This document shows positions 1 to 64,000 of a stretch of 64,000 bases of DNA, in pieces (the stretch's first letter is position 1; each line of letters starts with the position of its first letter). This DNA comes from an uncultured Eubacteriales bacterium. Its GTDB lineage: Bacteria > Bacillota > Clostridia > Christensenellales > UBA1242. A program made the position numbers and the translations under genes. The stretch spans positions 6,914 through 70,913 of the forward strand of contig CATLAM010000006.1 of assembly GCA_949878485.1 (NCBI GenBank). Reading direction: 5' to 3'. The notes beneath the pieces were generated by a model, which searched no databases, was not told the DNA's origin, and was given only the letters and a program-made list of their open reading frames with translations.

Positions 1-114
1 TTTAATTTTAATTAAATGTAATTTTTGATGAATTTTGTTTTAAATTTGTATACTTTTGAATAACAAACATAAATAAAAAAAACTAAGAATTGCTCTTAGT
101 CTTTTTTTTATGAT

Positions 115-516
115 TTAATTTTGTTTATTTGCTTTTTTAAGTTCTTTTTCTTTCTTTTTATAATAGTTTTCAATTGCTGCTCTGATTGATTCTTCTGCCA
201 AGATTGAACAGTGAATTTTGTGTGCTGGAAGTTCGCCAAGAAGCGAAACCACGTCTTTATTTGTAACTTTTAATGCTTCGTCAATTGTTTTGCCCTTAAT
301 CAAATCACAAGCAATATCGGTTGATGCAATGGCTGCACAGCAACCAAAAGTTTTAAATTTTGCATTTTCAATAACTTCATTTTCATTAATTTTTAAATAC
401 ATCTTCATAATGTCGCCACATGCAGCATTTCCAACTTGTCCTATGGCATTTGCACCATGCATTGAACCAGCATTTTTTGGATTTTGAAATCTTTCTAAAA
501 CTGTTTTACTATACAT
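115..516 (-). CDS. nifU: Fe-S cluster assembly scaffold, NifU/IscU N-terminal type
   Basis: 133 aa; scaffold Cys contexts NAACGD, FGCCAAIAS, HCS; immediately downstream of cysteine desulfurase. Confidence 0.85.
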   Translation of the reverse strand: MYSKTVLERFQNPKNAGSMHGANAIGQVGNAACGDIMKMYLKINENEVIENAKFKTFGCCAAIASTDIACDLIKGKTIDEALKVTNKDVVSLLGELPAHKIHCSILAEESIRAAIENYYKKKEKELKKANKQN

Positions 517-518
517 AA

Positions 519-1694
519 TTAAAACCTCCCTGGTTGAACTGGTGAAATTGCTCTGAGTTTATTTACTGCTTTGCGAATTTCTTCAACGACATAGTCAATA
601 TCAGATTTTGATGTGTTTATTCCAAAAGAAAATCTTATAGAGCCTTGTGCAATTTCGTCAGGAACTTTCATTGCTTTTAAAACATGTGATGGAAGAAGAG
701 ATTTTGATGTGCATGCAGATGAAGTTGAAACACAAATGCCAGCCAAATCCAAAAGCATAAGCAAAGATTCTCCTTCAACGCCATAGAAAGATACATTCAA
801 AATAGCGTTTGATTTTTGGTGTTTATGCCCGTTTATTTGGAAATATTCCACCTTTTCAGTCAACTTTTCAACAAAATAATCTCTTGTTGATTTCAATTTT
901 CTGCTTGTTAATGCTTGATTTCTGCAAGCAGTTTCAACTGCTTTACCAAGTCCAGCAATTCCTGCAACATTTTCTGTTCCAGCACGCTTTCCTCTTTCTT
1001 GGCTGTCTCCACCAAAAGTGATTGGATCAATTTTAACTCCGCTTTTTACATACAAAGCGCCAACGCCCTTTGGTCCATGAATTTTATGTCCTGAAATTGA
1101 CAAAGCATCAATTTCCATATCTTGGACATTAATGTTAAGATTTCCAATGGCTTGAACAGCGTCAGAATGGAAAACTACATCATAATCATGAGCAATCTTA
1201 GCGATTGTTTTGATGTTTTGAATTGTTCCAACTTCGTTGTTTACTGCCATGATTGAAATTAAAGTTGTTCCTTTTTTGATGGCATGCAAAAGTTCTGTAA
1301 TATTTACAAGTCCAGTTTCATCAACTGGCAAATATGTCACTTGATATCCTTCTTTTTCAAGATAATGACAAGCATTTAAAACAGCATGATGCTCAATCTG
1401 ACTTGTAATGATGTGTTTGCCCTTGTTTGCATAAGCATGAGCAATTCCAATTACAGCCCAGTTATCGGCTTCTGTTCCGCCACTTGTAAAATAAATTTCG
1501 CTTGATTTTTTTGCGTTGATTGCTTCTTTAATTCTGTCTCTTGCCTTGTCTAAAACTGCAACAGAACTACGGCCAAAACTATGAAGTGAACCTGCGTTTC
1601 CATAAATCATGTTGAAACATGGCAACATTTCATTTAAAACTTCATTTGAGACATAAGTTGTTGAAGCATTGTCTAAATAAATCTTTCTATCCAT
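519..1694 (-). CDS. nifS: cysteine desulfurase (NifS/IscS class V aminotransferase)
   Basis: PLP-Lys context SISGHKIHGPKG and active-site SSACTS. Start trimmed to MDRKIYLDNAST (ATG 1694, AAGGAA upstream); track ORF extends to 1757. Confidence 0.9.
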   Translation of the reverse strand: MDRKIYLDNASTTYVSNEVLNEMLPCFNMIYGNAGSLHSFGRSSVAVLDKARDRIKEAINAKKSSEIYFTSGGTEADNWAVIGIAHAYANKGKHIITSQIEHHAVLNACHYLEKEGYQVTYLPVDETGLVNITELLHAIKKGTTLISIMAVNNEVGTIQNIKTIAKIAHDYDVVFHSDAVQAIGNLNINVQDMEIDALSISGHKIHGPKGVGALYVKSGVKIDPITFGGDSQERGKRAGTENVAGIAGLGKAVETACRNQALTSRKLKSTRDYFVEKLTEKVEYFQINGHKHQKSNAILNVSFYGVEGESLLMLLDLAGICVSTSSACTSKSLLPSHVLKAMKVPDEIAQGSIRFSFGINTSKSDIDYVVEEIRKAVNKLRAISPVQPGRF

Positions 1695-1784
1695 TTTTGT
1701 TCCTTTTAATATAAAATTTAACAACTTTATTGTAACACTAAAAAAAGTGATTGTCAATAGTTATTTTAAAAAGCAAAATAAGTT

Positions 1785-2093
1785 TTATAAATATTTTTCA
1801 ACTGTTTCAAACAAATCATCTTTGTTCCAAAGACCAATGTGTTTTTCCACTTCTTCGCCATTTACAAACACGATGATTGTAGGAATGCTCATTATTCCAA
1901 ATTTTCGAGCCAGATTTTGACTTTCATCAACATCCACTTTATATATTTTGGCTTTTTCTCCCAAAGTTTCTTGGCATTCTTCCAAGATTGGAGACATCAT
2001 TCTGCAAGGTCCACACCATGTTGCAAAAAAGTCAACAACAACGACTCCGTTTTTAATTTTTTCATCAAATTCTTTATCTTTTAAAATTTCCAT
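1785..2093 (-). CDS. trxA: thioredoxin
   Basis: 102 aa with WCGPC active site and thioredoxin-length fold. Confidence 0.9.
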   Translation of the reverse strand: MEILKDKEFDEKIKNGVVVVDFFATWCGPCRMMSPILEECQETLGEKAKIYKVDVDESQNLARKFGIMSIPTIIVFVNGEEVEKHIGLWNKDDLFETVEKYL

Positions 2094-2105
2094 AAATCCC
2101 CCATT

Positions 2106-2792
2106 TTATTTTAATATTTTTGTCACAATATAAGCACTTAATACGCAGCCACACATTGCTGGATAATATGCTATACTGCCAATTTCTTTGCTTTCTGTTT
2201 TTAATGCTGGTTGTTCGCTGATAACCACATCCAGTGAAGAAACATTAATTTCTCTAAGTTTTTTTCGCATAATTTTTGCAAGACCATTATTGCTTGTTTT
2301 ATATATGTCAACAACTTTGAAATTCGGAATATCAATTCTGTTTCCAGCACCCATAGCAGAAACTATGTTGATGTTGTTTTCTTTGCAAAATTTAATTAAA
2401 TTTACTTTATTTGGAATGTCATCAATGGCGTCCACAACATAATTCAAATCTTGTGTCAAAATTCGGTTTATATTTTCACTGCAAAGTCGTTCTTCATAAG
2501 TTTTAACATTGCAATTTGGGTTTATTTCTAAAATCTGTTGTTTCATGACTTGTGTTTTAAATTGTCCAACAGTTTTTGTGTTTGCAACCACTTGTCTATT
2601 TATGTTTGTTTCATCAACTTTGTCAAAATCTACAAGTGTAATGTTTTCAATTCCAGATCGAGCAAGCATCAAACAAACATATCCGCCAACGCCACCAATT
2701 CCAACAACTGCAATGTGACTTTGTTTAAGTTTGTCTGTTCCATCTTTTCCAATTAAAAGTTCTGTTCTGTCAGTCCACATTTGTTTCTCCAT
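2106..2792 (-). CDS. tcdA: ThiF/MoeB-type E1-like enzyme, probably tRNA threonylcarbamoyladenosine dehydratase
   Basis: 228 aa; Rossmann motif VVGIGGVGGY followed by LVDFDKVDETNINRQ. Confidence 0.7.
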   Translation of the reverse strand: MEKQMWTDRTELLIGKDGTDKLKQSHIAVVGIGGVGGYVCLMLARSGIENITLVDFDKVDETNINRQVVANTKTVGQFKTQVMKQQILEINPNCNVKTYEERLCSENINRILTQDLNYVVDAIDDIPNKVNLIKFCKENNINIVSAMGAGNRIDIPNFKVVDIYKTSNNGLAKIMRKKLREINVSSLDVVISEQPALKTESKEIGSIAYYPAMCGCVLSAYIVTKILK

Positions 2793-2844
2793 ATACTAAA
2801 TATTGTGGTGTTATGCAAGATTATTATAACATAATACACAATAT

Positions 2845-4143
2845 CTATAAAACATATTTCTTTAAATCAAATTTCTTTTGTTGGTCTTTAAACACTGTGT
2901 TTACATAATTTCTGTCAATAACTACATCGACCATTGGATGTTTGCCTGTGGCGTTGAATGAAACTTCTTCCAACAATGCTTCCATAATTGTGTGAAGTCG
3001 TCTTGCCCCAAGGTCTTCACTTGTTTCGTTTTCTTTTTCTGCCATTTCAGCAATTTCATCAAGTGCATCATCTTTAAACACAAGATTGATGTTGTCTACC
3101 TTTAAAAGATTGGTGTATTGAAGTGTCACTGCATTTTTAGGAGTTGCCAAAATCTGTTTAAAATCTTCTTTTGTAAGACTTTCAAGTTCCACTCTGATTG
3201 GAAATCTTCCTTGAAGTTCTGGAATCATATCTTCAATTTTTGCAACATGGAATGCCCCTGCAGCAATAAACAAAATAAAGTCAGTTTTTACATTACCATA
3301 TTTTGTGGTCACTGTGCTTCCTTCCACGATTGGAAGAATATCTCTTTGCACACCTTCACGAGAAACATCTGCACTGTTTGTTGATTGGCTTTTTCCAATG
3401 ATTTTGTCAATTTCATCAATGAAAATAATGCCTTGTTCTTCTGCCAAAGTGATTGCTTCATCATTTACATTATCCATGTCTATGATTTTGTCGCTTTCTT
3501 CTTGCAAAATAGTTTCTCTTGCATGACGAACTGTCATTTTTTTCTTTTTATATTTAGGTGGAGTAAGTCCATCAAACATTGAACCTAAGTTGATTTCATT
3601 TCCACCAAAAGATGCCATCATAGGTTTTGCGTTTTCCAAAACATTGATTTCAATGGTTTCATCTTCACATTTACCACTGTGCAATTCTTCAAAAATTTTG
3701 TTTCTGTCTACATCAACAGTTGTTACTCTTCTGTTTTGGAATATTGCGTCAACAATTCTGTTTTCCACTGCTGGCATAACTTTTGATTCAACTTCTTTTT
3801 TCTTGTTGTCTTTAACCATTCGAACAGAAACTTCCACAAGATCTCTGACCATGCTTTCTACGTCACGACCAACATAACCAACTTCGGTGTATTTTGTGGC
3901 TTCAACTTTAACAAATGGCGCACCAACAAGTTTGGCAAGTCTTCTTGCAATTTCCGTTTTACCAACCCCAGTTGGACCTTTTAAAACAATGTTTTTAGGT
4001 GTGATTTCATCTCTTACTTCGTCAGCAAGTTGGCTTCTTCTGTAACGATTTCTAAGTGCAACAGCCACCGCTTTTTTTGCTTTTGCTTGACCTACGATGT
4101 ATTTGTCAAGTTCAGTTACGATTTGTTTTGGTGTTAAATCCAT
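2845..4143 (-). CDS. hslU: ATP-dependent protease ATPase subunit HslU
   Basis: Begins MDLTPKQIVTELDKYIVGQ; Walker A GPTGVGKTEIARRLA; Walker B IIFIDEIDK. ATG at 4143 with AGGAGG upstream. The track ORF 5-prime extension overlaps hslV and is not coding. Confidence 0.9.
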   Translation of the reverse strand: MDLTPKQIVTELDKYIVGQAKAKKAVAVALRNRYRRSQLADEVRDEITPKNIVLKGPTGVGKTEIARRLAKLVGAPFVKVEATKYTEVGYVGRDVESMVRDLVEVSVRMVKDNKKKEVESKVMPAVENRIVDAIFQNRRVTTVDVDRNKIFEELHSGKCEDETIEINVLENAKPMMASFGGNEINLGSMFDGLTPPKYKKKKMTVRHARETILQEESDKIIDMDNVNDEAITLAEEQGIIFIDEIDKIIGKSQSTNSADVSREGVQRDILPIVEGSTVTTKYGNVKTDFILFIAAGAFHVAKIEDMIPELQGRFPIRVELESLTKEDFKQILATPKNAVTLQYTNLLKVDNINLVFKDDALDEIAEMAEKENETSEDLGARRLHTIMEALLEEVSFNATGKHPMVDVVIDRNYVNTVFKDQQKKFDLKKYVL

Positions 4144-4153
4144 TCTTTCCTCC

Positions 4154-4693
4154 TTAAACTTCTTCAACAATAATGTTGTCGTTTGTGAAAACGCAGATTT
4201 CACTGGCAATTTTAAGTGATTTATAAGCAATTTCTTTTGCTGTGTAATTTGTGTTTTGAACCAATGCTCTTGCCGCTGCAAGTGCGTAATTTCCGCCAGA
4301 ACCGATTGCACAAATGTCGTCTTGTGGTTCAATGACATCACCAGAGCCGTCCAAAATTAAAAGTTGATTTTTGTCAGCCACAATCAAAAGTGCTTCAAGT
4401 TGGCGCATACCCTTGTCACTACGCCAAGTTTGAGCAAGTTCAACAGCACTTCGCATAAGATTTCCAGAAAACTTATTCAACATCGCTTCAAACTTTTCGC
4501 TTAATGTGAAAGCATCTGCAACAGAGCCAGCAAATCCAATGACAACAGTGTTGTTGTAAAGTCGTCTTACTTTTTTGGCATTGCTTTTAAAAATTATGCT
4601 GTTAGACATTGTTACTTGTCCATCTCCAGCAATGGCAATTTGTCCATCTTTTTTAACAGCACAAATGGTTGTTCCTCTAAACATATTTTCCAT
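4154..4693 (-). CDS. hslV: ATP-dependent protease subunit HslV
   Basis: 179 aa; N-terminal GTTICAV (Thr nucleophile context); [14 protein letters not shown]; directly upstream of hslU. Confidence 0.9.
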
Positions 4694-5951
4694 AAAATTT
4701 CTCCTTAAATTTATCCGTTTGAGTTTTAGATTTTTCCAAAAGATTTAAAACAAAGTTTTCATAAGTTTTGGATGCTAAACTATTCATAATAATTATATCA
4801 TATTTCAGATTGAATAACCTAAAATTTATAACACTTTTTTTAAACAAATTTTCGTATATTTTGCCGATGCAACAATTTTCTTTTAAATATTTTGTTCCGA
4901 TATAATGATCAAGTTGTTCAATAACGCTGTAAGCACATAAATTTGCCATTAAAAGGCTTTCGAAACTGCCATTTGTGCCAATAAGTCCCCCACAAACATA
5001 GATGTTTTCATGGTCGATGACTTGCAGGTTTTCATTTAAACAAGCAGGAGTAAGAAGATAAGTTTTTCTTCTTATAACACTTGGTTTTTCAATTTTGAAA
5101 CCCTTTAATGCTTCTATGCAAGACATGATTTCAAACTGTTCATCTGTGTCAAATGCTGTGAAAAAATCATTGACAATCAAAACATTTTCCGATTTATTAT
5201 ATGTCATTTTAAGACTGGCAAATATGTTTGTTTTTGAAGTGTTTGCGTCAAAGTGTGGTCTTAAAACAGAATTTCTAAGTCCGCCAAATCCCCTTTTTGC
5301 CATGCTTTCAATGGTGATTTGTTTTTCAAATGCAATCTCTTTTGGAAGTTCATATTCTCCATAGAATTTCAAAACTGTGTTGTAAAGTTTTTCATATTCT
5401 TCTTGCGTCAAATTGGCATAGCATTCTGTTTGGGAAACAAAATTCAATTTATTTAAATCTATATCCCCCGCATTTAAAATCAAATTTTCAGGATGAAAAT
5501 AACATACACGTTGTTGACCTATGAAATTTTCCAAATTTTTCAATAATTTTTTATCAGTGTTGTGACCTGTTGCAATGATGTTTGTTTCTGTTTCGTTGAG
5601 AGTATCTATTGTTCCACTAAACAATTTTACATTTGGTTTTTGAAGTAAAATACTTTTTGCTTTTTCCATATATTCTTCGTCATATACGAAACCAAACTTA
5701 TCAAAATTTTCGCGTTTAGCAAGTGAAAAAAGTGGACTGCCTAAACACTCCAATTCAAATTTCATATTTTCAGTTAAAAAAATTTCATAAGGATTATAAT
5801 AGTCAAATTTCTTATGTTTTGCACTGTCATCGCCATTGTCAAAAATATGGACAGTAAAACCATAGTTGGCAAGAATGAAAGCAACTTCCATTCCCGCCAA
5901 ACCACAGCCAATCACTTTTATAGGTTTATTTGACACAAAACGATTAATCAT
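4677..5951 (-). CDS. trmFO: divergent TrmFO/Gid-like FAD protein (folate-dependent tRNA U54 methyltransferase family)
   Basis: Sits in the topA-gid-hslVU slot. FAD motif [12 protein letters not shown] plus [30 protein letters not shown] blocks that recall TrmFO. Start could be 5951 or 5969. Confidence 0.55.
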
Positions 5952-8007
5952 CAGTGCTTTGCACCTCATATTTACAAGCAGAGCATTTAACTTTCTTTCC
6001 GCGTTTAATCATAAATTTGCCACATTCTGGGCATTTATCGCCAGTTGGAATATCCCAACTCATAAAGTTGCAACCTTGACGGTCTTCACAAGCATAGAAA
6101 TTTTTTCCGCGTTTAGTTTTAAATGTGAAAACATTTTTTCCGCACTCTGGACAAACCCCAACAGGTTTCTTTTCGCCGTCTTCATAAGGTTTTACATTAT
6201 GACACTTAGGGAAATTTGAACATCCTAAAAACTTGCCAAATCTGCCTTCACGAATCAGCATTTTATGACCACATTGTTCGCAGACAATGTCAGTTTCAAC
6301 TGGTGGTGCTTTCATAGTTACACTGCTGGCATCTGCACTTTCAAGAAGGTCTTTAAAACCTTTCCAGAAACTGTCTACTACATCATGCCAATCATCTTTA
6401 CTTTCGGCAATGTCATCCAATCTGTTTTCAAGGTGTGCCGTAAATTTCACATTGATGACACTGTGAAAGAATTTTTCCAAATATTCAGTAATGTTTCTTC
6501 CAAGTTGAGTTGGAACAAGATAGCGTCCTTCTTTTGTGCAATAGTTTCTTGCAGTCAAAATCGTGATTGTTGCGGCATAAGTCGCAGGACGACCAATCCC
6601 CTTTTCTTCCATTGCCTTAACAAGACTTGCTTCTGTAAATCTTGCTGGTGGCTTTGTGAATTTTTGTTCTTCCTTAATTTCCAAAACTTTCAAAATTTCT
6701 TTTTCTTCAAGTGGTGGAAGTTTGCTTATTTCTTGTTTTTCTTCGTCAACATATTCTTTATAAACTGCAGTATATCCAGCAAATTCCAAAGTTTTTCCAA
6801 CTGCTTTAAATTTATAGTCATCCACAGCAATGGAAACATTGACATTGGAATAATGTGCTTCGCTCATCTGGCTTGCCAAAAAGCGTTCATAAATCAATTT
6901 ATAAAGTCTGTAGTTGTCTTTTGTCAAAGAATCTTTAACCATGTCAGGAGTTATTTGCATAGAAATAGGGCGGATGGCTTCGTGAGCATCCTGAGCACTT
7001 TTCTTTGTTGCATAGATGTTTGGTTTTTCTGGAACATAATCTTTGCCATATTTTTGGGTAATGAAATCCAAGCAAGCATTTTGTGCATCAACAGATACAC
7101 GAGTGGAGTCTGTTCTGATGTAAGTGATTAAAGCAATTTTGCCTTCGCCTTTAACTTCAACACCTTCATAAAGTTCCTGAGCAGAAGATGTTGTTTTCTT
7201 CAAACTCATTCCAAGTTTGTTTAAAGCATCTTGTTGCATTGTGCTTGTTGTAAATGGTGGCAAAGCATGAGATTTTGTCTTTGTGCGTTTAATCTCGTCC
7301 ACAACAAAATCTTTACCTTTGATGTCACCAAGCATTTTGTCAACCTCTTCACGGTTTGACAACTTAATTTTTTTGTTTTTATAATTTGTAAGAGTCGATT
7401 TGAAATTGACATTGCTTTTTTCGTGAAATGCAGTAACAGTCCAATATTCTTCTGGTTTAAAGTTTTCAATTTCAATTTCTCTTTCAACAACAAGTTTTAA
7501 TGCCACAGATTGCACCCTTCCTGCAGAAAGTTTTGGTGCAATTTTGCGAGAAATGATTGGAGAAAGTTTATAACCAACAATTCTATCCAAAACTCGTCTT
7601 GCTTGTTGAGCATTGACAAGATTAAGGTCAATAGTTCTTGGTTCTGTCAAAGCCTTTAAAACTGCTTTCTTAGAAATTTCATTGAATTCAATACGACATT
7701 TTTTGTTTGGGTCAAGTCCCAAAACATGAGCAACATGCCATGAAATTGCTTCCCCTTCTCTATCTGGGTCGGTTGCGATTAAAATTTCATCTGCATCTTC
7801 AGATTTCTTTTTAAGGTCAGAAATAAGTGCTTTTTTGTCTGGATTGTTTTCATAATGAGGTTCAAAATTATTGTTTAAATCAATGGCAAAAGACTTGGCT
7901 GGCAAATCTCTGATGTGACCCTTTGTGGCAAAAACCTCATAGTCACTTCCAAGATATTTTTTTAATGTGTCCCTTTTTGCTGGGGCTTCAATTACAACTA
8001 ATTTCAA
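5944..8007 (-). CDS. topA: DNA topoisomerase I
   Basis: Toprim start KLVVIEAPAKRDT; DPDREGEAISWH; four C-terminal CxxC zinc ribbons. Start placed at TTG 8007 with AGGAGA 6 nt upstream; the track ORF extension overlaps dprA. Confidence 0.9.
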   Translation of the reverse strand: MKLVVIEAPAKRDTLKKYLGSDYEVFATKGHIRDLPAKSFAIDLNNNFEPHYENNPDKKALISDLKKKSEDADEILIATDPDREGEAISWHVAHVLGLDPNKKCRIEFNEISKKAVLKALTEPRTIDLNLVNAQQARRVLDRIVGYKLSPIISRKIAPKLSAGRVQSVALKLVVEREIEIENFKPEEYWTVTAFHEKSNVNFKSTLTNYKNKKIKLSNREEVDKMLGDIKGKDFVVDEIKRTKTKSHALPPFTTSTMQQDALNKLGMSLKKTTSSAQELYEGVEVKGEGKIALITYIRTDSTRVSVDAQNACLDFITQKYGKDYVPEKPNIYATKKSAQDAHEAIRPISMQITPDMVKDSLTKDNYRLYKLIYERFLASQMSEAHYSNVNVSIAVDDYKFKAVGKTLEFAGYTAVYKEYVDEEKQEISKLPPLEEKEILKVLEIKEEQKFTKPPARFTEASLVKAMEEKGIGRPATYAATITILTARNYCTKEGRYLVPTQLGRNITEYLEKFFHSVINVKFTAHLENRLDDIAESKDDWHDVVDSFWKGFKDLLESADASSVTMKAPPVETDIVCEQCGHKMLIREGRFGKFLGCSNFPKCHNVKPYEDGEKKPVGVCPECGKNVFTFKTKRGKNFYACEDRQGCNFMSWDIPTGDKCPECGKFMIKRGKKVKCSACKYEVQSTDD

Positions 8008-8021
8008 AATTAATCTCCTTT

Positions 8022-9092
8022 TTAAATCAAGGCAAACATTTTGCCCGGCAACTTTCTTATTAAACCACGAATTTCCATTGTTGTCAAACAACTGTTCAAA
8101 ATATTAACAGGAATTTTGGAATTTTCATGCAAAAAGTCAAAATCTTGCTGTCCGTTTTCCAATAAATTTATTATTGTTTGTTCATCAAGACTGACAAATT
8201 GCACATTTTTCTCTTTGGAAATTTTGTTTAAACCATAAAATTCAATGATGTCATCAGAAGCCAAAACGCATTCTGCATGACCATATCTTATAAGTTGATT
8301 TGTCAGTTCACTTGTTTTGCTGTCTATATTCCCTGGAATTGCAAACACATCTTTGCCATAATCCAAAGCAAAATCTTTTGTGTAAACTGTTCCGCTTTTT
8401 AAACCTGCTTCTGGAATTAAAATCCCGTTACAAAGCCCTGCAACAATTCTGTTTCTTCTTGGAAAAGTGTAAGGCTTAGCCTTGAATGATGGTGGATATT
8501 CTGACAAAATCAAACCATTTTTTGCAATTTCATCTGCAAGATTGGTGTTTGTTGCAGGATAGATATTGTTGAAACCACTTGCAATAACAGCAATAGTTTT
8601 TCCGCCAACATCCAGTGTTGCTTTGTGTGCAATTGCATCAATTCCATAACAAAGTCCGCTGACGATGACCAGACCACTTTGTGCAAGGTTCTTGGCAAAT
8701 CTTTCTGTGATTATTCTGCCATAATTGGATGGCACACGAGTTCCTACAACACCAAAACATTTTTCTGTGCAAAGTGACATGTCACCTTTTGCATACAAAA
8801 TTAAAGGTCTGTCGTCAAGGTCAATAAGACTTTTTGGATATTTATCAGAAAAGATTGTCACAATTTCAATGCCACTGTTTTCCATGTTTGTAAGCATGGA
8901 TTCAAAGTTTTGTTTTCCATAATTTTTTACAACTTTTTGATATTCTTCAGTGGACAAATTTTCCAAAATAATATTGCTGTTTAATGCTTGGTCTACACTT
9001 AATTCGCCAAGTTGTTCAATGATTATTTCTTGTTTTTTATTGGCTATTTCACATATGGAAAACAGCACTAAAAGTTTTTCAATTTCTTTCAT
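8022..9092 (-). CDS. dprA: DNA processing protein DprA (Smf)
   Basis: 356 aa; VVGTRVPSNYG and SGLCYGIDAIAHKA Rossmann-like core; conserved position upstream of topA. Confidence 0.85.
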   Translation of the reverse strand: MKEIEKLLVLFSICEIANKKQEIIIEQLGELSVDQALNSNIILENLSTEEYQKVVKNYGKQNFESMLTNMENSGIEIVTIFSDKYPKSLIDLDDRPLILYAKGDMSLCTEKCFGVVGTRVPSNYGRIITERFAKNLAQSGLVIVSGLCYGIDAIAHKATLDVGGKTIAVIASGFNNIYPATNTNLADEIAKNGLILSEYPPSFKAKPYTFPRRNRIVAGLCNGILIPEAGLKSGTVYTKDFALDYGKDVFAIPGNIDSKTSELTNQLIRYGHAECVLASDDIIEFYGLNKISKEKNVQFVSLDEQTIINLLENGQQDFDFLHENSKIPVNILNSCLTTMEIRGLIRKLPGKMFALI

Positions 9093-9103
9093 CTAATTTT
9101 CCC

Positions 9104-10636
9104 TTAATCCCAATATTTTCTGTCAAGCCCACGATAAGAAATGGCTTCAAAAATGTGTCTTGGCAAAATTTCAATTTCGCCTTCCAAATCAGCAATAGTG
9201 CGAGCCACTCTTAAAATTCGATCATGTGCCCTTGCACTTAATTTCAATTTGGAAAAAGCCTGTTCCATAAGTTCTTGACATTCTTTGGAAAGTTTGCAAA
9301 ATTTCTTCATTTGTGGAACAGACATCTTGGCATTCGAAAAAGTTTTGGTGTTTTTAAATCGTTTTAACTGAATGTCTCTTGCCTTATCAACTCTTGCTTT
9401 AATGCTTTCGCTGTTTTCTTCTTTTGTTTCGTTGTTAAGGTCTTGATAGGAAATGTTGTCCACTTCCACATGAATGTCTATTCTGTCCATAATTGGTCCA
9501 GAAATCTTGGAAAGATATTTATGAATTTGTGCTGGCGTGCAACGACATTCGCGATCCTTTGCTCCATAATTTCCGCAAGGACATGGATTCATGCTGGCAA
9601 TAAGTGTGAAACTTGAAGGATATGTCACTGTTTGGTTTGCCCTTGCCACAGTTATTGTGCCGTCTTCTAAAGGTTGACGTAATGTTTCAATTAAATTTCT
9701 GGTATACTCAGGAAATTCATCCAAAAATAAAACGCCATTATGAGCCAAACTTATTTCCCCTGGTTTGCTGTGATTTCCGCCACCCGTCATGCTGACAACA
9801 GTTGCCGTTGTGTGTGGAGTTCTAAAAGGTCTTTCAGTTATGATGCCTTTTTTTAAATCAAGTTCACCTGCAATGGAATGAATTTTAGTAACCTGCAACG
9901 CTTCTTCAAAAGTTAAGTCTGGCAAAATTCCAGAAAAACATTTTGCAAGCATGCTTTTACCACTTCCTGGTGGGCCAATCATAAGCACATTATGTCCGCC
10001 TGCTGCGGCAATCTCCAATGCACGCTTAGCCATGGCTTGCCCTTTAACATTTTCAAAATCCAATTTGTTTGTGTCTTGTCTGGAAACTTCTTCAAAACTT
10101 TTTGTTTCAAGTTTGTTTAAAACTATTTCGTCATTCAAAAACATGACAACTTGTCGCAAATTGGAAACCGCATAGATTTCCATTCCGTCAATAAATTTTG
10201 CTTCTTCGCAATTGTCACTTGGAATAATCACTTTTTTAAAACCAGCACTTCTGGCTGAAATAAGAATTGGAAGAACGCCTTTGACCTTTTTAATAGTTCC
10301 GTCCAAAGAAAGTTCGCCAATGAAAATGAAATCTTTATATTTCTTATTTAAAATTTGTTCTGATGCAGACAGAATGCCAACGGCCATGCTAAGTTCGTAA
10401 TGTGGACCTTCTTTTTTTGTGTCTGCTGGTGCAAGGTTAATTGTAAAGTGTTTGATTGGAAACTGAAAGCCAGAATTTCTTATGGCAGATTTAACTCTGT
10501 CTTTGCTTTCTTTAACTGCAGTGTCACCAAGGCCGACCATGTCGATGTGTGGAATACCGCCCACCATATCTGTTTCAATAGTGACCAAAAATCCTTCAAT
10601 TCCACAAAGCCCATAACTTAAAACTTTTGATAACAT
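9104..10636 (-). CDS. comM: Mg-chelatase-like AAA+ protein ComM/YifB
   Basis: Lon-like N-terminal domain; Walker A GPPGSGKSMLAK; LFLDEFPE; C-terminal helix-bundle domain. Start MLSKVL at 10636 with GAGG upstream. Confidence 0.85.
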   Translation of the reverse strand: MLSKVLSYGLCGIEGFLVTIETDMVGGIPHIDMVGLGDTAVKESKDRVKSAIRNSGFQFPIKHFTINLAPADTKKEGPHYELSMAVGILSASEQILNKKYKDFIFIGELSLDGTIKKVKGVLPILISARSAGFKKVIIPSDNCEEAKFIDGMEIYAVSNLRQVVMFLNDEIVLNKLETKSFEEVSRQDTNKLDFENVKGQAMAKRALEIAAAGGHNVLMIGPPGSGKSMLAKCFSGILPDLTFEEALQVTKIHSIAGELDLKKGIITERPFRTPHTTATVVSMTGGGNHSKPGEISLAHNGVLFLDEFPEYTRNLIETLRQPLEDGTITVARANQTVTYPSSFTLIASMNPCPCGNYGAKDRECRCTPAQIHKYLSKISGPIMDRIDIHVEVDNISYQDLNNETKEENSESIKARVDKARDIQLKRFKNTKTFSNAKMSVPQMKKFCKLSKECQELMEQAFSKLKLSARAHDRILRVARTIADLEGEIEILPRHIFEAISYRGLDRKYWD

Positions 10637-10737
10637 ATAACCTCGCTTAACCATTCCATTATAACAAAAAATGCAATATAATCAAAATAAAATTGAAGTA
10701 ATACGACAAATTTATTACAAATTCACAAAATGGAATA

Positions 10738-10764
10738 AGAAAAAACAAACCCTAAGGTCTGTTT
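10738..10764 (-). terminator. rho-independent terminator with no gene directly upstream on its strand (orphaned by the island?)
   Basis: Minus strand reads AAACAGACC-TTAG-GGTTTGTTT then TTTTTCTTATT. The 9-bp stem has one G-U pair only in the minus orientation. Confidence 0.5.
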
Positions 10765-10847
10765 TTAATAATAAAATACTCTGGTGATGTAAATTGCCTT
10801 ATTTTCCTAGGTTTTACGGCATTTTAAACGAGTTAAAATTTAAATTT

Positions 10848-10878
10848 ATAAAACTTTTATAAAAAACTTTATAAAAAT
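10848..10878. repeat. about 2.7 tandem copies of a 12-bp AT-rich unit (ATAAAA(A)ACTTT)
   Basis: ATAAAACTTTT / ATAAAAAACTTT / ATAAAAATG read directly, just outside the proposed left island end. Confidence 0.4.
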
Positions 10879-10941
10879 GCTACAAAAATTATTAATTAAG
10901 ATACAAGTTATCTTTCTGGTTGGTTTATTTTTAGATAGAAT

Positions 10942-10974
10942 AAGTGGACAAAGTTGCAAAATCTTTGCCCACTT
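10942..10974. terminator. hairpin just past the int stop codon
   Basis: AAGTGGACAAAG / CTTTGCCCACTT arms (1 mismatch) with a 9-nt loop. The T-run is stronger on the plus side, so it may also block read-in from the flank. Confidence 0.4.
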
Positions 10975-10996
10975 ATATTTTTTATTTTTTACTTTA

Positions 10997-12430
10997 TTAG
11001 CAATATAATAGTTGATTTATTAAATTGCTTGCATTTTTATCGGCTTCTTTTGTGTAGTGTGTGTAAATATTTAATGTTGTATTTGTATCACTATGTCCAG
11101 CTCTTGCTGATACTGTTTTTATATCCATACCACGAGTAAGTTGCATGGTAATATTTGTGTGCCTTAGCCCATGCGGAGTAATTTCTTTCAGTCCATTTTT
11201 TTGTTCAAACTGTTTTAACCATCTAAAAGTTGTTGCTCCTGCCATATTTGAGCCATCCCATCTTACAAATAGTCTATCGGTATTTGCCCATAAGTTGGCA
11301 TATTTTATTTTTTCACTATCCCAAAATTTTTTGTAATCTTTTAATAATGTTACAACTCCACTTGGAATGCTAATTGTTCTGTTAGAATTTTTTGTTTTTG
11401 TATTTTTAGTTACAACCCCTATGCCACAAGCATATATACTATTTCTTGAAATTGTTACTAGTTCTCTTTCAAAATCAAAGTCTTTCCATTCTAAACCTAC
11501 CAACTCTGCGTTGCGAACACCCAAAGCAATCATTAAAGTAAATGCAACTTTTTTTCTAATATCTGTTTCATTGTTTATGCAATCTACAAAATGTTTTATA
11601 GTTTCCGTGTCATCTAATATTTCTTTTTTACCAGAAGAACCTTTTTTAATAGGACGAATAAAATCACTAGAAGCATAATTGACACTAATTATACCTTGCC
11701 TTACTGCATCTCTAAGTATCGTATGTAGCATTATTTTAATTGCATTATTTGAGCCTCTTGAATATGGAACTTGCTCACTTTCGGCTTTAAAATAATCTTC
11801 AAAATTTATTTTTAAACCTCTACATATTTTTTTAGCCGTTTCCCTTTTTAATTTATTACCAACTTTATAAGCAACCTCTATGGTAGTATCAGCCAATTCA
11901 CATAATTTTGCACAAGATTGAGTAGTTAGGTTTTTTGCAGTAACCAAATCTCTTATGCTTTGCTTCACGGTTATAGTTTCTTTTTTATGAGTTCGTTCGC
12001 ATAGCCAATTGCAAAAGTCTTGTATTATAATTTGATTTAAACCCCTTAAAGTGTATTTGCCTAATTTATCTTTAAAAATTTTTAAATAGCCTTTGCAACT
12101 ATTATAATAAGAATAGCCTTGTTCGTGGTATATTAAAATATCTTCTACCCACTTTTCAGCAAATTCATAAAATCCTATGTCTTCCATAGGCTTGTTTAAA
12201 ATTCCATTTGAAAGCCTTTCAGTTTGTTCTTTTAAGTCTAATTGACATTTTAGTTTATACGATTCAATTTCTTTTTTGCCCTTTAAGTGATTAGGTACTT
12301 TATATGTTTTAACTTTTTGTTTAAATTTTTTTGTTAAAGGGTCTTTATAGTTGCACCAAAATACAAATGAAAGTTCGCCTTTTTGATTATATCGTTCTTC
12401 TGTGTGCATTAAATCATTTTTATTCTTCAT
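10997..12430 (-). CDS. int: tyrosine site-specific integrase, Tn916-Int-like architecture
   Basis: Catalytic R (LGVRNAEL), HGLRHT, and GHSDTNTTLNIYTHY (Tyr nucleophile). Start MKNKNDL at ATG 12430 with GAGG 7 nt upstream, overlapping the xis stop. 8 Trp codons, all TGG. Confidence 0.9.
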   Translation of the reverse strand: MKNKNDLMHTEERYNQKGELSFVFWCNYKDPLTKKFKQKVKTYKVPNHLKGKKEIESYKLKCQLDLKEQTERLSNGILNKPMEDIGFYEFAEKWVEDILIYHEQGYSYYNSCKGYLKIFKDKLGKYTLRGLNQIIIQDFCNWLCERTHKKETITVKQSIRDLVTAKNLTTQSCAKLCELADTTIEVAYKVGNKLKRETAKKICRGLKINFEDYFKAESEQVPYSRGSNNAIKIMLHTILRDAVRQGIISVNYASSDFIRPIKKGSSGKKEILDDTETIKHFVDCINNETDIRKKVAFTLMIALGVRNAELVGLEWKDFDFERELVTISRNSIYACGIGVVTKNTKTKNSNRTISIPSGVVTLLKDYKKFWDSEKIKYANLWANTDRLFVRWDGSNMAGATTFRWLKQFEQKNGLKEITPHGLRHTNITMQLTRGMDIKTVSARAGHSDTNTTLNIYTHYTKEADKNASNLINQLLYC

Positions 12431-12641
12431 CTGGTACCTCAATAATTTTTCCACCTAAAAATATTATAAGTGAATTGACATCAACTAAAATTTTGCTTGA
12501 ATTAATTATGCAATCTATTTTTCCACTTTTGCATAATTGTCTAATAAATCACTCGCTTACTGCGGTATTTTTGTCAAGCGACCTTAATTCATCCATACAA
12601 CCTTTTATGGTTTTTAATTCTGGCATAATTTTTTTAAACAT
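12420..12641 (-). CDS. xis: excisionase-like HTH protein; needs sense decoding of one in-frame TGA (codon 31)
   Basis: Not in the track. AAGGAG + ATG 12641. 73 codons if TGA (12549-12551) is read as Trp: ...DKNTAVSE(W)FIRQLCKSGKIDCIINSSKILVDVNSLIIFL... The TAA stop overlaps the int ATG (ATGAAGAATAA). Confidence 0.7.
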
Positions 12642-12662
12642 ATTTTTTGCTCCTTTTTTTTT

Positions 12663-12691
12663 ATATTAATTTCATTTTTTAAAAAGTTCAA
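12663..12691 (-). promoter_or_regulatory. putative xis-int promoter
   Basis: Minus strand TTGAAC-N17-TAATAT, about 20 nt upstream of the xis SD. Confidence 0.4.
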
Positions 12692-12799
12692 GGGTTTTGA
12701 AAGGTGTTTTTCAAGTTGTTTTAAGTTTGCCAAGTTTTTTTAGTAAAAGTATTATAAATGCCTTGCTTTAAGCTTGATTTTTGTTTATAATATTTTATA

Positions 12800-12819
12800 A
12801 ATCATATTTAAATATGATT
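12800..12819. promoter_or_regulatory. perfect 20-bp palindrome, probable operator
   Basis: AATCATATTTAAATATGATT. It overlaps a TTGCTA-N17-TATATA promoter-like element (12818-12846) upstream of the 12883 HTH gene, in the divergent xis/regulator intergenic region. Confidence 0.5.
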
Positions 12820-12882
12820 GCTAATTATATTTTTGATTACTATATATATAATCATTCTAGACTTTTTTGCGGGAGGTAAACC

Positions 12883-13863
12883 ATGGATAATTTATCTAAT
12901 ACTTTTAAAACTAATTTGCAAAAACTTTTGGCTGATAATAAGATATACATTAACAAGAAAAACCTTTCTTCTTCTATCGGCTATAAAACTGCAAACTCTA
13001 TAACAAAAGACTTAAATGGAAGCAAAGAGCCTTTTTGGCAAAAGGCTTGTAAGTGCATTGAATACCTTTATTCTAATGTTCCTTGCTTTACTTTAAACAA
13101 CCTTATTCCAACCATGGAAGAAAAGCAAGAAGATAAAAAAAGTTTTGCAGAACTTGAAAAGGACTACAAAACCTTAAAATCTAATTATGAGCAACTTGAA
13201 AAGAAATATAATAATCTTTACCAGTTTGCCAACTTTATTAACATAATTAAAAACCTTTCAAACGAAAGGCAGGATACTTTATTTAATTTAATGTCAGCCG
13301 AATGCTTTGCTGACTTTTTAACCAAACTAAGAGATTATTCACATAGAGCATTAATATTTGATAAGAATAATAAAAAATCTCATTATTCAAACACTTTTAT
13401 ATTTAAACCTTACAACTATAATACTTTTGCTTATGCTGATGCTTTATGCCAGCAAACAATACTTGCTTTAAGGCTTAAATATAGATTAAAAAACCAAGAC
13501 GAATATGATAGAACAGAAGAAGAAAAAAAACAAAAACGTATTGAAGAAAAGATAAACGAAATTAAAATTACAGGGAAAAGAAGAACTGTTAAAATGCGAA
13601 TTAAAAATTTACTTGAAGAAACTAGTAATGCTGACAATAAAAAGGAATTTAGAAAAGATAGATTTAATGACCTAACTCGTTGGAAATTTAACCCTTTGGA
13701 CTTTAAAGATAATACTCTTTGGAACTATGATTTTATCGATTATAAAACCCTTTATAAAAAACAATTAGCAGAATTTATCGAAGAAGAATTTGGTAAAGAG
13801 TACTCACAAAAATATTTAAAAAAATCGATGAAAGATGAAAACGACGATATATTTAAAACTTAA
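12883..13863 (+). CDS. island regulator candidate: N-terminal Xre-like HTH plus long charged/coiled-coil C-terminal region
   Basis: GGGAGG SD + ATG. The first ~60 aa resemble an HTH_3 pattern (LQKLLADNKI..NKKNLSSSIGYKTANSITKDLNG). Divergent from xis-int. 3 Trp codons, all TGG. Confidence 0.5.
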   Translation: MDNLSNTFKTNLQKLLADNKIYINKKNLSSSIGYKTANSITKDLNGSKEPFWQKACKCIEYLYSNVPCFTLNNLIPTMEEKQEDKKSFAELEKDYKTLKSNYEQLEKKYNNLYQFANFINIIKNLSNERQDTLFNLMSAECFADFLTKLRDYSHRALIFDKNNKKSHYSNTFIFKPYNYNTFAYADALCQQTILALRLKYRLKNQDEYDRTEEEKKQKRIEEKINEIKITGKRRTVKMRIKNLLEETSNADNKKEFRKDRFNDLTRWKFNPLDFKDNTLWNYDFIDYKTLYKKQLAEFIEEEFGKEYSQKYLKKSMKDENDDIFKT

Positions 13864-13868
13864 ATTAC

Positions 13869-13899
13869 AATGCGTCTATGAGCTTGTTAAATGCGTCTA
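13869..13899. repeat. two direct copies of AATGCGTCTA 21 bp apart (third copy at 15581-15589)
   Basis: Read directly; a relatively GC-rich motif in AT-rich intergenic DNA between convergent island genes. Confidence 0.5.
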
Positions 13900-13937
13900 C
13901 AATCAATCGCGACATTTAACTTAATAAAATATATTGC

Positions 13938-14108
13938 TTATTGCATTTCGTCCGTTAAACTTTCAGTTTTTATAATCTTTAAAATTTCTTTCAACCCTTT
14001 CAAATCAAATGTTTGAATTGAAATTTCTAAAAATGTTTTTAAATCTTTCTCTAAAAGGCTTAATAAAATCTCTATTAAGTCTTTTTCATATTCTTGTTCA
14101 ACTTTCAT
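13938..14108 (-). CDS. hypothetical small protein (56 aa), last gene of the island minus-strand operon
   Basis: Below the track cutoff. GGAG SD 7 nt before ATG 14108; MKVEQEYEKDLIEILLSLLEKDLKTF...; TAA stop. Confidence 0.45.
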   Translation of the reverse strand: MKVEQEYEKDLIEILLSLLEKDLKTFLEISIQTFDLKGLKEILKIIKTESLTDEMQ

Positions 14109-14131
14109 TTTGCTTACTCCTTTTAAATTAA

Positions 14132-14476
14132 TTAGTCGGCTATTAATTCAAAATATGGAAAGCCTTTTGTAAACTTTTCATTTGCTATTTGTAAATCTTT
14201 TTTCAACTTACATACTTTTAACCACTTGCAAGGCTCAATCAAATTTAGTTGTTTTAAAAATACAAAATCGTTATTGAGAGAAAGGTTAAAACTATTTTTA
14301 ATTTCTTTTGCAGTTTGTTCGGCATCATAATCACTCATACCAGCACGAATTACAATAAGGTTATTATCAAAATGACCTTCCGCAACTTTATAATTTTTTA
14401 TAATCTCGTCTATTTGTGTTTTTGTTAAAACACTCTTTTTTATTATTATGTCAATAAAGCCATAGCCAAAAACCAT
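14132..14476 (-). CDS. hypothetical protein (114 aa)
   Basis: Start set at MVFGYGF (ATG 14476, AAGGGGGG SD), 13 nt after the upstream stop. The longer track ORF overlaps the upstream gene. Confidence 0.55.
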   Translation of the reverse strand: MVFGYGFIDIIIKKSVLTKTQIDEIIKNYKVAEGHFDNNLIVIRAGMSDYDAEQTAKEIKNSFNLSLNNDFVFLKQLNLIEPCKWLKVCKLKKDLQIANEKFTKGFPYFELIAD

Positions 14477-14489
14477 TTTTTGCCCCCCT

Positions 14490-14975
14490 TTAAACAAATT
14501 CAACTTTCTCGCAAGATAAATTTGTAAGCCTAATTTTATTATCAATATCAAGTAGTTGCGTTTTAATGTTTTTGCAGTTAATTTTTTGTGTGTAAATTTC
14601 TTTACAATCAATAGAAGATAGGCAAGTAATTTGTTTGCACTTTAAAATATTTCCACTTATGTTTTTATGTATTAATATGCTTTCACAAACACACCAATCT
14701 TTTATAATTAAGTCGTCAGCAAATATTTTATTGCAAGTAAAAGAATAGTTAAAAGTAATTGTTTTTGCCTTTACATACACGCAACAATCATAGTCTTTTT
14801 TGCTTACTTTTTGGCATTCATAAACTAAGTCAACAGCACAATTAAATAAAACATCAACTTTCTCGCCATTTTCTATAAACTCAAATATAATTTGTTTATG
14901 CTTTCCGTCGTGCTTATCTGCTGGCACTATTTTAACATATCTTTCTAATTCTTCTAGTTTATTTATCGTTATCAT
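14490..14975 (-). CDS. hypothetical Cys-rich protein (161 aa)
   Basis: AAGGAG SD; about 14 Cys spread through a beta-rich-looking sequence; no family recognised. Confidence 0.55.
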   Translation of the reverse strand: MITINKLEELERYVKIVPADKHDGKHKQIIFEFIENGEKVDVLFNCAVDLVYECQKVSKKDYDCCVYVKAKTITFNYSFTCNKIFADDLIIKDWCVCESILIHKNISGNILKCKQITCLSSIDCKEIYTQKINCKNIKTQLLDIDNKIRLTNLSCEKVEFV

Positions 14976-15037
14976 TTTAACTCCTTATTTAAAGCGGATT
15001 TATTATTTTTAAGGGGAAGTTTATGTTATTATTAATA

Positions 15038-15544
15038 TCAAGTAGGGCAGTTCTTATCAAGCCAATCAAACCAATATTTATCTAAAATATGTGGTGCAAA
15101 ATCAACATACAATTTGCTTAAAAATTTAATAGCCAACTTTTCAATTATAAATTTTCTTGCAGTGTTTGAAAGAAATAAATTAATATTTTCTTGTCTTTGC
15201 TTTTTTGAAATGTTTTCTATATCTAAATTTAGTTTAAAAGTATCGTTGACTATTTTCATAAATCTATCGTCTTCAACCAGTTCTTCAAAAATCATATTTG
15301 AAAGTGATTTTGATATATTCTCATACTTGCTATATAAAAATATCTGCAACCCATATTTTTTAAACTTTTCAGCTGAAATAACCTTATAGACATTTCCCAA
15401 CTTTTCAACTGCACCATATTTTATTAAATCTTCCAAGGTAGATTTAGCCTTTGGAAAACTCCACTTAAAAAACCTTTGCAATGTTGCAATGCCAAAATTA
15501 TCTAAATTTATTAAGTCATTAAACTTCTCAATATTGCTTTTCAT
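15038..15544 (-). CDS. hypothetical protein with N-terminal FtsK-gamma-like winged helix
   Basis: GIATLQRFFKWSFPKAKSTLEDLIKYGAVEK resembles the FtsK gamma pattern (LQRxxxxGYxRAxxxxDxLExxGxV). Ends TGA-TAT-TAA. Confidence 0.45.
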   Translation of the reverse strand: MKSNIEKFNDLINLDNFGIATLQRFFKWSFPKAKSTLEDLIKYGAVEKLGNVYKVISAEKFKKYGLQIFLYSKYENISKSLSNMIFEELVEDDRFMKIVNDTFKLNLDIENISKKQRQENINLFLSNTARKFIIEKLAIKFLSKLYVDFAPHILDKYWFDWLDKNCPT

Positions 15545-15680
15545 ATAAACTCCTTTGTATCGGTTAGTACAAGCCGTTTAAATGCGTCTTACACCGTTCT
15601 TAATATTGTGTTTATATATTTTATTGCTTTTACATTTTGTGCTTTTAAACGCTAAGTTTTAATATCTAGTATTTTGTTTT

Positions 15681-15715
15681 TTTAAAGTAAAAGACAGCAA
15701 AAATACATTGCTGTC
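15681..15715 (-). terminator. rho-independent terminator after the 325-aa membrane protein gene
   Basis: GACAGCAA / TTGCTGTC 8-bp stem, 7-nt loop, TTTT tract on the minus strand; overlaps the stop codon. Confidence 0.5.
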
Positions 15716-16692
15716 TATTTATAGCCTAGGCTTTTTCTACACTTCTTAAAACCCTCAGTTTTACAAGCCCCATAGTGTGGACATTGAATACAACCAGCAG
15801 GACCAAAATCATTTCTTCTTGCGTTTCTTTCTGCCTCTCTATTTGCTCGTTTTTGTTCATCTAATTGTTTTTGCATAATTTCAGTTTGCTTTCTTGCTTC
15901 TCGTTGTAAATTTTGTTGATGTTCTTGTGCCTCTTGTTGCAATCTATAATTTGTTTCTTCATCTTTTATTGCTCTCTGTCTAATTTCATATTCCAGCATT
16001 TTTCTTTGCCTTTGCTGTTCTTTCAATATCTTCTTTTCTCTTTCGTCTTTAATAAATATTTCTATAGCCTCTTTTATATTGTCGGCTCGACCCATCTCAA
16101 AAATATTTATAAACTCTCTTGCGTTTTCTAGAACAACATCAGGATAATGAGAAAACTTTTTGCTGTTTTCTTTTAATAATAATACCTTTTTATCAATATT
16201 TTCTCTGTTTTTTTGTTTTATTTCATTTACTTTTTTCTTATATAATTCTTCTAAGCGTTCATACTTTTCTTGGTATCTCTCGTCATACTCTGATTTCCAT
16301 TGCCTATATTTTTTGTTGCTTATTTTTTCTATAATTATTTGTATAAGATTATAAATATCTATTACTAAACAAACTACAACCACAATTATAGCGGCTCCAA
16401 GGATTATTTGACCAACCAACTTACTCAAATAATCATTTGTATTAGTCATAATTAAATAAAAGAAAATTCCAACGATTATACTTATTGGCAAAACTATTGC
16501 ATTTGCTATGAAAGCATCAACTGTTTTGCCTCCTCTTGACTTCGGAGCATCCTTATAGCTTACTTTTAGCCGTTTTTCAAACCACTCTTCCTCATCTGGT
16601 AAATCTAGATATTCATACTTAGCTTGAATTGAATTATAAGTATCATTATATTCATTTAATTCTTTTAGTATTGTCTGTACAGAATTATCCAT
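15715..16692 (-). CDS. hypothetical membrane protein: 2 TM helices, long Q/E/R/K coiled coil, C-terminal Cys cluster
   Basis: Hydrophobic spans IANAIVLPISIIVGIFFYLI and ILGAAIIVVVVCLVIDIY; coiled coil about aa 130-290; C-terminus GCIQCPHYGACKTEGFKKC. Confidence 0.55.
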   Translation of the reverse strand: MDNSVQTILKELNEYNDTYNSIQAKYEYLDLPDEEEWFEKRLKVSYKDAPKSRGGKTVDAFIANAIVLPISIIVGIFFYLIMTNTNDYLSKLVGQIILGAAIIVVVVCLVIDIYNLIQIIIEKISNKKYRQWKSEYDERYQEKYERLEELYKKKVNEIKQKNRENIDKKVLLLKENSKKFSHYPDVVLENAREFINIFEMGRADNIKEAIEIFIKDEREKKILKEQQRQRKMLEYEIRQRAIKDEETNYRLQQEAQEHQQNLQREARKQTEIMQKQLDEQKRANREAERNARRNDFGPAGCIQCPHYGACKTEGFKKCRKSLGYK

Positions 16693-16716
16693 TACAACTC
16701 CTTATGATACAACCTT

Positions 16717-16745
16717 ATTATATATATTTCTCAATAAAAAGTCAA
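16717..16745 (-). promoter_or_regulatory. promoter of the 15715-16692 gene
   Basis: Minus strand TTGACT-N17-TATAAT, consensus-like. Confidence 0.55.
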
Positions 16746-16790
16746 ATATATTTACTACAAGTCAATAAAATATTTAATTTAAAGTCAATT
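16739..16790. promoter_or_regulatory. three AAGTCAA (TTGACTT) boxes at 20- and 23-bp spacing, putative operator array
   Basis: GTCAA at 16741, 16761 and 16784 in the divergent region between the membrane-protein gene and xre. The first box doubles as the -35. Confidence 0.4.
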
Positions 16791-16807
16791 TGGAACTATC
16801 TTCTAAA

Positions 16808-16835
16808 TTAGCACGACCTCAATATCATTTATAAT
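16808..16835 (+). promoter_or_regulatory. putative xre promoter
   Basis: TTAGCA-N16-TATAAT followed by AAAGGAGG SD. Confidence 0.4.
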
Positions 16836-16860
16836 TAATTGTAATAAAGGAGGTTAGGCT

Positions 16861-17169
16861 ATGGACAATAATGAACTTATAAACCGAATAGGCTTTATTA
16901 GAAATCGTGCAAATTTGTCGGCAAGAAAACTATCAATGGAAATAGGCAAAAATGAGTGCTATATTCATAGACTTGAAACAAGCAAAACATTTGCTCCAAC
17001 CTTTGAAACTTTAATGGATATTTTAGAGGCTTGTAATACTACCACCGAAGAATTTTTTTATTATAATATTTCAGCTTATAAACAAGATGAGGAAATATTA
17101 CAACTTTTAGAAACTGCCAGCCCAGAAAAGAAAACTGCAATCATTTCATTATTAAAATTAAAACAATAA
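16861..17169 (+). CDS. Xre-family HTH transcriptional regulator
   Basis: 102 aa; IGFIRNRANLSARKLSMEIGKNECYIHRLETSK is a typical HTH_3 pattern; strong SD. Confidence 0.75.
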   Translation: MDNNELINRIGFIRNRANLSARKLSMEIGKNECYIHRLETSKTFAPTFETLMDILEACNTTTEEFFYYNISAYKQDEEILQLLETASPEKKTAIISLLKLKQ

Positions 17170-17172
17170 AAA

Positions 17173-17199
17173 AGAAGGCTTGATACTTTTCAGCCCTCT
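17173..17199. terminator. hairpin between convergent genes; contains CTTGATAC (pC194/pUB110-type nick-site sequence)
   Basis: AGAAGGC / GCCCTCT arms (1 mismatch), 13-nt loop TTGATACTTTTCA, T-rich tail. CTTGATA at 17179-17185 spans the stem-loop junction. Confidence 0.45.
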
Positions 17200-17206
17200 T
17201 TTATTT

Positions 17207-17782
17207 TTAATATTTCTTTGTGAAATAATCTTTACCTGCTTGCCATAAATAAATATCTAGTTGTCTTAAAGTAAAGTCGTTTAACTTATAAAATTCTCTA
17301 AATGCGTTTAAAATAGAATAGAACTTTTTGTAATCTCTACAATCTTCATAAGAGAATTTGAAAAACTTATCTTGCTTATTTAAGTGCATTAGCATTTTTG
17401 CCACATAACTATCAAATATAGGAAATTCATTGCCAAGATGATGAACACAATATTTGGTTGCAAAAGAGTATATATTCCTGTTTATGCCGTTTTTTGTTTT
17501 GTCAGCAATATCATTTACAACAGACAAATCTTTTGCTTTTAATTTTTTATCTATGTTTAGCGAAACAATATACTCGGCTACCTTATATGTATTAAATATA
17601 TTTGTGCTATAAAAGTCATTGAGTATATTAACCTTTAATAAAACTTCGCTAATATCATTATTGTTAGGGTAAAGGGCAAACAACTTTTTTAATGCCTTTT
17701 CTTGTTCTACATAGTTTGATTGCGTATCGCAAAGCATTAAATACTTTTCAACTTCTGCTTTGCATGGCTTTTTTATCTCCAT
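17207..17782 (-). CDS. hypothetical protein (191 aa)
   Basis: Own TTGACA promoter and AAGGAG SD; helical-looking; no family recognised. Confidence 0.55.
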   Translation of the reverse strand: MEIKKPCKAEVEKYLMLCDTQSNYVEQEKALKKLFALYPNNNDISEVLLKVNILNDFYSTNIFNTYKVAEYIVSLNIDKKLKAKDLSVVNDIADKTKNGINRNIYSFATKYCVHHLGNEFPIFDSYVAKMLMHLNKQDKFFKFSYEDCRDYKKFYSILNAFREFYKLNDFTLRQLDIYLWQAGKDYFTKKY

Positions 17783-17804
17783 ATATACTCCTTTTATCTA
17801 TTCA

Positions 17805-17834
17805 ATCATAACATACAACTACATATTTTGTCAA
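17805..17834 (-). promoter_or_regulatory. promoter of the 191-aa gene
   Basis: Minus strand TTGACA-N18-TATGAT with TG two bases upstream of the -10. Confidence 0.5.
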
Positions 17835-17868
17835 ACAAAACGAATAAGTGTTTACTATAAATAGATAA

Positions 17869-17904
17869 AAAATAAAAGTAAGTTGTTATACCTACTTTTA
17901 TTTT
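17869..17904 (-). terminator. terminator after rep (12-bp perfect stem)
   Basis: AAAATAAAAGTA / TACTTTTATTTT with a 12-nt loop and a T-tract on the minus strand, 69 nt after the rep TAA. Confidence 0.55.
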
Positions 17905-17972
17905 GAGTTATTTTATGGCTAACTACATTAATTTTAGCCAAGATTATTTGTGTTTTAACAATATAATCATAT

Positions 17973-18800
17973 TTAAGTATTATTTTGTTTATTATCTACC
18001 ATTGCTATATTAGATGTTTTAAGCCTTTCAACTAGCCTTTGCATAAAATCTTTTTCACTAGGTAAATATATTTTATCCAAATAATATGTTAATTTATTAT
18101 CATTATTTAAAAAGTAATGCCCATTTTCAAAAGTATTGTAGTCAAGTACACCAATATATTCTTTGTATTGCTCTTCTAAAATACTATATAATAAGTTTTC
18201 GTCAATCTCAAATGCTGGTACATCAATATTTTTAATTCCTTGACTTCAAGTTATTATTCTTGCACCTATGGGAAAATAGGTATAAAAGCGATTGCCTTGT
18301 TGGATTGTATCATCTTTATATTTGGTAATATATTTTATTAAGCCTTGTATATTATAGGCATTTTTAATATTGACGAATCCATAACCTCAAAACTTTTTAA
18401 TATCATGATAACCTATTTTTAATTTTTCTTCATTCAATAATATTATATGTATGTGGAAAAAGTGGCTTGTGCCTTGCACTTCAATAGCCCTTATATATTT
18501 AATATTGTCGCCATAATTCCGCCTTATGCTTTTTATAAATTGTTTAAAGGCATTTAGGACTCTGTCAAACTCTATATAATGTTCAAAGGTAAGCGTAATT
18601 CATTTAGCAAAATAATTTGTCAAGTCCAGTTTATATAGTTCATATCTTTTGCGATTGATTGTTCTATTATAATCTTTTCTATCCATATTTAGTTTAGGCT
18701 TATCGCTACGCCTTAACCCATTTCACTTTTTATCTGCCTTTTCAGTATTAAATTTTTTTGAAACAATAATCATTCCGTTTGCAAATTCAATTTTGTACAT
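17973..18800 (-). CDS. rep: HUH rolling-circle replication initiator / relaxase-like Rep; needs sense decoding of four in-frame TGA codons
   Basis: Not in the track. GGAGG (18809-18813) + ATG 18800. 275 codons to TAA if TGA at codons 26, 67, 138 and 185 are read as Trp. Motifs WITLTF, HFFHIHIIL (HUH), GLIKYITKY. No TGG, no TAA/TAG, no frameshift. Confidence 0.75.
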
Positions 18801-18993
18801 TTTATATTCCTCCGTTTTGTTGAGCAATGCTCGTATATAGTTTAGCCTCGCAAGAACATTATTTAAAACTACTTTATATTAATAAAGATTTTAGGTGCTT
18901 GTTCTAAAAAATATATAATAATTTTTATAAAAATATTTTACTGAAATTTAGAAAATTTAAATTAAACTACAAATTTTAGAAATTTTATATAAT

Positions 18994-19034
18994 TTACACA
19001 AGTTGCAACTCAAATTAGGAAAGTTACACAAGTT
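18994..19034. repeat. two direct copies of TTACACAAGTT 30 bp apart, upstream of rep near the right island end
   Basis: 18994-19004 and 19024-19034, with a 10-bp palindrome AGTTGCAACT between them. AAATTT(T)AGAAA(A)TTT is also duplicated at about 18945 and 18971. Confidence 0.5.
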
Positions 19035-19073
19035 ATTTTAAAAAACAAAAGTTAAAATTTCTAGATTAATTAA

Positions 19074-19451
19074 TTAATAAATAAACATAGAAGCGATAAA
19101 TGCCCCAGCAATGGAAAAACACAAAAGAATTTTCAACCAATGCAGAATTTTGTATTTTTTCATTTTCTTGTTGTAATCTTTCTTGAAAGCAGTTTCGTTT
19201 TCATTGAAATAATCAGAAGTAATTTGTTTTTTATTTATAGTTTCCGCTTTGTAAAATTTAAAATTTTCTTCTAATTCTGTTTTGAAATCGGTGAAATATT
19301 TGTAAATAAGCCAACCACCCCAAAAGAAACTTAGAAGCATTGCAAATGCCATGGCAAAATATACAAAACCTGTCCATGTTTGAACAAGAATTGCACTTAT
19401 GCCAGCAAGCAAAACCAAAATAATTGTGACAATGTAAGGTATTTTAGACAT
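19074..19451 (-). CDS. hypothetical small membrane protein
   Basis: 125 aa, 3 predicted TM spans. Confidence 0.55.
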   Translation of the reverse strand: MSKIPYIVTIILVLLAGISAILVQTWTGFVYFAMAFAMLLSFFWGGWLIYKYFTDFKTELEENFKFYKAETINKKQITSDYFNENETAFKKDYNKKMKKYKILHWLKILLCFSIAGAFIASMFIY

Positions 19452-19466
19452 TTTTATCCTTTTAAA

Positions 19467-19832
19467 TTATAAAGCAACAAAGTAAACGACAATAATTACA
19501 ACTGCAGCGACAATCCAGCAAATAAGCCATGCAATATGTTTTTTTCTGGTCCAAAGGAAACCAAGCCAAATTGCAATGAAGTAAGCCAAACATTCACCAA
19601 CTGCTTGGAATGAATTAGCAACATCAGGTGCATGTTGTTTTAATGACAACTTCAAAATCAAAGCGATTGCAATAAACATAATGGCAAAATATGCCACACA
19701 ATTCATTATTGCACGAGTAGACCATTTTTGCTTAGGTGCAGATGAAGTTGTGGTGGTTGTAGTTTTTGTTTGTTTTTCTTTCTTTTTGTTTTCTGCCATG
19801 ATATTCTCCTTTTTTTTATTTCTATGTTTCAA
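19467..19832 (-). CDS. hypothetical small membrane protein with K/T-rich N-terminus
   Basis: 121 aa, 3 hydrophobic spans after KKKEKQTKTTTTTTSS. Confidence 0.55.
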   Translation of the reverse strand: MKHRNKKKENIMAENKKKEKQTKTTTTTTSSAPKQKWSTRAIMNCVAYFAIMFIAIALILKLSLKQHAPDVANSFQAVGECLAYFIAIWLGFLWTRKKHIAWLICWIVAAVVIIVVYFVAL

Positions 19833-19870
19833 ATTTAAAATGTGATATTAATCTAAGACATAAAATGAAA

Positions 19871-21454
19871 CTATTTTGCAGTTTCAGAGAATCTGCTTTC
19901 TCTGATTACATTGACTTTAATTTGCCCAGGATATTGCATTTCATTTTCAATCTTAGTGGCAATTTCTTTTGCCATAAACATTGCTTCGCTGTCAGAAATT
20001 TTGTCTGGTTTAACAATGATTCTTACTTCTCTTCCTGCTTGAACGGCATAAGATTTGTCAACACCTTCAAAACCATTTGCAATTTCTTCAAGTTGTTGAA
20101 GTCTTTTGATATAGTTTTCAAAACTATCTCTTCTTGCACCAGGTCTTGAACTTGAAATGGCATCAGCCACTTGAACAATGACTGCTTCAATTGTTCTGAA
20201 TTCAACATTAAAGTGGTGTGCTTCAATGCAGTGAACAACATCTTCGTTTTCTCCGCATTTTCTGGCAAGTTCCACACCGATTTGAACATGAGTTCCTTCC
20301 ATTTCGTGGTCAAGAGCCTTTCCAATGTCGTGTAAAAGACCACCACGTTTAGCAATTTTTACATTTGCACCAAGTTCGCTGGCAAGAAGCCCAGCAATGA
20401 TGGAAGTTTCCACAGAGTGTTTTAAAACATTTTGTCCATAACTTGTTCTGTATTTCAAACGACCAAGAGTTTTCAAAATTTCAGGATGAAGGTTGAATAT
20501 GCCTGTTTCGTTGCATGCTTCATCACCTGCTTGTTTGATGATTTTGTCAACTTCGCGTTGCATTTTTTCCACAATTTCTTCAATGTGAGTTGGATGAATT
20601 CTTCCATCAGAAATAAGTTTTTCCAAAGATAATCTTGCAACTTCTCTTCTGATTGGGTCAAATCCAGAAACTGTGATTGTTTCAGGAGTGTCATCAACAA
20701 TAAGTTCAACACCAGTTGCCGCTTCAATGGCACGAATGTTTCTGCCTTCACGACCGATAATTCTTCCTTTCATTTCGTCATTTGGAAGAGCAACAACAGA
20801 AACTGTCATTTCGGTTGTAGTTTCAGTTGCACATCTTTGAAGGGCTTGTCCAACAATTTCTCTAGCTTTCTTTTCGCCGTTTTCTCTGGCTTCATCTTCA
20901 ATTTGCTTAACAATGGAAACCGCTTCTTTTTGCGCTTCTGTTTTCATATTTGAAATCAGAAGGTCTTTGGCTTCTTGTTTAGACATTTTGGAAATTTTTT
21001 CCAATTTTTCAAGGGCTTGTTCTTTCAAAATATCTTGTTCTTGTTTAGCCTTTTCCAAATTTTCTTTTGCTAAGTTAAGTTCTTTCTTTTCTTCTTCAAG
21101 TTGTTCAGTTTTTTTGTCAACAGCAAGTTCTTTCTTTTCAATGAATTCTTCTCTTTGATTTAAACGCTCTTCTTGTTTCAAAACTTCGTTTCTGCGTTCT
21201 TTAACTTCCTGTTCAACCTCTTCTTTAAGTTTTTGCGATTGTTCTTTGCTTTCAATAATCGCTTCCTTTTTGATAGTCTTTGCTTCTGCATACGCATCTT
21301 CAATGATTTTGATGGCATTAGACTTATTTTTTTGTAATTTTTTACTGCTGTAAATTTTAAAACCAACAAATCCAATTATTACACCAACAATACATGTTGC
21401 AATGGCAATAATGGATACGATTGCAGGAGCGACATTCAATAAAATCATATTCAT
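19871..21454 (-). CDS. rny: ribonuclease Y
   Basis: N-terminal TM, long coiled coil, KH (GRIIGREGRNIRA) and HD (LLHDIGKA) domains. Confidence 0.9.
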   Translation of the reverse strand: MNMILLNVAPAIVSIIAIATCIVGVIIGFVGFKIYSSKKLQKNKSNAIKIIEDAYAEAKTIKKEAIIESKEQSQKLKEEVEQEVKERRNEVLKQEERLNQREEFIEKKELAVDKKTEQLEEEKKELNLAKENLEKAKQEQDILKEQALEKLEKISKMSKQEAKDLLISNMKTEAQKEAVSIVKQIEDEARENGEKKAREIVGQALQRCATETTTEMTVSVVALPNDEMKGRIIGREGRNIRAIEAATGVELIVDDTPETITVSGFDPIRREVARLSLEKLISDGRIHPTHIEEIVEKMQREVDKIIKQAGDEACNETGIFNLHPEILKTLGRLKYRTSYGQNVLKHSVETSIIAGLLASELGANVKIAKRGGLLHDIGKALDHEMEGTHVQIGVELARKCGENEDVVHCIEAHHFNVEFRTIEAVIVQVADAISSSRPGARRDSFENYIKRLQQLEEIANGFEGVDKSYAVQAGREVRIIVKPDKISDSEAMFMAKEIATKIENEMQYPGQIKVNVIRESRFSETAK

Positions 21455-21575
21455 AGTCTATCCCCTTTTTAAGTGTTGCCTTTTGCGACGAAAAATAAAA
21501 GGCAAACTACTGTTTATAGTTTACCTTTTTTAATAAACTTTTGTCAAATAATTTTATATATAAATTTAAAACTAA

Positions 21576-22865
21576 TTAGACTGCTTCTTGGTCTTTTTGT
21601 TTCTTAATTAAAACTGGTTCTCCATTGTTTTCAATAAAATCACGAGTGATGATGATTTTGTCATAAATTTCAGGGTCAGGAAGGTCAAACATAAGTTCCA
21701 ACATCTTAGTTTCCATAATTGTTCTAATTCCCCTTGCACCTGTCTTGAGTTCGATTGCTTTTTGAGCAATATAAGCAATGGCTTCATCTTCAAACTTAAT
21801 TTCGAAACCGTCAATTTTAAACATCTGTTGATATTGCTTAATAAGTGAATTTTTAGGTTCAACCAAAATTCTTTGCAAAGCCTTATCGTCAAGGTTGTCA
21901 AGACCAGTAACGATTGGAAGTCTGCCTACAAATTCAGGAATAAGTCCAAATTTGATTAAATCATCTGGCTGAACATCTTTTGCAAAATCAACTTTGGCTT
22001 TTTCGTCAGAGTTTTTAATGTTTGCATTGAAACCAATGGCAGTGGAAGAAAGTCTTTTATGAATGATGTCCTCCAATCCAACAAATGCACCGCCACAAAT
22101 AAACAAAATGTTTGTGGTGTCAATTTGAAGCATTTCTTGTTGTGGATGTTTTCTTCCGCCTTGTGGAGGAACGCTTGCAACAGTGCTTTCAATAATTTTC
22201 AACAATGCTTGTTGAACGCCTTCTCCACCGACATCGCGAGTAAGCGAACGGTTTTCGCTTTTTCTTGCCACTTTGTCAATTTCGTCAATATAGATTATTC
22301 CTCTTTGTGCCTTTTCAATGTCATAGTCAGCATTCTGAATAAGTTTTAAAAGCACATTTTCCACATCTTCGCCAACATATCCCGCTTCCGTCAAAGTAGT
22401 GGCATCAGCACAAGCGAAAGGAACATCCAAAATTCTTGCCAAGGTTTTAACAAGAAGTGTTTTTCCAGAACCTGTTGGGCCAATCATTAAGACGTTGCTT
22501 TTTTCAAGTTCCAAAACATTTTGGTTTTTGGTGTCATCCTTATTTTTCTTAGATGCGTTGATTTTGTTGTGATAGTTGTAATTAATTCTTTTGTAATGAT
22601 TAAAGACAGCAACAGAAAGCACTTTCTTTGCTTGCTCTTGCCCAATTACAAATCCGTCTAAACTTTTCTTTATTTCTTTAGGAGAAGGAATTGTAAGGTC
22701 TTTAAAAACCCTTAATTTCATGCTTTCTTCTTTGATGATGTCAGAGCAAATTCTTATGCAGTCATCACAGATGAAAGAATCACCATTTGGGCTGGCAATA
22801 AGTTTTTTTGCGGCTTTCTGTGGTCTTCCACAAAAAGAACATGTGCACATTTCAATATCTTTCAT
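21576..22865 (-). CDS. clpX: ATP-dependent Clp protease ATP-binding subunit ClpX
   Basis: N-terminal C4 zinc finger CSFCGR..CDDC; Walker [11 protein letters not shown]; IIYIDEIDK. Confidence 0.92.
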
Positions 22866-22885
22866 TTAAACCCCTTGAAATAGTT

Positions 22886-23482
22886 TTATTGTTTCTTAGT
22901 ATTTTTTCTTGTAACAAAAATATTATCAATTAAACCATATTTTTTTGCTTCTTCTGCCGTCATGTAATTGTCACGGTCTGTGTCTTTTTCTATGGTTTGC
23001 AAACTTTTCCCCGTGTTTTCGCTTAAAATCTTGTTCAACATTTCTTTAGTTTTCTTCATGTGTTTTGCTTGAATTTCAATGTCACTTGCTTGACCTTGTG
23101 TTCCGCCAAGTGGTTGATGAATCATAATTTCACTGTTTGGCAAAGCAAAGCGTTTACCTTTTGTTCCGCTGGAAAGCAAGAATGCCCCCATTGATGCAGC
23201 AAGCCCCACGCAAATGGTGGAAACATCACATTTAATGTAATTCATTGTGTCATAGATTGCAATACCAGCACTGACAGAACCACCAGGGCTGTTTATATAT
23301 ATGAAAATATCTTTATCAGGGTTTTTACCTTCCAAATAAATAAGTTGAGCAATTACCACATTGGCAGTTGCGTCAGTGATTTCCCCTGACAAGAAAATAA
23401 TTCTGTCTTCAAGAAGTCTTGAATAAATGTCATAAGACCTTTCGCTTGATCCTGTTTGGTCAACAACCATAGGAACTAACAT
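22886..23482 (-). CDS. clpP: ATP-dependent Clp protease proteolytic subunit
   Basis: Ser-His-Asp contexts [11 protein letters not shown] and MIHQPLGG; GGAGG SD. Confidence 0.92.
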
Positions 23483-23559
23483 AAAACACCTCCAAATTTA
23501 TGTTTAATTGAAAGTCATTGTCAAAAACTTTTAAGAAATTCGACAATGACCATTCAAAA

Positions 23560-24822
23560 TTATTTTTCATCTTCGTCTACATAGACGATTTTGTAATTTG
23601 ATTTCAAGAAATCTTGAAGTTTTTTAAACAATAAATCGTTTTCTTTCATCTTGATTTCTCTTTCATCTGTAATGTTTTTTGTTTCTGCTTTAAGTTCTTT
23701 TTCATCAACTGTGATGTTGTTGTCAGCAATGATTTTTCTGTAAATGTAGCGCGCTTTAATTTGTTTTAAAGTGTCTTCTCTAAGATGACTTACATATTGT
23801 TCTGCTGTTTCGTTGATTGAAGCAAGATATTGGTCGAGAGTCATGTTGTATTGTTGCAATGCTTCTTGCATATTTTGAATTGAATACATAAGATGATTGT
23901 CAACCATAATGTCTGGAATTTCAATCTTAGTGTTTTCAACAAGATAATTTCTGCCGTTAACTTGGATTTCATTTTCCAAACTTTTGTCGTTCATATCTTG
24001 AATATGAGCAATTACACTCTTTCTATACTCTTCCACAGTTTCAAATTCTGTCGTATCAGAGACAAATTTGTCAGTAAGTTCTGGCAAGTGTCTTTCTCTT
24101 ACATCTTTTAAAGTTGCTTTAAACACAACTTGTTTGCCTGCAAGTTCTGTTGCAAAATATCCTTCTGGAAATGTTGTAACAATGTCGAATTCGTCACCTT
24201 TTTTGTGACCAACAATTGATTCTTCAAACCCAGGGATATATCTTTTTGCGCCAAGTTCAATGACAGAGTCTATGCTTGTTCCGCCTTCAAACGCCACTCC
24301 ATTCAAATAACCAGCATAATCCACAACTACACTGTCACCATTTTGTGCTGGTCTGTCAACTGAGTTATATGTGACTCCTTCTTCAAGAAGATGACCTATG
24401 TGGTGTTGGATTTGTTCTTCTGTAACTTTTGGGCTTTTGTGAACTTTGATTTCCGCACCTTTATAGTTGCAAAGTTCAAATTCAGGAACAATATGGAAAG
24501 TGATTTTGAATTTAAGTTCGCCATCTCTTGTGTAACTTTCAAGTTGAGTGGTAGGACGAGCAACTGGTTCATATTGTGGATATTCAGGCAAAATTTCATT
24601 CATTGTATGTTCCATAAAATGTTCAATTGCATCATCAAAAAAGACATTATCTCCATATTGTTTTTCAATCATTTTTCTTGGTGCATGACCTTTTCTAAAT
24701 CCGACTACATTATATTTAGATTTGGTTTCTTGATAGATATGTTCAAGCATATCTTCCAATTCTTCGTTGCTAACTGTTACATCAACATTTACTTTAGTGT
24801 TTTCTCTTGTTAACTTATACAT
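23560..24822 (-). CDS. tig: trigger factor
   Basis: Contains GFRKGHAPRKMIE ribosome-binding signature and an FKBP-type middle domain. Start MYKLTRE at ATG 24822 with GGAGG upstream. Confidence 0.88.
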   Translation of the reverse strand: MYKLTRENTKVNVDVTVSNEELEDMLEHIYQETKSKYNVVGFRKGHAPRKMIEKQYGDNVFFDDAIEHFMEHTMNEILPEYPQYEPVARPTTQLESYTRDGELKFKITFHIVPEFELCNYKGAEIKVHKSPKVTEEQIQHHIGHLLEEGVTYNSVDRPAQNGDSVVVDYAGYLNGVAFEGGTSIDSVIELGAKRYIPGFEESIVGHKKGDEFDIVTTFPEGYFATELAGKQVVFKATLKDVRERHLPELTDKFVSDTTEFETVEEYRKSVIAHIQDMNDKSLENEIQVNGRNYLVENTKIEIPDIMVDNHLMYSIQNMQEALQQYNMTLDQYLASINETAEQYVSHLREDTLKQIKARYIYRKIIADNNITVDEKELKAETKNITDEREIKMKENDLLFKKLQDFLKSNYKIVYVDEDEK

Positions 24823-25019
24823 ATTACCTCCGTAAGTTTTCATTTGGAAATTACCAAAAGAAATTTTAGCACAAACCTTTACAAAATGCAACCAATATTG
24901 CCATGATATTTGCGAATATTTTGTCGAAAAATAATAAATTATTTCACAAATTTGTCATTTCAAGTCTTAAAATTGCAAAAAAATGTCGAATAAAATTGCC
25001 TAAATGTGGCTTTAAAAGT

Positions 25020-25047
25020 TTGATTTTCTGCATAGATGTGATATAAT
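25020..25047 (+). promoter_or_regulatory. promoter placing the transcription start at or next to the ATG of the recombinase gene (leaderless mRNA candidate)
   Basis: TTGATT-N16-TATAAT, then only 6 nt (GTTAAC) before ATG 25054; no SD. Confidence 0.45.
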
Positions 25048-25053
25048 GTTAAC

Positions 25054-26106
25054 ATGAAAAAGTTGAGTTTCTTTGATGAAAGAGATATAAAAAATATGCA
25101 AAAAATTGGCAAATACTTGTCAGAATTGCCAGAATATTGCTTTGATTTTTTCACAGGAATTGAAAATAACACTTCTTCCCTTACCCGTGTCAATTATGCC
25201 ATGGATTTAAGCGTTTTTTTTGAATATTTGGAAAAATATGTTGTCATGAAACCAAAGAAAGCAATTTTGCTTTCAGACATAAATGAACTTCAATCAAGAA
25301 ACATCGAAAATTATTTATCTTACCTTTCTTACTATAAATGTGATGACAAAATGTGTCGCAACACAGAACGCGGAAAAGCCCGAAAACTGGCAAGTTTACG
25401 CAGTTTTTTTAAATACCTTTTCAATCACGACATGATTACATCTAACGTGGCAAGCAAAGTGCCAACTCCAAAACTTCACAACAAAGAAATCATTCGCTTG
25501 GAAAAGGACGAAATGGAAAGAATGTTGGACACTGTTCAAGCACCCACAACTTTCAATAAACATCAACAAAATTACAATAAAAACACTAAAGAACGTGACA
25601 ATGCCATAGTTACTTTATTTCTTGGCACAGGCATAAGAATTTCTGAACTTGTTGGGCTTAATGTGGAAGATTTTGATTTTACCCAAAATGCCTTTAAAGT
25701 GACCAGAAAAGGTGGAAATCAAGCAATTTTATATTTTTCAAAAGAAGTTTATGATGCTTTAATGATTTGGCTGGAAAAACGCAAGACAATTCCCCTTCAA
25801 CCAGAAGAAAATGCCATGTTTATTTCTCTTCAAAACAAGCGTATTTGTGTGCGTGCAGTGGAAAATTTGGTTAAAAAGTTTGCCAAAGAAAGTGTTCCGC
25901 TTAAAAAAATCTCTCCACATAAATTGCGTTCTACCTTTGGCACAAATCTTTATCGTGAAACACAAGACATCTACATCGTTGCCGATGTGCTTGGACATAA
26001 AGATGTAAACACCACCAAAAAACACTATGCTGCAATCAATGAAGACATGAGAAAATCGGTGGCAAATAAGGTTTCTTTACGACAAAATAATAACACAGAA
26101 AACTAG
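25054..26106 (+). CDS. tyrosine recombinase, XerC/XerD-like
   Basis: GIRISELVGL (Arg), HKLRSTF, LGHKDVNTTKKHY (Tyr); 350 aa. Confidence 0.8.
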   Translation: MKKLSFFDERDIKNMQKIGKYLSELPEYCFDFFTGIENNTSSLTRVNYAMDLSVFFEYLEKYVVMKPKKAILLSDINELQSRNIENYLSYLSYYKCDDKMCRNTERGKARKLASLRSFFKYLFNHDMITSNVASKVPTPKLHNKEIIRLEKDEMERMLDTVQAPTTFNKHQQNYNKNTKERDNAIVTLFLGTGIRISELVGLNVEDFDFTQNAFKVTRKGGNQAILYFSKEVYDALMIWLEKRKTIPLQPEENAMFISLQNKRICVRAVENLVKKFAKESVPLKKISPHKLRSTFGTNLYRETQDIYIVADVLGHKDVNTTKKHYAAINEDMRKSVANKVSLRQNNNTEN

Positions 26107-26266
26107 ATGTTGTGTATTATGTTTTGCATAGCACTACCACATGTTGTGTTTACTAAAAATATTGTAAATTTTTGTTTATTTTGCTTGTTTTTAAAAGGAG
26201 TATATGGTATACTCTTTTTTGAATTTTATTAAAGAGTTTAGCCAATATTATACTAAGGAGAAAAAA

Positions 26267-27457
26267 ATGACAAAAAAACCTAAATATGAATTTACGGGTC
26301 TTACAAAATCACAAGAAGACTGCTTAATTTTAATCGAATCGCTTGGAATTTACGAACTTCGTGCTTTGGCAAGAGTTTTTGGAGATAATTCACCTACTGT
26401 TTTGAAAAGAGATGACCACATTAAAATTGTTATGAGCAAAATAATTTCTGGGGAAGATTTGAAACCTATTCCAATGAGACAAGGTCGTCCATATAAAGAA
26501 TTAAGCAACATTGTTGGAATTTTGACAGAACTTTCACATATCACAGGAAAAGATTATTCTTTAAAGAATGCTAAAGAAGTCGTAACAAACAAAGCAAGCA
26601 AACAAGTTACTTTCAAACAAGTGGAAGAAGACATAGTTTTAAAAAAGTTGTTCCCTATTGAAGTTAAAGGTGTGCTTTGTGACAAAAACAATGCTGAATT
26701 CTATCTTTTTGACCAAATCAATGGGAAATATATTCTTATTAAGAAAAACATTGATTTAAGATTGCAAGAAAATGATTTTGTCAGCGGAACTGCTGTTGTC
26801 ATGAATGAAAACAACGAATATATGCTTACAAGTTTAAGAGAAATCAACTTTTGCCCAGTAAACAACTATTCCATTAAAAATGATGAATATGTAATCTGCA
26901 CTCCAACTGAAAAAATTAATGTTGGCATTGACGGTGTTATTCCTGTTTTAGGCTCTCGTTATCTTCTTGATTATGGCAAATTTGTTGATAACCTTTCAAA
27001 AACAAAAAAACTTGTTGATGCCATGAAAGCAAACAATATAATTACTGTTGGCATCATTCCAAATGTTTTGCCAGAAGACAAATTGTCTATATCATCCATT
27101 GGTTTCAACAGCATTTTGACAATAGATTATGATGAAAAAGGTTTTGATGTATATCAACTTATCGTTTCTTTAAAAGAAAACATCCGTCGTCTGCAACACT
27201 TAGGAAGAAATGTTGCATTGTTTGTTCAAGATTTCAGCACAATCGCCTATGTTGTTGACTATGCTTTTAAAGACAACACAAAGGCTTTAATGGGACACAC
27301 AGAAGACACTGTGGAACTTATTAAAAGCATTGCTTCTCTTGCAAAGGCTGGCACAAATGGAAAACATACAACATTGTTTACCACTTTTGACCAACAAGTA
27401 GATATGTTTGACCAAATGTTTGTTTCATCTATTTACAAAATTTCTAAAAAATTATAA
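26267..27457 (+). CDS. Rho-like protein lacking a Walker A P-loop
   Basis: AAGGAG + ATG 26267. Overall order recalls Rho: N-terminal helical domain (LGIYELRALARVFG), OB/CSD-like middle, RecA-like C-terminal blocks. GSRYLLDYGKF stands where Rho has GQRGLIVAPPKAGKT. Confidence 0.45.
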   Translation: MTKKPKYEFTGLTKSQEDCLILIESLGIYELRALARVFGDNSPTVLKRDDHIKIVMSKIISGEDLKPIPMRQGRPYKELSNIVGILTELSHITGKDYSLKNAKEVVTNKASKQVTFKQVEEDIVLKKLFPIEVKGVLCDKNNAEFYLFDQINGKYILIKKNIDLRLQENDFVSGTAVVMNENNEYMLTSLREINFCPVNNYSIKNDEYVICTPTEKINVGIDGVIPVLGSRYLLDYGKFVDNLSKTKKLVDAMKANNIITVGIIPNVLPEDKLSISSIGFNSILTIDYDEKGFDVYQLIVSLKENIRRLQHLGRNVALFVQDFSTIAYVVDYAFKDNTKALMGHTEDTVELIKSIASLAKAGTNGKHTTLFTTFDQQVDMFDQMFVSSIYKISKKL

Positions 27458-27462
27458 ACCAA

Positions 27463-27498
27463 AAATCGTCAATAATATATTTGACGATTTTGTTTTTT
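27463..27498 (+). terminator. rho-independent terminator
   Basis: AAATCGTCAA / TTGACGATTT 10-bp stem followed by TGTTTTTT. Confidence 0.6.
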
Positions 27499-27550
27499 AT
27501 TTGACTTTTTTCCATTTAAGCCATATACTTGTTTCAGTAAAGGAGAAATT

Positions 27551-28372
27551 ATGCAAAATTTAATTCTGGCATCTTCTCAAACTTTTAAATTGTTTGGGCG
27601 TGACATTGCCATTTATGGTGTGCTTGTTGCCCTTGCGTTTCTTGTGACAATTATTGTTGTCTGCTTAAATGCCAAAAAACGCAATTTTAAAACTGATGAA
27701 CTTATCACTCTTGCTTGTTTCATTATCCCTCTTGCAATCATTGGCGCAAGAATTTATTATGTTGTTTTCAGCCTTGACCATTACAGCAGTTTTTGGGATG
27801 TTTTCAAAATTTGGGAAGGCGGACTTGCTTTCTATGGCGGACTTATTGGTGGTGTGCTTGGCGCGATTTTATATTGCATTATCTATAAAAAAAACATTCT
27901 TGCTTTGACTGACATAATTTTGCCAGTTGTGCTTCTTGGGCATTCTATAGGAAGAATAGGATGTTATTTTGGTGGCTGTTGTTATGGTGTGGAAGTCACC
28001 GACCCTAACCTTCAATGGTTTCCACTTTCAACACAAATTGACGGCATTTGGCATCTTTCCACTTTCTTTTATGAAAGTCTTTGGGATTTCTTAGCGTTTG
28101 TCGTTTTAATGATTATTTTATGGACTGTCGACTTCAAACATAATGGCATGGTTGGATCAATGTATTTCATTGTCTACGGACTTGGCAGAGCAATAATTGA
28201 AAGTTTCCGTGGCGACAGTCTTTACATTGGAAGTATGAAAGTTTCTCAATTTTTGTCCATTCTTTTCATTATTGCAGGTTTAGCATTTATTTTGTATTGT
28301 GTCATCAAAGACCATTACAAGAAAAAAGATTCTTTCGATAAAATTATGTCAGTTCTTAAAAAAGATTTGTAA
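27551..28372 (+). CDS. lgt: prolipoprotein diacylglyceryl transferase
   Basis: 273 aa polytopic; GRIGCYFGGCCYG motif; AAAGGAG SD. Confidence 0.85.
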   Translation: MQNLILASSQTFKLFGRDIAIYGVLVALAFLVTIIVVCLNAKKRNFKTDELITLACFIIPLAIIGARIYYVVFSLDHYSSFWDVFKIWEGGLAFYGGLIGGVLGAILYCIIYKKNILALTDIILPVVLLGHSIGRIGCYFGGCCYGVEVTDPNLQWFPLSTQIDGIWHLSTFFYESLWDFLAFVVLMIILWTVDFKHNGMVGSMYFIVYGLGRAIIESFRGDSLYIGSMKVSQFLSILFIIAGLAFILYCVIKDHYKKKDSFDKIMSVLKKDL

Positions 28373-28403
28373 GTTTTTGCTTAGTTTTACACATAATTAA
28401 GTC

Positions 28404-28904
28404 ATGATAGGAAGATTATTCAGAATAAAGAAATCCATAATCCTGAGATGGCTGGCTGTTTTGTTTAGTTTAATTTTTGCCACCTTGGTTTATCTCAGCA
28501 TATCAGTTTTTCAAAAACCAGAATTATGGTTTTTCAGTTTTTGTTTGTGTCTTGGGCTTTTTGAGATTGCCAAAAGTTTTATGTTTAACCTTGACAGTGC
28601 TTTTTATTTTGGCATTCTTATGACATTTTTGGGAATTGCTGGTTATGTGTTTATTTTCACTGACACTGCTTATTATGTAAGCGTGTTTATTCTTTCCGCC
28701 ATTTCTCTTGCTTCGTTGTTTACTTACAGCGTTACAAATCAAAAATTTCATCTCATAATCGCTTTTTCGCTGTTTTTCGTGGATATTTACACCTTTTTAT
28801 ACTTAAAAAATTTAATAACATTGCCTATTTTTATTGCTTTTATAGTGGGATTTTTGTTATTATTAATAGTGGCAATTATTTTAAGTTTTTTTAGGAGAGA
28901 TTGA
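28404..28904 (+). CDS. hypothetical integral membrane protein
   Basis: 166 aa, 5-6 TM spans. Ends with TGA at 28902-28904, one nt before the next ATG. Confidence 0.55.
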   Translation: MIGRLFRIKKSIILRWLAVLFSLIFATLVYLSISVFQKPELWFFSFCLCLGLFEIAKSFMFNLDSAFYFGILMTFLGIAGYVFIFTDTAYYVSVFILSAISLASLFTYSVTNQKFHLIIAFSLFFVDIYTFLYLKNLITLPIFIAFIVGFLLLLIVAIILSFFRRD

Positions 28905-28905
28905 A

Positions 28906-29532
28906 ATGTTTTCAGAAGAATTTAATGGTTATAAAAAAGTTGAAGTGCAAAACTTTATCAACAGAATGAAAGCAAGTTATGAAGCAAAACTTATGGAAGA
29001 AAAGTTGAAAGTTTTGGATGCAGAGAAAAAAGTTTTAGACATAACCAATGAAAGGATTAAACTTGAAAACAAAGAAAAAAACATTATGAACACTCTCAAC
29101 ATAATTGAAAAGGCTCAACAATTTCAAGAAGAAGGTTCAAAAAACATTTTTAATTTGATTAAAGGAAAATTGGAAATTTTAATTCAAGCGTTGGAAATTA
29201 AATTCCCTATGTTGAAACAAGATATGTCTTTTGCAAAAGAATTGGAAGAATTTAAAAAAATTCTAAACTCTTTGGAAAACAATCAAAAACAAATCAATGT
29301 AAACAACCCTATCAATTCGGAAAATGACAGCATGAGAATTCTTTTAAACAGAATGCAAGAATATAAAAAGACCAATTCACCTACTGCTCCAAAAGAATTA
29401 CACATAACAACAAACAAACCTGCAATGCAAACTATTCCAGATGGAGAAAGTGGTTTCAGTTTTGAAGAAGCATTAAATCCAACTGAAGATTTGGAAGATA
29501 TTATGAAAGCGTTTGATTTCTATAATGAATAA
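28906..29532 (+). CDS. DivIVA-domain coiled-coil protein
   Basis: N-terminus FNGYKKVEVQNFINRMKASYE matches the DivIVA/GpsB pattern (F..GY....V..F). Confidence 0.6.
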   Translation: MFSEEFNGYKKVEVQNFINRMKASYEAKLMEEKLKVLDAEKKVLDITNERIKLENKEKNIMNTLNIIEKAQQFQEEGSKNIFNLIKGKLEILIQALEIKFPMLKQDMSFAKELEEFKKILNSLENNQKQINVNNPINSENDSMRILLNRMQEYKKTNSPTAPKELHITTNKPAMQTIPDGESGFSFEEALNPTEDLEDIMKAFDFYNE

Positions 29533-29550
29533 CAATTTTTAATTAAAAAT

Positions 29551-29577
29551 AAAGTGCTTAATTTAAGCACTTTTTTT
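29551..29577. terminator. bidirectional terminator between convergent genes
   Basis: AAAGTGCTT / AAGCACTTT 9-bp stem flanked by A- and T-runs. Confidence 0.55.
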
Positions 29578-30553
29578 AATGGAAAAATATTGTCAAGAAA
29601 AATCCTGAAAGCACACCAATTGCATATTGCAAAAACATGATGCCAAGATTTTGAAGTGGTTTGTGGCGATTTTTTGTCCAAAGAATAATAAGCCCAACTC
29701 CTGCCCCCGATGTAAGCCCTGCCACAAGTGCTGGGAACGAAAGAATGTTAACAAAGAACAGTTCCACCAAAAGCACTGAAGAAGCACAATTTGGAATAAG
29801 CCCAACAAGCGATGCCAAAATAATTTGCAAATAGATATTGGTGTTTAAAAAATTGCTTACTGCTTGCATATCAATGCAACTTATAATTAAGTTTAATGCA
29901 AATGTTGCAATAAAAATGTAGACTGCAATATTGAAAGTGTGAATAACTGCATCGAAGAAAATGTTGTTGGCACAATGGTCACCACAATCATGCCCACATT
30001 CTTCTGTGTGAATATGTCCACATTCTAAATGGTGTTCCAAATTTGATTCATGATGTTCATGACAATGTTCTTCATGTTTGTGATCATGTTCATGTTCTTC
30101 ATGCGATTTCAAACTTTCTTTTGGTGTTTTTACAGATTTCTTTTTTAAAGACAAATTTATAATTAAATCTATTGCATAACCCCAAACAATGGCAAGCACA
30201 ATTTTAATTCCAATAAGCAAAAGTAAATCTAAAATTCTTGAAGTGTCGGTAAGCATAATTGGAATTGCTTCATCTGATGTGGCAATAAAAACGGCAATTA
30301 ATGTTCCAAGTGAAACATGTTTGCGAGAATAAAGGTCGGACATAACTGACGAAAAACCACATTGTGGCACACAACCCAGAAACGAAGCATAGAAAACACT
30401 TGTCTTTTTGTTTTTTGAAAGAAAAGAGTTAAGTTTATGGCTGTGATCATGTGAAAGCAAAGCAACTAAAAGATAGGCAATAAAAAGAATAGGAACAACC
30501 TTTAAACTGTCCACAAGTGCATCAAATAAACTATCTGCAAAAATCTCTGCCAT
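29576..30553 (-). CDS. polytopic permease with His/Cys-rich cytoplasmic loop (putative metal transporter, ArsP_2/DUF2899-like)
   Basis: Start MAEIFADS at ATG 30553. About 10 TM spans. Loop SHEEHEHDHKHEEHCHEHHESNLEHHLECGHIHTEECGHDCGDHC. Confidence 0.5.
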   Translation of the reverse strand: MAEIFADSLFDALVDSLKVVPILFIAYLLVALLSHDHSHKLNSFLSKNKKTSVFYASFLGCVPQCGFSSVMSDLYSRKHVSLGTLIAVFIATSDEAIPIMLTDTSRILDLLLLIGIKIVLAIVWGYAIDLIINLSLKKKSVKTPKESLKSHEEHEHDHKHEEHCHEHHESNLEHHLECGHIHTEECGHDCGDHCANNIFFDAVIHTFNIAVYIFIATFALNLIISCIDMQAVSNFLNTNIYLQIILASLVGLIPNCASSVLLVELFFVNILSFPALVAGLTSGAGVGLIILWTKNRHKPLQNLGIMFLQYAIGVLSGFFLTIFFH

Positions 30554-30693
30554 TACCCCGCCTTTTAAATCGTGATAATTATAACATATATCACAAAATT
30601 TCCAAACACATTTCTGTAAAATATTAATATTGGTTGACAAATCAACTTAATTGTGTTAACATTAATTTATCTTAATTTAATTGGAGAAAATAT

Positions 30694-31104
30694 ATGTCTA
30701 ACACTGAAAATCAAAATAGATTTTTTGAAGTAAGTAAACTTTACAACAAACTAAGTCAGAAATGTTTTCATAAAAACAAAAATTTTTCCAGTTTTGCATT
30801 GTTTGCTGAAGCGTTAAACCACTTTGAATTTACATCTCAACAAAAACTTTCAGACTTTGTTGGTTGCAACAAAGCATATACTTGTCGAACTTTATTTAAA
30901 ATGCAACTCAGTGGTTACCTGCAACCAATCGTTCCTAAGAAACCTATAACTTTGACAAGCAAAGGTAAAGAATTTGCCATAAACGTGGAAAACGAGCGAA
31001 AGAGATTGCAAGCACAAGTTTTTGATGGTATAACTAAAGAAGAAGATGAAATGCTTAAACACATAGTAGATAAAATCATCGTAAATATGAACAAGTTGAT
31101 TTAG
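30694..31104 (+). CDS. MarR-family transcriptional regulator
   Basis: 136 aa winged-helix pattern (QQKLSDFVGCNKAYTCRTLFKMQLSGYL); precedes the ABC transporter gene. Confidence 0.6.
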   Translation: MSNTENQNRFFEVSKLYNKLSQKCFHKNKNFSSFALFAEALNHFEFTSQQKLSDFVGCNKAYTCRTLFKMQLSGYLQPIVPKKPITLTSKGKEFAINVENERKRLQAQVFDGITKEEDEMLKHIVDKIIVNMNKLI

Positions 31105-31113
31105 GGAGAGAAT

Positions 31114-33357
31114 ATGGAAAAGAAATTGCAACTTATTGGTGTAAATAAATTTTATAAATTAAGCAATAAAGAAACCTTTCATGCTCTTTATGACATAAAT
31201 GTCGATTTTGAAAAAGGAGAACTCGTTTCCATTGTTGGTGAAAGCGGAAGCGGAAAATCCACTCTTATGAACTTAATTGGCGGATTGGATTCTGATTTCA
31301 GTGGTCAAATAATCGCCGACGGAGAACACCTTGAAAATCTTGCAGATAAGGAACTTGATAAATACCGCAAAAACAAAGTCGGTTTTGTTTTTCAGTCATT
31401 CAATTTAATTCCACATCTTTCCATTTTAGATAATGTAACCTTGGCACTTACTTTGTCAAATGTAAGCGAAAAAGATAAAGTGGAACGTGCAACAAAAATG
31501 CTGAAATTGGTTGGACTTGAAAGTCAAATTAAAAAAAGCCCAAATCAACTTTCAGGCGGTCAAAAACAAAGAGTTGCCATTGCCCGTGCCCTTATCAATG
31601 ACCCAGAAATCATAATTGCTGACGAACCAACAGGAGCATTAGACAGTGACACTTCAATGCAAATTTTGGATATCTTGAAAGATATTGCAGATCGCGGAAA
31701 ACTTGTCATAATGGTTACACACTCAGAAAAAATCGCTTCAATTTCTTCTCGCGTTGTGGAAATTTCTGACGGGAAAATTATAAATGACCACAAAAATCCT
31801 GACTATAAAAAGAAAAAAATTAAAAAAGAAGAAACTTTTGAAAAACCAAAACAAGAAATAATAACAGACAATAAATCAAAAAAGAAAAGAAATTTCAAAG
31901 ACAGACAAAACCTTTCTTTAGTTTCTGCCATTCGCCTATCATTACATAATATGTGGGCAAGTCGAATGAAAAATTTTCTTATGGCTTTTGGTGTAGCCAT
32001 TGGAATTGGCAGTTTGATTTTAATGTTATGTTTCTCTTCAGGTATAACAGATTTCATCAATGACACCATGAAATCATATTCTGACCCAACAATTGTCACC
32101 GTTTCTTTAAAATCTAAAGATGCGGTTGAAGGAGATATGGGAAATATGTTCAGTTCGTTTTCTTTCAATCAATATGAAAAAGAAGACATCGTTGAATTGA
32201 AAAATAAAATGAACAAATTTCTTGAACTAGAAAATATGGACTATCGTGTTACAGATGATAAAATCACTTATGGTATGCAACTTATGACACTTGATATGCA
32301 AGGAGCGTTACCGGGGAGTAATTTAATTTACATCAATGATGGTCATCAAGATGATATGTATGGCAAAGAACTTTTCATGCAAGAAATCAAAAATGAAGAA
32401 ACTGGAGAAATAAAAAAAGTCAATCCCCTTGAAGAATACAAGAAAAATGGTTGGATTGAATATGAAAAGGTTTATTGTCTTTACACAACCCCACCTTATT
32501 ATTCTGACACAAACATAATTGCGGGAGAAATGTCTACAGACAAAGGTGGAATAATGCTTACACAAGGCATCAAAAATATGTTCCCTGACATAGACCTTGA
32601 ACAAATTATTGGAAAAGAAGTAACAGTTACATTAAATCTTCCAACTTCTGTTACACATGGTGCACCTGTTCAAATTAAAATTAAAGACAAAATAACTGGA
32701 ATTATGGACACCTCTTTAATGTCTGGTTGGATGGTTTGCTATATAAATTATGATTATCTTGGCACAATTTTAAATGGTTCTGAATTTAACGATGGAGTTA
32801 TGAAAGCCAGCGATTTCTATAAACCAACTCACCTTTACATCAAGACCGACAGCGAAGAAACAACTGCAAAAATAAATAAATGGTTGGAAACACAAGACCG
32901 CTACAGCGGATCAATTGAAGACCAATTTGCAAATATGTTTGAAAATATGACAAGCGTTATTGGACCATCTTTGATTGTCATCTCTTGCATTTCCCTTATT
33001 GTTTCTGCCATGATGATTTTGGTTGTGCTTTACATGAGCGTTTCCGAACGAACAAAAGAAATTGGAGTGCTTAAATCAATTGGTGCAAGACGAAAAGACA
33101 TCCGCCGAATATTTACAAGCGAAAGTTTCCTTATCGGACTTTTAAGTGGAATTTTTGGAATTGTTTTCAACTTAATCTTGACACTTATCATTATGCTTGT
33201 TCTTACAAACACAATTGGAATGTGCCCAATAACTTACAGATGGTGGTATTTCTTCCTTGCAGTAGGAATTTCAATAATTATCAGCATGCTTGCTGGACTT
33301 TATCCTGCAAACAAGGCTTCCAAACTTGACCCAGTTGAATCTTTAAGAAGAGAATAA
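31114..33357 (+). CDS. MacB-type ABC transporter, fused ATPase and FtsX-like permease
   Basis: Walker A GESGSGKST, signature LSGGQKQR, Walker B IIIADEPT. C-terminal 4-TM FtsX domain with a large extracytoplasmic loop. Confidence 0.8.
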   Translation: MEKKLQLIGVNKFYKLSNKETFHALYDINVDFEKGELVSIVGESGSGKSTLMNLIGGLDSDFSGQIIADGEHLENLADKELDKYRKNKVGFVFQSFNLIPHLSILDNVTLALTLSNVSEKDKVERATKMLKLVGLESQIKKSPNQLSGGQKQRVAIARALINDPEIIIADEPTGALDSDTSMQILDILKDIADRGKLVIMVTHSEKIASISSRVVEISDGKIINDHKNPDYKKKKIKKEETFEKPKQEIITDNKSKKKRNFKDRQNLSLVSAIRLSLHNMWASRMKNFLMAFGVAIGIGSLILMLCFSSGITDFINDTMKSYSDPTIVTVSLKSKDAVEGDMGNMFSSFSFNQYEKEDIVELKNKMNKFLELENMDYRVTDDKITYGMQLMTLDMQGALPGSNLIYINDGHQDDMYGKELFMQEIKNEETGEIKKVNPLEEYKKNGWIEYEKVYCLYTTPPYYSDTNIIAGEMSTDKGGIMLTQGIKNMFPDIDLEQIIGKEVTVTLNLPTSVTHGAPVQIKIKDKITGIMDTSLMSGWMVCYINYDYLGTILNGSEFNDGVMKASDFYKPTHLYIKTDSEETTAKINKWLETQDRYSGSIEDQFANMFENMTSVIGPSLIVISCISLIVSAMMILVVLYMSVSERTKEIGVLKSIGARRKDIRRIFTSESFLIGLLSGIFGIVFNLILTLIIMLVLTNTIGMCPITYRWWYFFLAVGISIIISMLAGLYPANKASKLDPVESLRRE

Positions 33358-33377
33358 ATTTATGAATAAAATAAAAA

Positions 33378-33404
33378 AATAAGAGATTTTGACAATCTCT
33401 TATT
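33378..33404. terminator. bidirectional terminator
   Basis: AATAAGAGATT / AATCTCTTATT perfect 11-bp stem with A/T-runs on both sides. Confidence 0.6.
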
Positions 33405-33414
33405 TATTTTTAAA

Positions 33415-33762
33415 CTAGTTGTTTGCAGACTTAACTTTTGCTGCTTTTCCTGTGAGTTCTCTGATGTAATAAAGTTTTGCTCTGTTTGGCTTACCTTTTC
33501 TTACAACTTCGATGCTTGCAATTTTTGGTGAGTGAACAGGGAAAGTTTTTTCAACACCAACACCATAAGAAAGTTTTCTTACTGTGAAAGTTTCTCTGAT
33601 TCCACCATGTTTCTTTGCAATAACCACACCTTCAAAGGCTTGTAATCTTTCTTTATCGCCTTCCTTAATCTTTTGAGCAACCTTAACAGTGTCGCCAACA
33701 GAAAATTCAGGGATAGATTCTTTCATGCCTTCTTTTTCAATTTGGTTAATAATGTTTGCCAT
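33415..33762 (-). CDS. rplS: 50S ribosomal protein L19
   Basis: 115 aa; [28 protein letters not shown] pattern. Confidence 0.92.
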
Positions 33763-33869
33763 GACTTATCTCCTTTTTTCAGATTTTCGACATGATGCTC
33801 TTAAAGTCAATTCTCCAGCGGAACATCCGAAGTCTTGACTATTATAACACACTATTTTTTCAAAAACAA
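33763..33869 (-). promoter_or_regulatory. rplS promoter plus structured 5-prime leader (L19-leader-like)
   Basis: TTGTTT-N17-TATAAT with TG extension (33841-33869). Leader hairpin AGTCAA...TTGACT (33805-33840) encloses a CGGA-TGT-TCCG stem. Confidence 0.4.
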
Positions 33870-33890
33870 GCATTTTACGCAAATAATTTG

Positions 33891-34664
33891 TTAATTTGTC
33901 AAACATTTTTCACTTTCAATTAATTTTGGAATATCTGCATCTGAATTTACTGGTTTACTTTGACTTTGGTTTTTAATAAAATCCAATATTAACTTACGTT
34001 CTTTATCTATATGATTTTTCTTAATTGCTTCAATTTCGTCATTATCAAGCGAAGTATAATCCAAAATATGTTTCGCTTCCAACATATACATTGGCAAGGC
34101 ATATTCAGGAAAAGTTCCTATTGCTGAATAAAAACCTTCGCCTTTAAAATTTAAAGCAATATTTTCAGGAAAATCAATTGTCATTACAAAAGTTTTAATG
34201 TTAAAACTTAGCTTAGGAAAACATTGTTTAATATTTTCCATACTGTCAAAAAAGCCTGCAACTTTAATGGTGTAAAGAAAAACATTATCAAATTTTTCAT
34301 TAGGTTCGTTTAAAACGTCATAAACTTCAGGCGTAATAAATTGACTAGTTTTTTGTTTATGCTGAAATGTGCTTTTTGGATTAAAAATTTTACATAATTC
34401 CTTTCTTTTTTGTAATTCAGATTCAAAAAGCGGAATTTCTTCTGGAATACTTGGAAAAACTTTTAAAATGGCATTCAAGCGATTATCAACCTTAACTCTT
34501 TTTACACTGCTTACAAGTTTTTTGAAAGTTGGATAACTATTGCAAGCATTATTTTTATTTAATTCTGCATATCGAAACATAGCCCCACCAAAAGTGAGTT
34601 TCTCAAATCCACCTTGTTTGATCGCTTCAAATTCTTGTTGACAACAAATTCTGTATAATTTCAT
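33891..34664 (-). CDS. hypothetical protein (257 aa)
   Basis: Intact ORF; no motif recognised. It lies between yraN and rplS, where Bacillus-type synteny has rnhB nearby. Confidence 0.5.
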   Translation of the reverse strand: MKLYRICCQQEFEAIKQGGFEKLTFGGAMFRYAELNKNNACNSYPTFKKLVSSVKRVKVDNRLNAILKVFPSIPEEIPLFESELQKRKELCKIFNPKSTFQHKQKTSQFITPEVYDVLNEPNEKFDNVFLYTIKVAGFFDSMENIKQCFPKLSFNIKTFVMTIDFPENIALNFKGEGFYSAIGTFPEYALPMYMLEAKHILDYTSLDNDEIEAIKKNHIDKERKLILDFIKNQSQSKPVNSDADIPKLIESEKCLTN

Positions 34665-34755
34665 TATCTTATCCCCTATTCTTAAAAAGGACTAAATATA
34701 AAAAAATTATATCATGTTTTTACAATTATTTCAAGACCTATTTTTAATTTAATAA

Positions 34756-35121
34756 TCAAAATGCATTTTCAATATGATTAATGTTGTCATCCAAAACTTC
34801 AATTACATCAAATCTAACATCATTATAAAACTGATTATTTTTCTGTAAATAAATTTCTGCAACAGTTCTGATTTTATTTTGTTTATAAAAGTTGACCGCT
34901 TCAACAGGTCTGCCAAAATCGGCATTCTTTCTTGCTTTAACTTCCACAAAAACAATAGTTTTGCCTTGTCTTGCAATTATGTCTATTTCTCCAAAATAGT
35001 TTTTATAATTCAATTCCAAAATTTGATAACCTTTCTGCTTCAAAAAATTTTGAACAGAAATTTCTCCAATGTCACCTTTAATTTTGTTTTGAATTTTTCT
35101 GAAGTCTTTTATTCCAAACAT
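34756..35121 (-). CDS. yraN: YraN-family (UPF0102) endonuclease-like protein
   Basis: 121 aa; GEIDIIA..VFVEVKAR pattern; TGA stop. Confidence 0.75.
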   Translation of the reverse strand: MFGIKDFRKIQNKIKGDIGEISVQNFLKQKGYQILELNYKNYFGEIDIIARQGKTIVFVEVKARKNADFGRPVEAVNFYKQNKIRTVAEIYLQKNNQFYNDVRFDVIEVLDDNINHIENAF

Positions 35122-35128
35122 TTTTCAC

Positions 35129-35941
35129 CTAATCTAAAGTAATTTTTCCAATTCTTGTCTTTCGAAAATCATCAATTACGCTTCTGGCAGTTCTTTCAAT
35201 ATCCAATTCTCCACCATTGGTGATATATTTGCGATTTTTGGCAATTTCTTCAAGTGAAAAATTGTTTCCATATCTTTGTCTAACAAATTCTGGATAAAGT
35301 TTATCTAACAAAGACAAAAGTTCAGTGGAAAGTTCCACAAAATCTAAAATTTCATCTCGAACACTGCCAACATATGCCAATTTCTTAGCAACTTCTTGAT
35401 TTTCTATGTTTGGATAAAGCGTCCCCGGTGTGTCATAAACTTCCACACAATCGCCAATAGGAATCCAAAGCCCATGCTTCGTTATACCTGCTTTATTTCC
35501 CGTTATGACTTTTGCTTTTTTACTTAAATTATTGACTAAAGTGCTTTTACCACAATTTGGAATTCCCACCACCATAGTTCTTATGGTTGGTTTTACTCCC
35601 TTTGCTTTATATCTTGCGATTTTTTCGGATGCCAACGCTTTAATTTTATTTACAATCAGTTCAGATTTACCTGACATTGTGCTGTTAAACAAAATATAGT
35701 CACTGGTTTTACTTCTAAACTGTGATAAAAGTGCTTTTACCTTCTTTTCATCTGCCATGTCAATTTTGTTTATCACAAAAAGAATAGGCTTGTTTTCCGT
35801 CAATTTATTTAAACTTGGATTTAAAGAAGAAACTGGAATGCGTGCGTCAAGCATATAAGTGACAACATCAACTTTTTTAAGTTGTTCACTTATATCCTTA
35901 AGTGCTTTATTCATATGCCCCGGAAACCAGTTTATTTTCAT
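35129..35941 (-). CDS. rbgA: ribosome biogenesis GTPase A (YlqF)
   Basis: Start MKINWFPGHM (GGAGA SD). Circularly permuted GTPase: NKIDM..., GIPNCGKST, DTPG. Confidence 0.85.
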   Translation of the reverse strand: MKINWFPGHMNKALKDISEQLKKVDVVTYMLDARIPVSSLNPSLNKLTENKPILFVINKIDMADEKKVKALLSQFRSKTSDYILFNSTMSGKSELIVNKIKALASEKIARYKAKGVKPTIRTMVVGIPNCGKSTLVNNLSKKAKVITGNKAGITKHGLWIPIGDCVEVYDTPGTLYPNIENQEVAKKLAYVGSVRDEILDFVELSTELLSLLDKLYPEFVRQRYGNNFSLEEIAKNRKYITNGGELDIERTARSVIDDFRKTRIGKITLD

Positions 35942-35982
35942 AATTTCTCCAATATATTGTGTGATATGCAAAACATACTACA

Positions 35983-36654
35983 CTATTTTTTGTTGTTCAA
36001 CAAATCCTTTCGCAATTTTTCAGTTCTCTCTAGGCTTTGCTGTTTTCTCCATTTTTCCACTTCTTGATGATTGCCAGAAACCAAAACTTCTGGCACTTTA
36101 AGACCTTCAAATTCTTGAGGACGAGTGTATTGTGGATATTCCAAAAGACCATTTGAGAAACTTTCATTTTCCAAACTTTCCTTAGTTATCACACCTTCCA
36201 CAAACCTTGACACACTGTCGATAATGACCATGCTTGGAAGTTCCCCACCAGTTAAAACATAATCTCCTATGGAAATTTGCTCTACATCAAAAAGTTGAAA
36301 AAATCGTTCGTCAATGCCTTCATAATGCCCGCAAACAAAAATCAAATGTTCACATTTAGAAAGGCTTTCCACTTTTTCCACATTAAGCGTCTTTCCAACA
36401 GGAGAAGGGAAAATGATTTTAGCACCTTTCTTATAAACAGAATTCACAGCATCAAAAACAGGCTGAACAGTCATCAGCATGCCTGCTCCGCCACCAAAAG
36501 GATAGTCATCACATTTTTTGTGCTTATCCTTAGAAAAATCCCTGATATTGATTAAGTTTATTTCCAAAATTCCACTGTCCACCGCTCTGCCAACAATGCT
36601 TGTTTGAAGTGGTGTAAATGCTTCTGGAAATAAAGTCAACACATCAATTTTCAT
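35983..36654 (-). CDS. trmD: tRNA (guanine37-N1)-methyltransferase
   Basis: MKIDVLTLFPE start; GHYEGIDER; YVLTGGELP. Confidence 0.92.
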   Translation of the reverse strand: MKIDVLTLFPEAFTPLQTSIVGRAVDSGILEINLINIRDFSKDKHKKCDDYPFGGGAGMLMTVQPVFDAVNSVYKKGAKIIFPSPVGKTLNVEKVESLSKCEHLIFVCGHYEGIDERFFQLFDVEQISIGDYVLTGGELPSMVIIDSVSRFVEGVITKESLENESFSNGLLEYPQYTRPQEFEGLKVPEVLVSGNHQEVEKWRKQQSLERTEKLRKDLLNNKK

Positions 36655-37151
36655 TCCTGTGCCACCTTTGCCCCATCAAATTCTTTTCTAATAACGCTGA
36701 TTTCTTTGCCTTTATGCTGAAAAATTGCTTTTCTGAAAGGCACTTCATAAAATCTTTCATCTTCACACTTTACAACTACAATGTCGTCAAATCCATAGTT
36801 TACAACATCCATAATTTGACCTGCAAGTTCTCCATTTTCATCATAAAGTATAATTCCAACCAAATCGTCAATCAAAAAATCGTCAACAGCAATTTTTTCA
36901 AATTCTTCTTTGGTTATAAAAACTTCCTTGTTGCGATATTTTTCAGCAACATTTCTGTCAGTGATTTCTTGAAAATGCACATAAGCATATCCAAGTCTGA
37001 ATGTTGCAGTTTTAAATGGAGTTTCTTTCTTTTCAATGTAAAGTGCATGCTTACCATTAAAAATCGCAGGGAGTTCAACAAGAGGTAAAATTTTTACTTC
37101 TCCCTTAATCCCCTGCGGTTTAATGATTTTTCCGACACAAACGAAATCCAT
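36651..37151 (-). CDS. rimM: 16S rRNA processing protein RimM
   Basis: VGKIIKPQGIKGEVK N-terminal pattern and PRC barrel; 4-nt overlap with trmD. Confidence 0.85.
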   Translation of the reverse strand: MDFVCVGKIIKPQGIKGEVKILPLVELPAIFNGKHALYIEKKETPFKTATFRLGYAYVHFQEITDRNVAEKYRNKEVFITKEEFEKIAVDDFLIDDLVGIILYDENGELAGQIMDVVNYGFDDIVVVKCEDERFYEVPFRKAIFQHKGKEISVIRKEFDGAKVAQE

Positions 37152-37153
37152 CT

Positions 37154-37384
37154 CTAGTCACCAAACTTCACAAAAACTTTTTTGTGAGTCTTTGAAGCAA
37201 CAGATTTCATAATGCCTCTAATGTTGTTGGCAGTTTTACCATTTTTTCCGATAACTTTACCGATGTCAGTGCTGGCAACCTTAACAACATAAGTAACAGA
37301 CTTTTCGTCTTCTTCTTTTTCAACAGATACACTGTTTTCATCTTCTACGAGTGCTTTAATAAGATATTCTAATAACTTATCCAT
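37154..37384 (-). CDS. khpA: KH-domain RNA-binding protein (YlqC/KhpA)
   Basis: 76 aa; GKVIGKNGKTANNIR GXXG loop; conserved slot between rpsP and rimM. Confidence 0.8.
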   Translation of the reverse strand: MDKLLEYLIKALVEDENSVSVEKEEDEKSVTYVVKVASTDIGKVIGKNGKTANNIRGIMKSVASKTHKKVFVKFGD

Positions 37385-37396
37385 TTACACATCTCC

Positions 37397-37654
37397 TTAT
37401 TTCTTTTCTGGATTGATTGCACCACTCTTAACCAAAATTGATTTAGCAGTTTCTGTTGGTGTTGCACCATTTTTAAGCCATTTTTGTGCTTTTTCGTTGT
37501 CAATTTTGATTTCTGCTGGGTTAGTCAATGGGTTATAAGTTCCAAGTAAATCAATGTATTTACCATCTCTTGGAGTTTTAGAGTCAGAAACAACGACACG
37601 GTAAAAAGGTGATTTCTTATCTCCCATTCTTGTAAGTCTGATTTTAACAGCCAT
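37397..37654 (-). CDS. rpsP: 30S ribosomal protein S16
   Basis: [19 protein letters not shown] pattern. Confidence 0.92.
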
Positions 37655-37781
37655 GATTTTATCTCCTTTTAATAAGATTTTTGAAAGTTTTATCTTTCGT
37701 TATATAATCAAAACAAAAGTTTTGTTTATACCAAATGTTGTGTAGTATTCAAACATAATACTCTTTCTGTAGTGGTGTTAT

Positions 37782-39098
37782 TTAAAACATTCCACGCATC
37801 AAACTTTTCTTGCCTTTCAGTTGTTTCATCATTTCTTTTGATTGTTCAAACTGTTTAAGCAAGATGTTTACTTGTTGAATTGATGTTCCACTTCCTTCTG
37901 CAATACGCTTTCTTCTGCTTGCTTTAATGATGTCAGGATTAAGTCTTTCTTCCTTTGTCATGCTTTGAATGATTGCTTTGTTTACAGCAAGTTGTTTTTC
38001 ATCAATTGTCACCCCTTTAAGTTTGGATGACATCCCTGGAATCATGCCAATAAGGTCGTTTATATTTCCCATTTTGTTCAGTTTTTCCATTTGAAGCAGA
38101 TAATCTTCAAAAGTGAAAGAGTTTTCTCTGAATTTGGCTTCAAGTTGTTTCGCCTCTTCTTCAGTTACGGCTTCTTGTGCCTTTTCAATAAGTGAAAGCA
38201 CATCGCCCATGCCCAAAATTCTGCTGGCAATTCTGTCTGGATAGAAAGGTTCTAAGTCACCAATTTTTTCACCAATACCAGAAAATTTAATTGGCTTTCC
38301 AGTGATTGCTTTAATGGAAAGTGCAGCACCACCCCTTGTATCACCATCAAGTTTAGTCAATATGACACCAGAAATGTCAAGGTCGTTGTTGAAACTTTCA
38401 CTGATTGTAACTGCGTCTTGACCAGTCATAGCGTCAACAACAAGCAAAATTTCAGTAGGTTTAACTTCTTTCTTAATGTCCTGAAGTTCTTGCATCAAAT
38501 CTTGATTGATGTGTAAACGACCTGCTGTGTCGATGATAACTGTGTCAAAACCTTGTTTATTGGCATGGTCAATCGCTTGTTTTGCTGTTTTTACAGGATT
38601 TTGTGTTCCCTTTTCAAAAACTTCTGTATTTGCTGTTTTTCCAACAACTTGAAGCTGGTTGATGGCAGCAGGTCTGTAAATGTCACACGCAACCAAAAGT
38701 GGTTTCTTGCCAGACTTTTTTAAGTGATAAGCAAGTTTACCACACATGGTGGTTTTACCTGCACCCTGCAAACCACACATCATGATGATTGTTGGTGGAT
38801 TTGGTGCAATCTTAAGTTTTTGTTCGTTTGAAGAAATAAGTTTAACCATTTCTTCATTGACAATTTTGATAACCATTTGCCCTGGGGTCAGGCTTTTCAT
38901 AACTTCTTCACCCATTGCTTTCTCTGAAACATCAGCAACAAACTTTTTGGCAACCATATAATTTACATCGGCTTCCAACAACGCAATACGCACTTCACGC
39001 ATCGCTTCTTTAATTTCAAGTTCTGTCAATTTTCCACGCTTAGTAAGTTTGGAAAATATATGATTCAGTTTGTCTGATAATGATGAAAAAAGTGCCAT
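37782..39098 (-). CDS. ffh: signal recognition particle protein Ffh
   Basis: GLQGAGKTT, DTAGR, TKLDGD G-domain motifs and a Met-rich M domain. Confidence 0.93.
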   Translation of the reverse strand: MALFSSLSDKLNHIFSKLTKRGKLTELEIKEAMREVRIALLEADVNYMVAKKFVADVSEKAMGEEVMKSLTPGQMVIKIVNEEMVKLISSNEQKLKIAPNPPTIIMMCGLQGAGKTTMCGKLAYHLKKSGKKPLLVACDIYRPAAINQLQVVGKTANTEVFEKGTQNPVKTAKQAIDHANKQGFDTVIIDTAGRLHINQDLMQELQDIKKEVKPTEILLVVDAMTGQDAVTISESFNNDLDISGVILTKLDGDTRGGAALSIKAITGKPIKFSGIGEKIGDLEPFYPDRIASRILGMGDVLSLIEKAQEAVTEEEAKQLEAKFRENSFTFEDYLLQMEKLNKMGNINDLIGMIPGMSSKLKGVTIDEKQLAVNKAIIQSMTKEERLNPDIIKASRRKRIAEGSGTSIQQVNILLKQFEQSKEMMKQLKGKKSLMRGMF

Positions 39099-39436
39099 TA
39101 TAATTCCTTTAAAATATTTTCGATTTTTTCTGAAATTTCCATTTCATCTTTTTGGTCTGCCCAAGTTTTCACTTTAAGCAGTTCTTTCTTGATTGTTTCC
39201 TTTTTTGTGCAAAATCCTAAACTTTTTTCAAGATTTTTAAGTTTTTCGCAAGACTTGTCAACAGCATCCAAAACTGCCTGTCTTGAAATGTTTCTTTCAA
39301 CCGCAATTTCCGCCAAAGTCATGTTAAATTCGAAATAAGATGTCATAATTTTTTGCCTGTCTTCACTTAAAAGCCCACCATAAATTTCAAATAACCTGCC
39401 AAGATAGATGAAATCGTTAAGTTCAATTTTGGACAT
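39098..39436 (-). CDS. ylxM: YlxM/p13-like putative DNA-binding protein
   Basis: 112 aa, sigma-70 region-4-like HTH; conserved partner upstream of ffh. Confidence 0.75.
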   Translation of the reverse strand: MSKIELNDFIYLGRLFEIYGGLLSEDRQKIMTSYFEFNMTLAEIAVERNISRQAVLDAVDKSCEKLKNLEKSLGFCTKKETIKKELLKVKTWADQKDEMEISEKIENILKEL

Positions 39437-39521
39437 AATTTCTTCCTTAATGTCAAGTATTTTAACTTTACAACTTGATTATAACACACTAATTCCCAAA
39501 ATGCAACTAAAATTAACAAAT

Positions 39522-40616
39522 TTATGGCAATAAATTTGCAATTATGGTGTTGCTTAAATGATAAAAAACATGATTTAAGTAAATTGTGTCGTCTTTTTCT
39601 TGTATTATGCCTTGTTTAATATAATCATCATAATAAACATTTTGAGTTATGTCAAAGCCTAAACTTTGCAATTTGTCTTTTTGAACACCAAGTTTACATC
39701 TAAGCCCAAGCATGATAATTTCTTCCAGTTCTTCAGTGACAGTTAAATTTTCTTGAAATGTTTTGCCACTTTTATAATCCTCAAAACTGTCAGCATTGGC
39801 TGTTCTGTTTTTTCCATCAAAAGAATGAGCAGACATTCCAAACCCCAAATATTCTCCCCTTGCCCAATAATTTAAATTGTGTTTACTTTCATAGTCAGGA
39901 TAAGCAAAATTAGAAATCTCATAACGCTCCATTCCTTTATCTTGCAAATAATTTGCAAGTTTGTTGAATGCACTGACAGTTTGGTCATCCGACAAAGGAA
40001 AATATTTCTTTTCACAAACATCTTTAAAAAGTTTTGTGTTTTCATAAACTTCCAAAAGATAACAAGATATATGCTTCACACCAAGTTCCAAAAGTTGCCC
40101 AGCATAACGACACAAATCTTTGCCATTTTCATTTTCCAAACCCACAATTAAATCTGCAGAAACATTGTCAAAACACTTTCTTGCCAATTTAATTTTTTCA
40201 AGTGCTTCATTTTTTGTGTGAAGTCGACCAATCTTTTGCAAACTTTTGTCTTTTAAACTCTGCACACCAATGCTCAGCCTGTTTACACGAAGTTTTTTCC
40301 AAGTCAAAAGCAATTCTTGTGTAATTGAATTTGGATTTGCTTCAATCGTAAATTCTGCATTGTCATAGACATCAAAATTGTCGTAGATCGCCTTTACCAC
40401 TTTTTCAATTTGTTGTGGTGTCAATATGCTTGGCGTTCCACCACCAATATAGATTGTTCTGACAACGCCATCACACTTTCTTTTTTCAATTTCTTTGCAA
40501 AGGTCATCTATGTAATCATTCTGTTCCTTCTCGCCAGTGCAATAAGAAACAAAAGCACAATAATTGCACTTTCTTTCACAAAATGGAATATGCACATAAA
40601 TTGAAAGTTCTTTCAT
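39522..40616 (-). CDS. hemW: radical SAM heme chaperone HemW (HemN-like)
   Basis: YVHIPFCERKCNYCAF (CxxxCxxC); GGGTPS; conserved position next to lepA. Confidence 0.85.
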   Translation of the reverse strand: MKELSIYVHIPFCERKCNYCAFVSYCTGEKEQNDYIDDLCKEIEKRKCDGVVRTIYIGGGTPSILTPQQIEKVVKAIYDNFDVYDNAEFTIEANPNSITQELLLTWKKLRVNRLSIGVQSLKDKSLQKIGRLHTKNEALEKIKLARKCFDNVSADLIVGLENENGKDLCRYAGQLLELGVKHISCYLLEVYENTKLFKDVCEKKYFPLSDDQTVSAFNKLANYLQDKGMERYEISNFAYPDYESKHNLNYWARGEYLGFGMSAHSFDGKNRTANADSFEDYKSGKTFQENLTVTEELEEIIMLGLRCKLGVQKDKLQSLGFDITQNVYYDDYIKQGIIQEKDDTIYLNHVFYHLSNTIIANLLP

Positions 40617-40621
40617 AACAC

Positions 40622-40888
40622 TTATTTAATCTTACTTAATATTTTATCATACAAACGATGTAAAAGTCTATTAAAATATAACAGCCCATAAAAAACAATA
40701 AGAAAATTCAAAAAGAAAAATATAATTGTTGTAAAGGTTAAAATCAAAAACCCCCACCAAGTTCCATAAAAAATATCATCTGTCGGAAAAAAGAAAGATA
40801 AAACAGATGCTGTTCCATAAAAGAATTCCATTAAGCAATAAGGGATTAAAAGAAACAAAACATTTTTTAAATTTGAAACATCTCTCAT
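40622..40888 (-). CDS. hypothetical membrane protein
   Basis: Start taken as MRDVSNL (ATG 40888), which forms an ATGA overlap with the upstream TGA stop; 2-3 TM spans. Confidence 0.45.
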   Translation of the reverse strand: MRDVSNLKNVLFLLIPYCLMEFFYGTASVLSFFFPTDDIFYGTWWGFLILTFTTIIFFFLNFLIVFYGLLYFNRLLHRLYDKILSKIK

Positions 40889-41229
40889 ATCACTAAATAT
40901 AAAAACATAAAAATTGGCAATATGATGCATAAAAATATTTCAAAAATATTTGTTGTATGAAGTCTACATTCAAGTAATAATGCAAATGCAAGATAAGCAA
41001 AAAATAACTCTAATAAATGAAATTGTCTATAACGAATTTGACTTACAGAAAAAATGATATATCCTAAGCCAATAATGAAAAAGAAAACATATATTTTTTC
41101 TATAGCCCACAATTTATTTTTAAGAGTTATTAATTCAAATATAATAAACAAGATTCCCAAAACAAAAGGAAATGCAATTTTGCAAATGCGTGTAAAACTT
41201 ATATTCATTTTCATAAATTTATCCCCCAC
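40885..41229 (-). CDS. hypothetical membrane protein
   Basis: 114 aa, 4 hydrophobic spans; ends with TGA at 40885-40887. Confidence 0.5.
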   Translation of the reverse strand: MGDKFMKMNISFTRICKIAFPFVLGILFIIFELITLKNKLWAIEKIYVFFFIIGLGYIIFSVSQIRYRQFHLLELFFAYLAFALLLECRLHTTNIFEIFLCIILPIFMFLYLVI

Positions 41230-41282
41230 TAAAATATTTTATAGTGGGGGAGGAAAGTCAACTATTTTTTGAAAATAATCAT

Positions 41283-43091
41283 CTATTTCTGCGAATCATC
41301 CAATTTCAAAATGCTCATAAACGCTTCTGACGGAATTTCCACTGAACCTATTTTACGCATTTTTTTCTTCCCTTCTTTTTGTTTTTCAAGAAGTTTACGT
41401 TTTCTTGTAATGTCGCCGCCATAACATTTTGCAAGCACATCTTTTCTCATGGCAGAAATCGTTTCGCGTGCAATAATTTTGTTTCCGATGCAAGCCTGAA
41501 TAGGAACTTCAAACATTTGTCTTGGAATAATCTTTTTAAGTCTTTCTGCAAGTTCTCGTCCACGATTATATGCCTTATCTTTGTGAACAATAAGTGACAA
41601 AGCATCACATCTTTCGCCATTTAAAAGCAAATCAACTCTGACAAGTTCGGCAGGCTCAAAACCACAAATTTCATAGTCAAAACTTGCGTAACCTTTTGTT
41701 CTGGATTTAAGACTGTCAAAAAAGTCATAGATAATTTCGCCAAGTGGAAGAGTATATTTAAGTTCCACTCGCTTCTTGTCGATGTATTGCATATCTTTAT
41801 AAATTCCGCGTTTGTCTTGACATAAATCCATAATGTTGCCGACATATTCAGGTGGAGTAAAAATGTTGACCTTAACAATAGGTTCTTCAATTCGGTCAAT
41901 TTCAACTGATGGTGGCAAATTGGACGGATTGGAAATTTCCAACATTTCTCCGTTGGTTTTATAGACATTATAAGAAACACTTGGTGCAGTTGTGATTATG
42001 TCAAGATTGAATTCGCGTTCCAATCTTTCAGTGATGATTTCCAAATGCAACAATCCCAAGAAGCCACATCTAAAACCATAACCAAGAGCGGAAGAAACTT
42101 CTGGTGCAAATTGTAAACTTGCATCGTTCAATTTCAACTTTTCAAGACTGTCTTTAAGTTCATAATACTTCGCACCGTCAATTGGAAAAATTCCGCAATA
42201 AACAACAGGTTGAACTTCTTTATAACCTTCAAGTACCTTTTCTGTTGGTCTTTCAACAGATGTAATGGTGTCACCAACTTTGACATCTGAAATTGTCTTG
42301 ATTGATGCCGCAATATAACCAACATCACCAGCAGAAAGTTGGTCTACAGTCTTAGTGTTTGGCACAAAAATTCCAACTTCAGTGACATCGAAAACTTTGC
42401 CAGTTTGCATCATCAAAATTTTGTCACCCGCTTTAACTTTTCCATCAAAAACTCTGATAAGGCAAATTGCACCCTTGAAATTGTCATAATGGCTGTCAAA
42501 AATGAGACATTTAAGTGGTTTATTTTCATCGCCTTGTGGAGCAGGTATATTCTTAACAACCGCTTTTAAAACTTGGTCAATGTTTATTCCTTCCTTAGCA
42601 GAAACACAAGGACAATCACTGGCATCAAAGCCAATAACATCTTCAATTTCTTGTTTAACTTCGTCCACGCGAGCAGATGGCAAATCAATTTTATTAACAA
42701 CTGGAATGGTTTCTAAATCATTGTCTAATGCAAGATAAGTGTTTGCCAAAGTTTGTGCTTCCACTCCTTGAGTTGCATCAACAAGCAAAATTGCTCCTTC
42801 ACATGCAGCTAAAGAACGAGAAACTTCATAGGTAAAGTCAACATGCCCCGGCGTGTCAATTAAATTTAAAATATATTCTTTTCCATCACATTCATAGACA
42901 AGTCTTGTTGGTGCAAGTTTAATTGTGATTCCGCGTTCTCTTTCCAAATCCATGCTGTCCAATATTTGGCTTTGCATATCTCTTTTGGAAACAGTGCCCG
43001 TAGATTCAATCAACCTGTCAGCCAAAGTGCTTTTTCCATGATCTATGTGTGCAATAATGCAAAAATTTCTTATAAGTGATAAGTCTTTCAA
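41283..43091 (-). CDS. lepA: translation elongation factor 4 (LepA)
   Basis: [25 protein letters not shown]. Start TTG 43091 with AGGAGA 6 nt upstream; the longer track ORF runs through the promoter. Confidence 0.92.
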
Positions 43092-43109
43092 AAAATTTCT
43101 CCTAACATG

Positions 43110-43138
43110 ATTATACACTAAAATAAGTTTTCTTTCCA
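43110..43138 (-). promoter_or_regulatory. lepA promoter
   Basis: Minus strand TTGGAA-N17-TATAAT with TG extension. Confidence 0.5.
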
Positions 43139-43235
43139 AATAAAAGAAAAAACAAATCGCAAATTTTTAAATTTTTTAATGGTTTGTTTTGCAATGACAA
43201 AAATTTTTGTTACAATGATAAAAAGGAGAAAATTT

Positions 43236-44186
43236 ATGGGGAAATTACATTTCAGATTTGGTGTGGTAAATTCCAATCTCACAGCCACCGCTTTGATGTT
43301 CAGGCACACTTACACACAAAAGAAGATGAACGCTTTGGTGTTTAAACCTGCCATTGACACAAAGCACGGAAAAGATGGTGTTGTTGAAGAAATGGGAATT
43401 TCTTCTCCTTGCATTGATTTTAAAATTGACGACAATTTGATTTCACTTTTTGAAAAAGAAAAAGAACTACAAAAAATTCATGTTGTCATCGTTGTTGAAA
43501 GCCAGTTTTGCACAAAAGCACAAATTGAGCAACTTCGAGAAATTTCTGAAGAAGTAAGTGTCTATGCCTACGGACTTATGACAAACTTTAAAACAGAACT
43601 TTTTGAAGGAAGCAAACGCCTGCTTGAAATAAGTGACAGCATTCAAGAAATTAAGTCCGATTGTTTTTGTGGGAAAAAAGCAACCATGAATGGAAGGTTT
43701 ATTGACAATGTAATGGAAATTGAAGGAAGCGAAATTGTCATTGGAGATGAAGAGAAATATCGTGCAATGTGTTATTCATGTTTTAAGAAAGAACAACGTA
43801 AAGCAAGAGTTTACAACAAAATTTTGAAATATCTTAAAATATTTGAAAACAAAACAACAGCAGGAACATGGTTTATTCCAAAAAGAATGCAAGTCAACAA
43901 AATTGACCCTTATGTAATTTATGATGAAGAAGTAACCGCTTTCATCAATGAATTTAAAGGATTTGAAATAAAAAATCCCGAACAACTTATCGTTGTAAGT
44001 GACAATCTTGAAGACCTTAAAAAAATCAAAATGCTTGACCAATCTTTCGATTATGTTATGACACTTATTTCTTATGTTTTGGAACTTGAAAAACATAAAG
44101 CAGGACTTTTGAAAGCATTGATTGAAGATGGCTCGTTGTTCCGTTGGCTCAAACAAATTAAGCGTGCCATTGATCACGAAGAATAA
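43236..44186 (+). CDS. thymidine-kinase-like protein with degenerate P-loop and ~130-aa C-terminal extension
   Basis: AAAGGAG + ATG 43236. Collinear with E. coli-type Tdk (YGLMTNFKTELFEGSKRLL, CFCGKKATM, CYSC). However NSNLTAT stands where Tdk has NAGKST and VVESQF where it has VDECQF. Confidence 0.55.
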   Translation: MGKLHFRFGVVNSNLTATALMFRHTYTQKKMNALVFKPAIDTKHGKDGVVEEMGISSPCIDFKIDDNLISLFEKEKELQKIHVVIVVESQFCTKAQIEQLREISEEVSVYAYGLMTNFKTELFEGSKRLLEISDSIQEIKSDCFCGKKATMNGRFIDNVMEIEGSEIVIGDEEKYRAMCYSCFKKEQRKARVYNKILKYLKIFENKTTAGTWFIPKRMQVNKIDPYVIYDEEVTAFINEFKGFEIKNPEQLIVVSDNLEDLKKIKMLDQSFDYVMTLISYVLELEKHKAGLLKALIEDGSLFRWLKQIKRAIDHEE

Positions 44187-44230
44187 AACAAAAAGACAAC
44201 TATTTAATGGCTGTAAATTTTAAACTAGAA

Positions 44231-44267
44231 AAAAAACGAACTTTCATTTTAATAAGTTCGTTTTTTT
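44231..44267. terminator. bidirectional terminator
   Basis: AAAAAACGAACTT / AAGTTCGTTTTTT 13-bp arms with a 10-nt loop. Confidence 0.65.
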
Positions 44268-44352
44268 ATTCAATCAGTAATGATAACTGCAATATTCTAA
44301 GTGATGATTAAAAGCACTTATTCAATTTGAGAAACAATCTTTTATATTTCAA

Positions 44353-45954
44353 CTAAAAATAAAAAACTTTATTACAATTCTCGATAAGTCTTGCATCGTG
44401 CGAAATTACAACAACTATTGCTTTACTTTGTAATTTTTTTAAAATTTTAATCACCTTTTCCACATTTTTTTTATCAAGTTCGTTTGTTGGTTCATCAAAT
44501 ATATATAATTGTGCTGGCTTTATGATTGCGCGTGCAATATTAACACGCTTTTTCTCTCCTCCAGAAAGTTTTTGCTCCATCCCCTCTTTTATGTTTGCAC
44601 TTCGTTCAATCAGTTTATCAAGTTCTAATGTTTTTAATATATGGTCAGTTTCTTTACTCTTTGGTATATTGGGATAAAAAATATTTTCTTCCAAACTTCT
44701 ATCAAAAAGTTGCATCTCCTGCAAAGCATATGATATTTTTTCTTCATCAAAGAATAACGACTCAAATTCAAATTGATCATTTATTATTATCTGACCACTT
44801 TTGTGTTCGCGCAATCCTAAAAGTGCTTGCATAATAGATGTTTTCCCCGAACCACTTGCTCCAGCAAGTGCAACCATATCTCCCTTTTTGAAAGAAAGAT
44901 TTACATTATTTAATTTAAAAGAACCTTGTTCTATGCACATATTTTTAATTTCTATTTTGTTTATTTCATCTATTTGAATTTTATCCTTTTGACAGACTAT
45001 TAAAGAATTTTGACTTGGCTTGACAAGCCTTATACGACCTATTTTTATTGCACCCTGTTGTAAAGTTGAAATATTATATCCAAGGCTTTCAATTGGGTCA
45101 TACACATTAAGAATATATCCTAAAAGCAATATTGCAGATGCAATAGAAAATACACTTGATGTTGTATGATTATTTGCAATTATGACAGCAGTAGCCATTG
45201 AAGAATATTCAAAAAACATAACTATAAACCAATATGTCCACTGTATATAAGTTCGTTTTTTCAAATTAGAGTAATAATTATCATTGTGTTTTTTCAAAAT
45301 ATTTTTTTCATATAATTGGCATTTAAATAAACTTAAAAATGGAAGATTTGTTACACTATTTAAAAATAAATTATTAATTCTGCCCCTATAAATCTCTCCA
45401 TTCTCAATCAATTTTCTTTCAAGGAGAACTCTTGTGTAAGCAATCAACATAAGTATAATGCTTACACAAAGCACAATAAGCATTACAATCCAATCAATCA
45501 ATCCAATATAAATTATTGACAGCACAAAAGATGCAATTGGTGGAATTATAGAGATAAACAAAGTTTCTACAAAATCAGAAATGTTATCTGTTGCACTTTT
45601 AATAAGATAACAAAATTCACCTTTAGTCATCTCTATATTTGAATTTTTTCGTGGTGTAAGCGTCCATTCCAAGGCTTTATTAAGTTGATTAGTAAGTTTT
45701 CCGCTGGCTGTCCATAAACAATAATATGCTGTTAAACCAATAAGCCAAAATATAAAAATTAAAGAAAATGAAAACACAGCAATTATTTCAACACTCCAAC
45801 TTTCAGGCAAATTTATTCCAAAAATTTGCACTACATTCCCTTCCATTTTTGAAATTATAGAAGCAATACATTGAACTGGCATAAGCATTGCGAAAGGTCT
45901 TGCCATTAATGCAAAAAATAATGGAATGCACAAAAACTTTTGTGAAGTCGTCAT
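44353..45954 (-). CDS. ABC exporter, fused permease and ATPase
   Basis: 6-TM N-terminal domain; Walker A GASGSGKTS; LSGGEKKR; LYIFDEPT. Start uncertain: ATG 45954 (GGAG SD) or GTG 46014; the track start at 46053 lies inside the promoter. Confidence 0.7.
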   Translation of the reverse strand: MTTSQKFLCIPLFFALMARPFAMLMPVQCIASIISKMEGNVVQIFGINLPESWSVEIIAVFSFSLIFIFWLIGLTAYYCLWTASGKLTNQLNKALEWTLTPRKNSNIEMTKGEFCYLIKSATDNISDFVETLFISIIPPIASFVLSIIYIGLIDWIVMLIVLCVSIILMLIAYTRVLLERKLIENGEIYRGRINNLFLNSVTNLPFLSLFKCQLYEKNILKKHNDNYYSNLKKRTYIQWTYWFIVMFFEYSSMATAVIIANNHTTSSVFSIASAILLLGYILNVYDPIESLGYNISTLQQGAIKIGRIRLVKPSQNSLIVCQKDKIQIDEINKIEIKNMCIEQGSFKLNNVNLSFKKGDMVALAGASGSGKTSIMQALLGLREHKSGQIIINDQFEFESLFFDEEKISYALQEMQLFDRSLEENIFYPNIPKSKETDHILKTLELDKLIERSANIKEGMEQKLSGGEKKRVNIARAIIKPAQLYIFDEPTNELDKKNVEKVIKILKKLQSKAIVVVISHDARLIENCNKVFYF

Positions 45955-46024
45955 CACACTCCACAATAATTTGATTGCCGAAACAATAGATTTTTTTTCT
46001 TTTTCGTGTTTCACAATTAATGTA

Positions 46025-46053
46025 ATTATAACATAATGCAAATTTATTTGCAA
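46025..46053 (-). promoter_or_regulatory. promoter of the ABC exporter gene
   Basis: Minus strand TTGCAA-N17-TATAAT with TG extension. Confidence 0.5.
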
Positions 46054-46301
46054 TTTAAATTGAATATATAAATAATCAAACTTTTACGTTTTAAGATTTT
46101 TAAGTATGCTTGTTATTATAAGTGGCATAGTTTTGTCTTGCCAACAAACATTCGATTAAAACCTAATTTAAAGTGTAAATAAAAAAAGAAAACCTAAGCC
46201 GTCTTATTGGTTTCGGTTTTCTTGTTTTCCGCTAGTTTCAAACCATCGTGACTAAGTCATTATTGATTTATTCAACGTGTTTCAATATAATGTCACGCGA
46301 A

Positions 46302-46862
46302 TTATTTAACTTTTTCCATGTAAGATCCATCTCTTGTGTCAACACGAATTAAATCGCCAATGTTTACAAAAAGAGGAACATTGATTACATAACCAGTTGA
46401 AAGTTTGGCAGGCTTTTTAGAAGCCTTTGATGTGTCACCTTGAATTCCAGGTTCTGTGTCCACAACTTCCAATTCAACAAATGTTGGTGGATAAACTGCA
46501 AATGGAACACCTTTGAAGATATACATTGTTGTAGGCATGTTTTCTGTAACAAAGTTTAATGCACTTGCAACGACATCTTTATTAAGTGGCATTTGTTCAT
46601 AAGTTTCGTTGTCCATGAAATAATAAAGGTCGCCATCATTGTAAAGATAAAGCATTTCTTTCTTTTCAATAACTGCTTCTTGAAATTTGTCGGTTGGGTT
46701 GAAAGTGTCTTCTCTTACTTGACCTGTCATAACATTTTTAATTTTTGCTCTTACAAATGGAGAGCCTTTTCCAGGTTTAACATGTTGAAATTCCACAATG
46801 CTGTAAACATTGCCATCCATTTCAAAAGTTGTTCCGTTTCTAAAATCACCTGCTGATACCAT
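46302..46862 (-). CDS. efp: elongation factor P
   Basis: 186 aa; [17 protein letters not shown] loop context. Confidence 0.92.
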
Positions 46863-46966
46863 AAATATCTCCTTAAACTTAAATTTTGATTTCTAACTTA
46901 ATTATAATAACATATTTAAACTAACTTTGCAAGCAATTGTTGCAAAAATTTTGTCTAAGCAAAACT

Positions 46967-47845
46967 CTATTTCAATTTGTTTAAATACATTTTCTTCATA
47001 GTGACACTGTCTTCTGCCATTGTTCCATTACTTTCGCAAATTATATGAAAATTTAATTTGTTTTTAATTAAACAATTACACAAAGGTTCAAATTCAGGTC
47101 CATAAATGTCATCATCAAAAGTCAAATGTCTGATCTCACCTTTTTCGCCATATTGAATTTTTGAAAAATGAACATGCGCATTTCTTGTGCGGAAGTCACC
47201 CAACTTTTCAAAGCAATAATCAATTATTCTTTGATAATCTTCTTCAGTTTTCAGCGCTCCATGTGTAAAAGCATTTATATGACCAAAATCAAATGTTGGC
47301 AAAAGTTTATCAGAAATTGTGCAAAGATCAATAATCTCTTTATAAGTGCCAATTTGAAGATGTTTTCCCATGGTTTCAGGACAAATAAACATGTCGTCAC
47401 CCAACATTTTTTCAAACTCTGGCATAAACTCTTTAAATCTTTTTGTCATAAGTGCCACAGCATTCTCTCTTGTTTCTTTTCCGCAAGAACCCGCATGGAA
47501 AACCATTCTTTTTGCACCAAATGCGTGCATAAAGCCTATGCCAGTGCGAATGTAACCAAGTGATTTTTCATACATAACTTGGTCAGGGTTGGCAAAGTTG
47601 ATGAAATATGGAGCATGCAAAGACATTTCAATATTGAATTTTTTAAATTCTTTCCCAATTTTTTCTGCAGTTTCTCTTGACATTCGATAACCTTGACCGA
47701 AACTGTATTCAAAAATGTCTAGCCCACCTTCAAATTTGTCCGCTCCTTGATTTGCCAACCATTGTGGAGCATCTAAAGTTGTTTTATGCTTTTCATCATA
47801 AAAAGACAAACTGTTTCCTGCAGGCCCAAAAAGCGTTCTTTCCAT
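46967..47845 (-). CDS. TIM-barrel xylose-isomerase-like / endonuclease IV-like protein
   Basis: 292 aa; LHAPYFINFANPD, VFHAGS, FDFGHINA metal-ligand-like blocks. Confidence 0.55.
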   Translation of the reverse strand: MERTLFGPAGNSLSFYDEKHKTTLDAPQWLANQGADKFEGGLDIFEYSFGQGYRMSRETAEKIGKEFKKFNIEMSLHAPYFINFANPDQVMYEKSLGYIRTGIGFMHAFGAKRMVFHAGSCGKETRENAVALMTKRFKEFMPEFEKMLGDDMFICPETMGKHLQIGTYKEIIDLCTISDKLLPTFDFGHINAFTHGALKTEEDYQRIIDYCFEKLGDFRTRNAHVHFSKIQYGEKGEIRHLTFDDDIYGPEFEPLCNCLIKNKLNFHIICESNGTMAEDSVTMKKMYLNKLK

Positions 47846-47858
47846 TGTTTCTCCTTTC

Positions 47859-48716
47859 TTAAAGTCTTAAACTAAGTTTTAATTTTTCATCTTCCACTTT
47901 GCCAAGACCTAAAAACTTATCTTCGCCAAAGACTTTATAATCTCCATTTTTATTTGCAACAAACAAAATTTGACCATTTAAAAGTTTTTCCTTTTCAACT
48001 TTGCTGACGCTAATTTTGTCATAATCAAACAAAGTTTCACAAGGCAAAATCTTAAAATCGTTATTTTTAATTTGTTCCATAGAAAATGCGTCTTTTAAAA
48101 AGAATATACCACATTTAGTGCGTAGTATGCTTTGCATACTACCATAAGTTGACAACTTTTCTGCTAAATCACGACATACACTTCTTATGTAAGTCCCGCT
48201 TGAACAAGAAATTTCAAATTTATATGTGTTTACAGCAAGTTTTTCCAAAACTTTAAAATCATATATTTCAATTTCTTTTGGATGAAGTTCAATTAAGTTA
48301 CCTTTTCTTGCTTCCTTATATGCCACTTTTCCACCAACCTTTTTGGCAGAATAAAGTGGTGGCATTTGTGATTGTTTACCAATCATTTCTTTGACAGCAT
48401 CTTCCACTTGTTGAAAAGTTACATTACATTCTTTTTCTTTCAAAACTTGTCCAGAAATGTCAAGAGTGTCTGTTTCAAAACCGAAAATAAACACAGTTTC
48501 ATAAGTTTTGTCTTTCTTAAGAAAAAAGTCAAACAATCTAGTGGCGTTATTGACAGTAACTGGCAAAAGCCCCGCACCTTCCAAATCAAGAGTGCCCAAA
48601 TGTCCACATTTTTTTGCACCTAAAATACGTTTTACAACATTTACAACATGATTCGATGAAATTCCAACAGATTTGTTGACTAAAACAATTCCACTTTCAT
48701 TAAATTTATTTTCCAT
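47859..48716 (-). CDS. truB: tRNA pseudouridine55 synthase
   Basis: GIVLVNKSVGISS, GHLGTLDLEGAGLLP (catalytic Asp); first ATG at 48716. Confidence 0.88.
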   Translation of the reverse strand: MENKFNESGIVLVNKSVGISSNHVVNVVKRILGAKKCGHLGTLDLEGAGLLPVTVNNATRLFDFFLKKDKTYETVFIFGFETDTLDISGQVLKEKECNVTFQQVEDAVKEMIGKQSQMPPLYSAKKVGGKVAYKEARKGNLIELHPKEIEIYDFKVLEKLAVNTYKFEISCSSGTYIRSVCRDLAEKLSTYGSMQSILRTKCGIFFLKDAFSMEQIKNNDFKILPCETLFDYDKISVSKVEKEKLLNGQILFVANKNGDYKVFGEDKFLGLGKVEDEKLKLSLRL

Positions 48717-49686
48717 CAACAACCTTTTTACCCCAAAGTTTTACAAATCTATCTATTTCACTTTTTTTAATTTTCTTGTCAAAAGCAGAAGCAAGTTTAT
48801 GCCCACCGCCACCATTAGCACCAGAGCAAATCATGGTGTTGAAGCCATTTACAGAACGCATACTTACTCTGTAATTATTTTTCTCAAATTCCATAAACAA
48901 AAATGAAACTTTTACATCTTTCATATTTTTCATTTCATCTACACTGAATTTAACATCCTCATGTTCTAAATTCAACTTTTTAAATGTATTTAAATCAAAT
49001 ACTGTATATACAACCTGTCCGTTTTCGACAAGCTTTAAATTTTTCACAAAATATTGATATGCTTTTAGATGCTTTCTACTTAAAGAACGATACATAACAT
49101 CATAAATAAATTCTATATTGGCTTGTTTTTCATATAAAATTTTTGCAACATCAAATACTTGTGGTGTCAAATTCGAATTTAAAAATCTGTTTGTATCACC
49201 CATAAGACCTATATAGAGATAAGTGGCAATCACAGGCGTTATTTCAAGTTGATGATCCCTCATCAGAATTGTAAGAATTTCACAAATGGAAGAAAGATGT
49301 GGAATGTTTAACATATTTTTACTTGCCAAACATTTACTTTCTTCTTCTGTTATTTCATGATGATCTATAACAATAATATTTTTTGATTTTTCAACTTCAT
49401 CAAAAAATATTGGAGCAAGTCTTTTCACACAATGTGCATCCATAATGACAACTAAATCATAATCTTTTGCTTTAAAATCGGTTTTCACTTCATTTAAAGG
49501 AAAAAGATAATCCAAATTACTTTCCGAATTTCTCAAAGCAAAAACATCAGCATTCACGCCAAGATTTCTACAAATCTCACGCATTGCAAACATTGAGCCG
49601 TAAGCATCTGGATCAGGGTTTTTATGTGCAAATAAAGCAATATTTTTGGCATTCTTAATAAATTTAACAACATCTTTATTTGTCAT
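48706..49686 (-). CDS. nrnA: DHH/DHHA1 phosphoesterase (NrnA-like)
   Basis: HKNPDPDAYGS, DHH motif (VIDHH), GGGHKLASAF. ATG 49686 with GAGGAG 7 nt upstream. Confidence 0.75.
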   Translation of the reverse strand: MTNKDVVKFIKNAKNIALFAHKNPDPDAYGSMFAMREICRNLGVNADVFALRNSESNLDYLFPLNEVKTDFKAKDYDLVVIMDAHCVKRLAPIFFDEVEKSKNIIVIDHHEITEEESKCLASKNMLNIPHLSSICEILTILMRDHQLEITPVIATYLYIGLMGDTNRFLNSNLTPQVFDVAKILYEKQANIEFIYDVMYRSLSRKHLKAYQYFVKNLKLVENGQVVYTVFDLNTFKKLNLEHEDVKFSVDEMKNMKDVKVSFLFMEFEKNNYRVSMRSVNGFNTMICSGANGGGGHKLASAFDKKIKKSEIDRFVKLWGKKVVDGK

Positions 49687-50041
49687 CTTCATTCTCCTCT
49701 TTTGGAATATTTAAATTTCGCAATATTGCTTCGACTCTCATGGCATTTTCTGCACTTTTATCCACAACAAAGTTTAGTTTTGGCACTTGTGGCATATCCA
49801 CCATTTTGGCAAGTTCTCTTTTAATAAAACCTTCACTTTTTTGCAAAACTGTTGTCACTGAAGAAATTTCTTTCAAATCCAACACACTTACTTTGATTTT
49901 ACAAAACTTAAAATCAGGAGTTACATTAACTTCTGTTATGCTGACAATTTTGTCAAGACGCGGATCATTCATTTTAAATTGAATTATGTCAATTAAGCAT
50001 TTTTGAATTTCTTTGTTTGCTCTGTCAATTCTGTTTGCCAT
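49676..50041 (-). CDS. rbfA: ribosome-binding factor A
   Basis: 121 aa; RANKEIQKCL..DPRL..VSITEVNVTPD pattern; follows infB. Confidence 0.88.
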   Translation of the reverse strand: MANRIDRANKEIQKCLIDIIQFKMNDPRLDKIVSITEVNVTPDFKFCKIKVSVLDLKEISSVTTVLQKSEGFIKRELAKMVDMPQVPKLNFVVDKSAENAMRVEAILRNLNIPKEENEDDK

Positions 50042-50086
50042 TTAAAAACCTCCTATAAAAAAGAGAAAGAAAGGAAAGTCAAAAAA

Positions 50087-52633
50087 CTAATCCCTCTTTA
50101 CTACTTCTTTTGTGTAACATTCCAAAATGTCACCTTCAACGAAATCAACATTATCTTTAAGTTTAATTCCGCATTCAAAACCTTTTGCGACTTCACTCTT
50201 TTCGTCTTTAACAATCTTTAAAGAGTCAATCACGCTTTCGCCAATAATTTCATCACCGCGTTTAATCTTAGCGATTCCATTTCTGACAATCTTGCCATCA
50301 AGAACATAACTTCCTGCAACTTTTCCAGCAGAAGAAAGTTTAAACACAACACGGATTTCAGCACTTCCAATATATTTTTCTTCATATTTGATTGCCATCA
50401 TACCCTTGCTGAGTCTGGTGATTTGGTCAACCACTTCATAAATAATTCTTGATTCAATAAGTTCAACTTTCATGCTGTCAATCATTTGTAACATTTTGTT
50501 TGGAGTCTTAATATTGAAAGCAATAACAGTTGCGCCAGTTGTCTGTGCAAGCACAATATCACTTTCCGTAATTGCGCCCGCACCGCTGTGGATGCAAACA
50601 ACCTTAACTTCTTCGTTTCTGATTGCTTCCAAAGAAGCCTTCAACGCTTCAACCGAGCCCATTGTGTCAGCTTTGATTATGATGTTAAGATTTTTAAGTG
50701 CACCTTCATGAATTCTGCTCATAAAGTCGTCAGCACTTACGCCAGATGTGTGCTTAGCACGCTCTTGTTTAATTTTGTTTATTCTTTCGTTAATTACTTG
50801 CTTAGATAAACTTTCTTCAACAGCATAAACAGCGTCACCAGAGTTTGGAACATCATTAAAGCCCATAACAGCAACAGGTGTTGATGGTCCTGCCTTTTTA
50901 ACAGGTTTACCATTTTCGTCAAACATAGCCTTAACTTTTCCATATGTGATTCCAGACATAATGGAATCTCCAACTTTCAATGTGCCGTTTTGAACAAGCA
51001 CAGTTGCCACTGCACCACGATTTTTATCAAGTTCTGCTTCTATAACAGTTCCAATTGCCATTTTGTTTGGATTTGCTGTAAGTTCTTCAATTTCAGCAAC
51101 AAGAAGAATAGTCTTTTTAAGTTCATCCATACCCATTCCTGTCTTTGCAGAGATAGGAACACAAATGGCATCTCCACCCCATTCTTCTGGCAAAATTCCA
51201 TGTTCAGTAAGTTGTTGTTTAACTCTGTCTGGGTTTGCTTCTGGTTTATCCATTTTGTTGATTGCCACAATCATAGGCACTTTTGCAGCCTTTATATGGT
51301 TGATTGCTTCAATGGTTTGAGGCATAATTCCGTCATCAGCAGCCACAACCAAAATTGCAATATCAGTAACTTCCGCACCTCTTGCACGCATTGAAGTAAA
51401 CGCTGCATGCCCTGGAGTGTCTAAGAAAGTGATTTTTTCGCCATTGAAAGTAATTTGATAAGCACCAATTTTTTGTGTAATTCCGCCTGCTTCACCAAGC
51501 ACGACATTAGTCTTTCTGAAAGCATCCAAAAGCGAAGTCTTACCATGGTCAACATGCCCCATAACTGTTATTACAGGTGGGCGCTTAACAAGGTCTTTAT
51601 CATCATCTGTTTCGTTTGAAACATCTTGCAATTTTTCTTCATATGTTTTGTCAAGTTTAAGTTCAAGTGTTACACCAAGTTCGTTTGAAACAAGTTCACT
51701 TGTGTCAAAATCTATAGTGCTGTTTATTGTTGCCATAATGCCAAGAAGCATAAGTTTCTTAACAATTTCAGCAACTGGCTTTCCAATTTTTTCACTTAAA
51801 TCTTTAACTGTGATTTCACGAGAATTCAGCACCACATGAGTAACCTTTGGTGCAATGATAACTTCAACTTCTTTCTTTTTCTTAATAAGTTTTCTTGAAC
51901 CCATTGTGGTTTCTTCAAAACCTTCTTCATCCATAACAAGAATGTTGTTTTTATTTGCAAAAGATGCTCTTTGTCTTGCACTGATTTTTTTACTTTCGTC
52001 TATATTTCGTCTTTGTTTATTTTTATTCCCAAAGTTACGCTCTGGTGTAGCCAAAACAGAACTGCTTTCAGTTGGAGCAAATGATTTAAAACCATTTGCT
52101 TTAGTGGAAACAAAAGAATTGTTTTTCTTCTGCATCTGTCCTTGCATTGGTCTGTTACCAAAGTTGTTTGGTTTTCCAAAATTTCCATTTTGTGGACGAT
52201 TAAAGTTATCGTTTCTTTGTTGCCCCACTCCACCAGCATTGTTGCGTTGTTGAAATCTTCCATTTTGTCCGTTTTGATTATTTTGCCAATTTTGTCCATT
52301 TCTTTGTGGAGCATTTTGGTTATTAAATTTTCTGAAATTGTTAGATTGGTTGTTTCCTTGAGAAAATCTTGGCTCTTGTTTTCTTTCTTCTCTGACAGGT
52401 TCAACAGTTTCTACCTTAACAGCAGTTTCCGCCTTTTCTGTAGAAAGTCTTGCTGCTTTTTCTTGTTCTTCTTTCTGCTTTGCTTGCAACTTGGTTTTTT
52501 GGTCAGTTACAGCCTTAGAAAAATTGTCAATGTCATACTTTGCCTGTTTAATTGACAATAATAAATCCTGCAAAGAGCCATCTCTTTGAATGTTGTTTAT
52601 TGTTTTAAGTGCGTTGAGTTGTTGTGTTGCCAA
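50087..52633 (-). CDS. infB: translation initiation factor IF-2
   Basis: [25 protein letters not shown] start. N-terminal ~200 aa is Q/N/G-rich low complexity. Confidence 0.93.
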
Positions 52634-52634
52634 G

Positions 52635-52922
52635 TTATTCTCCTTTTAAAACTTTTATTATGTTGTCACTAAAAGTTTTGTTTTTAATTCCAACAATTTT
52701 GCAATTTTCTATGCCAACAGTTTCAGCCAAATTTTCAATCTCAATTAAAGGAATGTTTTTTTTCTCTGACAAAAACTTTGCTTCCCTTGCAAGAGAATTC
52801 CCTGCATTTTTATCAACCAAAACCAAAAACAGTTTTTTGTTGTAGCCACGCAAATTATCCTGCCCAATAATGGCAAAACCCGCTTTTCTTGCAATGGAAA
52901 TAAGACCATTAATTTTTGTCAA
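52635..52922 (-). CDS. ylxQ: L7Ae-family RNA-binding protein (YlxQ)
   Basis: 95 aa; conserved slot between ylxR and infB. Confidence 0.75.
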   Translation of the reverse strand: MTKINGLISIARKAGFAIIGQDNLRGYNKKLFLVLVDKNAGNSLAREAKFLSEKKNIPLIEIENLAETVGIENCKIVGIKNKTFSDNIIKVLKGE

Positions 52923-53178
52923 TTTCTTCTCCTATTTTGTCATAAACTTCTTTTGAAATGTTGCATTTAAAAGATTTGTTTAACGCTTTTGTTTTGCACA
53001 ATTTTTCATAACAATCTTTATCTTTGCACACATATGCACCTCTGCCATTTGCTTTTCCAGTTGGGTCAACAAAAATTTCTCCATCCTTGTTTTTAACAAT
53101 TCTAAGCAAAGTTTTTTTGTCACTCTGTCCGCGACAAACAATGCACATGCGAATTTTTTCTTTTGGTTTATTTTGCAT
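52909..53178 (-). CDS. ylxR: YlxR-family (DUF448) RNA-binding protein
   Basis: RMCIVCR..K..LLRIV...G..DPTGK.NGRGAYVC pattern. Confidence 0.85.
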   Translation of the reverse strand: MQNKPKEKIRMCIVCRGQSDKKTLLRIVKNKDGEIFVDPTGKANGRGAYVCKDKDCYEKLCKTKALNKSFKCNISKEVYDKIGEEIDKN

Positions 53179-53197
53179 AAAAACCTCTTAATTAAAT

Positions 53198-54379
53198 TTA
53201 GTCTAAATCATCAAGACTTCCAAATTCGTTATCAATAGGTTCAAGTTCTTCCAAGTCATTCATTGAATCGAAAGAAGTTTCATCAGAAAGTTCTGTAAGT
53301 TCATATTCAGTTTCTGTTTCGCCTTCACTTGATGCTGGCTTAAGATAACTTTCAGGTTTAACATCAATTTTCCAGCCAGTAAGTCTTGCAGCCAAACGAA
53401 CATTTTGTCCGCCCTTACCAATTGCCAATGAAAGTTTGTCATCAGGAACAATTACTTGTGACATATTTAAACTGTCGTTTGTTTCAACAGACAAAACTTT
53501 TGCAGGACTTAATGCTCTTGCAATATATTCAAGTGGATCTTCAGAAAATTCCACAAGGTCAACTTTTTCGCCATTAAGTTCGTTTACAATAGTGTTGATT
53601 CTTGTTCCACGATTTCCAACACAAGCACCAACAGGATCAACATTTTGCTTTTCAGTGAAAACTGCAACCTTGGCACGATTTCCAGCATCACGAGCAATGT
53701 TTTTGATTTTAACTTCCCCGCTGGCAATTTCAGGAACTTCCAATTCAAATAACTTTCTTACAAAGCCAATATTGCTTCTTGAAACTTGAATTTGTGGACC
53801 TTTGAAAGAATCTTTGATTCTTTTAACATAGACCTTAACTCTGTCACCAACATTAAACTTATCCCCAGGGATTTGGTCACTTTTCATCATGACACCTTCA
53901 GTGTTGGTTCCTGCGATTTGAACATAAACATTTTCACCATCAACACGTTTAACAATTGTGGTTAAAAGTTCATCTTCTTTTTCAGACAATTCAGTGATTG
54001 CTGTTTGTCTTTCCATTTCTCTAAGTTTTTGCATTACAACTTGTTTTGCAGTCTGAGCAGCAATTCTTCCAAAATCTTTTGTTGTTTCTTCAACAGCAAT
54101 TATGTCGCCAACTTTGTAAGATTTTTTAAGTTGTCTTGCGTCAGCAAGAGCAATTTCTTTGTCAAAATCCTCCACTTCAGCAACAACAGTTTTGTAGGAA
54201 TAAATCTTGATAGTGTTGCGTTCTGGATAAAGTTTAACCATCGCAGACTTTGCTTCCCCATACATCTTTTTGTAAGCAGATGTAAGCGCAGTTTCAAGTG
54301 TTGTAATAAAAGTTTCTTTGTCAATTTTCTTTTCTGTTTCAAGGTCATCAAGTGCCTTAAAAAAATCTTTGTTTACCAT
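53198..54379 (-). CDS. nusA: transcription termination/antitermination factor NusA
   Basis: N-terminal domain, S1, and two KH domains (GACVGNRGTRI, AIGKGGQNVRLA); acidic C-terminal tail. Confidence 0.93.
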   Translation of the reverse strand: MVNKDFFKALDDLETEKKIDKETFITTLETALTSAYKKMYGEAKSAMVKLYPERNTIKIYSYKTVVAEVEDFDKEIALADARQLKKSYKVGDIIAVEETTKDFGRIAAQTAKQVVMQKLREMERQTAITELSEKEDELLTTIVKRVDGENVYVQIAGTNTEGVMMKSDQIPGDKFNVGDRVKVYVKRIKDSFKGPQIQVSRSNIGFVRKLFELEVPEIASGEVKIKNIARDAGNRAKVAVFTEKQNVDPVGACVGNRGTRINTIVNELNGEKVDLVEFSEDPLEYIARALSPAKVLSVETNDSLNMSQVIVPDDKLSLAIGKGGQNVRLAARLTGWKIDVKPESYLKPASSEGETETEYELTELSDETSFDSMNDLEELEPIDNEFGSLDDLD

Positions 54380-54393
54380 TATTAAATTTCTCC

Positions 54394-54852
54394 TTAAAAA
54401 TGAATTACCAGTTTTACAGAAGCCACCTTCACTCTTTCAAATGTAAGTTCTTCTTTTTCAGTTTTGATTGTTACAGTTATGTCATCGAATTTTGTAAGAA
54501 CACCTTTAAAGTTTTTCTTGCCATCAATCTTTGAAAACAAATTAAGTTCCACTTCCTTGCCAAGATTACGATTGAAATCTCTGTCAGTTTTAAGTGGTCT
54601 GTCAAGCCCTGGTGAACTTACAACCAAAGTGTAAGGTTTGTCATCAGTTGGATTAAGTTCGTCCAAGATTGGGTCAATTTTTTTGTTTACAATTTCACAG
54701 TCATCTATGGTCACGCCTTTGTCGCTGTCGATTGTGAAAATCAAACTCATTCCACCGTTTTCTTTTTCGTAACTTATCTCAACCACATCATAACCCATTT
54801 CTTCGATTATTGGTTGAACTTTTTCGGCACAAATATCTTTGACTTTTGCCAT
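54394..54852 (-). CDS. rimP: ribosome maturation factor RimP
   Basis: 152 aa; YTLVVSSPGLDRPLK motif. Confidence 0.88.
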   Translation of the reverse strand: MAKVKDICAEKVQPIIEEMGYDVVEISYEKENGGMSLIFTIDSDKGVTIDDCEIVNKKIDPILDELNPTDDKPYTLVVSSPGLDRPLKTDRDFNRNLGKEVELNLFSKIDGKKNFKGVLTKFDDITVTIKTEKEELTFERVKVASVKLVIHF

Positions 54853-54969
54853 AACACCTCCAAAAATGTCTACTTAATACAAAGAGTGAGCAATTAATGC
54901 CCACTCCCCGTCAAGATATAGTTATTATAACCTAAAAAAATATAAAAAGCAAGACAATTTAAAACTTTT

Positions 54970-55002
54970 TACAAAAAAAACAGAAAGTTTTTTTACTTTC
55001 TG
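54970..55002 (-). terminator. rho-independent terminator after the exonuclease gene
   Basis: CAGAAAGT / ACTTTCTG 8-bp stem followed by T8 on the minus strand; overlaps the stop codon. Confidence 0.6.
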
Positions 55003-56540
55003 TTGATTTCATTAAGTTTTAATAAAACTTGTGCCGTTGCAAAGGCATCATTCCATGCTCTGTGTGCCCCTTCCAATGTAAGTCCCAAAGTTTTAACTAC
55101 TGTGCCAAGATTAAATCTAGATATTCCCAAATTGGCTCTTCTTGCTTCCAATAATGTGTCGATTGTTGGATTATCAAAATTGAAACCAGAAGCCTTACCT
55201 TCACGCTTGACAAATTTAATGTCAAAATCTAAAATGTTATGTCCACTTAAAACACAACCGCGTGTAAAATTGTAAAAATCACGAATGACAAGGTCAACAG
55301 GTGGAGCATCCTTAACCATTTCATCTGTAATTCCAGTAATTTCAGTGACCTGAGCAGGAATATGAATAGTCGGCTTAACAAAAGTGGAAAACTTTTCTTT
55401 AATTTTTCCATCGACAATTTTCACTGCTCCAATTTCAGTAATTTGGTCGTTATCAAAATCTAACCCAGTTGTTTCAAGGTCAAAAACAACAATAGTTTTA
55501 CCCATAATTTTGTCATTATAAACACTTTCATCATCAAACATTTTACCTTGCTCAAGTGATTCCAATTTTTCAATTTTAACCACAGAACCATCTTCATTAA
55601 AATTGATTTTTAAAGGTTTATTTTCAAGAGGTTTTTCCACTTCCGTTGCAAGTGCCATTTTCTTGATTATAAGGCTGAGTTTATTCATATAATTTAATTT
55701 CACTTCGCCTTGCATAACAACATACATGGTTTCTTCCAAACTTTCCATAACTTTTTCATTGGCTTTTGATGAAAAATAGACACAATCCATTTTTCCCTTT
55801 CCATCAGTAAGTTGAATGCTGAATAAAGCCTTTGGTTGCCCAGCGTATTTACCTGTCTTTCTGACAAATTCGCGTCTTTCAATTTTCTTTATGTAACCAG
55901 CAATGATTGCCACTGGTTTAGGCTTTTTGATTGAAGAAATATATTCAGGATTTGGATTTACATCCTTTCCAATGACATCTTTAATTATTTCAACCTTATA
56001 TTTGGCAACAGGTTTATAAGAAGTTTTAAGTTCGACATTTTCAATGTCAACTTCATCCAAAATTTCTGCATCTTCATGCGTGCTTATTGTGAAATCAACC
56101 AAAAAATTTTCTTTTAAATATTTGGAAAGTTCGCTTGTAATTTTATGTTCAGCAAAAAACTCAGCCATGCGAGAGCTTAAAGTTATGCCAATCACAACAT
56201 CAAAAGTGTTGATTTTGATGTCAAAACTTTTGTCTGAAATATAGGCAGTCACAATTTTATATCTGTCTTTAAAGAAATTCTCCAATTCTTTTAAAATCAA
56301 CTTTTCTTCCACATACACACGCATAAATTTGACTTTAATTCTAAGTTGTTCAAACTGCAAAAGCGACTTTATCCAATCTGTTATTTCTTGTTTTTCAGCA
56401 TCCGAAATCTCCTTAGAAGAAGAAAGTGACAAAAAAGTTATGGTGCAAGTGCCATCGTTTTTTTTCACCACAACATCTTTGAGTTCAAGATTTTCAAATC
56501 TGTCGCCAAATTCAGCGTTAAATTCATGTGTAAAATTCAT
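54993..56540 (-). CDS. PolC-N-terminal-like + OB fold + DEDDh 3-5 exonuclease protein, with no polymerase or PHP domains
   Basis: Exo motifs VVFDLETTGLD, SGHNILDFD, HRAWNDA. OB-like segment about aa 205-290. Occupies the polC slot between rseP and rimP. Confidence 0.65.
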   Translation of the reverse strand: MNFTHEFNAEFGDRFENLELKDVVVKKNDGTCTITFLSLSSSKEISDAEKQEITDWIKSLLQFEQLRIKVKFMRVYVEEKLILKELENFFKDRYKIVTAYISDKSFDIKINTFDVVIGITLSSRMAEFFAEHKITSELSKYLKENFLVDFTISTHEDAEILDEVDIENVELKTSYKPVAKYKVEIIKDVIGKDVNPNPEYISSIKKPKPVAIIAGYIKKIERREFVRKTGKYAGQPKALFSIQLTDGKGKMDCVYFSSKANEKVMESLEETMYVVMQGEVKLNYMNKLSLIIKKMALATEVEKPLENKPLKINFNEDGSVVKIEKLESLEQGKMFDDESVYNDKIMGKTIVVFDLETTGLDFDNDQITEIGAVKIVDGKIKEKFSTFVKPTIHIPAQVTEITGITDEMVKDAPPVDLVIRDFYNFTRGCVLSGHNILDFDIKFVKREGKASGFNFDNPTIDTLLEARRANLGISRFNLGTVVKTLGLTLEGAHRAWNDAFATAQVLLKLNEINRK

Positions 56541-56578
56541 AACATTATTCTATTAAACATTGTTCATTTTGTCAAGTG

Positions 56579-57712
56579 TTAAAGCACAAAATGCAAAATA
56601 TCAATAAGAATTACAAAAGCAAACAAGACGCAAATTCCAACAAGATGAATTATACTTTCCACTTTTCTGTTGATTGGTTTGCCTCTTATCCATTCAATAA
56701 GTGTGAACAACACATGCGAGCCGTCCAGTGCTGGAAGTGGCAAAATGTTAAACACAGCCAAGTTTGCCGCTATGGCAGGAATAAGCACCAATAAAAATGC
56801 CATGCTTTGTTGAGCATAATCAGCAATCATTGTGATTGTTGTCACTGTTCCGCCCATTTGTTTTAAAATTTCCACATTTGTTATGTTAGTCAAGAAAAGC
56901 CACAAAGACTTTAAAACAACCCACGCAAATCCAACAGCCATTTCAAACGAGCGACAGAAACCTTCCCAAAAACCAAAAACATATGCCTTCGTGTGTGGTG
57001 TTTGTCCTTCTTCCGTTTCAAGACCAATAAAAACATTCGACAAAACTTGTTTACCATCTTTAATTTCAAAATGCGGATAAACCAAAACTTCAATGTCAAC
57101 TTCTTTACCATCACGCTTAACTGTCATTGTGAAATGCTCCAGTTGTTCGGCTGTAAAGTTTTCAACATCTTCGCCTTTTTCAATTTTTTGTTTATAAGCG
57201 TCAAAAGCCTTTTTACGCTGATCATTTACCACTGTGGAATAATTGTCACCAAAAGCAAAATCAATCCAATGGTCTTCAACTGCAACAATTACATCTCCAA
57301 CCTGATAAGGATTTTGATAAGATTTATTAAAACTTGCAATTTGTGGAATGTCATAACCAGTCGAACACAATAAAATCCAAGAAAAGATAATAGCAGTCAA
57401 AAAGTTTGCTGTCACCCCTGCCAAAAACACAATAATTCTTTTCCAAGGCTTTTGAGCGTTAAAAGAAGATGGAGATTCATCTGTGTCATCTTCACCATCA
57501 AATGCACAATAACCACCAAGTGGAAAAATGCGTAAAGAAAATTTTTCGCCTGTCTTTTTGCTTTTATGAGAAAAAATTGGAAAGCCAAAGCCAATCGAAA
57601 ATTCAGTAATTTTAAATTTCAACAACTTACCTGCAATGTAATGTCCAAATTCATGAATAAGCACCATAAAAAGCAAAATTACAATGGCAAGCAAAATATA
57701 CAAAACAACCAT
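56579..57712 (-). CDS. rseP: RIP (site-2) zinc metalloprotease RseP/RasP
   Basis: HEFGHY zinc motif in TM1; NILPLPALDGSH second motif; PDZ-like middle. Confidence 0.88.
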   Translation of the reverse strand: MVVLYILLAIVILLFMVLIHEFGHYIAGKLLKFKITEFSIGFGFPIFSHKSKKTGEKFSLRIFPLGGYCAFDGEDDTDESPSSFNAQKPWKRIIVFLAGVTANFLTAIIFSWILLCSTGYDIPQIASFNKSYQNPYQVGDVIVAVEDHWIDFAFGDNYSTVVNDQRKKAFDAYKQKIEKGEDVENFTAEQLEHFTMTVKRDGKEVDIEVLVYPHFEIKDGKQVLSNVFIGLETEEGQTPHTKAYVFGFWEGFCRSFEMAVGFAWVVLKSLWLFLTNITNVEILKQMGGTVTTITMIADYAQQSMAFLLVLIPAIAANLAVFNILPLPALDGSHVLFTLIEWIRGKPINRKVESIIHLVGICVLFAFVILIDILHFVL

Positions 57713-57747
57713 AAAAGTTTCCTTTAATCAAATGTCGGTCTTTTGTA

Positions 57748-58710
57748 TTATAACAATGCAATCCAAAAAGCCAGCAAAATGTAAGGAGCCATAAATATAT
57801 GAGAGTCAACTCTGTCTAAAAGTCCACCATGACCTGGTAAGAATTTTCCGCTGTCTGAAACACCTGCTTTACGCTTAATTACAGACTCAAACAAATCCCC
57901 ACTCTGAGCAATTACAGATCCAAGCAAAACGATGATAAGATAAGCCCAAATTGGGAAAACAGACATAAGTGTTTCATAAGATGATATGCAACCAAAAATT
58001 AAATAAACACAAGCACTTAAAAGCAAACACCATAAAATTCCGCCAACAGAGCCAGAAATGGTTTTGTTTGGACTAACTTTTGGACACAATTTTTTTCCAC
58101 CAATAAGTGAGCCCATAAGATATGCAAAAGTGTCAGTAAACATAGGAATAAGAAAAGTTGTAAGCAAAATGAAAGTGGAAACATCAGACTTTGCTTCTTC
58201 CATTTTTCCAAGTGGAAGAATGTTGAAGTGATTGATAAAGATAAAAAACAAGAATAAAAACACAGGGTAAACAAAAGTAATAAGTGTGTTGAATGCTTTA
58301 ATTAAACCAAATTTGTTTACAGACATCCCAGTTATGCCACGAACAGTCATTTCATGCAAAACTTCTTTTCTTCTTAAAAATCCAAAAAGATAAGTTCCCA
58401 AAAAAACAACTGCCATTAAACCCACATCAACTAAGATTGTCCATAAAATTGTATAAATGTCGCCTGTAGATCCAACATAAGTAAGCCCAACCAAATTTGC
58501 AGTCAAAATTAAAGTTGGAAAAAATGTTGCCACATATAAAAAGTTATATCTTCCAGTTTTGCTTAAAAGTTTTGACATTTCAAATCCAGCATAACAAGCA
58601 AGCACACCAAAGAAAGCGTCAAAGAAATATTCGCTTACATAAACTTTAAGCACAAACAAAAGTGCCAAAACCACAACAATTAAAATTGAAGAATAAAATC
58701 TTTTCTTCAT
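57748..58710 (-). CDS. cdsA: phosphatidate cytidylyltransferase
   Basis: Polytopic; C-terminal SVIKRKAGVSDSGKFLPGHGGLLDRVDS signature. Confidence 0.88.
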   Translation of the reverse strand: MKKRFYSSILIVVVLALLFVLKVYVSEYFFDAFFGVLACYAGFEMSKLLSKTGRYNFLYVATFFPTLILTANLVGLTYVGSTGDIYTILWTILVDVGLMAVVFLGTYLFGFLRRKEVLHEMTVRGITGMSVNKFGLIKAFNTLITFVYPVFLFLFFIFINHFNILPLGKMEEAKSDVSTFILLTTFLIPMFTDTFAYLMGSLIGGKKLCPKVSPNKTISGSVGGILWCLLLSACVYLIFGCISSYETLMSVFPIWAYLIIVLLGSVIAQSGDLFESVIKRKAGVSDSGKFLPGHGGLLDRVDSHIFMAPYILLAFWIALL

Positions 58711-59414
58711 TATTTACCCCCAAATCTTCTGTTTCTGTTGCCAAATTCTTCGATTGCTTTAAAAAGTTCTTTCTCAGTAAATTCTGGCCAATTCTTTTCA
58801 GTAAAATACAATTCAGCATAAGCAAGTTGGAAAAGCATGAAATTTGAAATTCTAAGTTCTCCACTTGTTCTGACCATTAAATCAATGTCAGGTGCAGGAT
58901 GTGAATAAAGATTTTCTTTCAAATTCTCCACTGTAATTTCTTTCACACCTTTCTTGATAAGTTGATTTGCCGCATGAATAATGTCATCACGACCACCATA
59001 ATTGATTGCCAAATTGATGACAAGACCAGTGTTGTTTTTTGTTTTTTCAACTGTTTCTTTAATCATTTCTTGCAAATCTTCATCAAATTTTGTAAGGTCA
59101 CCCATCGGATTAAATTTGACATTATATTTTGTAAAATAATCTTGATTTGGACCAACAAGTTCTCTGACCAAATCAAAAATATACTTAACTTCTTTAGGGT
59201 CCCTGTTCCAGTTTTCAGTGGAAAAAGCAAAAAACGAAGCGTATTTCACGCCTTCAATCTTTGACAAAGACTTAACCACTATTTTAAAAATGTCAGCACC
59301 TTTTCTGTGCCCCATCATTTTATTTAAACCGCGTTTAACTGCCCATCTGCGATTTCCATCCATAATAAAAGCAATATGTTCTGGAACAATATCGAATTGT
59401 TTTTTATCTTTCAT
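58710..59414 (-). CDS. uppS: undecaprenyl diphosphate synthase
   Basis: HIAFIMDGNRRWA; RTSGELRISNFMLFQ. Confidence 0.92.
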   Translation of the reverse strand: MKDKKQFDIVPEHIAFIMDGNRRWAVKRGLNKMMGHRKGADIFKIVVKSLSKIEGVKYASFFAFSTENWNRDPKEVKYIFDLVRELVGPNQDYFTKYNVKFNPMGDLTKFDEDLQEMIKETVEKTKNNTGLVINLAINYGGRDDIIHAANQLIKKGVKEITVENLKENLYSHPAPDIDLMVRTSGELRISNFMLFQLAYAELYFTEKNWPEFTEKELFKAIEEFGNRNRRFGGK

Positions 59415-59436
59415 AAAAACCCCAAAATAATAAATT

Positions 59437-60003
59437 TTATAATTTCATCACTTCGTCTTCTTTTTCATCAGACTGTTTATCTGCCATTTCAGTATATTTA
59501 TCAATAAACTTTTGAATTTCTTTTTCACTTGCAGAAAGTTCATCTTCAGAAAGTTCGCCTTCATTTTTCAAGTCTTTAAGCATATTAAGACAATCGCGAC
59601 GAACGCCACGCATAGCAACTTTTGTTTCTTCGCAAAGTTTTTTAACAGTCTTTACAATTTCCTTTCTTCTTTCTTCAGTAAGCATAGGAAAAACAAGTCT
59701 AATTGTTTTGCCATCATTGGTTGGTGTAATTCCAATGTCAGAAGCAGAAATCGCTTTTTCAACATTTTTAATTTGAGAAGCATCCCAAACACTTATGTTT
59801 AAAATTCGTGCTTCAGAAACAGTAATTGTTGCCATTTGCACAATTGGTGTCATAACACCATAATATTCCACCATAACTTTATCTAAAATATGTGGATTTG
59901 CTCTGCCTGCCCTAATCATAAGATATTCATTTTGTTGATGATTATATGCTTTTTCTAAGTCTTGTTTGCAAGTGGAATAAATTTCTTCAACCATTTCGTT
60001 CAT
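59437..60003 (-). CDS. frr: ribosome recycling factor
   Basis: 188 aa; IRAGRANPHILD, LTEERRKE. Confidence 0.92.
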   Translation of the reverse strand: MNEMVEEIYSTCKQDLEKAYNHQQNEYLMIRAGRANPHILDKVMVEYYGVMTPIVQMATITVSEARILNISVWDASQIKNVEKAISASDIGITPTNDGKTIRLVFPMLTEERRKEIVKTVKKLCEETKVAMRGVRRDCLNMLKDLKNEGELSEDELSASEKEIQKFIDKYTEMADKQSDEKEDEVMKL

Positions 60004-60140
60004 AAAAAACTCCTTAATTTTCTTTTCTTATTAAATATATCATACAAAGCACCACTTTGGCAAACGATTTGCAAAAATAAAAGTTTATTAAATTTATTAA
60101 GATTTACTTAGACAATAAAAATAACAGCCATTAAAGACTG

Positions 60141-62075
60141 CTATTTTTGAAAATTCAAGCCAATGTCGCCAATTTCATAAGTTTTTTCAAAACTTTTTTG
60201 CAAACCATTAAACGCAGTTACAAGATTTTCATCCACTTGAACATCAATATTGGTTGTAAGCATATTGCATTGCGCAGTTGGTTTAGTGTTGAAAACTTCT
60301 GTAACCTGTTTAACATAAGCATCTTTAATTCTGGAATTAAATTTTTTATACATTGGTTGACCATAAGCAATTTCGTTTAAGTTATCAAACAAATAGTTTT
60401 TAACTCTGTCAAATAAATCATCTACACCAGAATAAATTTTACTCATTTTTGAACACTTAGAATTATAAATTTCAGAAATTTCTTCAATAAAAACTTTTGA
60501 ATTAAAAATAATTTCTTTTTCATTCAACTTAATTTCTTCAAAATCTGTTGCATCGAAAAGTTTATACATACTTTCAGTCAAATTTGTTACATTCTTTGTT
60601 ATACAATTGATGAAATCACGCTTAAATCTTACATTGCCATTTTGCATAATTTGATTTAGCATTTCAAATTGTTTTTCAGTTCTTTTCAAATCATTTTCAA
60701 AAATTTTACTTTTACGATTATATATTTCAGCAAAACTAACAATGTTATTTGCTCTTTCCAACAATTCTTCTTGTCTGTTTTCTTCCACAAAAAGTTTGAC
60801 AAATTTTTTGAAACACTGAGCATCATCTTTCAAATCAATTTCAATTTTCTTACGACACTTCCCTTCTTTAAGTCTGTTAATAACATCGTCTACTTTAAAT
60901 TTATAATTTTTTCCAAATAAAGATTTCCCCATAAACAAGAATTTTTGCATCAATTCTTTATTTTCATTTTTTCTGTCAAAGTTTGCTATTGAAGTTAAAA
61001 GAAATTCAAAGTCTTTATTTTTCATAACCAAAAAATAAGGATTTTCTTTAATGTAATCAGCAGTAAGTTCCGTCCCTACAAACTTTTCCAAACAATTGAT
61101 GTTTTTCTCAGCATAGTTATATAAATCCCAATATTTTAAATCATTTAAAGTGGAAAAATATTTTGGTTCATTATATAATTTGCTTAAAACCCTGTAATAA
61201 TTTTCTGAAATTATTTCTTTAAGGTCATTTCTAACAAACCATTCACCATTTTTAATTTTCACAGTGTCAATAAGCAACAAACTGGAATTTCCCGTCAACA
61301 GTTTTTTGACAAACTTTTGTTTTTCAATTAAAAAATCTGAATCTTTCACATTCTGTCTAAGCAAAATATAGTGAACTTTACTTGCAATAAAACTGAAAGA
61401 ATTTTTAATTTTACTCTCTGATGAAGAAAGCAAAGAAGGATTTGCTTTTAAAATGGAAAATGCTTCTTCACTATCAAAAAGTCTTTTATAAATTTTGACT
61501 TCTTTGTCCCAAACAATAAGCCTTTTTACAAGACTTGTAATGTTCGTAATTTTTAAAGTAGTGGATTTGGACATCAATGAAGTGCATTTTTCAAACATCC
61601 TAACCGTTTCTTCGTCTGTCAAATTAAGTGTATCTTGCAAACATCTGTAAATATTTCTGAAATTGTGTTGTTCAGACTTATATAAAACAATTTTCTCTCC
61701 TGAAAAACCGTCAAAATAACTGTTTAAATTTGCATCAGTCAAAACAGTGCTGTATAAAATGTTGTAAATATTTATATTCTTTTCTGTTGTTGCCTTAAAA
61801 AGTTCTCTAAGTCTATTCATTACTTCAGATTGATTTTTATCAACAAAACTGTGCATATCATGTTTCAAAAGCAAAAACCCTGCTCTTCTTTTGTTTTCAA
61901 CTGGCGTTTTATCTGCAAAATATTCAAGATGTCCACTTAAAACTTTTAAAATACGTTTAAGCATAGACAAATTATATTCATTATGCAAAAATCTATCATC
62001 AAACTTTAAGTCAAATTCTTTTTTATTAATTTGAAAATAGTTTTCAAAAAATTCTTGAATATTAATTTCTTCCAT
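60141..62075 (-). CDS. hypothetical 644-aa helical repeat protein (possible mTERF-like repeats)
   Basis: Intact ORF in the slot normally held by pyrH. LTDEETVRMFEKCTSLMSKSTTLKITNITSLVKRL and SEEAFSILKANPSLLSSSESKIKNSFSFI resemble mTERF motifs. Confidence 0.5.
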   Translation of the reverse strand: MEEINIQEFFENYFQINKKEFDLKFDDRFLHNEYNLSMLKRILKVLSGHLEYFADKTPVENKRRAGFLLLKHDMHSFVDKNQSEVMNRLRELFKATTEKNINIYNILYSTVLTDANLNSYFDGFSGEKIVLYKSEQHNFRNIYRCLQDTLNLTDEETVRMFEKCTSLMSKSTTLKITNITSLVKRLIVWDKEVKIYKRLFDSEEAFSILKANPSLLSSSESKIKNSFSFIASKVHYILLRQNVKDSDFLIEKQKFVKKLLTGNSSLLLIDTVKIKNGEWFVRNDLKEIISENYYRVLSKLYNEPKYFSTLNDLKYWDLYNYAEKNINCLEKFVGTELTADYIKENPYFLVMKNKDFEFLLTSIANFDRKNENKELMQKFLFMGKSLFGKNYKFKVDDVINRLKEGKCRKKIEIDLKDDAQCFKKFVKLFVEENRQEELLERANNIVSFAEIYNRKSKIFENDLKRTEKQFEMLNQIMQNGNVRFKRDFINCITKNVTNLTESMYKLFDATDFEEIKLNEKEIIFNSKVFIEEISEIYNSKCSKMSKIYSGVDDLFDRVKNYLFDNLNEIAYGQPMYKKFNSRIKDAYVKQVTEVFNTKPTAQCNMLTTNIDVQVDENLVTAFNGLQKSFEKTYEIGDIGLNFQK

Positions 62076-62170
62076 AGTATATCCTCTGCTTATATTCTAA
62101 CTTATATTGGTCAATCTGTCAATACCTAAAATAAAAAAAACGGCTGAAAAAATCAGTCGTTTTTTAAAAA

Positions 62171-62824
62171 TTAATTACCTGCCATTTGTTTAGCAACTTC
62201 TTCAGCCAAATTGTCGTTTCTCTTTTCCAAGCCTTCTCCAAGAGAATAACGAACAAATCTTCTTACAGAAATTTTTTCGCCAATTTGAAGAGTTGCTTCA
62301 GTCAAAATGTCGTTAACAGTTTTGCTTGAATCTTTAACAAATGGTTGATTCAAAAGGCAGAAATCTTCATAATATTTCTTAATTCTTCCTTCAACCATCT
62401 TTTCAACAACTTGTGCAGGTTTACCTTCAGCAACCGCTTGTGCTTTCAAGATTTCTTTTTCTTGTTCAAGTTCATTTACATCAACTTCTTCTGGTCTTAC
62501 ATATTTTGGATTTGCAGCAGCAATTTGCATAGCAATGTCTTTAACTAAGTTTTGGAATGCATCACTTTTTGCAACGAAGTCTGTTTCACAGTTAACTTCC
62601 ACCAAAACACCGATTTTTCCGCCCATGTGGATGTAAGAGCCAACAAGACCTTCAGAAGCAATTCTTGATTGTTTTTTGTCAACAGCCTTAAGTCCTCTTT
62701 CTCTCAAAAGAACAACCGCTTGTTCAAAATCACCATTGGCATCTGTAAGTGCTTTTTTGCATTCCATCATGCCAACGCCAGTTTGCGCTCTAAGTTTAGC
62801 AACATCTTGTGCAGTAAAACTCAT
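62171..62824 (-). CDS. tsf: elongation factor Ts
   Basis: Start MSFTAQDVAKLRAQTGVGMMECKKAL (ATG 62824, AAGGAGAA SD inside the rpsB end). Confidence 0.92.
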   Translation of the reverse strand: MSFTAQDVAKLRAQTGVGMMECKKALTDANGDFEQAVVLLRERGLKAVDKKQSRIASEGLVGSYIHMGGKIGVLVEVNCETDFVAKSDAFQNLVKDIAMQIAAANPKYVRPEEVDVNELEQEKEILKAQAVAEGKPAQVVEKMVEGRIKKYYEDFCLLNQPFVKDSSKTVNDILTEATLQIGEKISVRRFVRYSLGEGLEKRNDNLAEEVAKQMAGN

Positions 62825-62828
62825 ATTC

Positions 62829-63782
62829 TTATTCTCCTTTTTCTTCAACTTTCTTAGTTCTTGGTTTTCTAGCAGGTTTTTCTTCAACCTTTGCTTCAGC
62901 AGTTTCTTCTGCCTTAACTTCTACAGGTTTTTCTTCTGCTTTCACTTCTTTTTTAGGAGCAACCTTTTTCTTAGGTTTTTTAGATGTTTTGTTTTCTTCG
63001 CCTGCTTCAGCAAGTTCTACACTTGGTTTTGCTTGTTCAAGCAAAGTTTCCAAATCAACATTTTCATCAGCATTGTCAGCGTCGTCTTTCTTTAAAGAAA
63101 CGCCTTCTTTTGCTTCAATAACTGCATCAGCAACAGCACTTGCAATAAGTTTAACAGAACGAATTGCATCGTCGTTTCCAGGGATAACCACAGAAACATT
63201 TGAAGGGTCGCAGTTTGTGTCAACCAAACTTACAACTGGTATTTTTAAGATGTTTGCTTCGTGAACACAAATTTTTTCGTTTGTAGGGTCAACCACAAAC
63301 ATAACTCCTGGCAAATCTCTCATGTCTTTAATTCCGCCAAGATTTTTTTCAAGTTTATCTCTTTCTTGTTTAAGAAGAGCAACTTCCTTCTTTGGCAACA
63401 AATCAAATTCCCCAACTTTTTCCATTTGGTTAAGTTTGTTAAGTCTTTCGATTCTGTTTCTGATTGTTTTAAAGTTTGTAAGAGTTCCACCAAGCCAACG
63501 AGTATTCACATAATACATACCGCATCTTTCGGCTTCTTCTTTAACTGCATCTTGTGCTTGTTTTTTTGTTCCAACAAAAAGCACGCTTTTACCGCTTGCA
63601 ACAATATCACGAACAAAAGTGTATGCTTTGTCAACTTGTTGTGAAGTTGTTTCCAAGTTGATGATGTGAATATCATTTCTTGCAGTGAAAATGTATTCTT
63701 TCATCTTAGGATTCCATTTTCTTGATTGGTGACCAAAGTGAACACCTGCTTCAAGAAGTTGTTTCATTGAAATAACTGACAT
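62829..63782 (-). CDS. rpsB: 30S ribosomal protein S2 with ~70-aa K/E/A-rich C-terminal tail
   Basis: [22 protein letters not shown] start; GAGGAGG SD; tail [26 protein letters not shown]... Confidence 0.92.
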
Positions 63783-64000
63783 AATTTAATAACCTCCTCG
63801 TTTTTTGTCTTCCTCAAAGTATAAACTTTCAAACCAGCCCAAGCGAAATGCTTTTACATTTAAGTAGATTCGCAAAATACCAAACAAAACAAAAACTTAA
63901 ATGCGTTCAGGCAACGACCATTGAAATGCCCTTTGAGTGTATATTTGTCTCAATGACTTTTGGAGTATAACATATATAAAAAAATAAATCAAGCAAAAAT

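What the first reader, a model, noticed from the sequence alone, without database searches (positions are those of the whole stretch)
17973..18800. Hidden rolling-circle Rep gene that is complete only if UGA is decoded as an amino acid (4 TGA, 0 TGG)
The standard-code ORF track shows nothing between 17783 and 19073. On the minus strand, GGAGG (18809-18813) and an ATG at 18800 open a frame that runs 275 codons to TAA (17973-17975). A 12-bp-stem terminator follows at 17869-17904. The only interruptions are four TGA codons, seen as plus-strand tca at 18723-18725, 18600-18602, 18387-18389 and 18246-18248 (codons 26, 67, 138, 185). There is no TAA or TAG, no frameshift, and no TGG codon in the whole frame. 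The read-through product has HUH-endonuclease motifs in canonical order: (W)ITLTF, HFFHIHIIL, then GLIKYITKY. These motifs lie in different TGA-delimited segments, so no standard-code fragment could be a working Rep. The contexts KK-W-NGL, FAK-W-ITLTF, KKF-W-GYGF and IIT-W-SQG are plausible Trp positions.
Basis: seen in the sequence. Interest (0 to 1): 0.85.

Follow-up and report, generated by a model that had tools for sequence, protein, structure and literature searches.

The report
Replication gene locked by UGA codons
A small mobile element in a standard-code gut Clostridia genome carries a working rolling-circle replication gene that can be made only when UGA is read as tryptophan, which suggests the genetic code itself serves as an on/off lock for that one gene.

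Summary
On the minus strand, 18800→17973 is a 275-codon frame with four in-frame TGA codons, no TGG and no other stops. The read-through product is a genuine rolling-circle Rep: Pfam PF23343 at E=1e-15, an AlphaFold model with pLDDT 92, and structural matches to microvirus and ORF2/G2P replication initiators. It is not a pseudogene. Nine alleles, down to 76% identity (dS≈1), keep TGA at codons 26, 67 and 138 (one has TTA/Leu at 185) and have no frameshifts, with dN/dS 0.07–0.28 in every TGA-delimited segment. Codon 138 aligns to a Trp that is invariant in 100 of 100 homologues, so TGA means Trp.

The host uses the standard code: 100 TGG codons, no sense TGA, and TGA used as a stop. Rep sits in an ~8.3-kb integrative element (10753–19087) whose other genes use only TGG. 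Rep relatives at ~30% identity, in similar elements, are also TGA-rich in six lineages, whereas plasmid relatives use TGG. No suppressor tRNA or other RNA gene was found in the element.

Best reading: a translational lock on Rep that opens only when UGA is efficiently suppressed, probably by a factor supplied in trans, perhaps a TGA-recoded phage. The source of suppression is untested.

The parts
17973..18800 (-). Rep gene: 275 codons plus TAA, complete only if TGA is read as Trp
   Evidence: dN/dS 0.08-0.28 between alleles. AlphaFold pLDDT 92.
18723..18725 (-). Sense TGA, codon 26
   Evidence: TGA in all 9 close alleles and at the same column in L015, L017 and L019. Family column is Y26/W11/F8.
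18600..18602 (-). Sense TGA, codon 67, first residue of motif 1 (W-ITLTF)
   Evidence: TGA in all close alleles. Family column is F62/W19/Y5.
18387..18389 (-). Sense TGA, codon 138, at the family-invariant Trp
   Evidence: Trp in 100 of 100 homologues. Encoded by TGG in plasmid relatives and in L015, L016, L018 and L020.
18246..18248 (-). Sense TGA, codon 185
   Evidence: TGA in 8 of 9 close alleles and TTA (Leu) in L007. The family column is variable.
18447..18455 (-). HUH motif (H116-I-H118)
   Evidence: Both His are invariant in 100 of 100. The motif lies in a different TGA-delimited segment from Tyr157.
18330..18332 (-). Putative catalytic Tyr157 (motif 3, YITKY)
   Evidence: Tyr in 99 of 100 homologues.
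18809..18813 (-). Ribosome-binding site GGAGG
   Evidence: GAGGAATAT and the ATG are conserved among alleles.
17869..17904 (-). Intrinsic-terminator-like hairpin after Rep
   Evidence: 15-bp stem plus U-run, z=-4.3.
18814..19087 (-). Non-coding leader between the element end and Rep, with two 14-nt direct repeats (18991-19004 and 19021-19034). Candidate promoter, operator or origin; function is inferred only.
   Evidence: 98% identical in L013.
10753..19087 (.). Integrative element of about 8.3 kb that carries Rep; GC 26-30% against 32-36% in the host
   Evidence: Homology to L013 at 97-98% stops at these ends. Low-GC block.
10997..12454 (-). Tyrosine integrase; 8 TGG, no TGA
   Evidence: PF00589 E=1.5e-24 and phrog_1 E=9e-50. 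Codon counts.
16861..17169 (+). HTH_3 (Xre-type) regulator, repressor-like
   Evidence: PF01381 at 24.1 bits, cut-off 23. An equivalent gene sits beside Rep in L016, L017 and L019.
17207..17782 (-). Conserved 191-aa gene immediately downstream of Rep, function unknown; uses TGG
   Evidence: Present beside Rep in L001-L004 and L007, where precomputed annotation gives PF27257 HI_0787_N. No hit in the local libraries.
15717..16698 (-). Variable cargo cassette (325-aa membrane/coiled-coil protein) that is replaced in related copies
   Evidence: Gap in homology to L012 and L013.

Best explanation
The frame at 18800->17973 is a functional rolling-circle replication initiator (HUH-type Rep, ORF2/G2P family). 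It belongs to an integrative element of about 8.3 kb (integrase, Xre-type regulator, Rep, unknown cargo) inserted in a standard-code Clostridia chromosome. Its Trp codons are written as TGA. In the host's normal state, where UGA is a stop, translation ends after 25 residues and no fragment holds both the HUH motif and the catalytic Tyr, so Rep is off while the element sits in the chromosome. Full-length Rep is made only in a cell state where UGA is decoded efficiently as Trp. The element has no detectable suppressor tRNA, so that state is most likely imposed from outside, for example by a co-infecting or co-resident TGA-recoded (code 4) phage or another element that supplies a UGA-suppressor tRNA. 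Shown here: the gene is real, it is under purifying selection, TGA stands for Trp, the recoding is specific to this gene, the host uses the standard code, and the element is mobile. Inferred: that the TGA codons act as a regulatory lock. Speculative: the identity of the suppressor source.
For: 1. Rep identity. PF23343 E=1.2e-15. phrog_3584 aligns near full length. AlphaFold pLDDT 92, pTM 0.88. BFVD gives 220 matches at E<=1e-3, led by ORF2/G2P and microvirus replication initiators.
2. Selection. Nine alleles keep TGA at codons 26, 67 and 138, and eight of the nine at 185, with no indels or other internal stops. dN/dS is 0.08-0.28 with dS up to about 1. Each of the five TGA-delimited segments has omega 0.07-0.22.
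3. TGA means Trp. Column 138 is W in 100 of 100. Columns 26 and 67 are aromatic.
4. Gene-specific recoding. Rep genes have TGA:TGG = 25:9. Neighbouring genes have 0 clear sense TGA against 54 TGG, and 8 of 38 end at TGA. Rep is the only recoded ORF in every locus examined.
5. Standard-code host. The window has 100 TGG, no sense TGA and 3 of 52 TGA stops. Host flanks of L012 and L013 have 8 of 28 TGA stops.
6. Family-wide trait. Six lineages down to about 30% identity are recoded. Two lineages and the plasmid relatives use only TGG.
7. Suppression must be efficient. The TGG share of Rep Trp codons (9 of 27 in the six Rep genes, about 33%) is close to the 23% G-ending share of other A/G two-fold codons. 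The count varies from 2 to 5 TGA per gene, and TGA and TGG swap at homologous columns. TGA therefore behaves as a near-neutral synonym whenever Rep is made.
8. No suppressor on board. ARAGORN finds no tRNA in the window or inside the elements, and an Rfam E-value scan of 10500-19400 is empty.
9. The element is active. L002 is a circular 9,196-bp form and L001 is the same element integrated at a tRNA. Copies 97-99.5% identical lie at different chromosomal sites.
10. Precedent. Recoded prophages occur in standard-code hosts with code-compatible integrases, and TGA-recoded gut phages carry tRNA-Sup(UCA) (bioRxiv 10.1101/2021.08.26.457843).
Against: No suppressor source was identified. No recoded phage could be linked to these hosts. 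Neither the element's Rep nor three of its other proteins (the 191-aa and 168-aa proteins and the integrase) has a relative in the viral contig collection, and the element carries no recognisable packaging or capsid-redirection genes. The host genomes could not be scanned beyond 10-kb flanks, so an inducible host-encoded suppressor tRNA, or absence of RF2, cannot be ruled out directly. There is no release-factor gene in the window. The Rep-versus-neighbour codon counts are partly non-independent phylogenetically, and three or four neighbour-gene TGAs that lie 20 or more codons before the next stop could be sense rather than stop codons.
Confidence: 0.5

Rival explanations
1. Leaky readthrough without any special factor. 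The host's ordinary tRNA-Trp(CCA) occasionally misreads UGA, giving extremely rare full-length Rep. This sets a very low, stochastic activation frequency for the element.
For: No suppressor was found in or near the element. From general knowledge, UGA is the leakiest bacterial stop and is misread as Trp, and many integrative elements are activated at 1e-7 to 1e-4 per cell. None of the 15 sense TGAs tabulated from the independent lineages is followed by T, a weak trend.
Against: With 2 to 5 UGAs per gene, yields would differ by many orders of magnitude between lineages, yet all remain under similar purifying selection. TGA and TGG swap freely at homologous columns at about the ratio expected from A/G mutation bias. 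That fits near-neutral synonymy, not changes of 30- to 1000-fold in expression per swap.
Confidence: 0.2
2. The element changes the code itself, through an unrecognised product: a non-canonical suppressor tRNA, or one of its unknown proteins acting on tRNA-Trp or on RF2.
For: Most cargo proteins have no family assignment. The 191-aa gene is always adjacent to Rep in the close clade. Only 15-35% of code-4 phages have detectable suppressor tRNAs, so such genes can escape detection.
Against: ARAGORN and the Rfam E-value scan found nothing. No deaminase, GGQ/SPF release-factor or Walker-A motifs occur in a meaningful context. The distant recoded relatives (L016, L017, L019) do not share the same neighbouring genes apart from the HTH regulator and a recombinase.
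Confidence: 0.12
3. The host itself reads UGA as Trp, either as a code-4 lineage or as a lineage that has lost RF2. On this view nothing is special about Rep.
For: TGA is a rare stop in the window (3 of 52), and the genome is AT-rich.
Against: Host and element genes have 100 and 54 TGG respectively and no sense TGA, at 27-33% GC. TGA stops are used in typical coupled arrangements, in 8 of 28 host-flank genes of L012 and L013, and as TGA-TGA-TAA in L017. An AT-rich code-4 genome would be full of TGA Trp codons.
Confidence: 0.05
4. Defence reading. The recoded HUH nuclease is a trap that is translated only when a code-switching phage infects, and it then damages phage or host DNA (abortive infection) rather than replicating the element.
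For: The same logic of code-gated translation applies. Satellites and integrative islands often carry defence functions (general knowledge).
Against: There are no PADLOC hits. The protein has all the hallmarks of a plasmid or phage replication initiator and sits beside a repeat-bearing non-coding leader. A circular form of the element exists.
Confidence: 0.05
5. Pseudogene: a Rep gene acquired from a code-4 organism or phage that is decaying in a standard-code host.
For: PF23343 includes Spiroplasma plectrovirus ORF2 (family description), and the standard code truncates the product at residue 25.
Against: dN/dS is 0.07-0.28 in all segments at dS up to about 1. There are no frameshifts or TAA/TAG before codon 261 in 9 alleles, and no indels. 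The recoding recurs in six lineages. The elements are recently mobile and one is circular.
Confidence: 0.02
6. UGA encodes selenocysteine, or glycine as in code 25.
For: From general knowledge, many Clostridia have selenocysteine machinery.
Against: Column 138 is Trp in 100 of 100 homologues and no TGA column is Cys- or Gly-dominated. Four or five Sec residues at aromatic core positions are implausible. No SECIS-like family was hit.
Confidence: 0.01

Closest known systems
Stop-codon-recoded prophages in standard-code gut bacteria (Garnet and Topaz prophages; Agate and Jade TGA-recoded phages; Borges et al., bioRxiv 10.1101/2021.08.26.457843)
   Same: In-frame stop codons sit in selected genes of a mobile element integrated in a standard-code host. 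The integrase is kept code-compatible. The genomes are low in GC. The proposed role is to keep one arm of the life cycle untranslated until the code is switched.
   Different: Those are 22-560 kb phages in which 26-71% of genes are recoded, mainly structural and lysis genes, and many carry their own suppressor tRNA, RF or TrpRS. The prophage examples described in depth are TAG-recoded. Here the element is about 8.3 kb with no phage structural genes. Exactly one gene is recoded, it is the replication initiator, and there is no code-change machinery on board.
Rolling-circle Rep proteins of small Gram-positive plasmids and ssDNA phages (HUH superfamily; Pfam PF23343 ORF2/G2P; microvirus replication initiators)
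   Same: Motif order xTLT, then HUH, then Y. Pfam hit above threshold. Structural matches to microvirus and ORF2/G2P Reps. 24-35% identity to Reps of 1.5-13 kb plasmids from Staphylococcus, Clostridium, Caldicellulosiruptor, Bacillus and others.
   Different: The two plasmid relatives checked use TGG at the invariant Trp and at their other Trp codons. This Rep lies in an integrase-bearing chromosomal element and needs UGA suppression. No solved structure is similar by sequence, and the PDB fold search was uninformative.
Phage satellites and phage-inducible chromosomal islands (PICI-like elements)
   Same: A small integrase-bearing island at tRNA or gene 3' ends, with an Xre-type regulator and its own replication initiator. 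It is silent until an external trigger and has both circular and integrated forms.
   Different: No packaging, capsid-redirection or helper-interference genes were recognised. The proposed trigger (a helper's altered genetic code rather than an antirepressor) is hypothetical and, as far as the literature searches here show, undescribed.
Code-4 organisms and their viruses (Mycoplasma and Spiroplasma; plectroviruses)
   Same: UGA is read as Trp, and Rep belongs to a Pfam family that includes Spiroplasma phage ORF2.
   Different: In those systems every gene uses TGA. Here the host and all neighbouring genes avoid it. There was no tblastn hit to any cultured phage record.

Membership tests
HUH rolling-circle replication initiators (Pfam PF23343 REP_ORF2-G2P) | Profile match above the curated threshold | tested here: met
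   58 bits against a cut-off of 27.8, E=1.2e-15, residues 66-162.
HUH rolling-circle replication initiators (Pfam PF23343 REP_ORF2-G2P) | Motifs in order: xTLT (motif 1), HUH metal-binding pair (motif 2), catalytic Tyr (motif 3) | tested here: met
   T69 95, L70 89, T71 92, H116 100, H118 100 and Y157 99 of 100 aligned homologues.
HUH rolling-circle replication initiators (Pfam PF23343 REP_ORF2-G2P) | Fold similar to known Rep nuclease domains | tested here: inconclusive
   BFVD predicted structures: ORF2/G2P and microvirus Reps at E=2.5e-10 and below, TM 0.4-0.56. Solved structures: no match at E<=1e-3, only weak AAV and Vientovirus Rep hits.
HUH rolling-circle replication initiators (Pfam PF23343 REP_ORF2-G2P) | Site-specific nicking at a double-strand origin and rolling-circle replication | not testable with these tools
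   There is only a candidate leader with two 14-nt repeats and a circular contig.
Stop-codon-recoded phages and prophages (alternative-code phages) | In-frame reassigned stop codons in genes under selection, in a standard-code host | tested here: met
Stop-codon-recoded phages and prophages (alternative-code phages) | Integrase free of recoded stops | tested here: met
   The integrase has 8 TGG and no TGA. The same holds for the serine recombinases in L001, L016 and L017.
Stop-codon-recoded phages and prophages (alternative-code phages) | The element is a phage: structural and lysis genes are present and are the preferentially recoded set | tested here: not met
   No structural or lysis PHROG or Pfam hits. 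Only Rep is recoded.
Stop-codon-recoded phages and prophages (alternative-code phages) | Own code-change machinery (suppressor tRNA, RF or aaRS); common in the family but not universal | tested here: not met
   No tRNA, no Rfam match, no RF motifs.
Genetic code 4 genome (Mollicutes-type) | TGA used as Trp throughout the genome, TGG a minority, no TGA stops | tested here: not met
   100 TGG and 0 sense TGA in 52 long ORFs, with TGA stops present.
Phage satellite / PICI-like island | Integrase, regulator and autonomous replication module in a small island with excised circular form | tested here: met
Phage satellite / PICI-like island | Helper dependence and packaging or capsid-hijack genes | tested here: inconclusive
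   No such genes were recognised, but most cargo is unannotatable. Helper dependence is not testable here.
Selenoprotein gene | UGA aligned to Cys or Sec in homologues, with a SECIS element | tested here: not met
   The columns are Trp or aromatic. There is no RNA family hit.
Pseudogene | Relaxed constraint (dN/dS near 1), frameshifts, varied stop codons | tested here: not met
   omega is 0.07-0.28, there are no indels, and TGA is the only interrupting codon before codon 261.

The most novel reading that the evidence does not exclude
These elements are satellites, or sentinels, of code-switching phages. Their replication initiator is written in the helper's alternative genetic code, so the act of recoding the infected cell (expression of a UGA-suppressor tRNA) is itself the induction signal that switches on Rep and element replication. 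That would be a mobile element using the genetic code as a sensor, and the first case of single-gene, trans-dependent recoding conserved across a family.
Probability: 0.3. Interest if true: 0.92.

Novelty: new variant of a known kind. Interest (0 to 1): 0.8.

Why it matters
Stop-codon recoding has been proposed, but hardly tested, as a regulatory device in large gut phages. This system is minimal by comparison: one essential gene, 2-5 UGA codons, a standard-code host, and no suppressor on board. It makes the idea directly testable with reporter fusions with and without a suppressor tRNA, TGA-to-TGG swaps, and co-occurrence with code-4 phages.

The finding also shows that standard annotation systematically misses these genes. 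The Rep proteins were found only in Logan and ENA gene calls, not in NCBI or UniRef sources. Small integrative elements with "no replication gene" may therefore be hiding recoded ones.

If the suppressor comes from a phage, this would be a new kind of signalling between mobile elements. If it comes from the host, it would reveal conditional UGA-to-Trp decoding in Clostridia.

Tried and rejected
- **Cultured phage relatives:** tblastn of Rep against cultured phage records gave no match.
- **Viral contig scans:** two scans with Rep profiles and three with the 191-aa, 168-aa and integrase proteins found no relatives.
- **JGI metagenome scan:** it found nothing with A3, and A5 was too divergent to seed a search.
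- **Release factor in the window:** I looked for prfB downstream of a suspected secA, but the ORFs are infB/rbfA/nrnA-like and the window has no release-factor motif.
- **Inovirus reading:** rejected. No Walker-A/Zot-like ATPase is present and only one protein has a membrane segment.
- **Defence-island reading:** no PADLOC hits.
- **Element-encoded code changer:** there are no deaminase or RF-like motifs; one isolated GGQ lies in an ORF whose 5' part overlaps a neighbour.
- **A-to-I editing of UGA to UGG by TadA:** considered and rejected on sequence context. None of the TGA sites has the TACG loop motif that, from my own knowledge, TadA requires (contexts).
- **Solved structures:** the PDB sequence and fold searches gave nothing useful.
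- **Literature:** searches found no report of a single recoded replication gene in a satellite or integrative element.

Full report
**Observation**

Reading the minus strand from 18800 to 17973 gives a 275-codon frame that starts ATG, is preceded by GGAGG eight bases upstream, and ends TAA. It is interrupted only by TGA at codons 26, 67, 138 and 185, and it has no TGG. A 15-bp hairpin with a U-run follows at 17869-17904 (-14.8 kcal/mol, z=-4.3). The longest run free of TAA/TAG in this otherwise ORF-less gap is 301 codons, against a mean of 74 and a maximum of 161 in 2000 composition-matched simulations.

**What the protein is**

With Trp at the TGA positions, the product matches Pfam PF23343 (REP_ORF2-G2P) at E=1.2e-15, 58 bits against a cut-off of 27.8. 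It also aligns almost end to end with PHROG 3584, replication initiation protein.

A search of 1.84 billion representative proteins found 342 homologues. In an alignment of 100 of them, the HUH histidines H116 and H118 are invariant, Tyr157 is present in 99, and the xTLT motif in 89-95.

An AlphaFold model built on that alignment is confident (pLDDT 92, pTM 0.88) and forms one fold running across all four TGA positions. It matches predicted structures of ORF2/G2P-domain and microvirus replication initiators (E down to 2.5e-10, 220 matches at E<=1e-3). Solved structures gave nothing significant.

tblastn finds relatives at 24-35% identity as the Rep genes of small rolling-circle-type plasmids of Staphylococcus, Clostridium, Caldicellulosiruptor, Bacillus and others.

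**It is not a pseudogene**

Close homologues (P0001 at 95%, P0002 at 82%, P0003 at 76% identity) exist only as metagenome gene calls made under code 4. At the DNA level, nine alleles all carry TGA at codons 26, 67 and 138. Eight of the nine carry it at 185, and L007 has TTA (Leu) there. The L001 lineage has a fifth TGA at 241 and one TGG at 203. None has an indel or any TAA/TAG before codon 261.

Nei-Gojobori dN/dS is 0.08-0.28 for all pairs, with dS up to about 1. Each of the five segments between the TGA codons has omega 0.07-0.22. The part downstream of every TGA is therefore translated somewhere and is under purifying selection.

**TGA stands for Trp**

- Codon 138 aligns with a Trp that is invariant in 100 of 100 family members.
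- Codon 67 sits in an F/W/Y column (62/19/5).
- Codon 26 sits in a Y/W/F column.
- Codon 185 sits in a variable column.
- Standard-code relatives spell the invariant Trp as TGG: S. epidermidis pLF23/2, C. cadaveris pCCIFB3C5_2, L018 and L020.

Glycine and selenocysteine are excluded.

**The host and the neighbouring genes use the standard code**

The 52 table-11 ORFs of at least 150 aa in the window contain 100 TGG and, by construction, no TGA. They tile the window densely, and no other gene is rescued by reading through TGA. Stops are TAA 37, TAG 12 and TGA 3. The window contains no tRNA and no release-factor gene.

Rep lies in a low-GC block. Comparison with MAG contig L013 (97-98% identity) bounds it at about 10753-19087. 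The block contains:

- a tyrosine integrase at 10997-12454;
- an Xre-type HTH gene at 16861-17169;
- a conserved 191-aa gene next to Rep;
- several unknown genes;
- a variable cassette at 15717-16698.

All of these spell Trp as TGG and have no internal TGA.

**The element is mobile**

The single genome-collection scan found it in three uncultured Clostridia/Eubacteriales MAGs, two of which carry two copies. The flanks of those copies do not match the window. In L013 the Rep end abuts tRNA-Val, whereas in the window it abuts the 3' end of ORF 19074-19451. L002 has a 30-nt terminal overlap, so it is a circular 9,196-bp molecule. Its 99.5%-identical sibling L001 ends in a tRNA 3' half, so it is integrated.

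**The recoding is specific to Rep and old**

Rep relatives at only about 30% identity sit in similar elements (Rep, HTH regulator, serine recombinase) and also carry in-frame TGA:

| Locus | TGA | TGG |
|---|---|---|
| L014 | 3 | 1 |
| L015 | 2 | 3 |
| L016 | 2 | 1 |
| L017 | 2 | 3 |
| L019 | 4 | 0 |

Their neighbours use TGG and appear to terminate at TGA, for example TGA-TGA-TAA in L017 and TGA at codon 818 of 822 in the L019 LRR protein. The same alignment column can be TGA in one lineage and TGG in another: the invariant Trp is TGA in the window, L014, L017 and L019, but TGG in L015 and L016.

Pooled, Rep genes have TGA:TGG = 25:9. Neighbours have 0:54, with 8 of 38 neighbours ending at TGA (Fisher p about 9e-15). 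Two caveats apply: lineages are not fully independent, and a few neighbour TGAs are ambiguous.

In every MAG locus Rep is the only recoded ORF, and the host flanks of L012 and L013 use TGA stops in 8 of 28 long ORFs. Two other lineages (L018, L020) and the plasmid Reps are not recoded.

**Mechanism**

Shown: in the host's default state Rep translation must stop at codon 26. HUH (116-118) and Tyr157 lie on opposite sides of TGA138, so no standard-code fragment can be active.

Inferred: when Rep is made, UGA must be read efficiently. The TGG share of Rep's Trp codons (about a third) is close to the 23% G-ending share of other A/G two-fold codons, and lineages tolerate anywhere from 2 to 5 TGA codons. 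TGA therefore behaves as a near-neutral synonym of TGG in this gene only. Leaky near-cognate readthrough would instead make each swap change expression by orders of magnitude.

The element has no detectable tRNA or other RNA gene and no recognisable RF, deaminase or synthetase motifs. The most economical explanation is a suppressor supplied in trans.

TGA-recoded gut phages with tRNA-Sup(UCA), RF1 and TrpRS are known, as are recoded prophages in standard-code hosts whose integrase is code-compatible (bioRxiv 10.1101/2021.08.26.457843; PMC11210395). Keeping an RCR initiator silent while the element is integrated makes biological sense, because it would otherwise nick and over-replicate the chromosome. 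That rationale is my inference.

The link to a helper phage is untested. Nothing from the element was found on viral contigs, and whole host genomes could not be searched.

**Comparison with what is known**

The protein is a member of the HUH/ORF2-G2P Rep family on sequence and motif criteria. The recoding resembles that of alternative-code prophages, but it differs in scale (one gene of about ten, against 26-71% of genes), in target (the replication initiator, not structural or lysis genes), in element type (an 8-9 kb non-phage island) and in lacking code-change machinery. Four literature searches found no report of such a case.

I class it as a new variant of a known kind. I have about 95% confidence in the gene, its selection and the Trp decoding, and about 50% confidence in the trans-gated lock model.

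Noticed in passing
L002 1-9226; L001 9189-9228: L002 is a circular 9,196-bp copy of the related element (30-nt terminal overlap whose junction contains TTTGGCTCCCCA). L001, 99.5% identical, ends in the 3' half of a tRNA gene. Together they look like attP and an integrated junction of the same element.
   Followed up: partly
P0004 (191 aa, 934-nt ENA contig): A database protein joins a CYTH-like N-terminal part (PF01928) to the Rep C-terminus, starting just after the codon-185 position. It is probably a standard-code gene call that picked up the fragment downstream of that position, or a real recombinant junction.
   Followed up: no
window 15038-15544 (-); L001 4435-4947; L017 4905-5381: Element genes that end in TGA have a second stop very close behind (TGA TAT TAA in the window and L001; TGA TGA TAA in L017). 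These could be back-up stops for a state in which UGA is suppressed. By a rough hand estimate this is not distinguishable from chance in such AT-rich DNA.
   Followed up: partly
L012 8630-8930 compared with window 18801-19090: L012 has a window-type Rep (dN 0.046) but an L001/L007-type upstream region and att sequence (GGCTCCCCACATATTCCCGCAT...). The leader/att module and the Rep gene have therefore recombined between element lineages. Recombinase type also differs: tyrosine in the window, serine in L001, L016 and L017.
   Followed up: partly
L009 and L011, Rep codon 261: Both copies in MAG MGBC127298 carry a TAA at codon 261, which shortens Rep by 15 C-terminal residues. That tail has low model confidence (pLDDT 54 for the last block).
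   Followed up: no
window 14132-14611 and 14490-14975 (-): Two listed ORFs overlap by about 120 nt. In L001 the equivalent region is called as a 161-aa gene followed by 39-aa and 68-aa genes, so the real start of the downstream window gene is probably internal.
   Followed up: no
window 19074-19090: The element's Rep-side end overlaps the last four codons and the stop of host ORF 19074-19451 (a 125-aa membrane protein), so the element supplies that gene's present 3' end. The AT-rich imperfect repeat TTAATAA(A)TAAA occurs at both junctions and is a possible att core.
   Followed up: partly
window 18991-19004 and 19021-19034: Two copies of AA(T/G)TTACACAAGTT lie 30 nt apart in the leader upstream of Rep. 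They are candidate iterons, an operator or part of the origin. They are conserved in L013 but absent from the L001-type leader.
   Followed up: partly
window 48706-52633 (-): An infB / rbfA / DHH-family (nrnA-like) gene run, identified by eye from the translations while looking for prfB. It is ordinary host housekeeping context.
   Followed up: no
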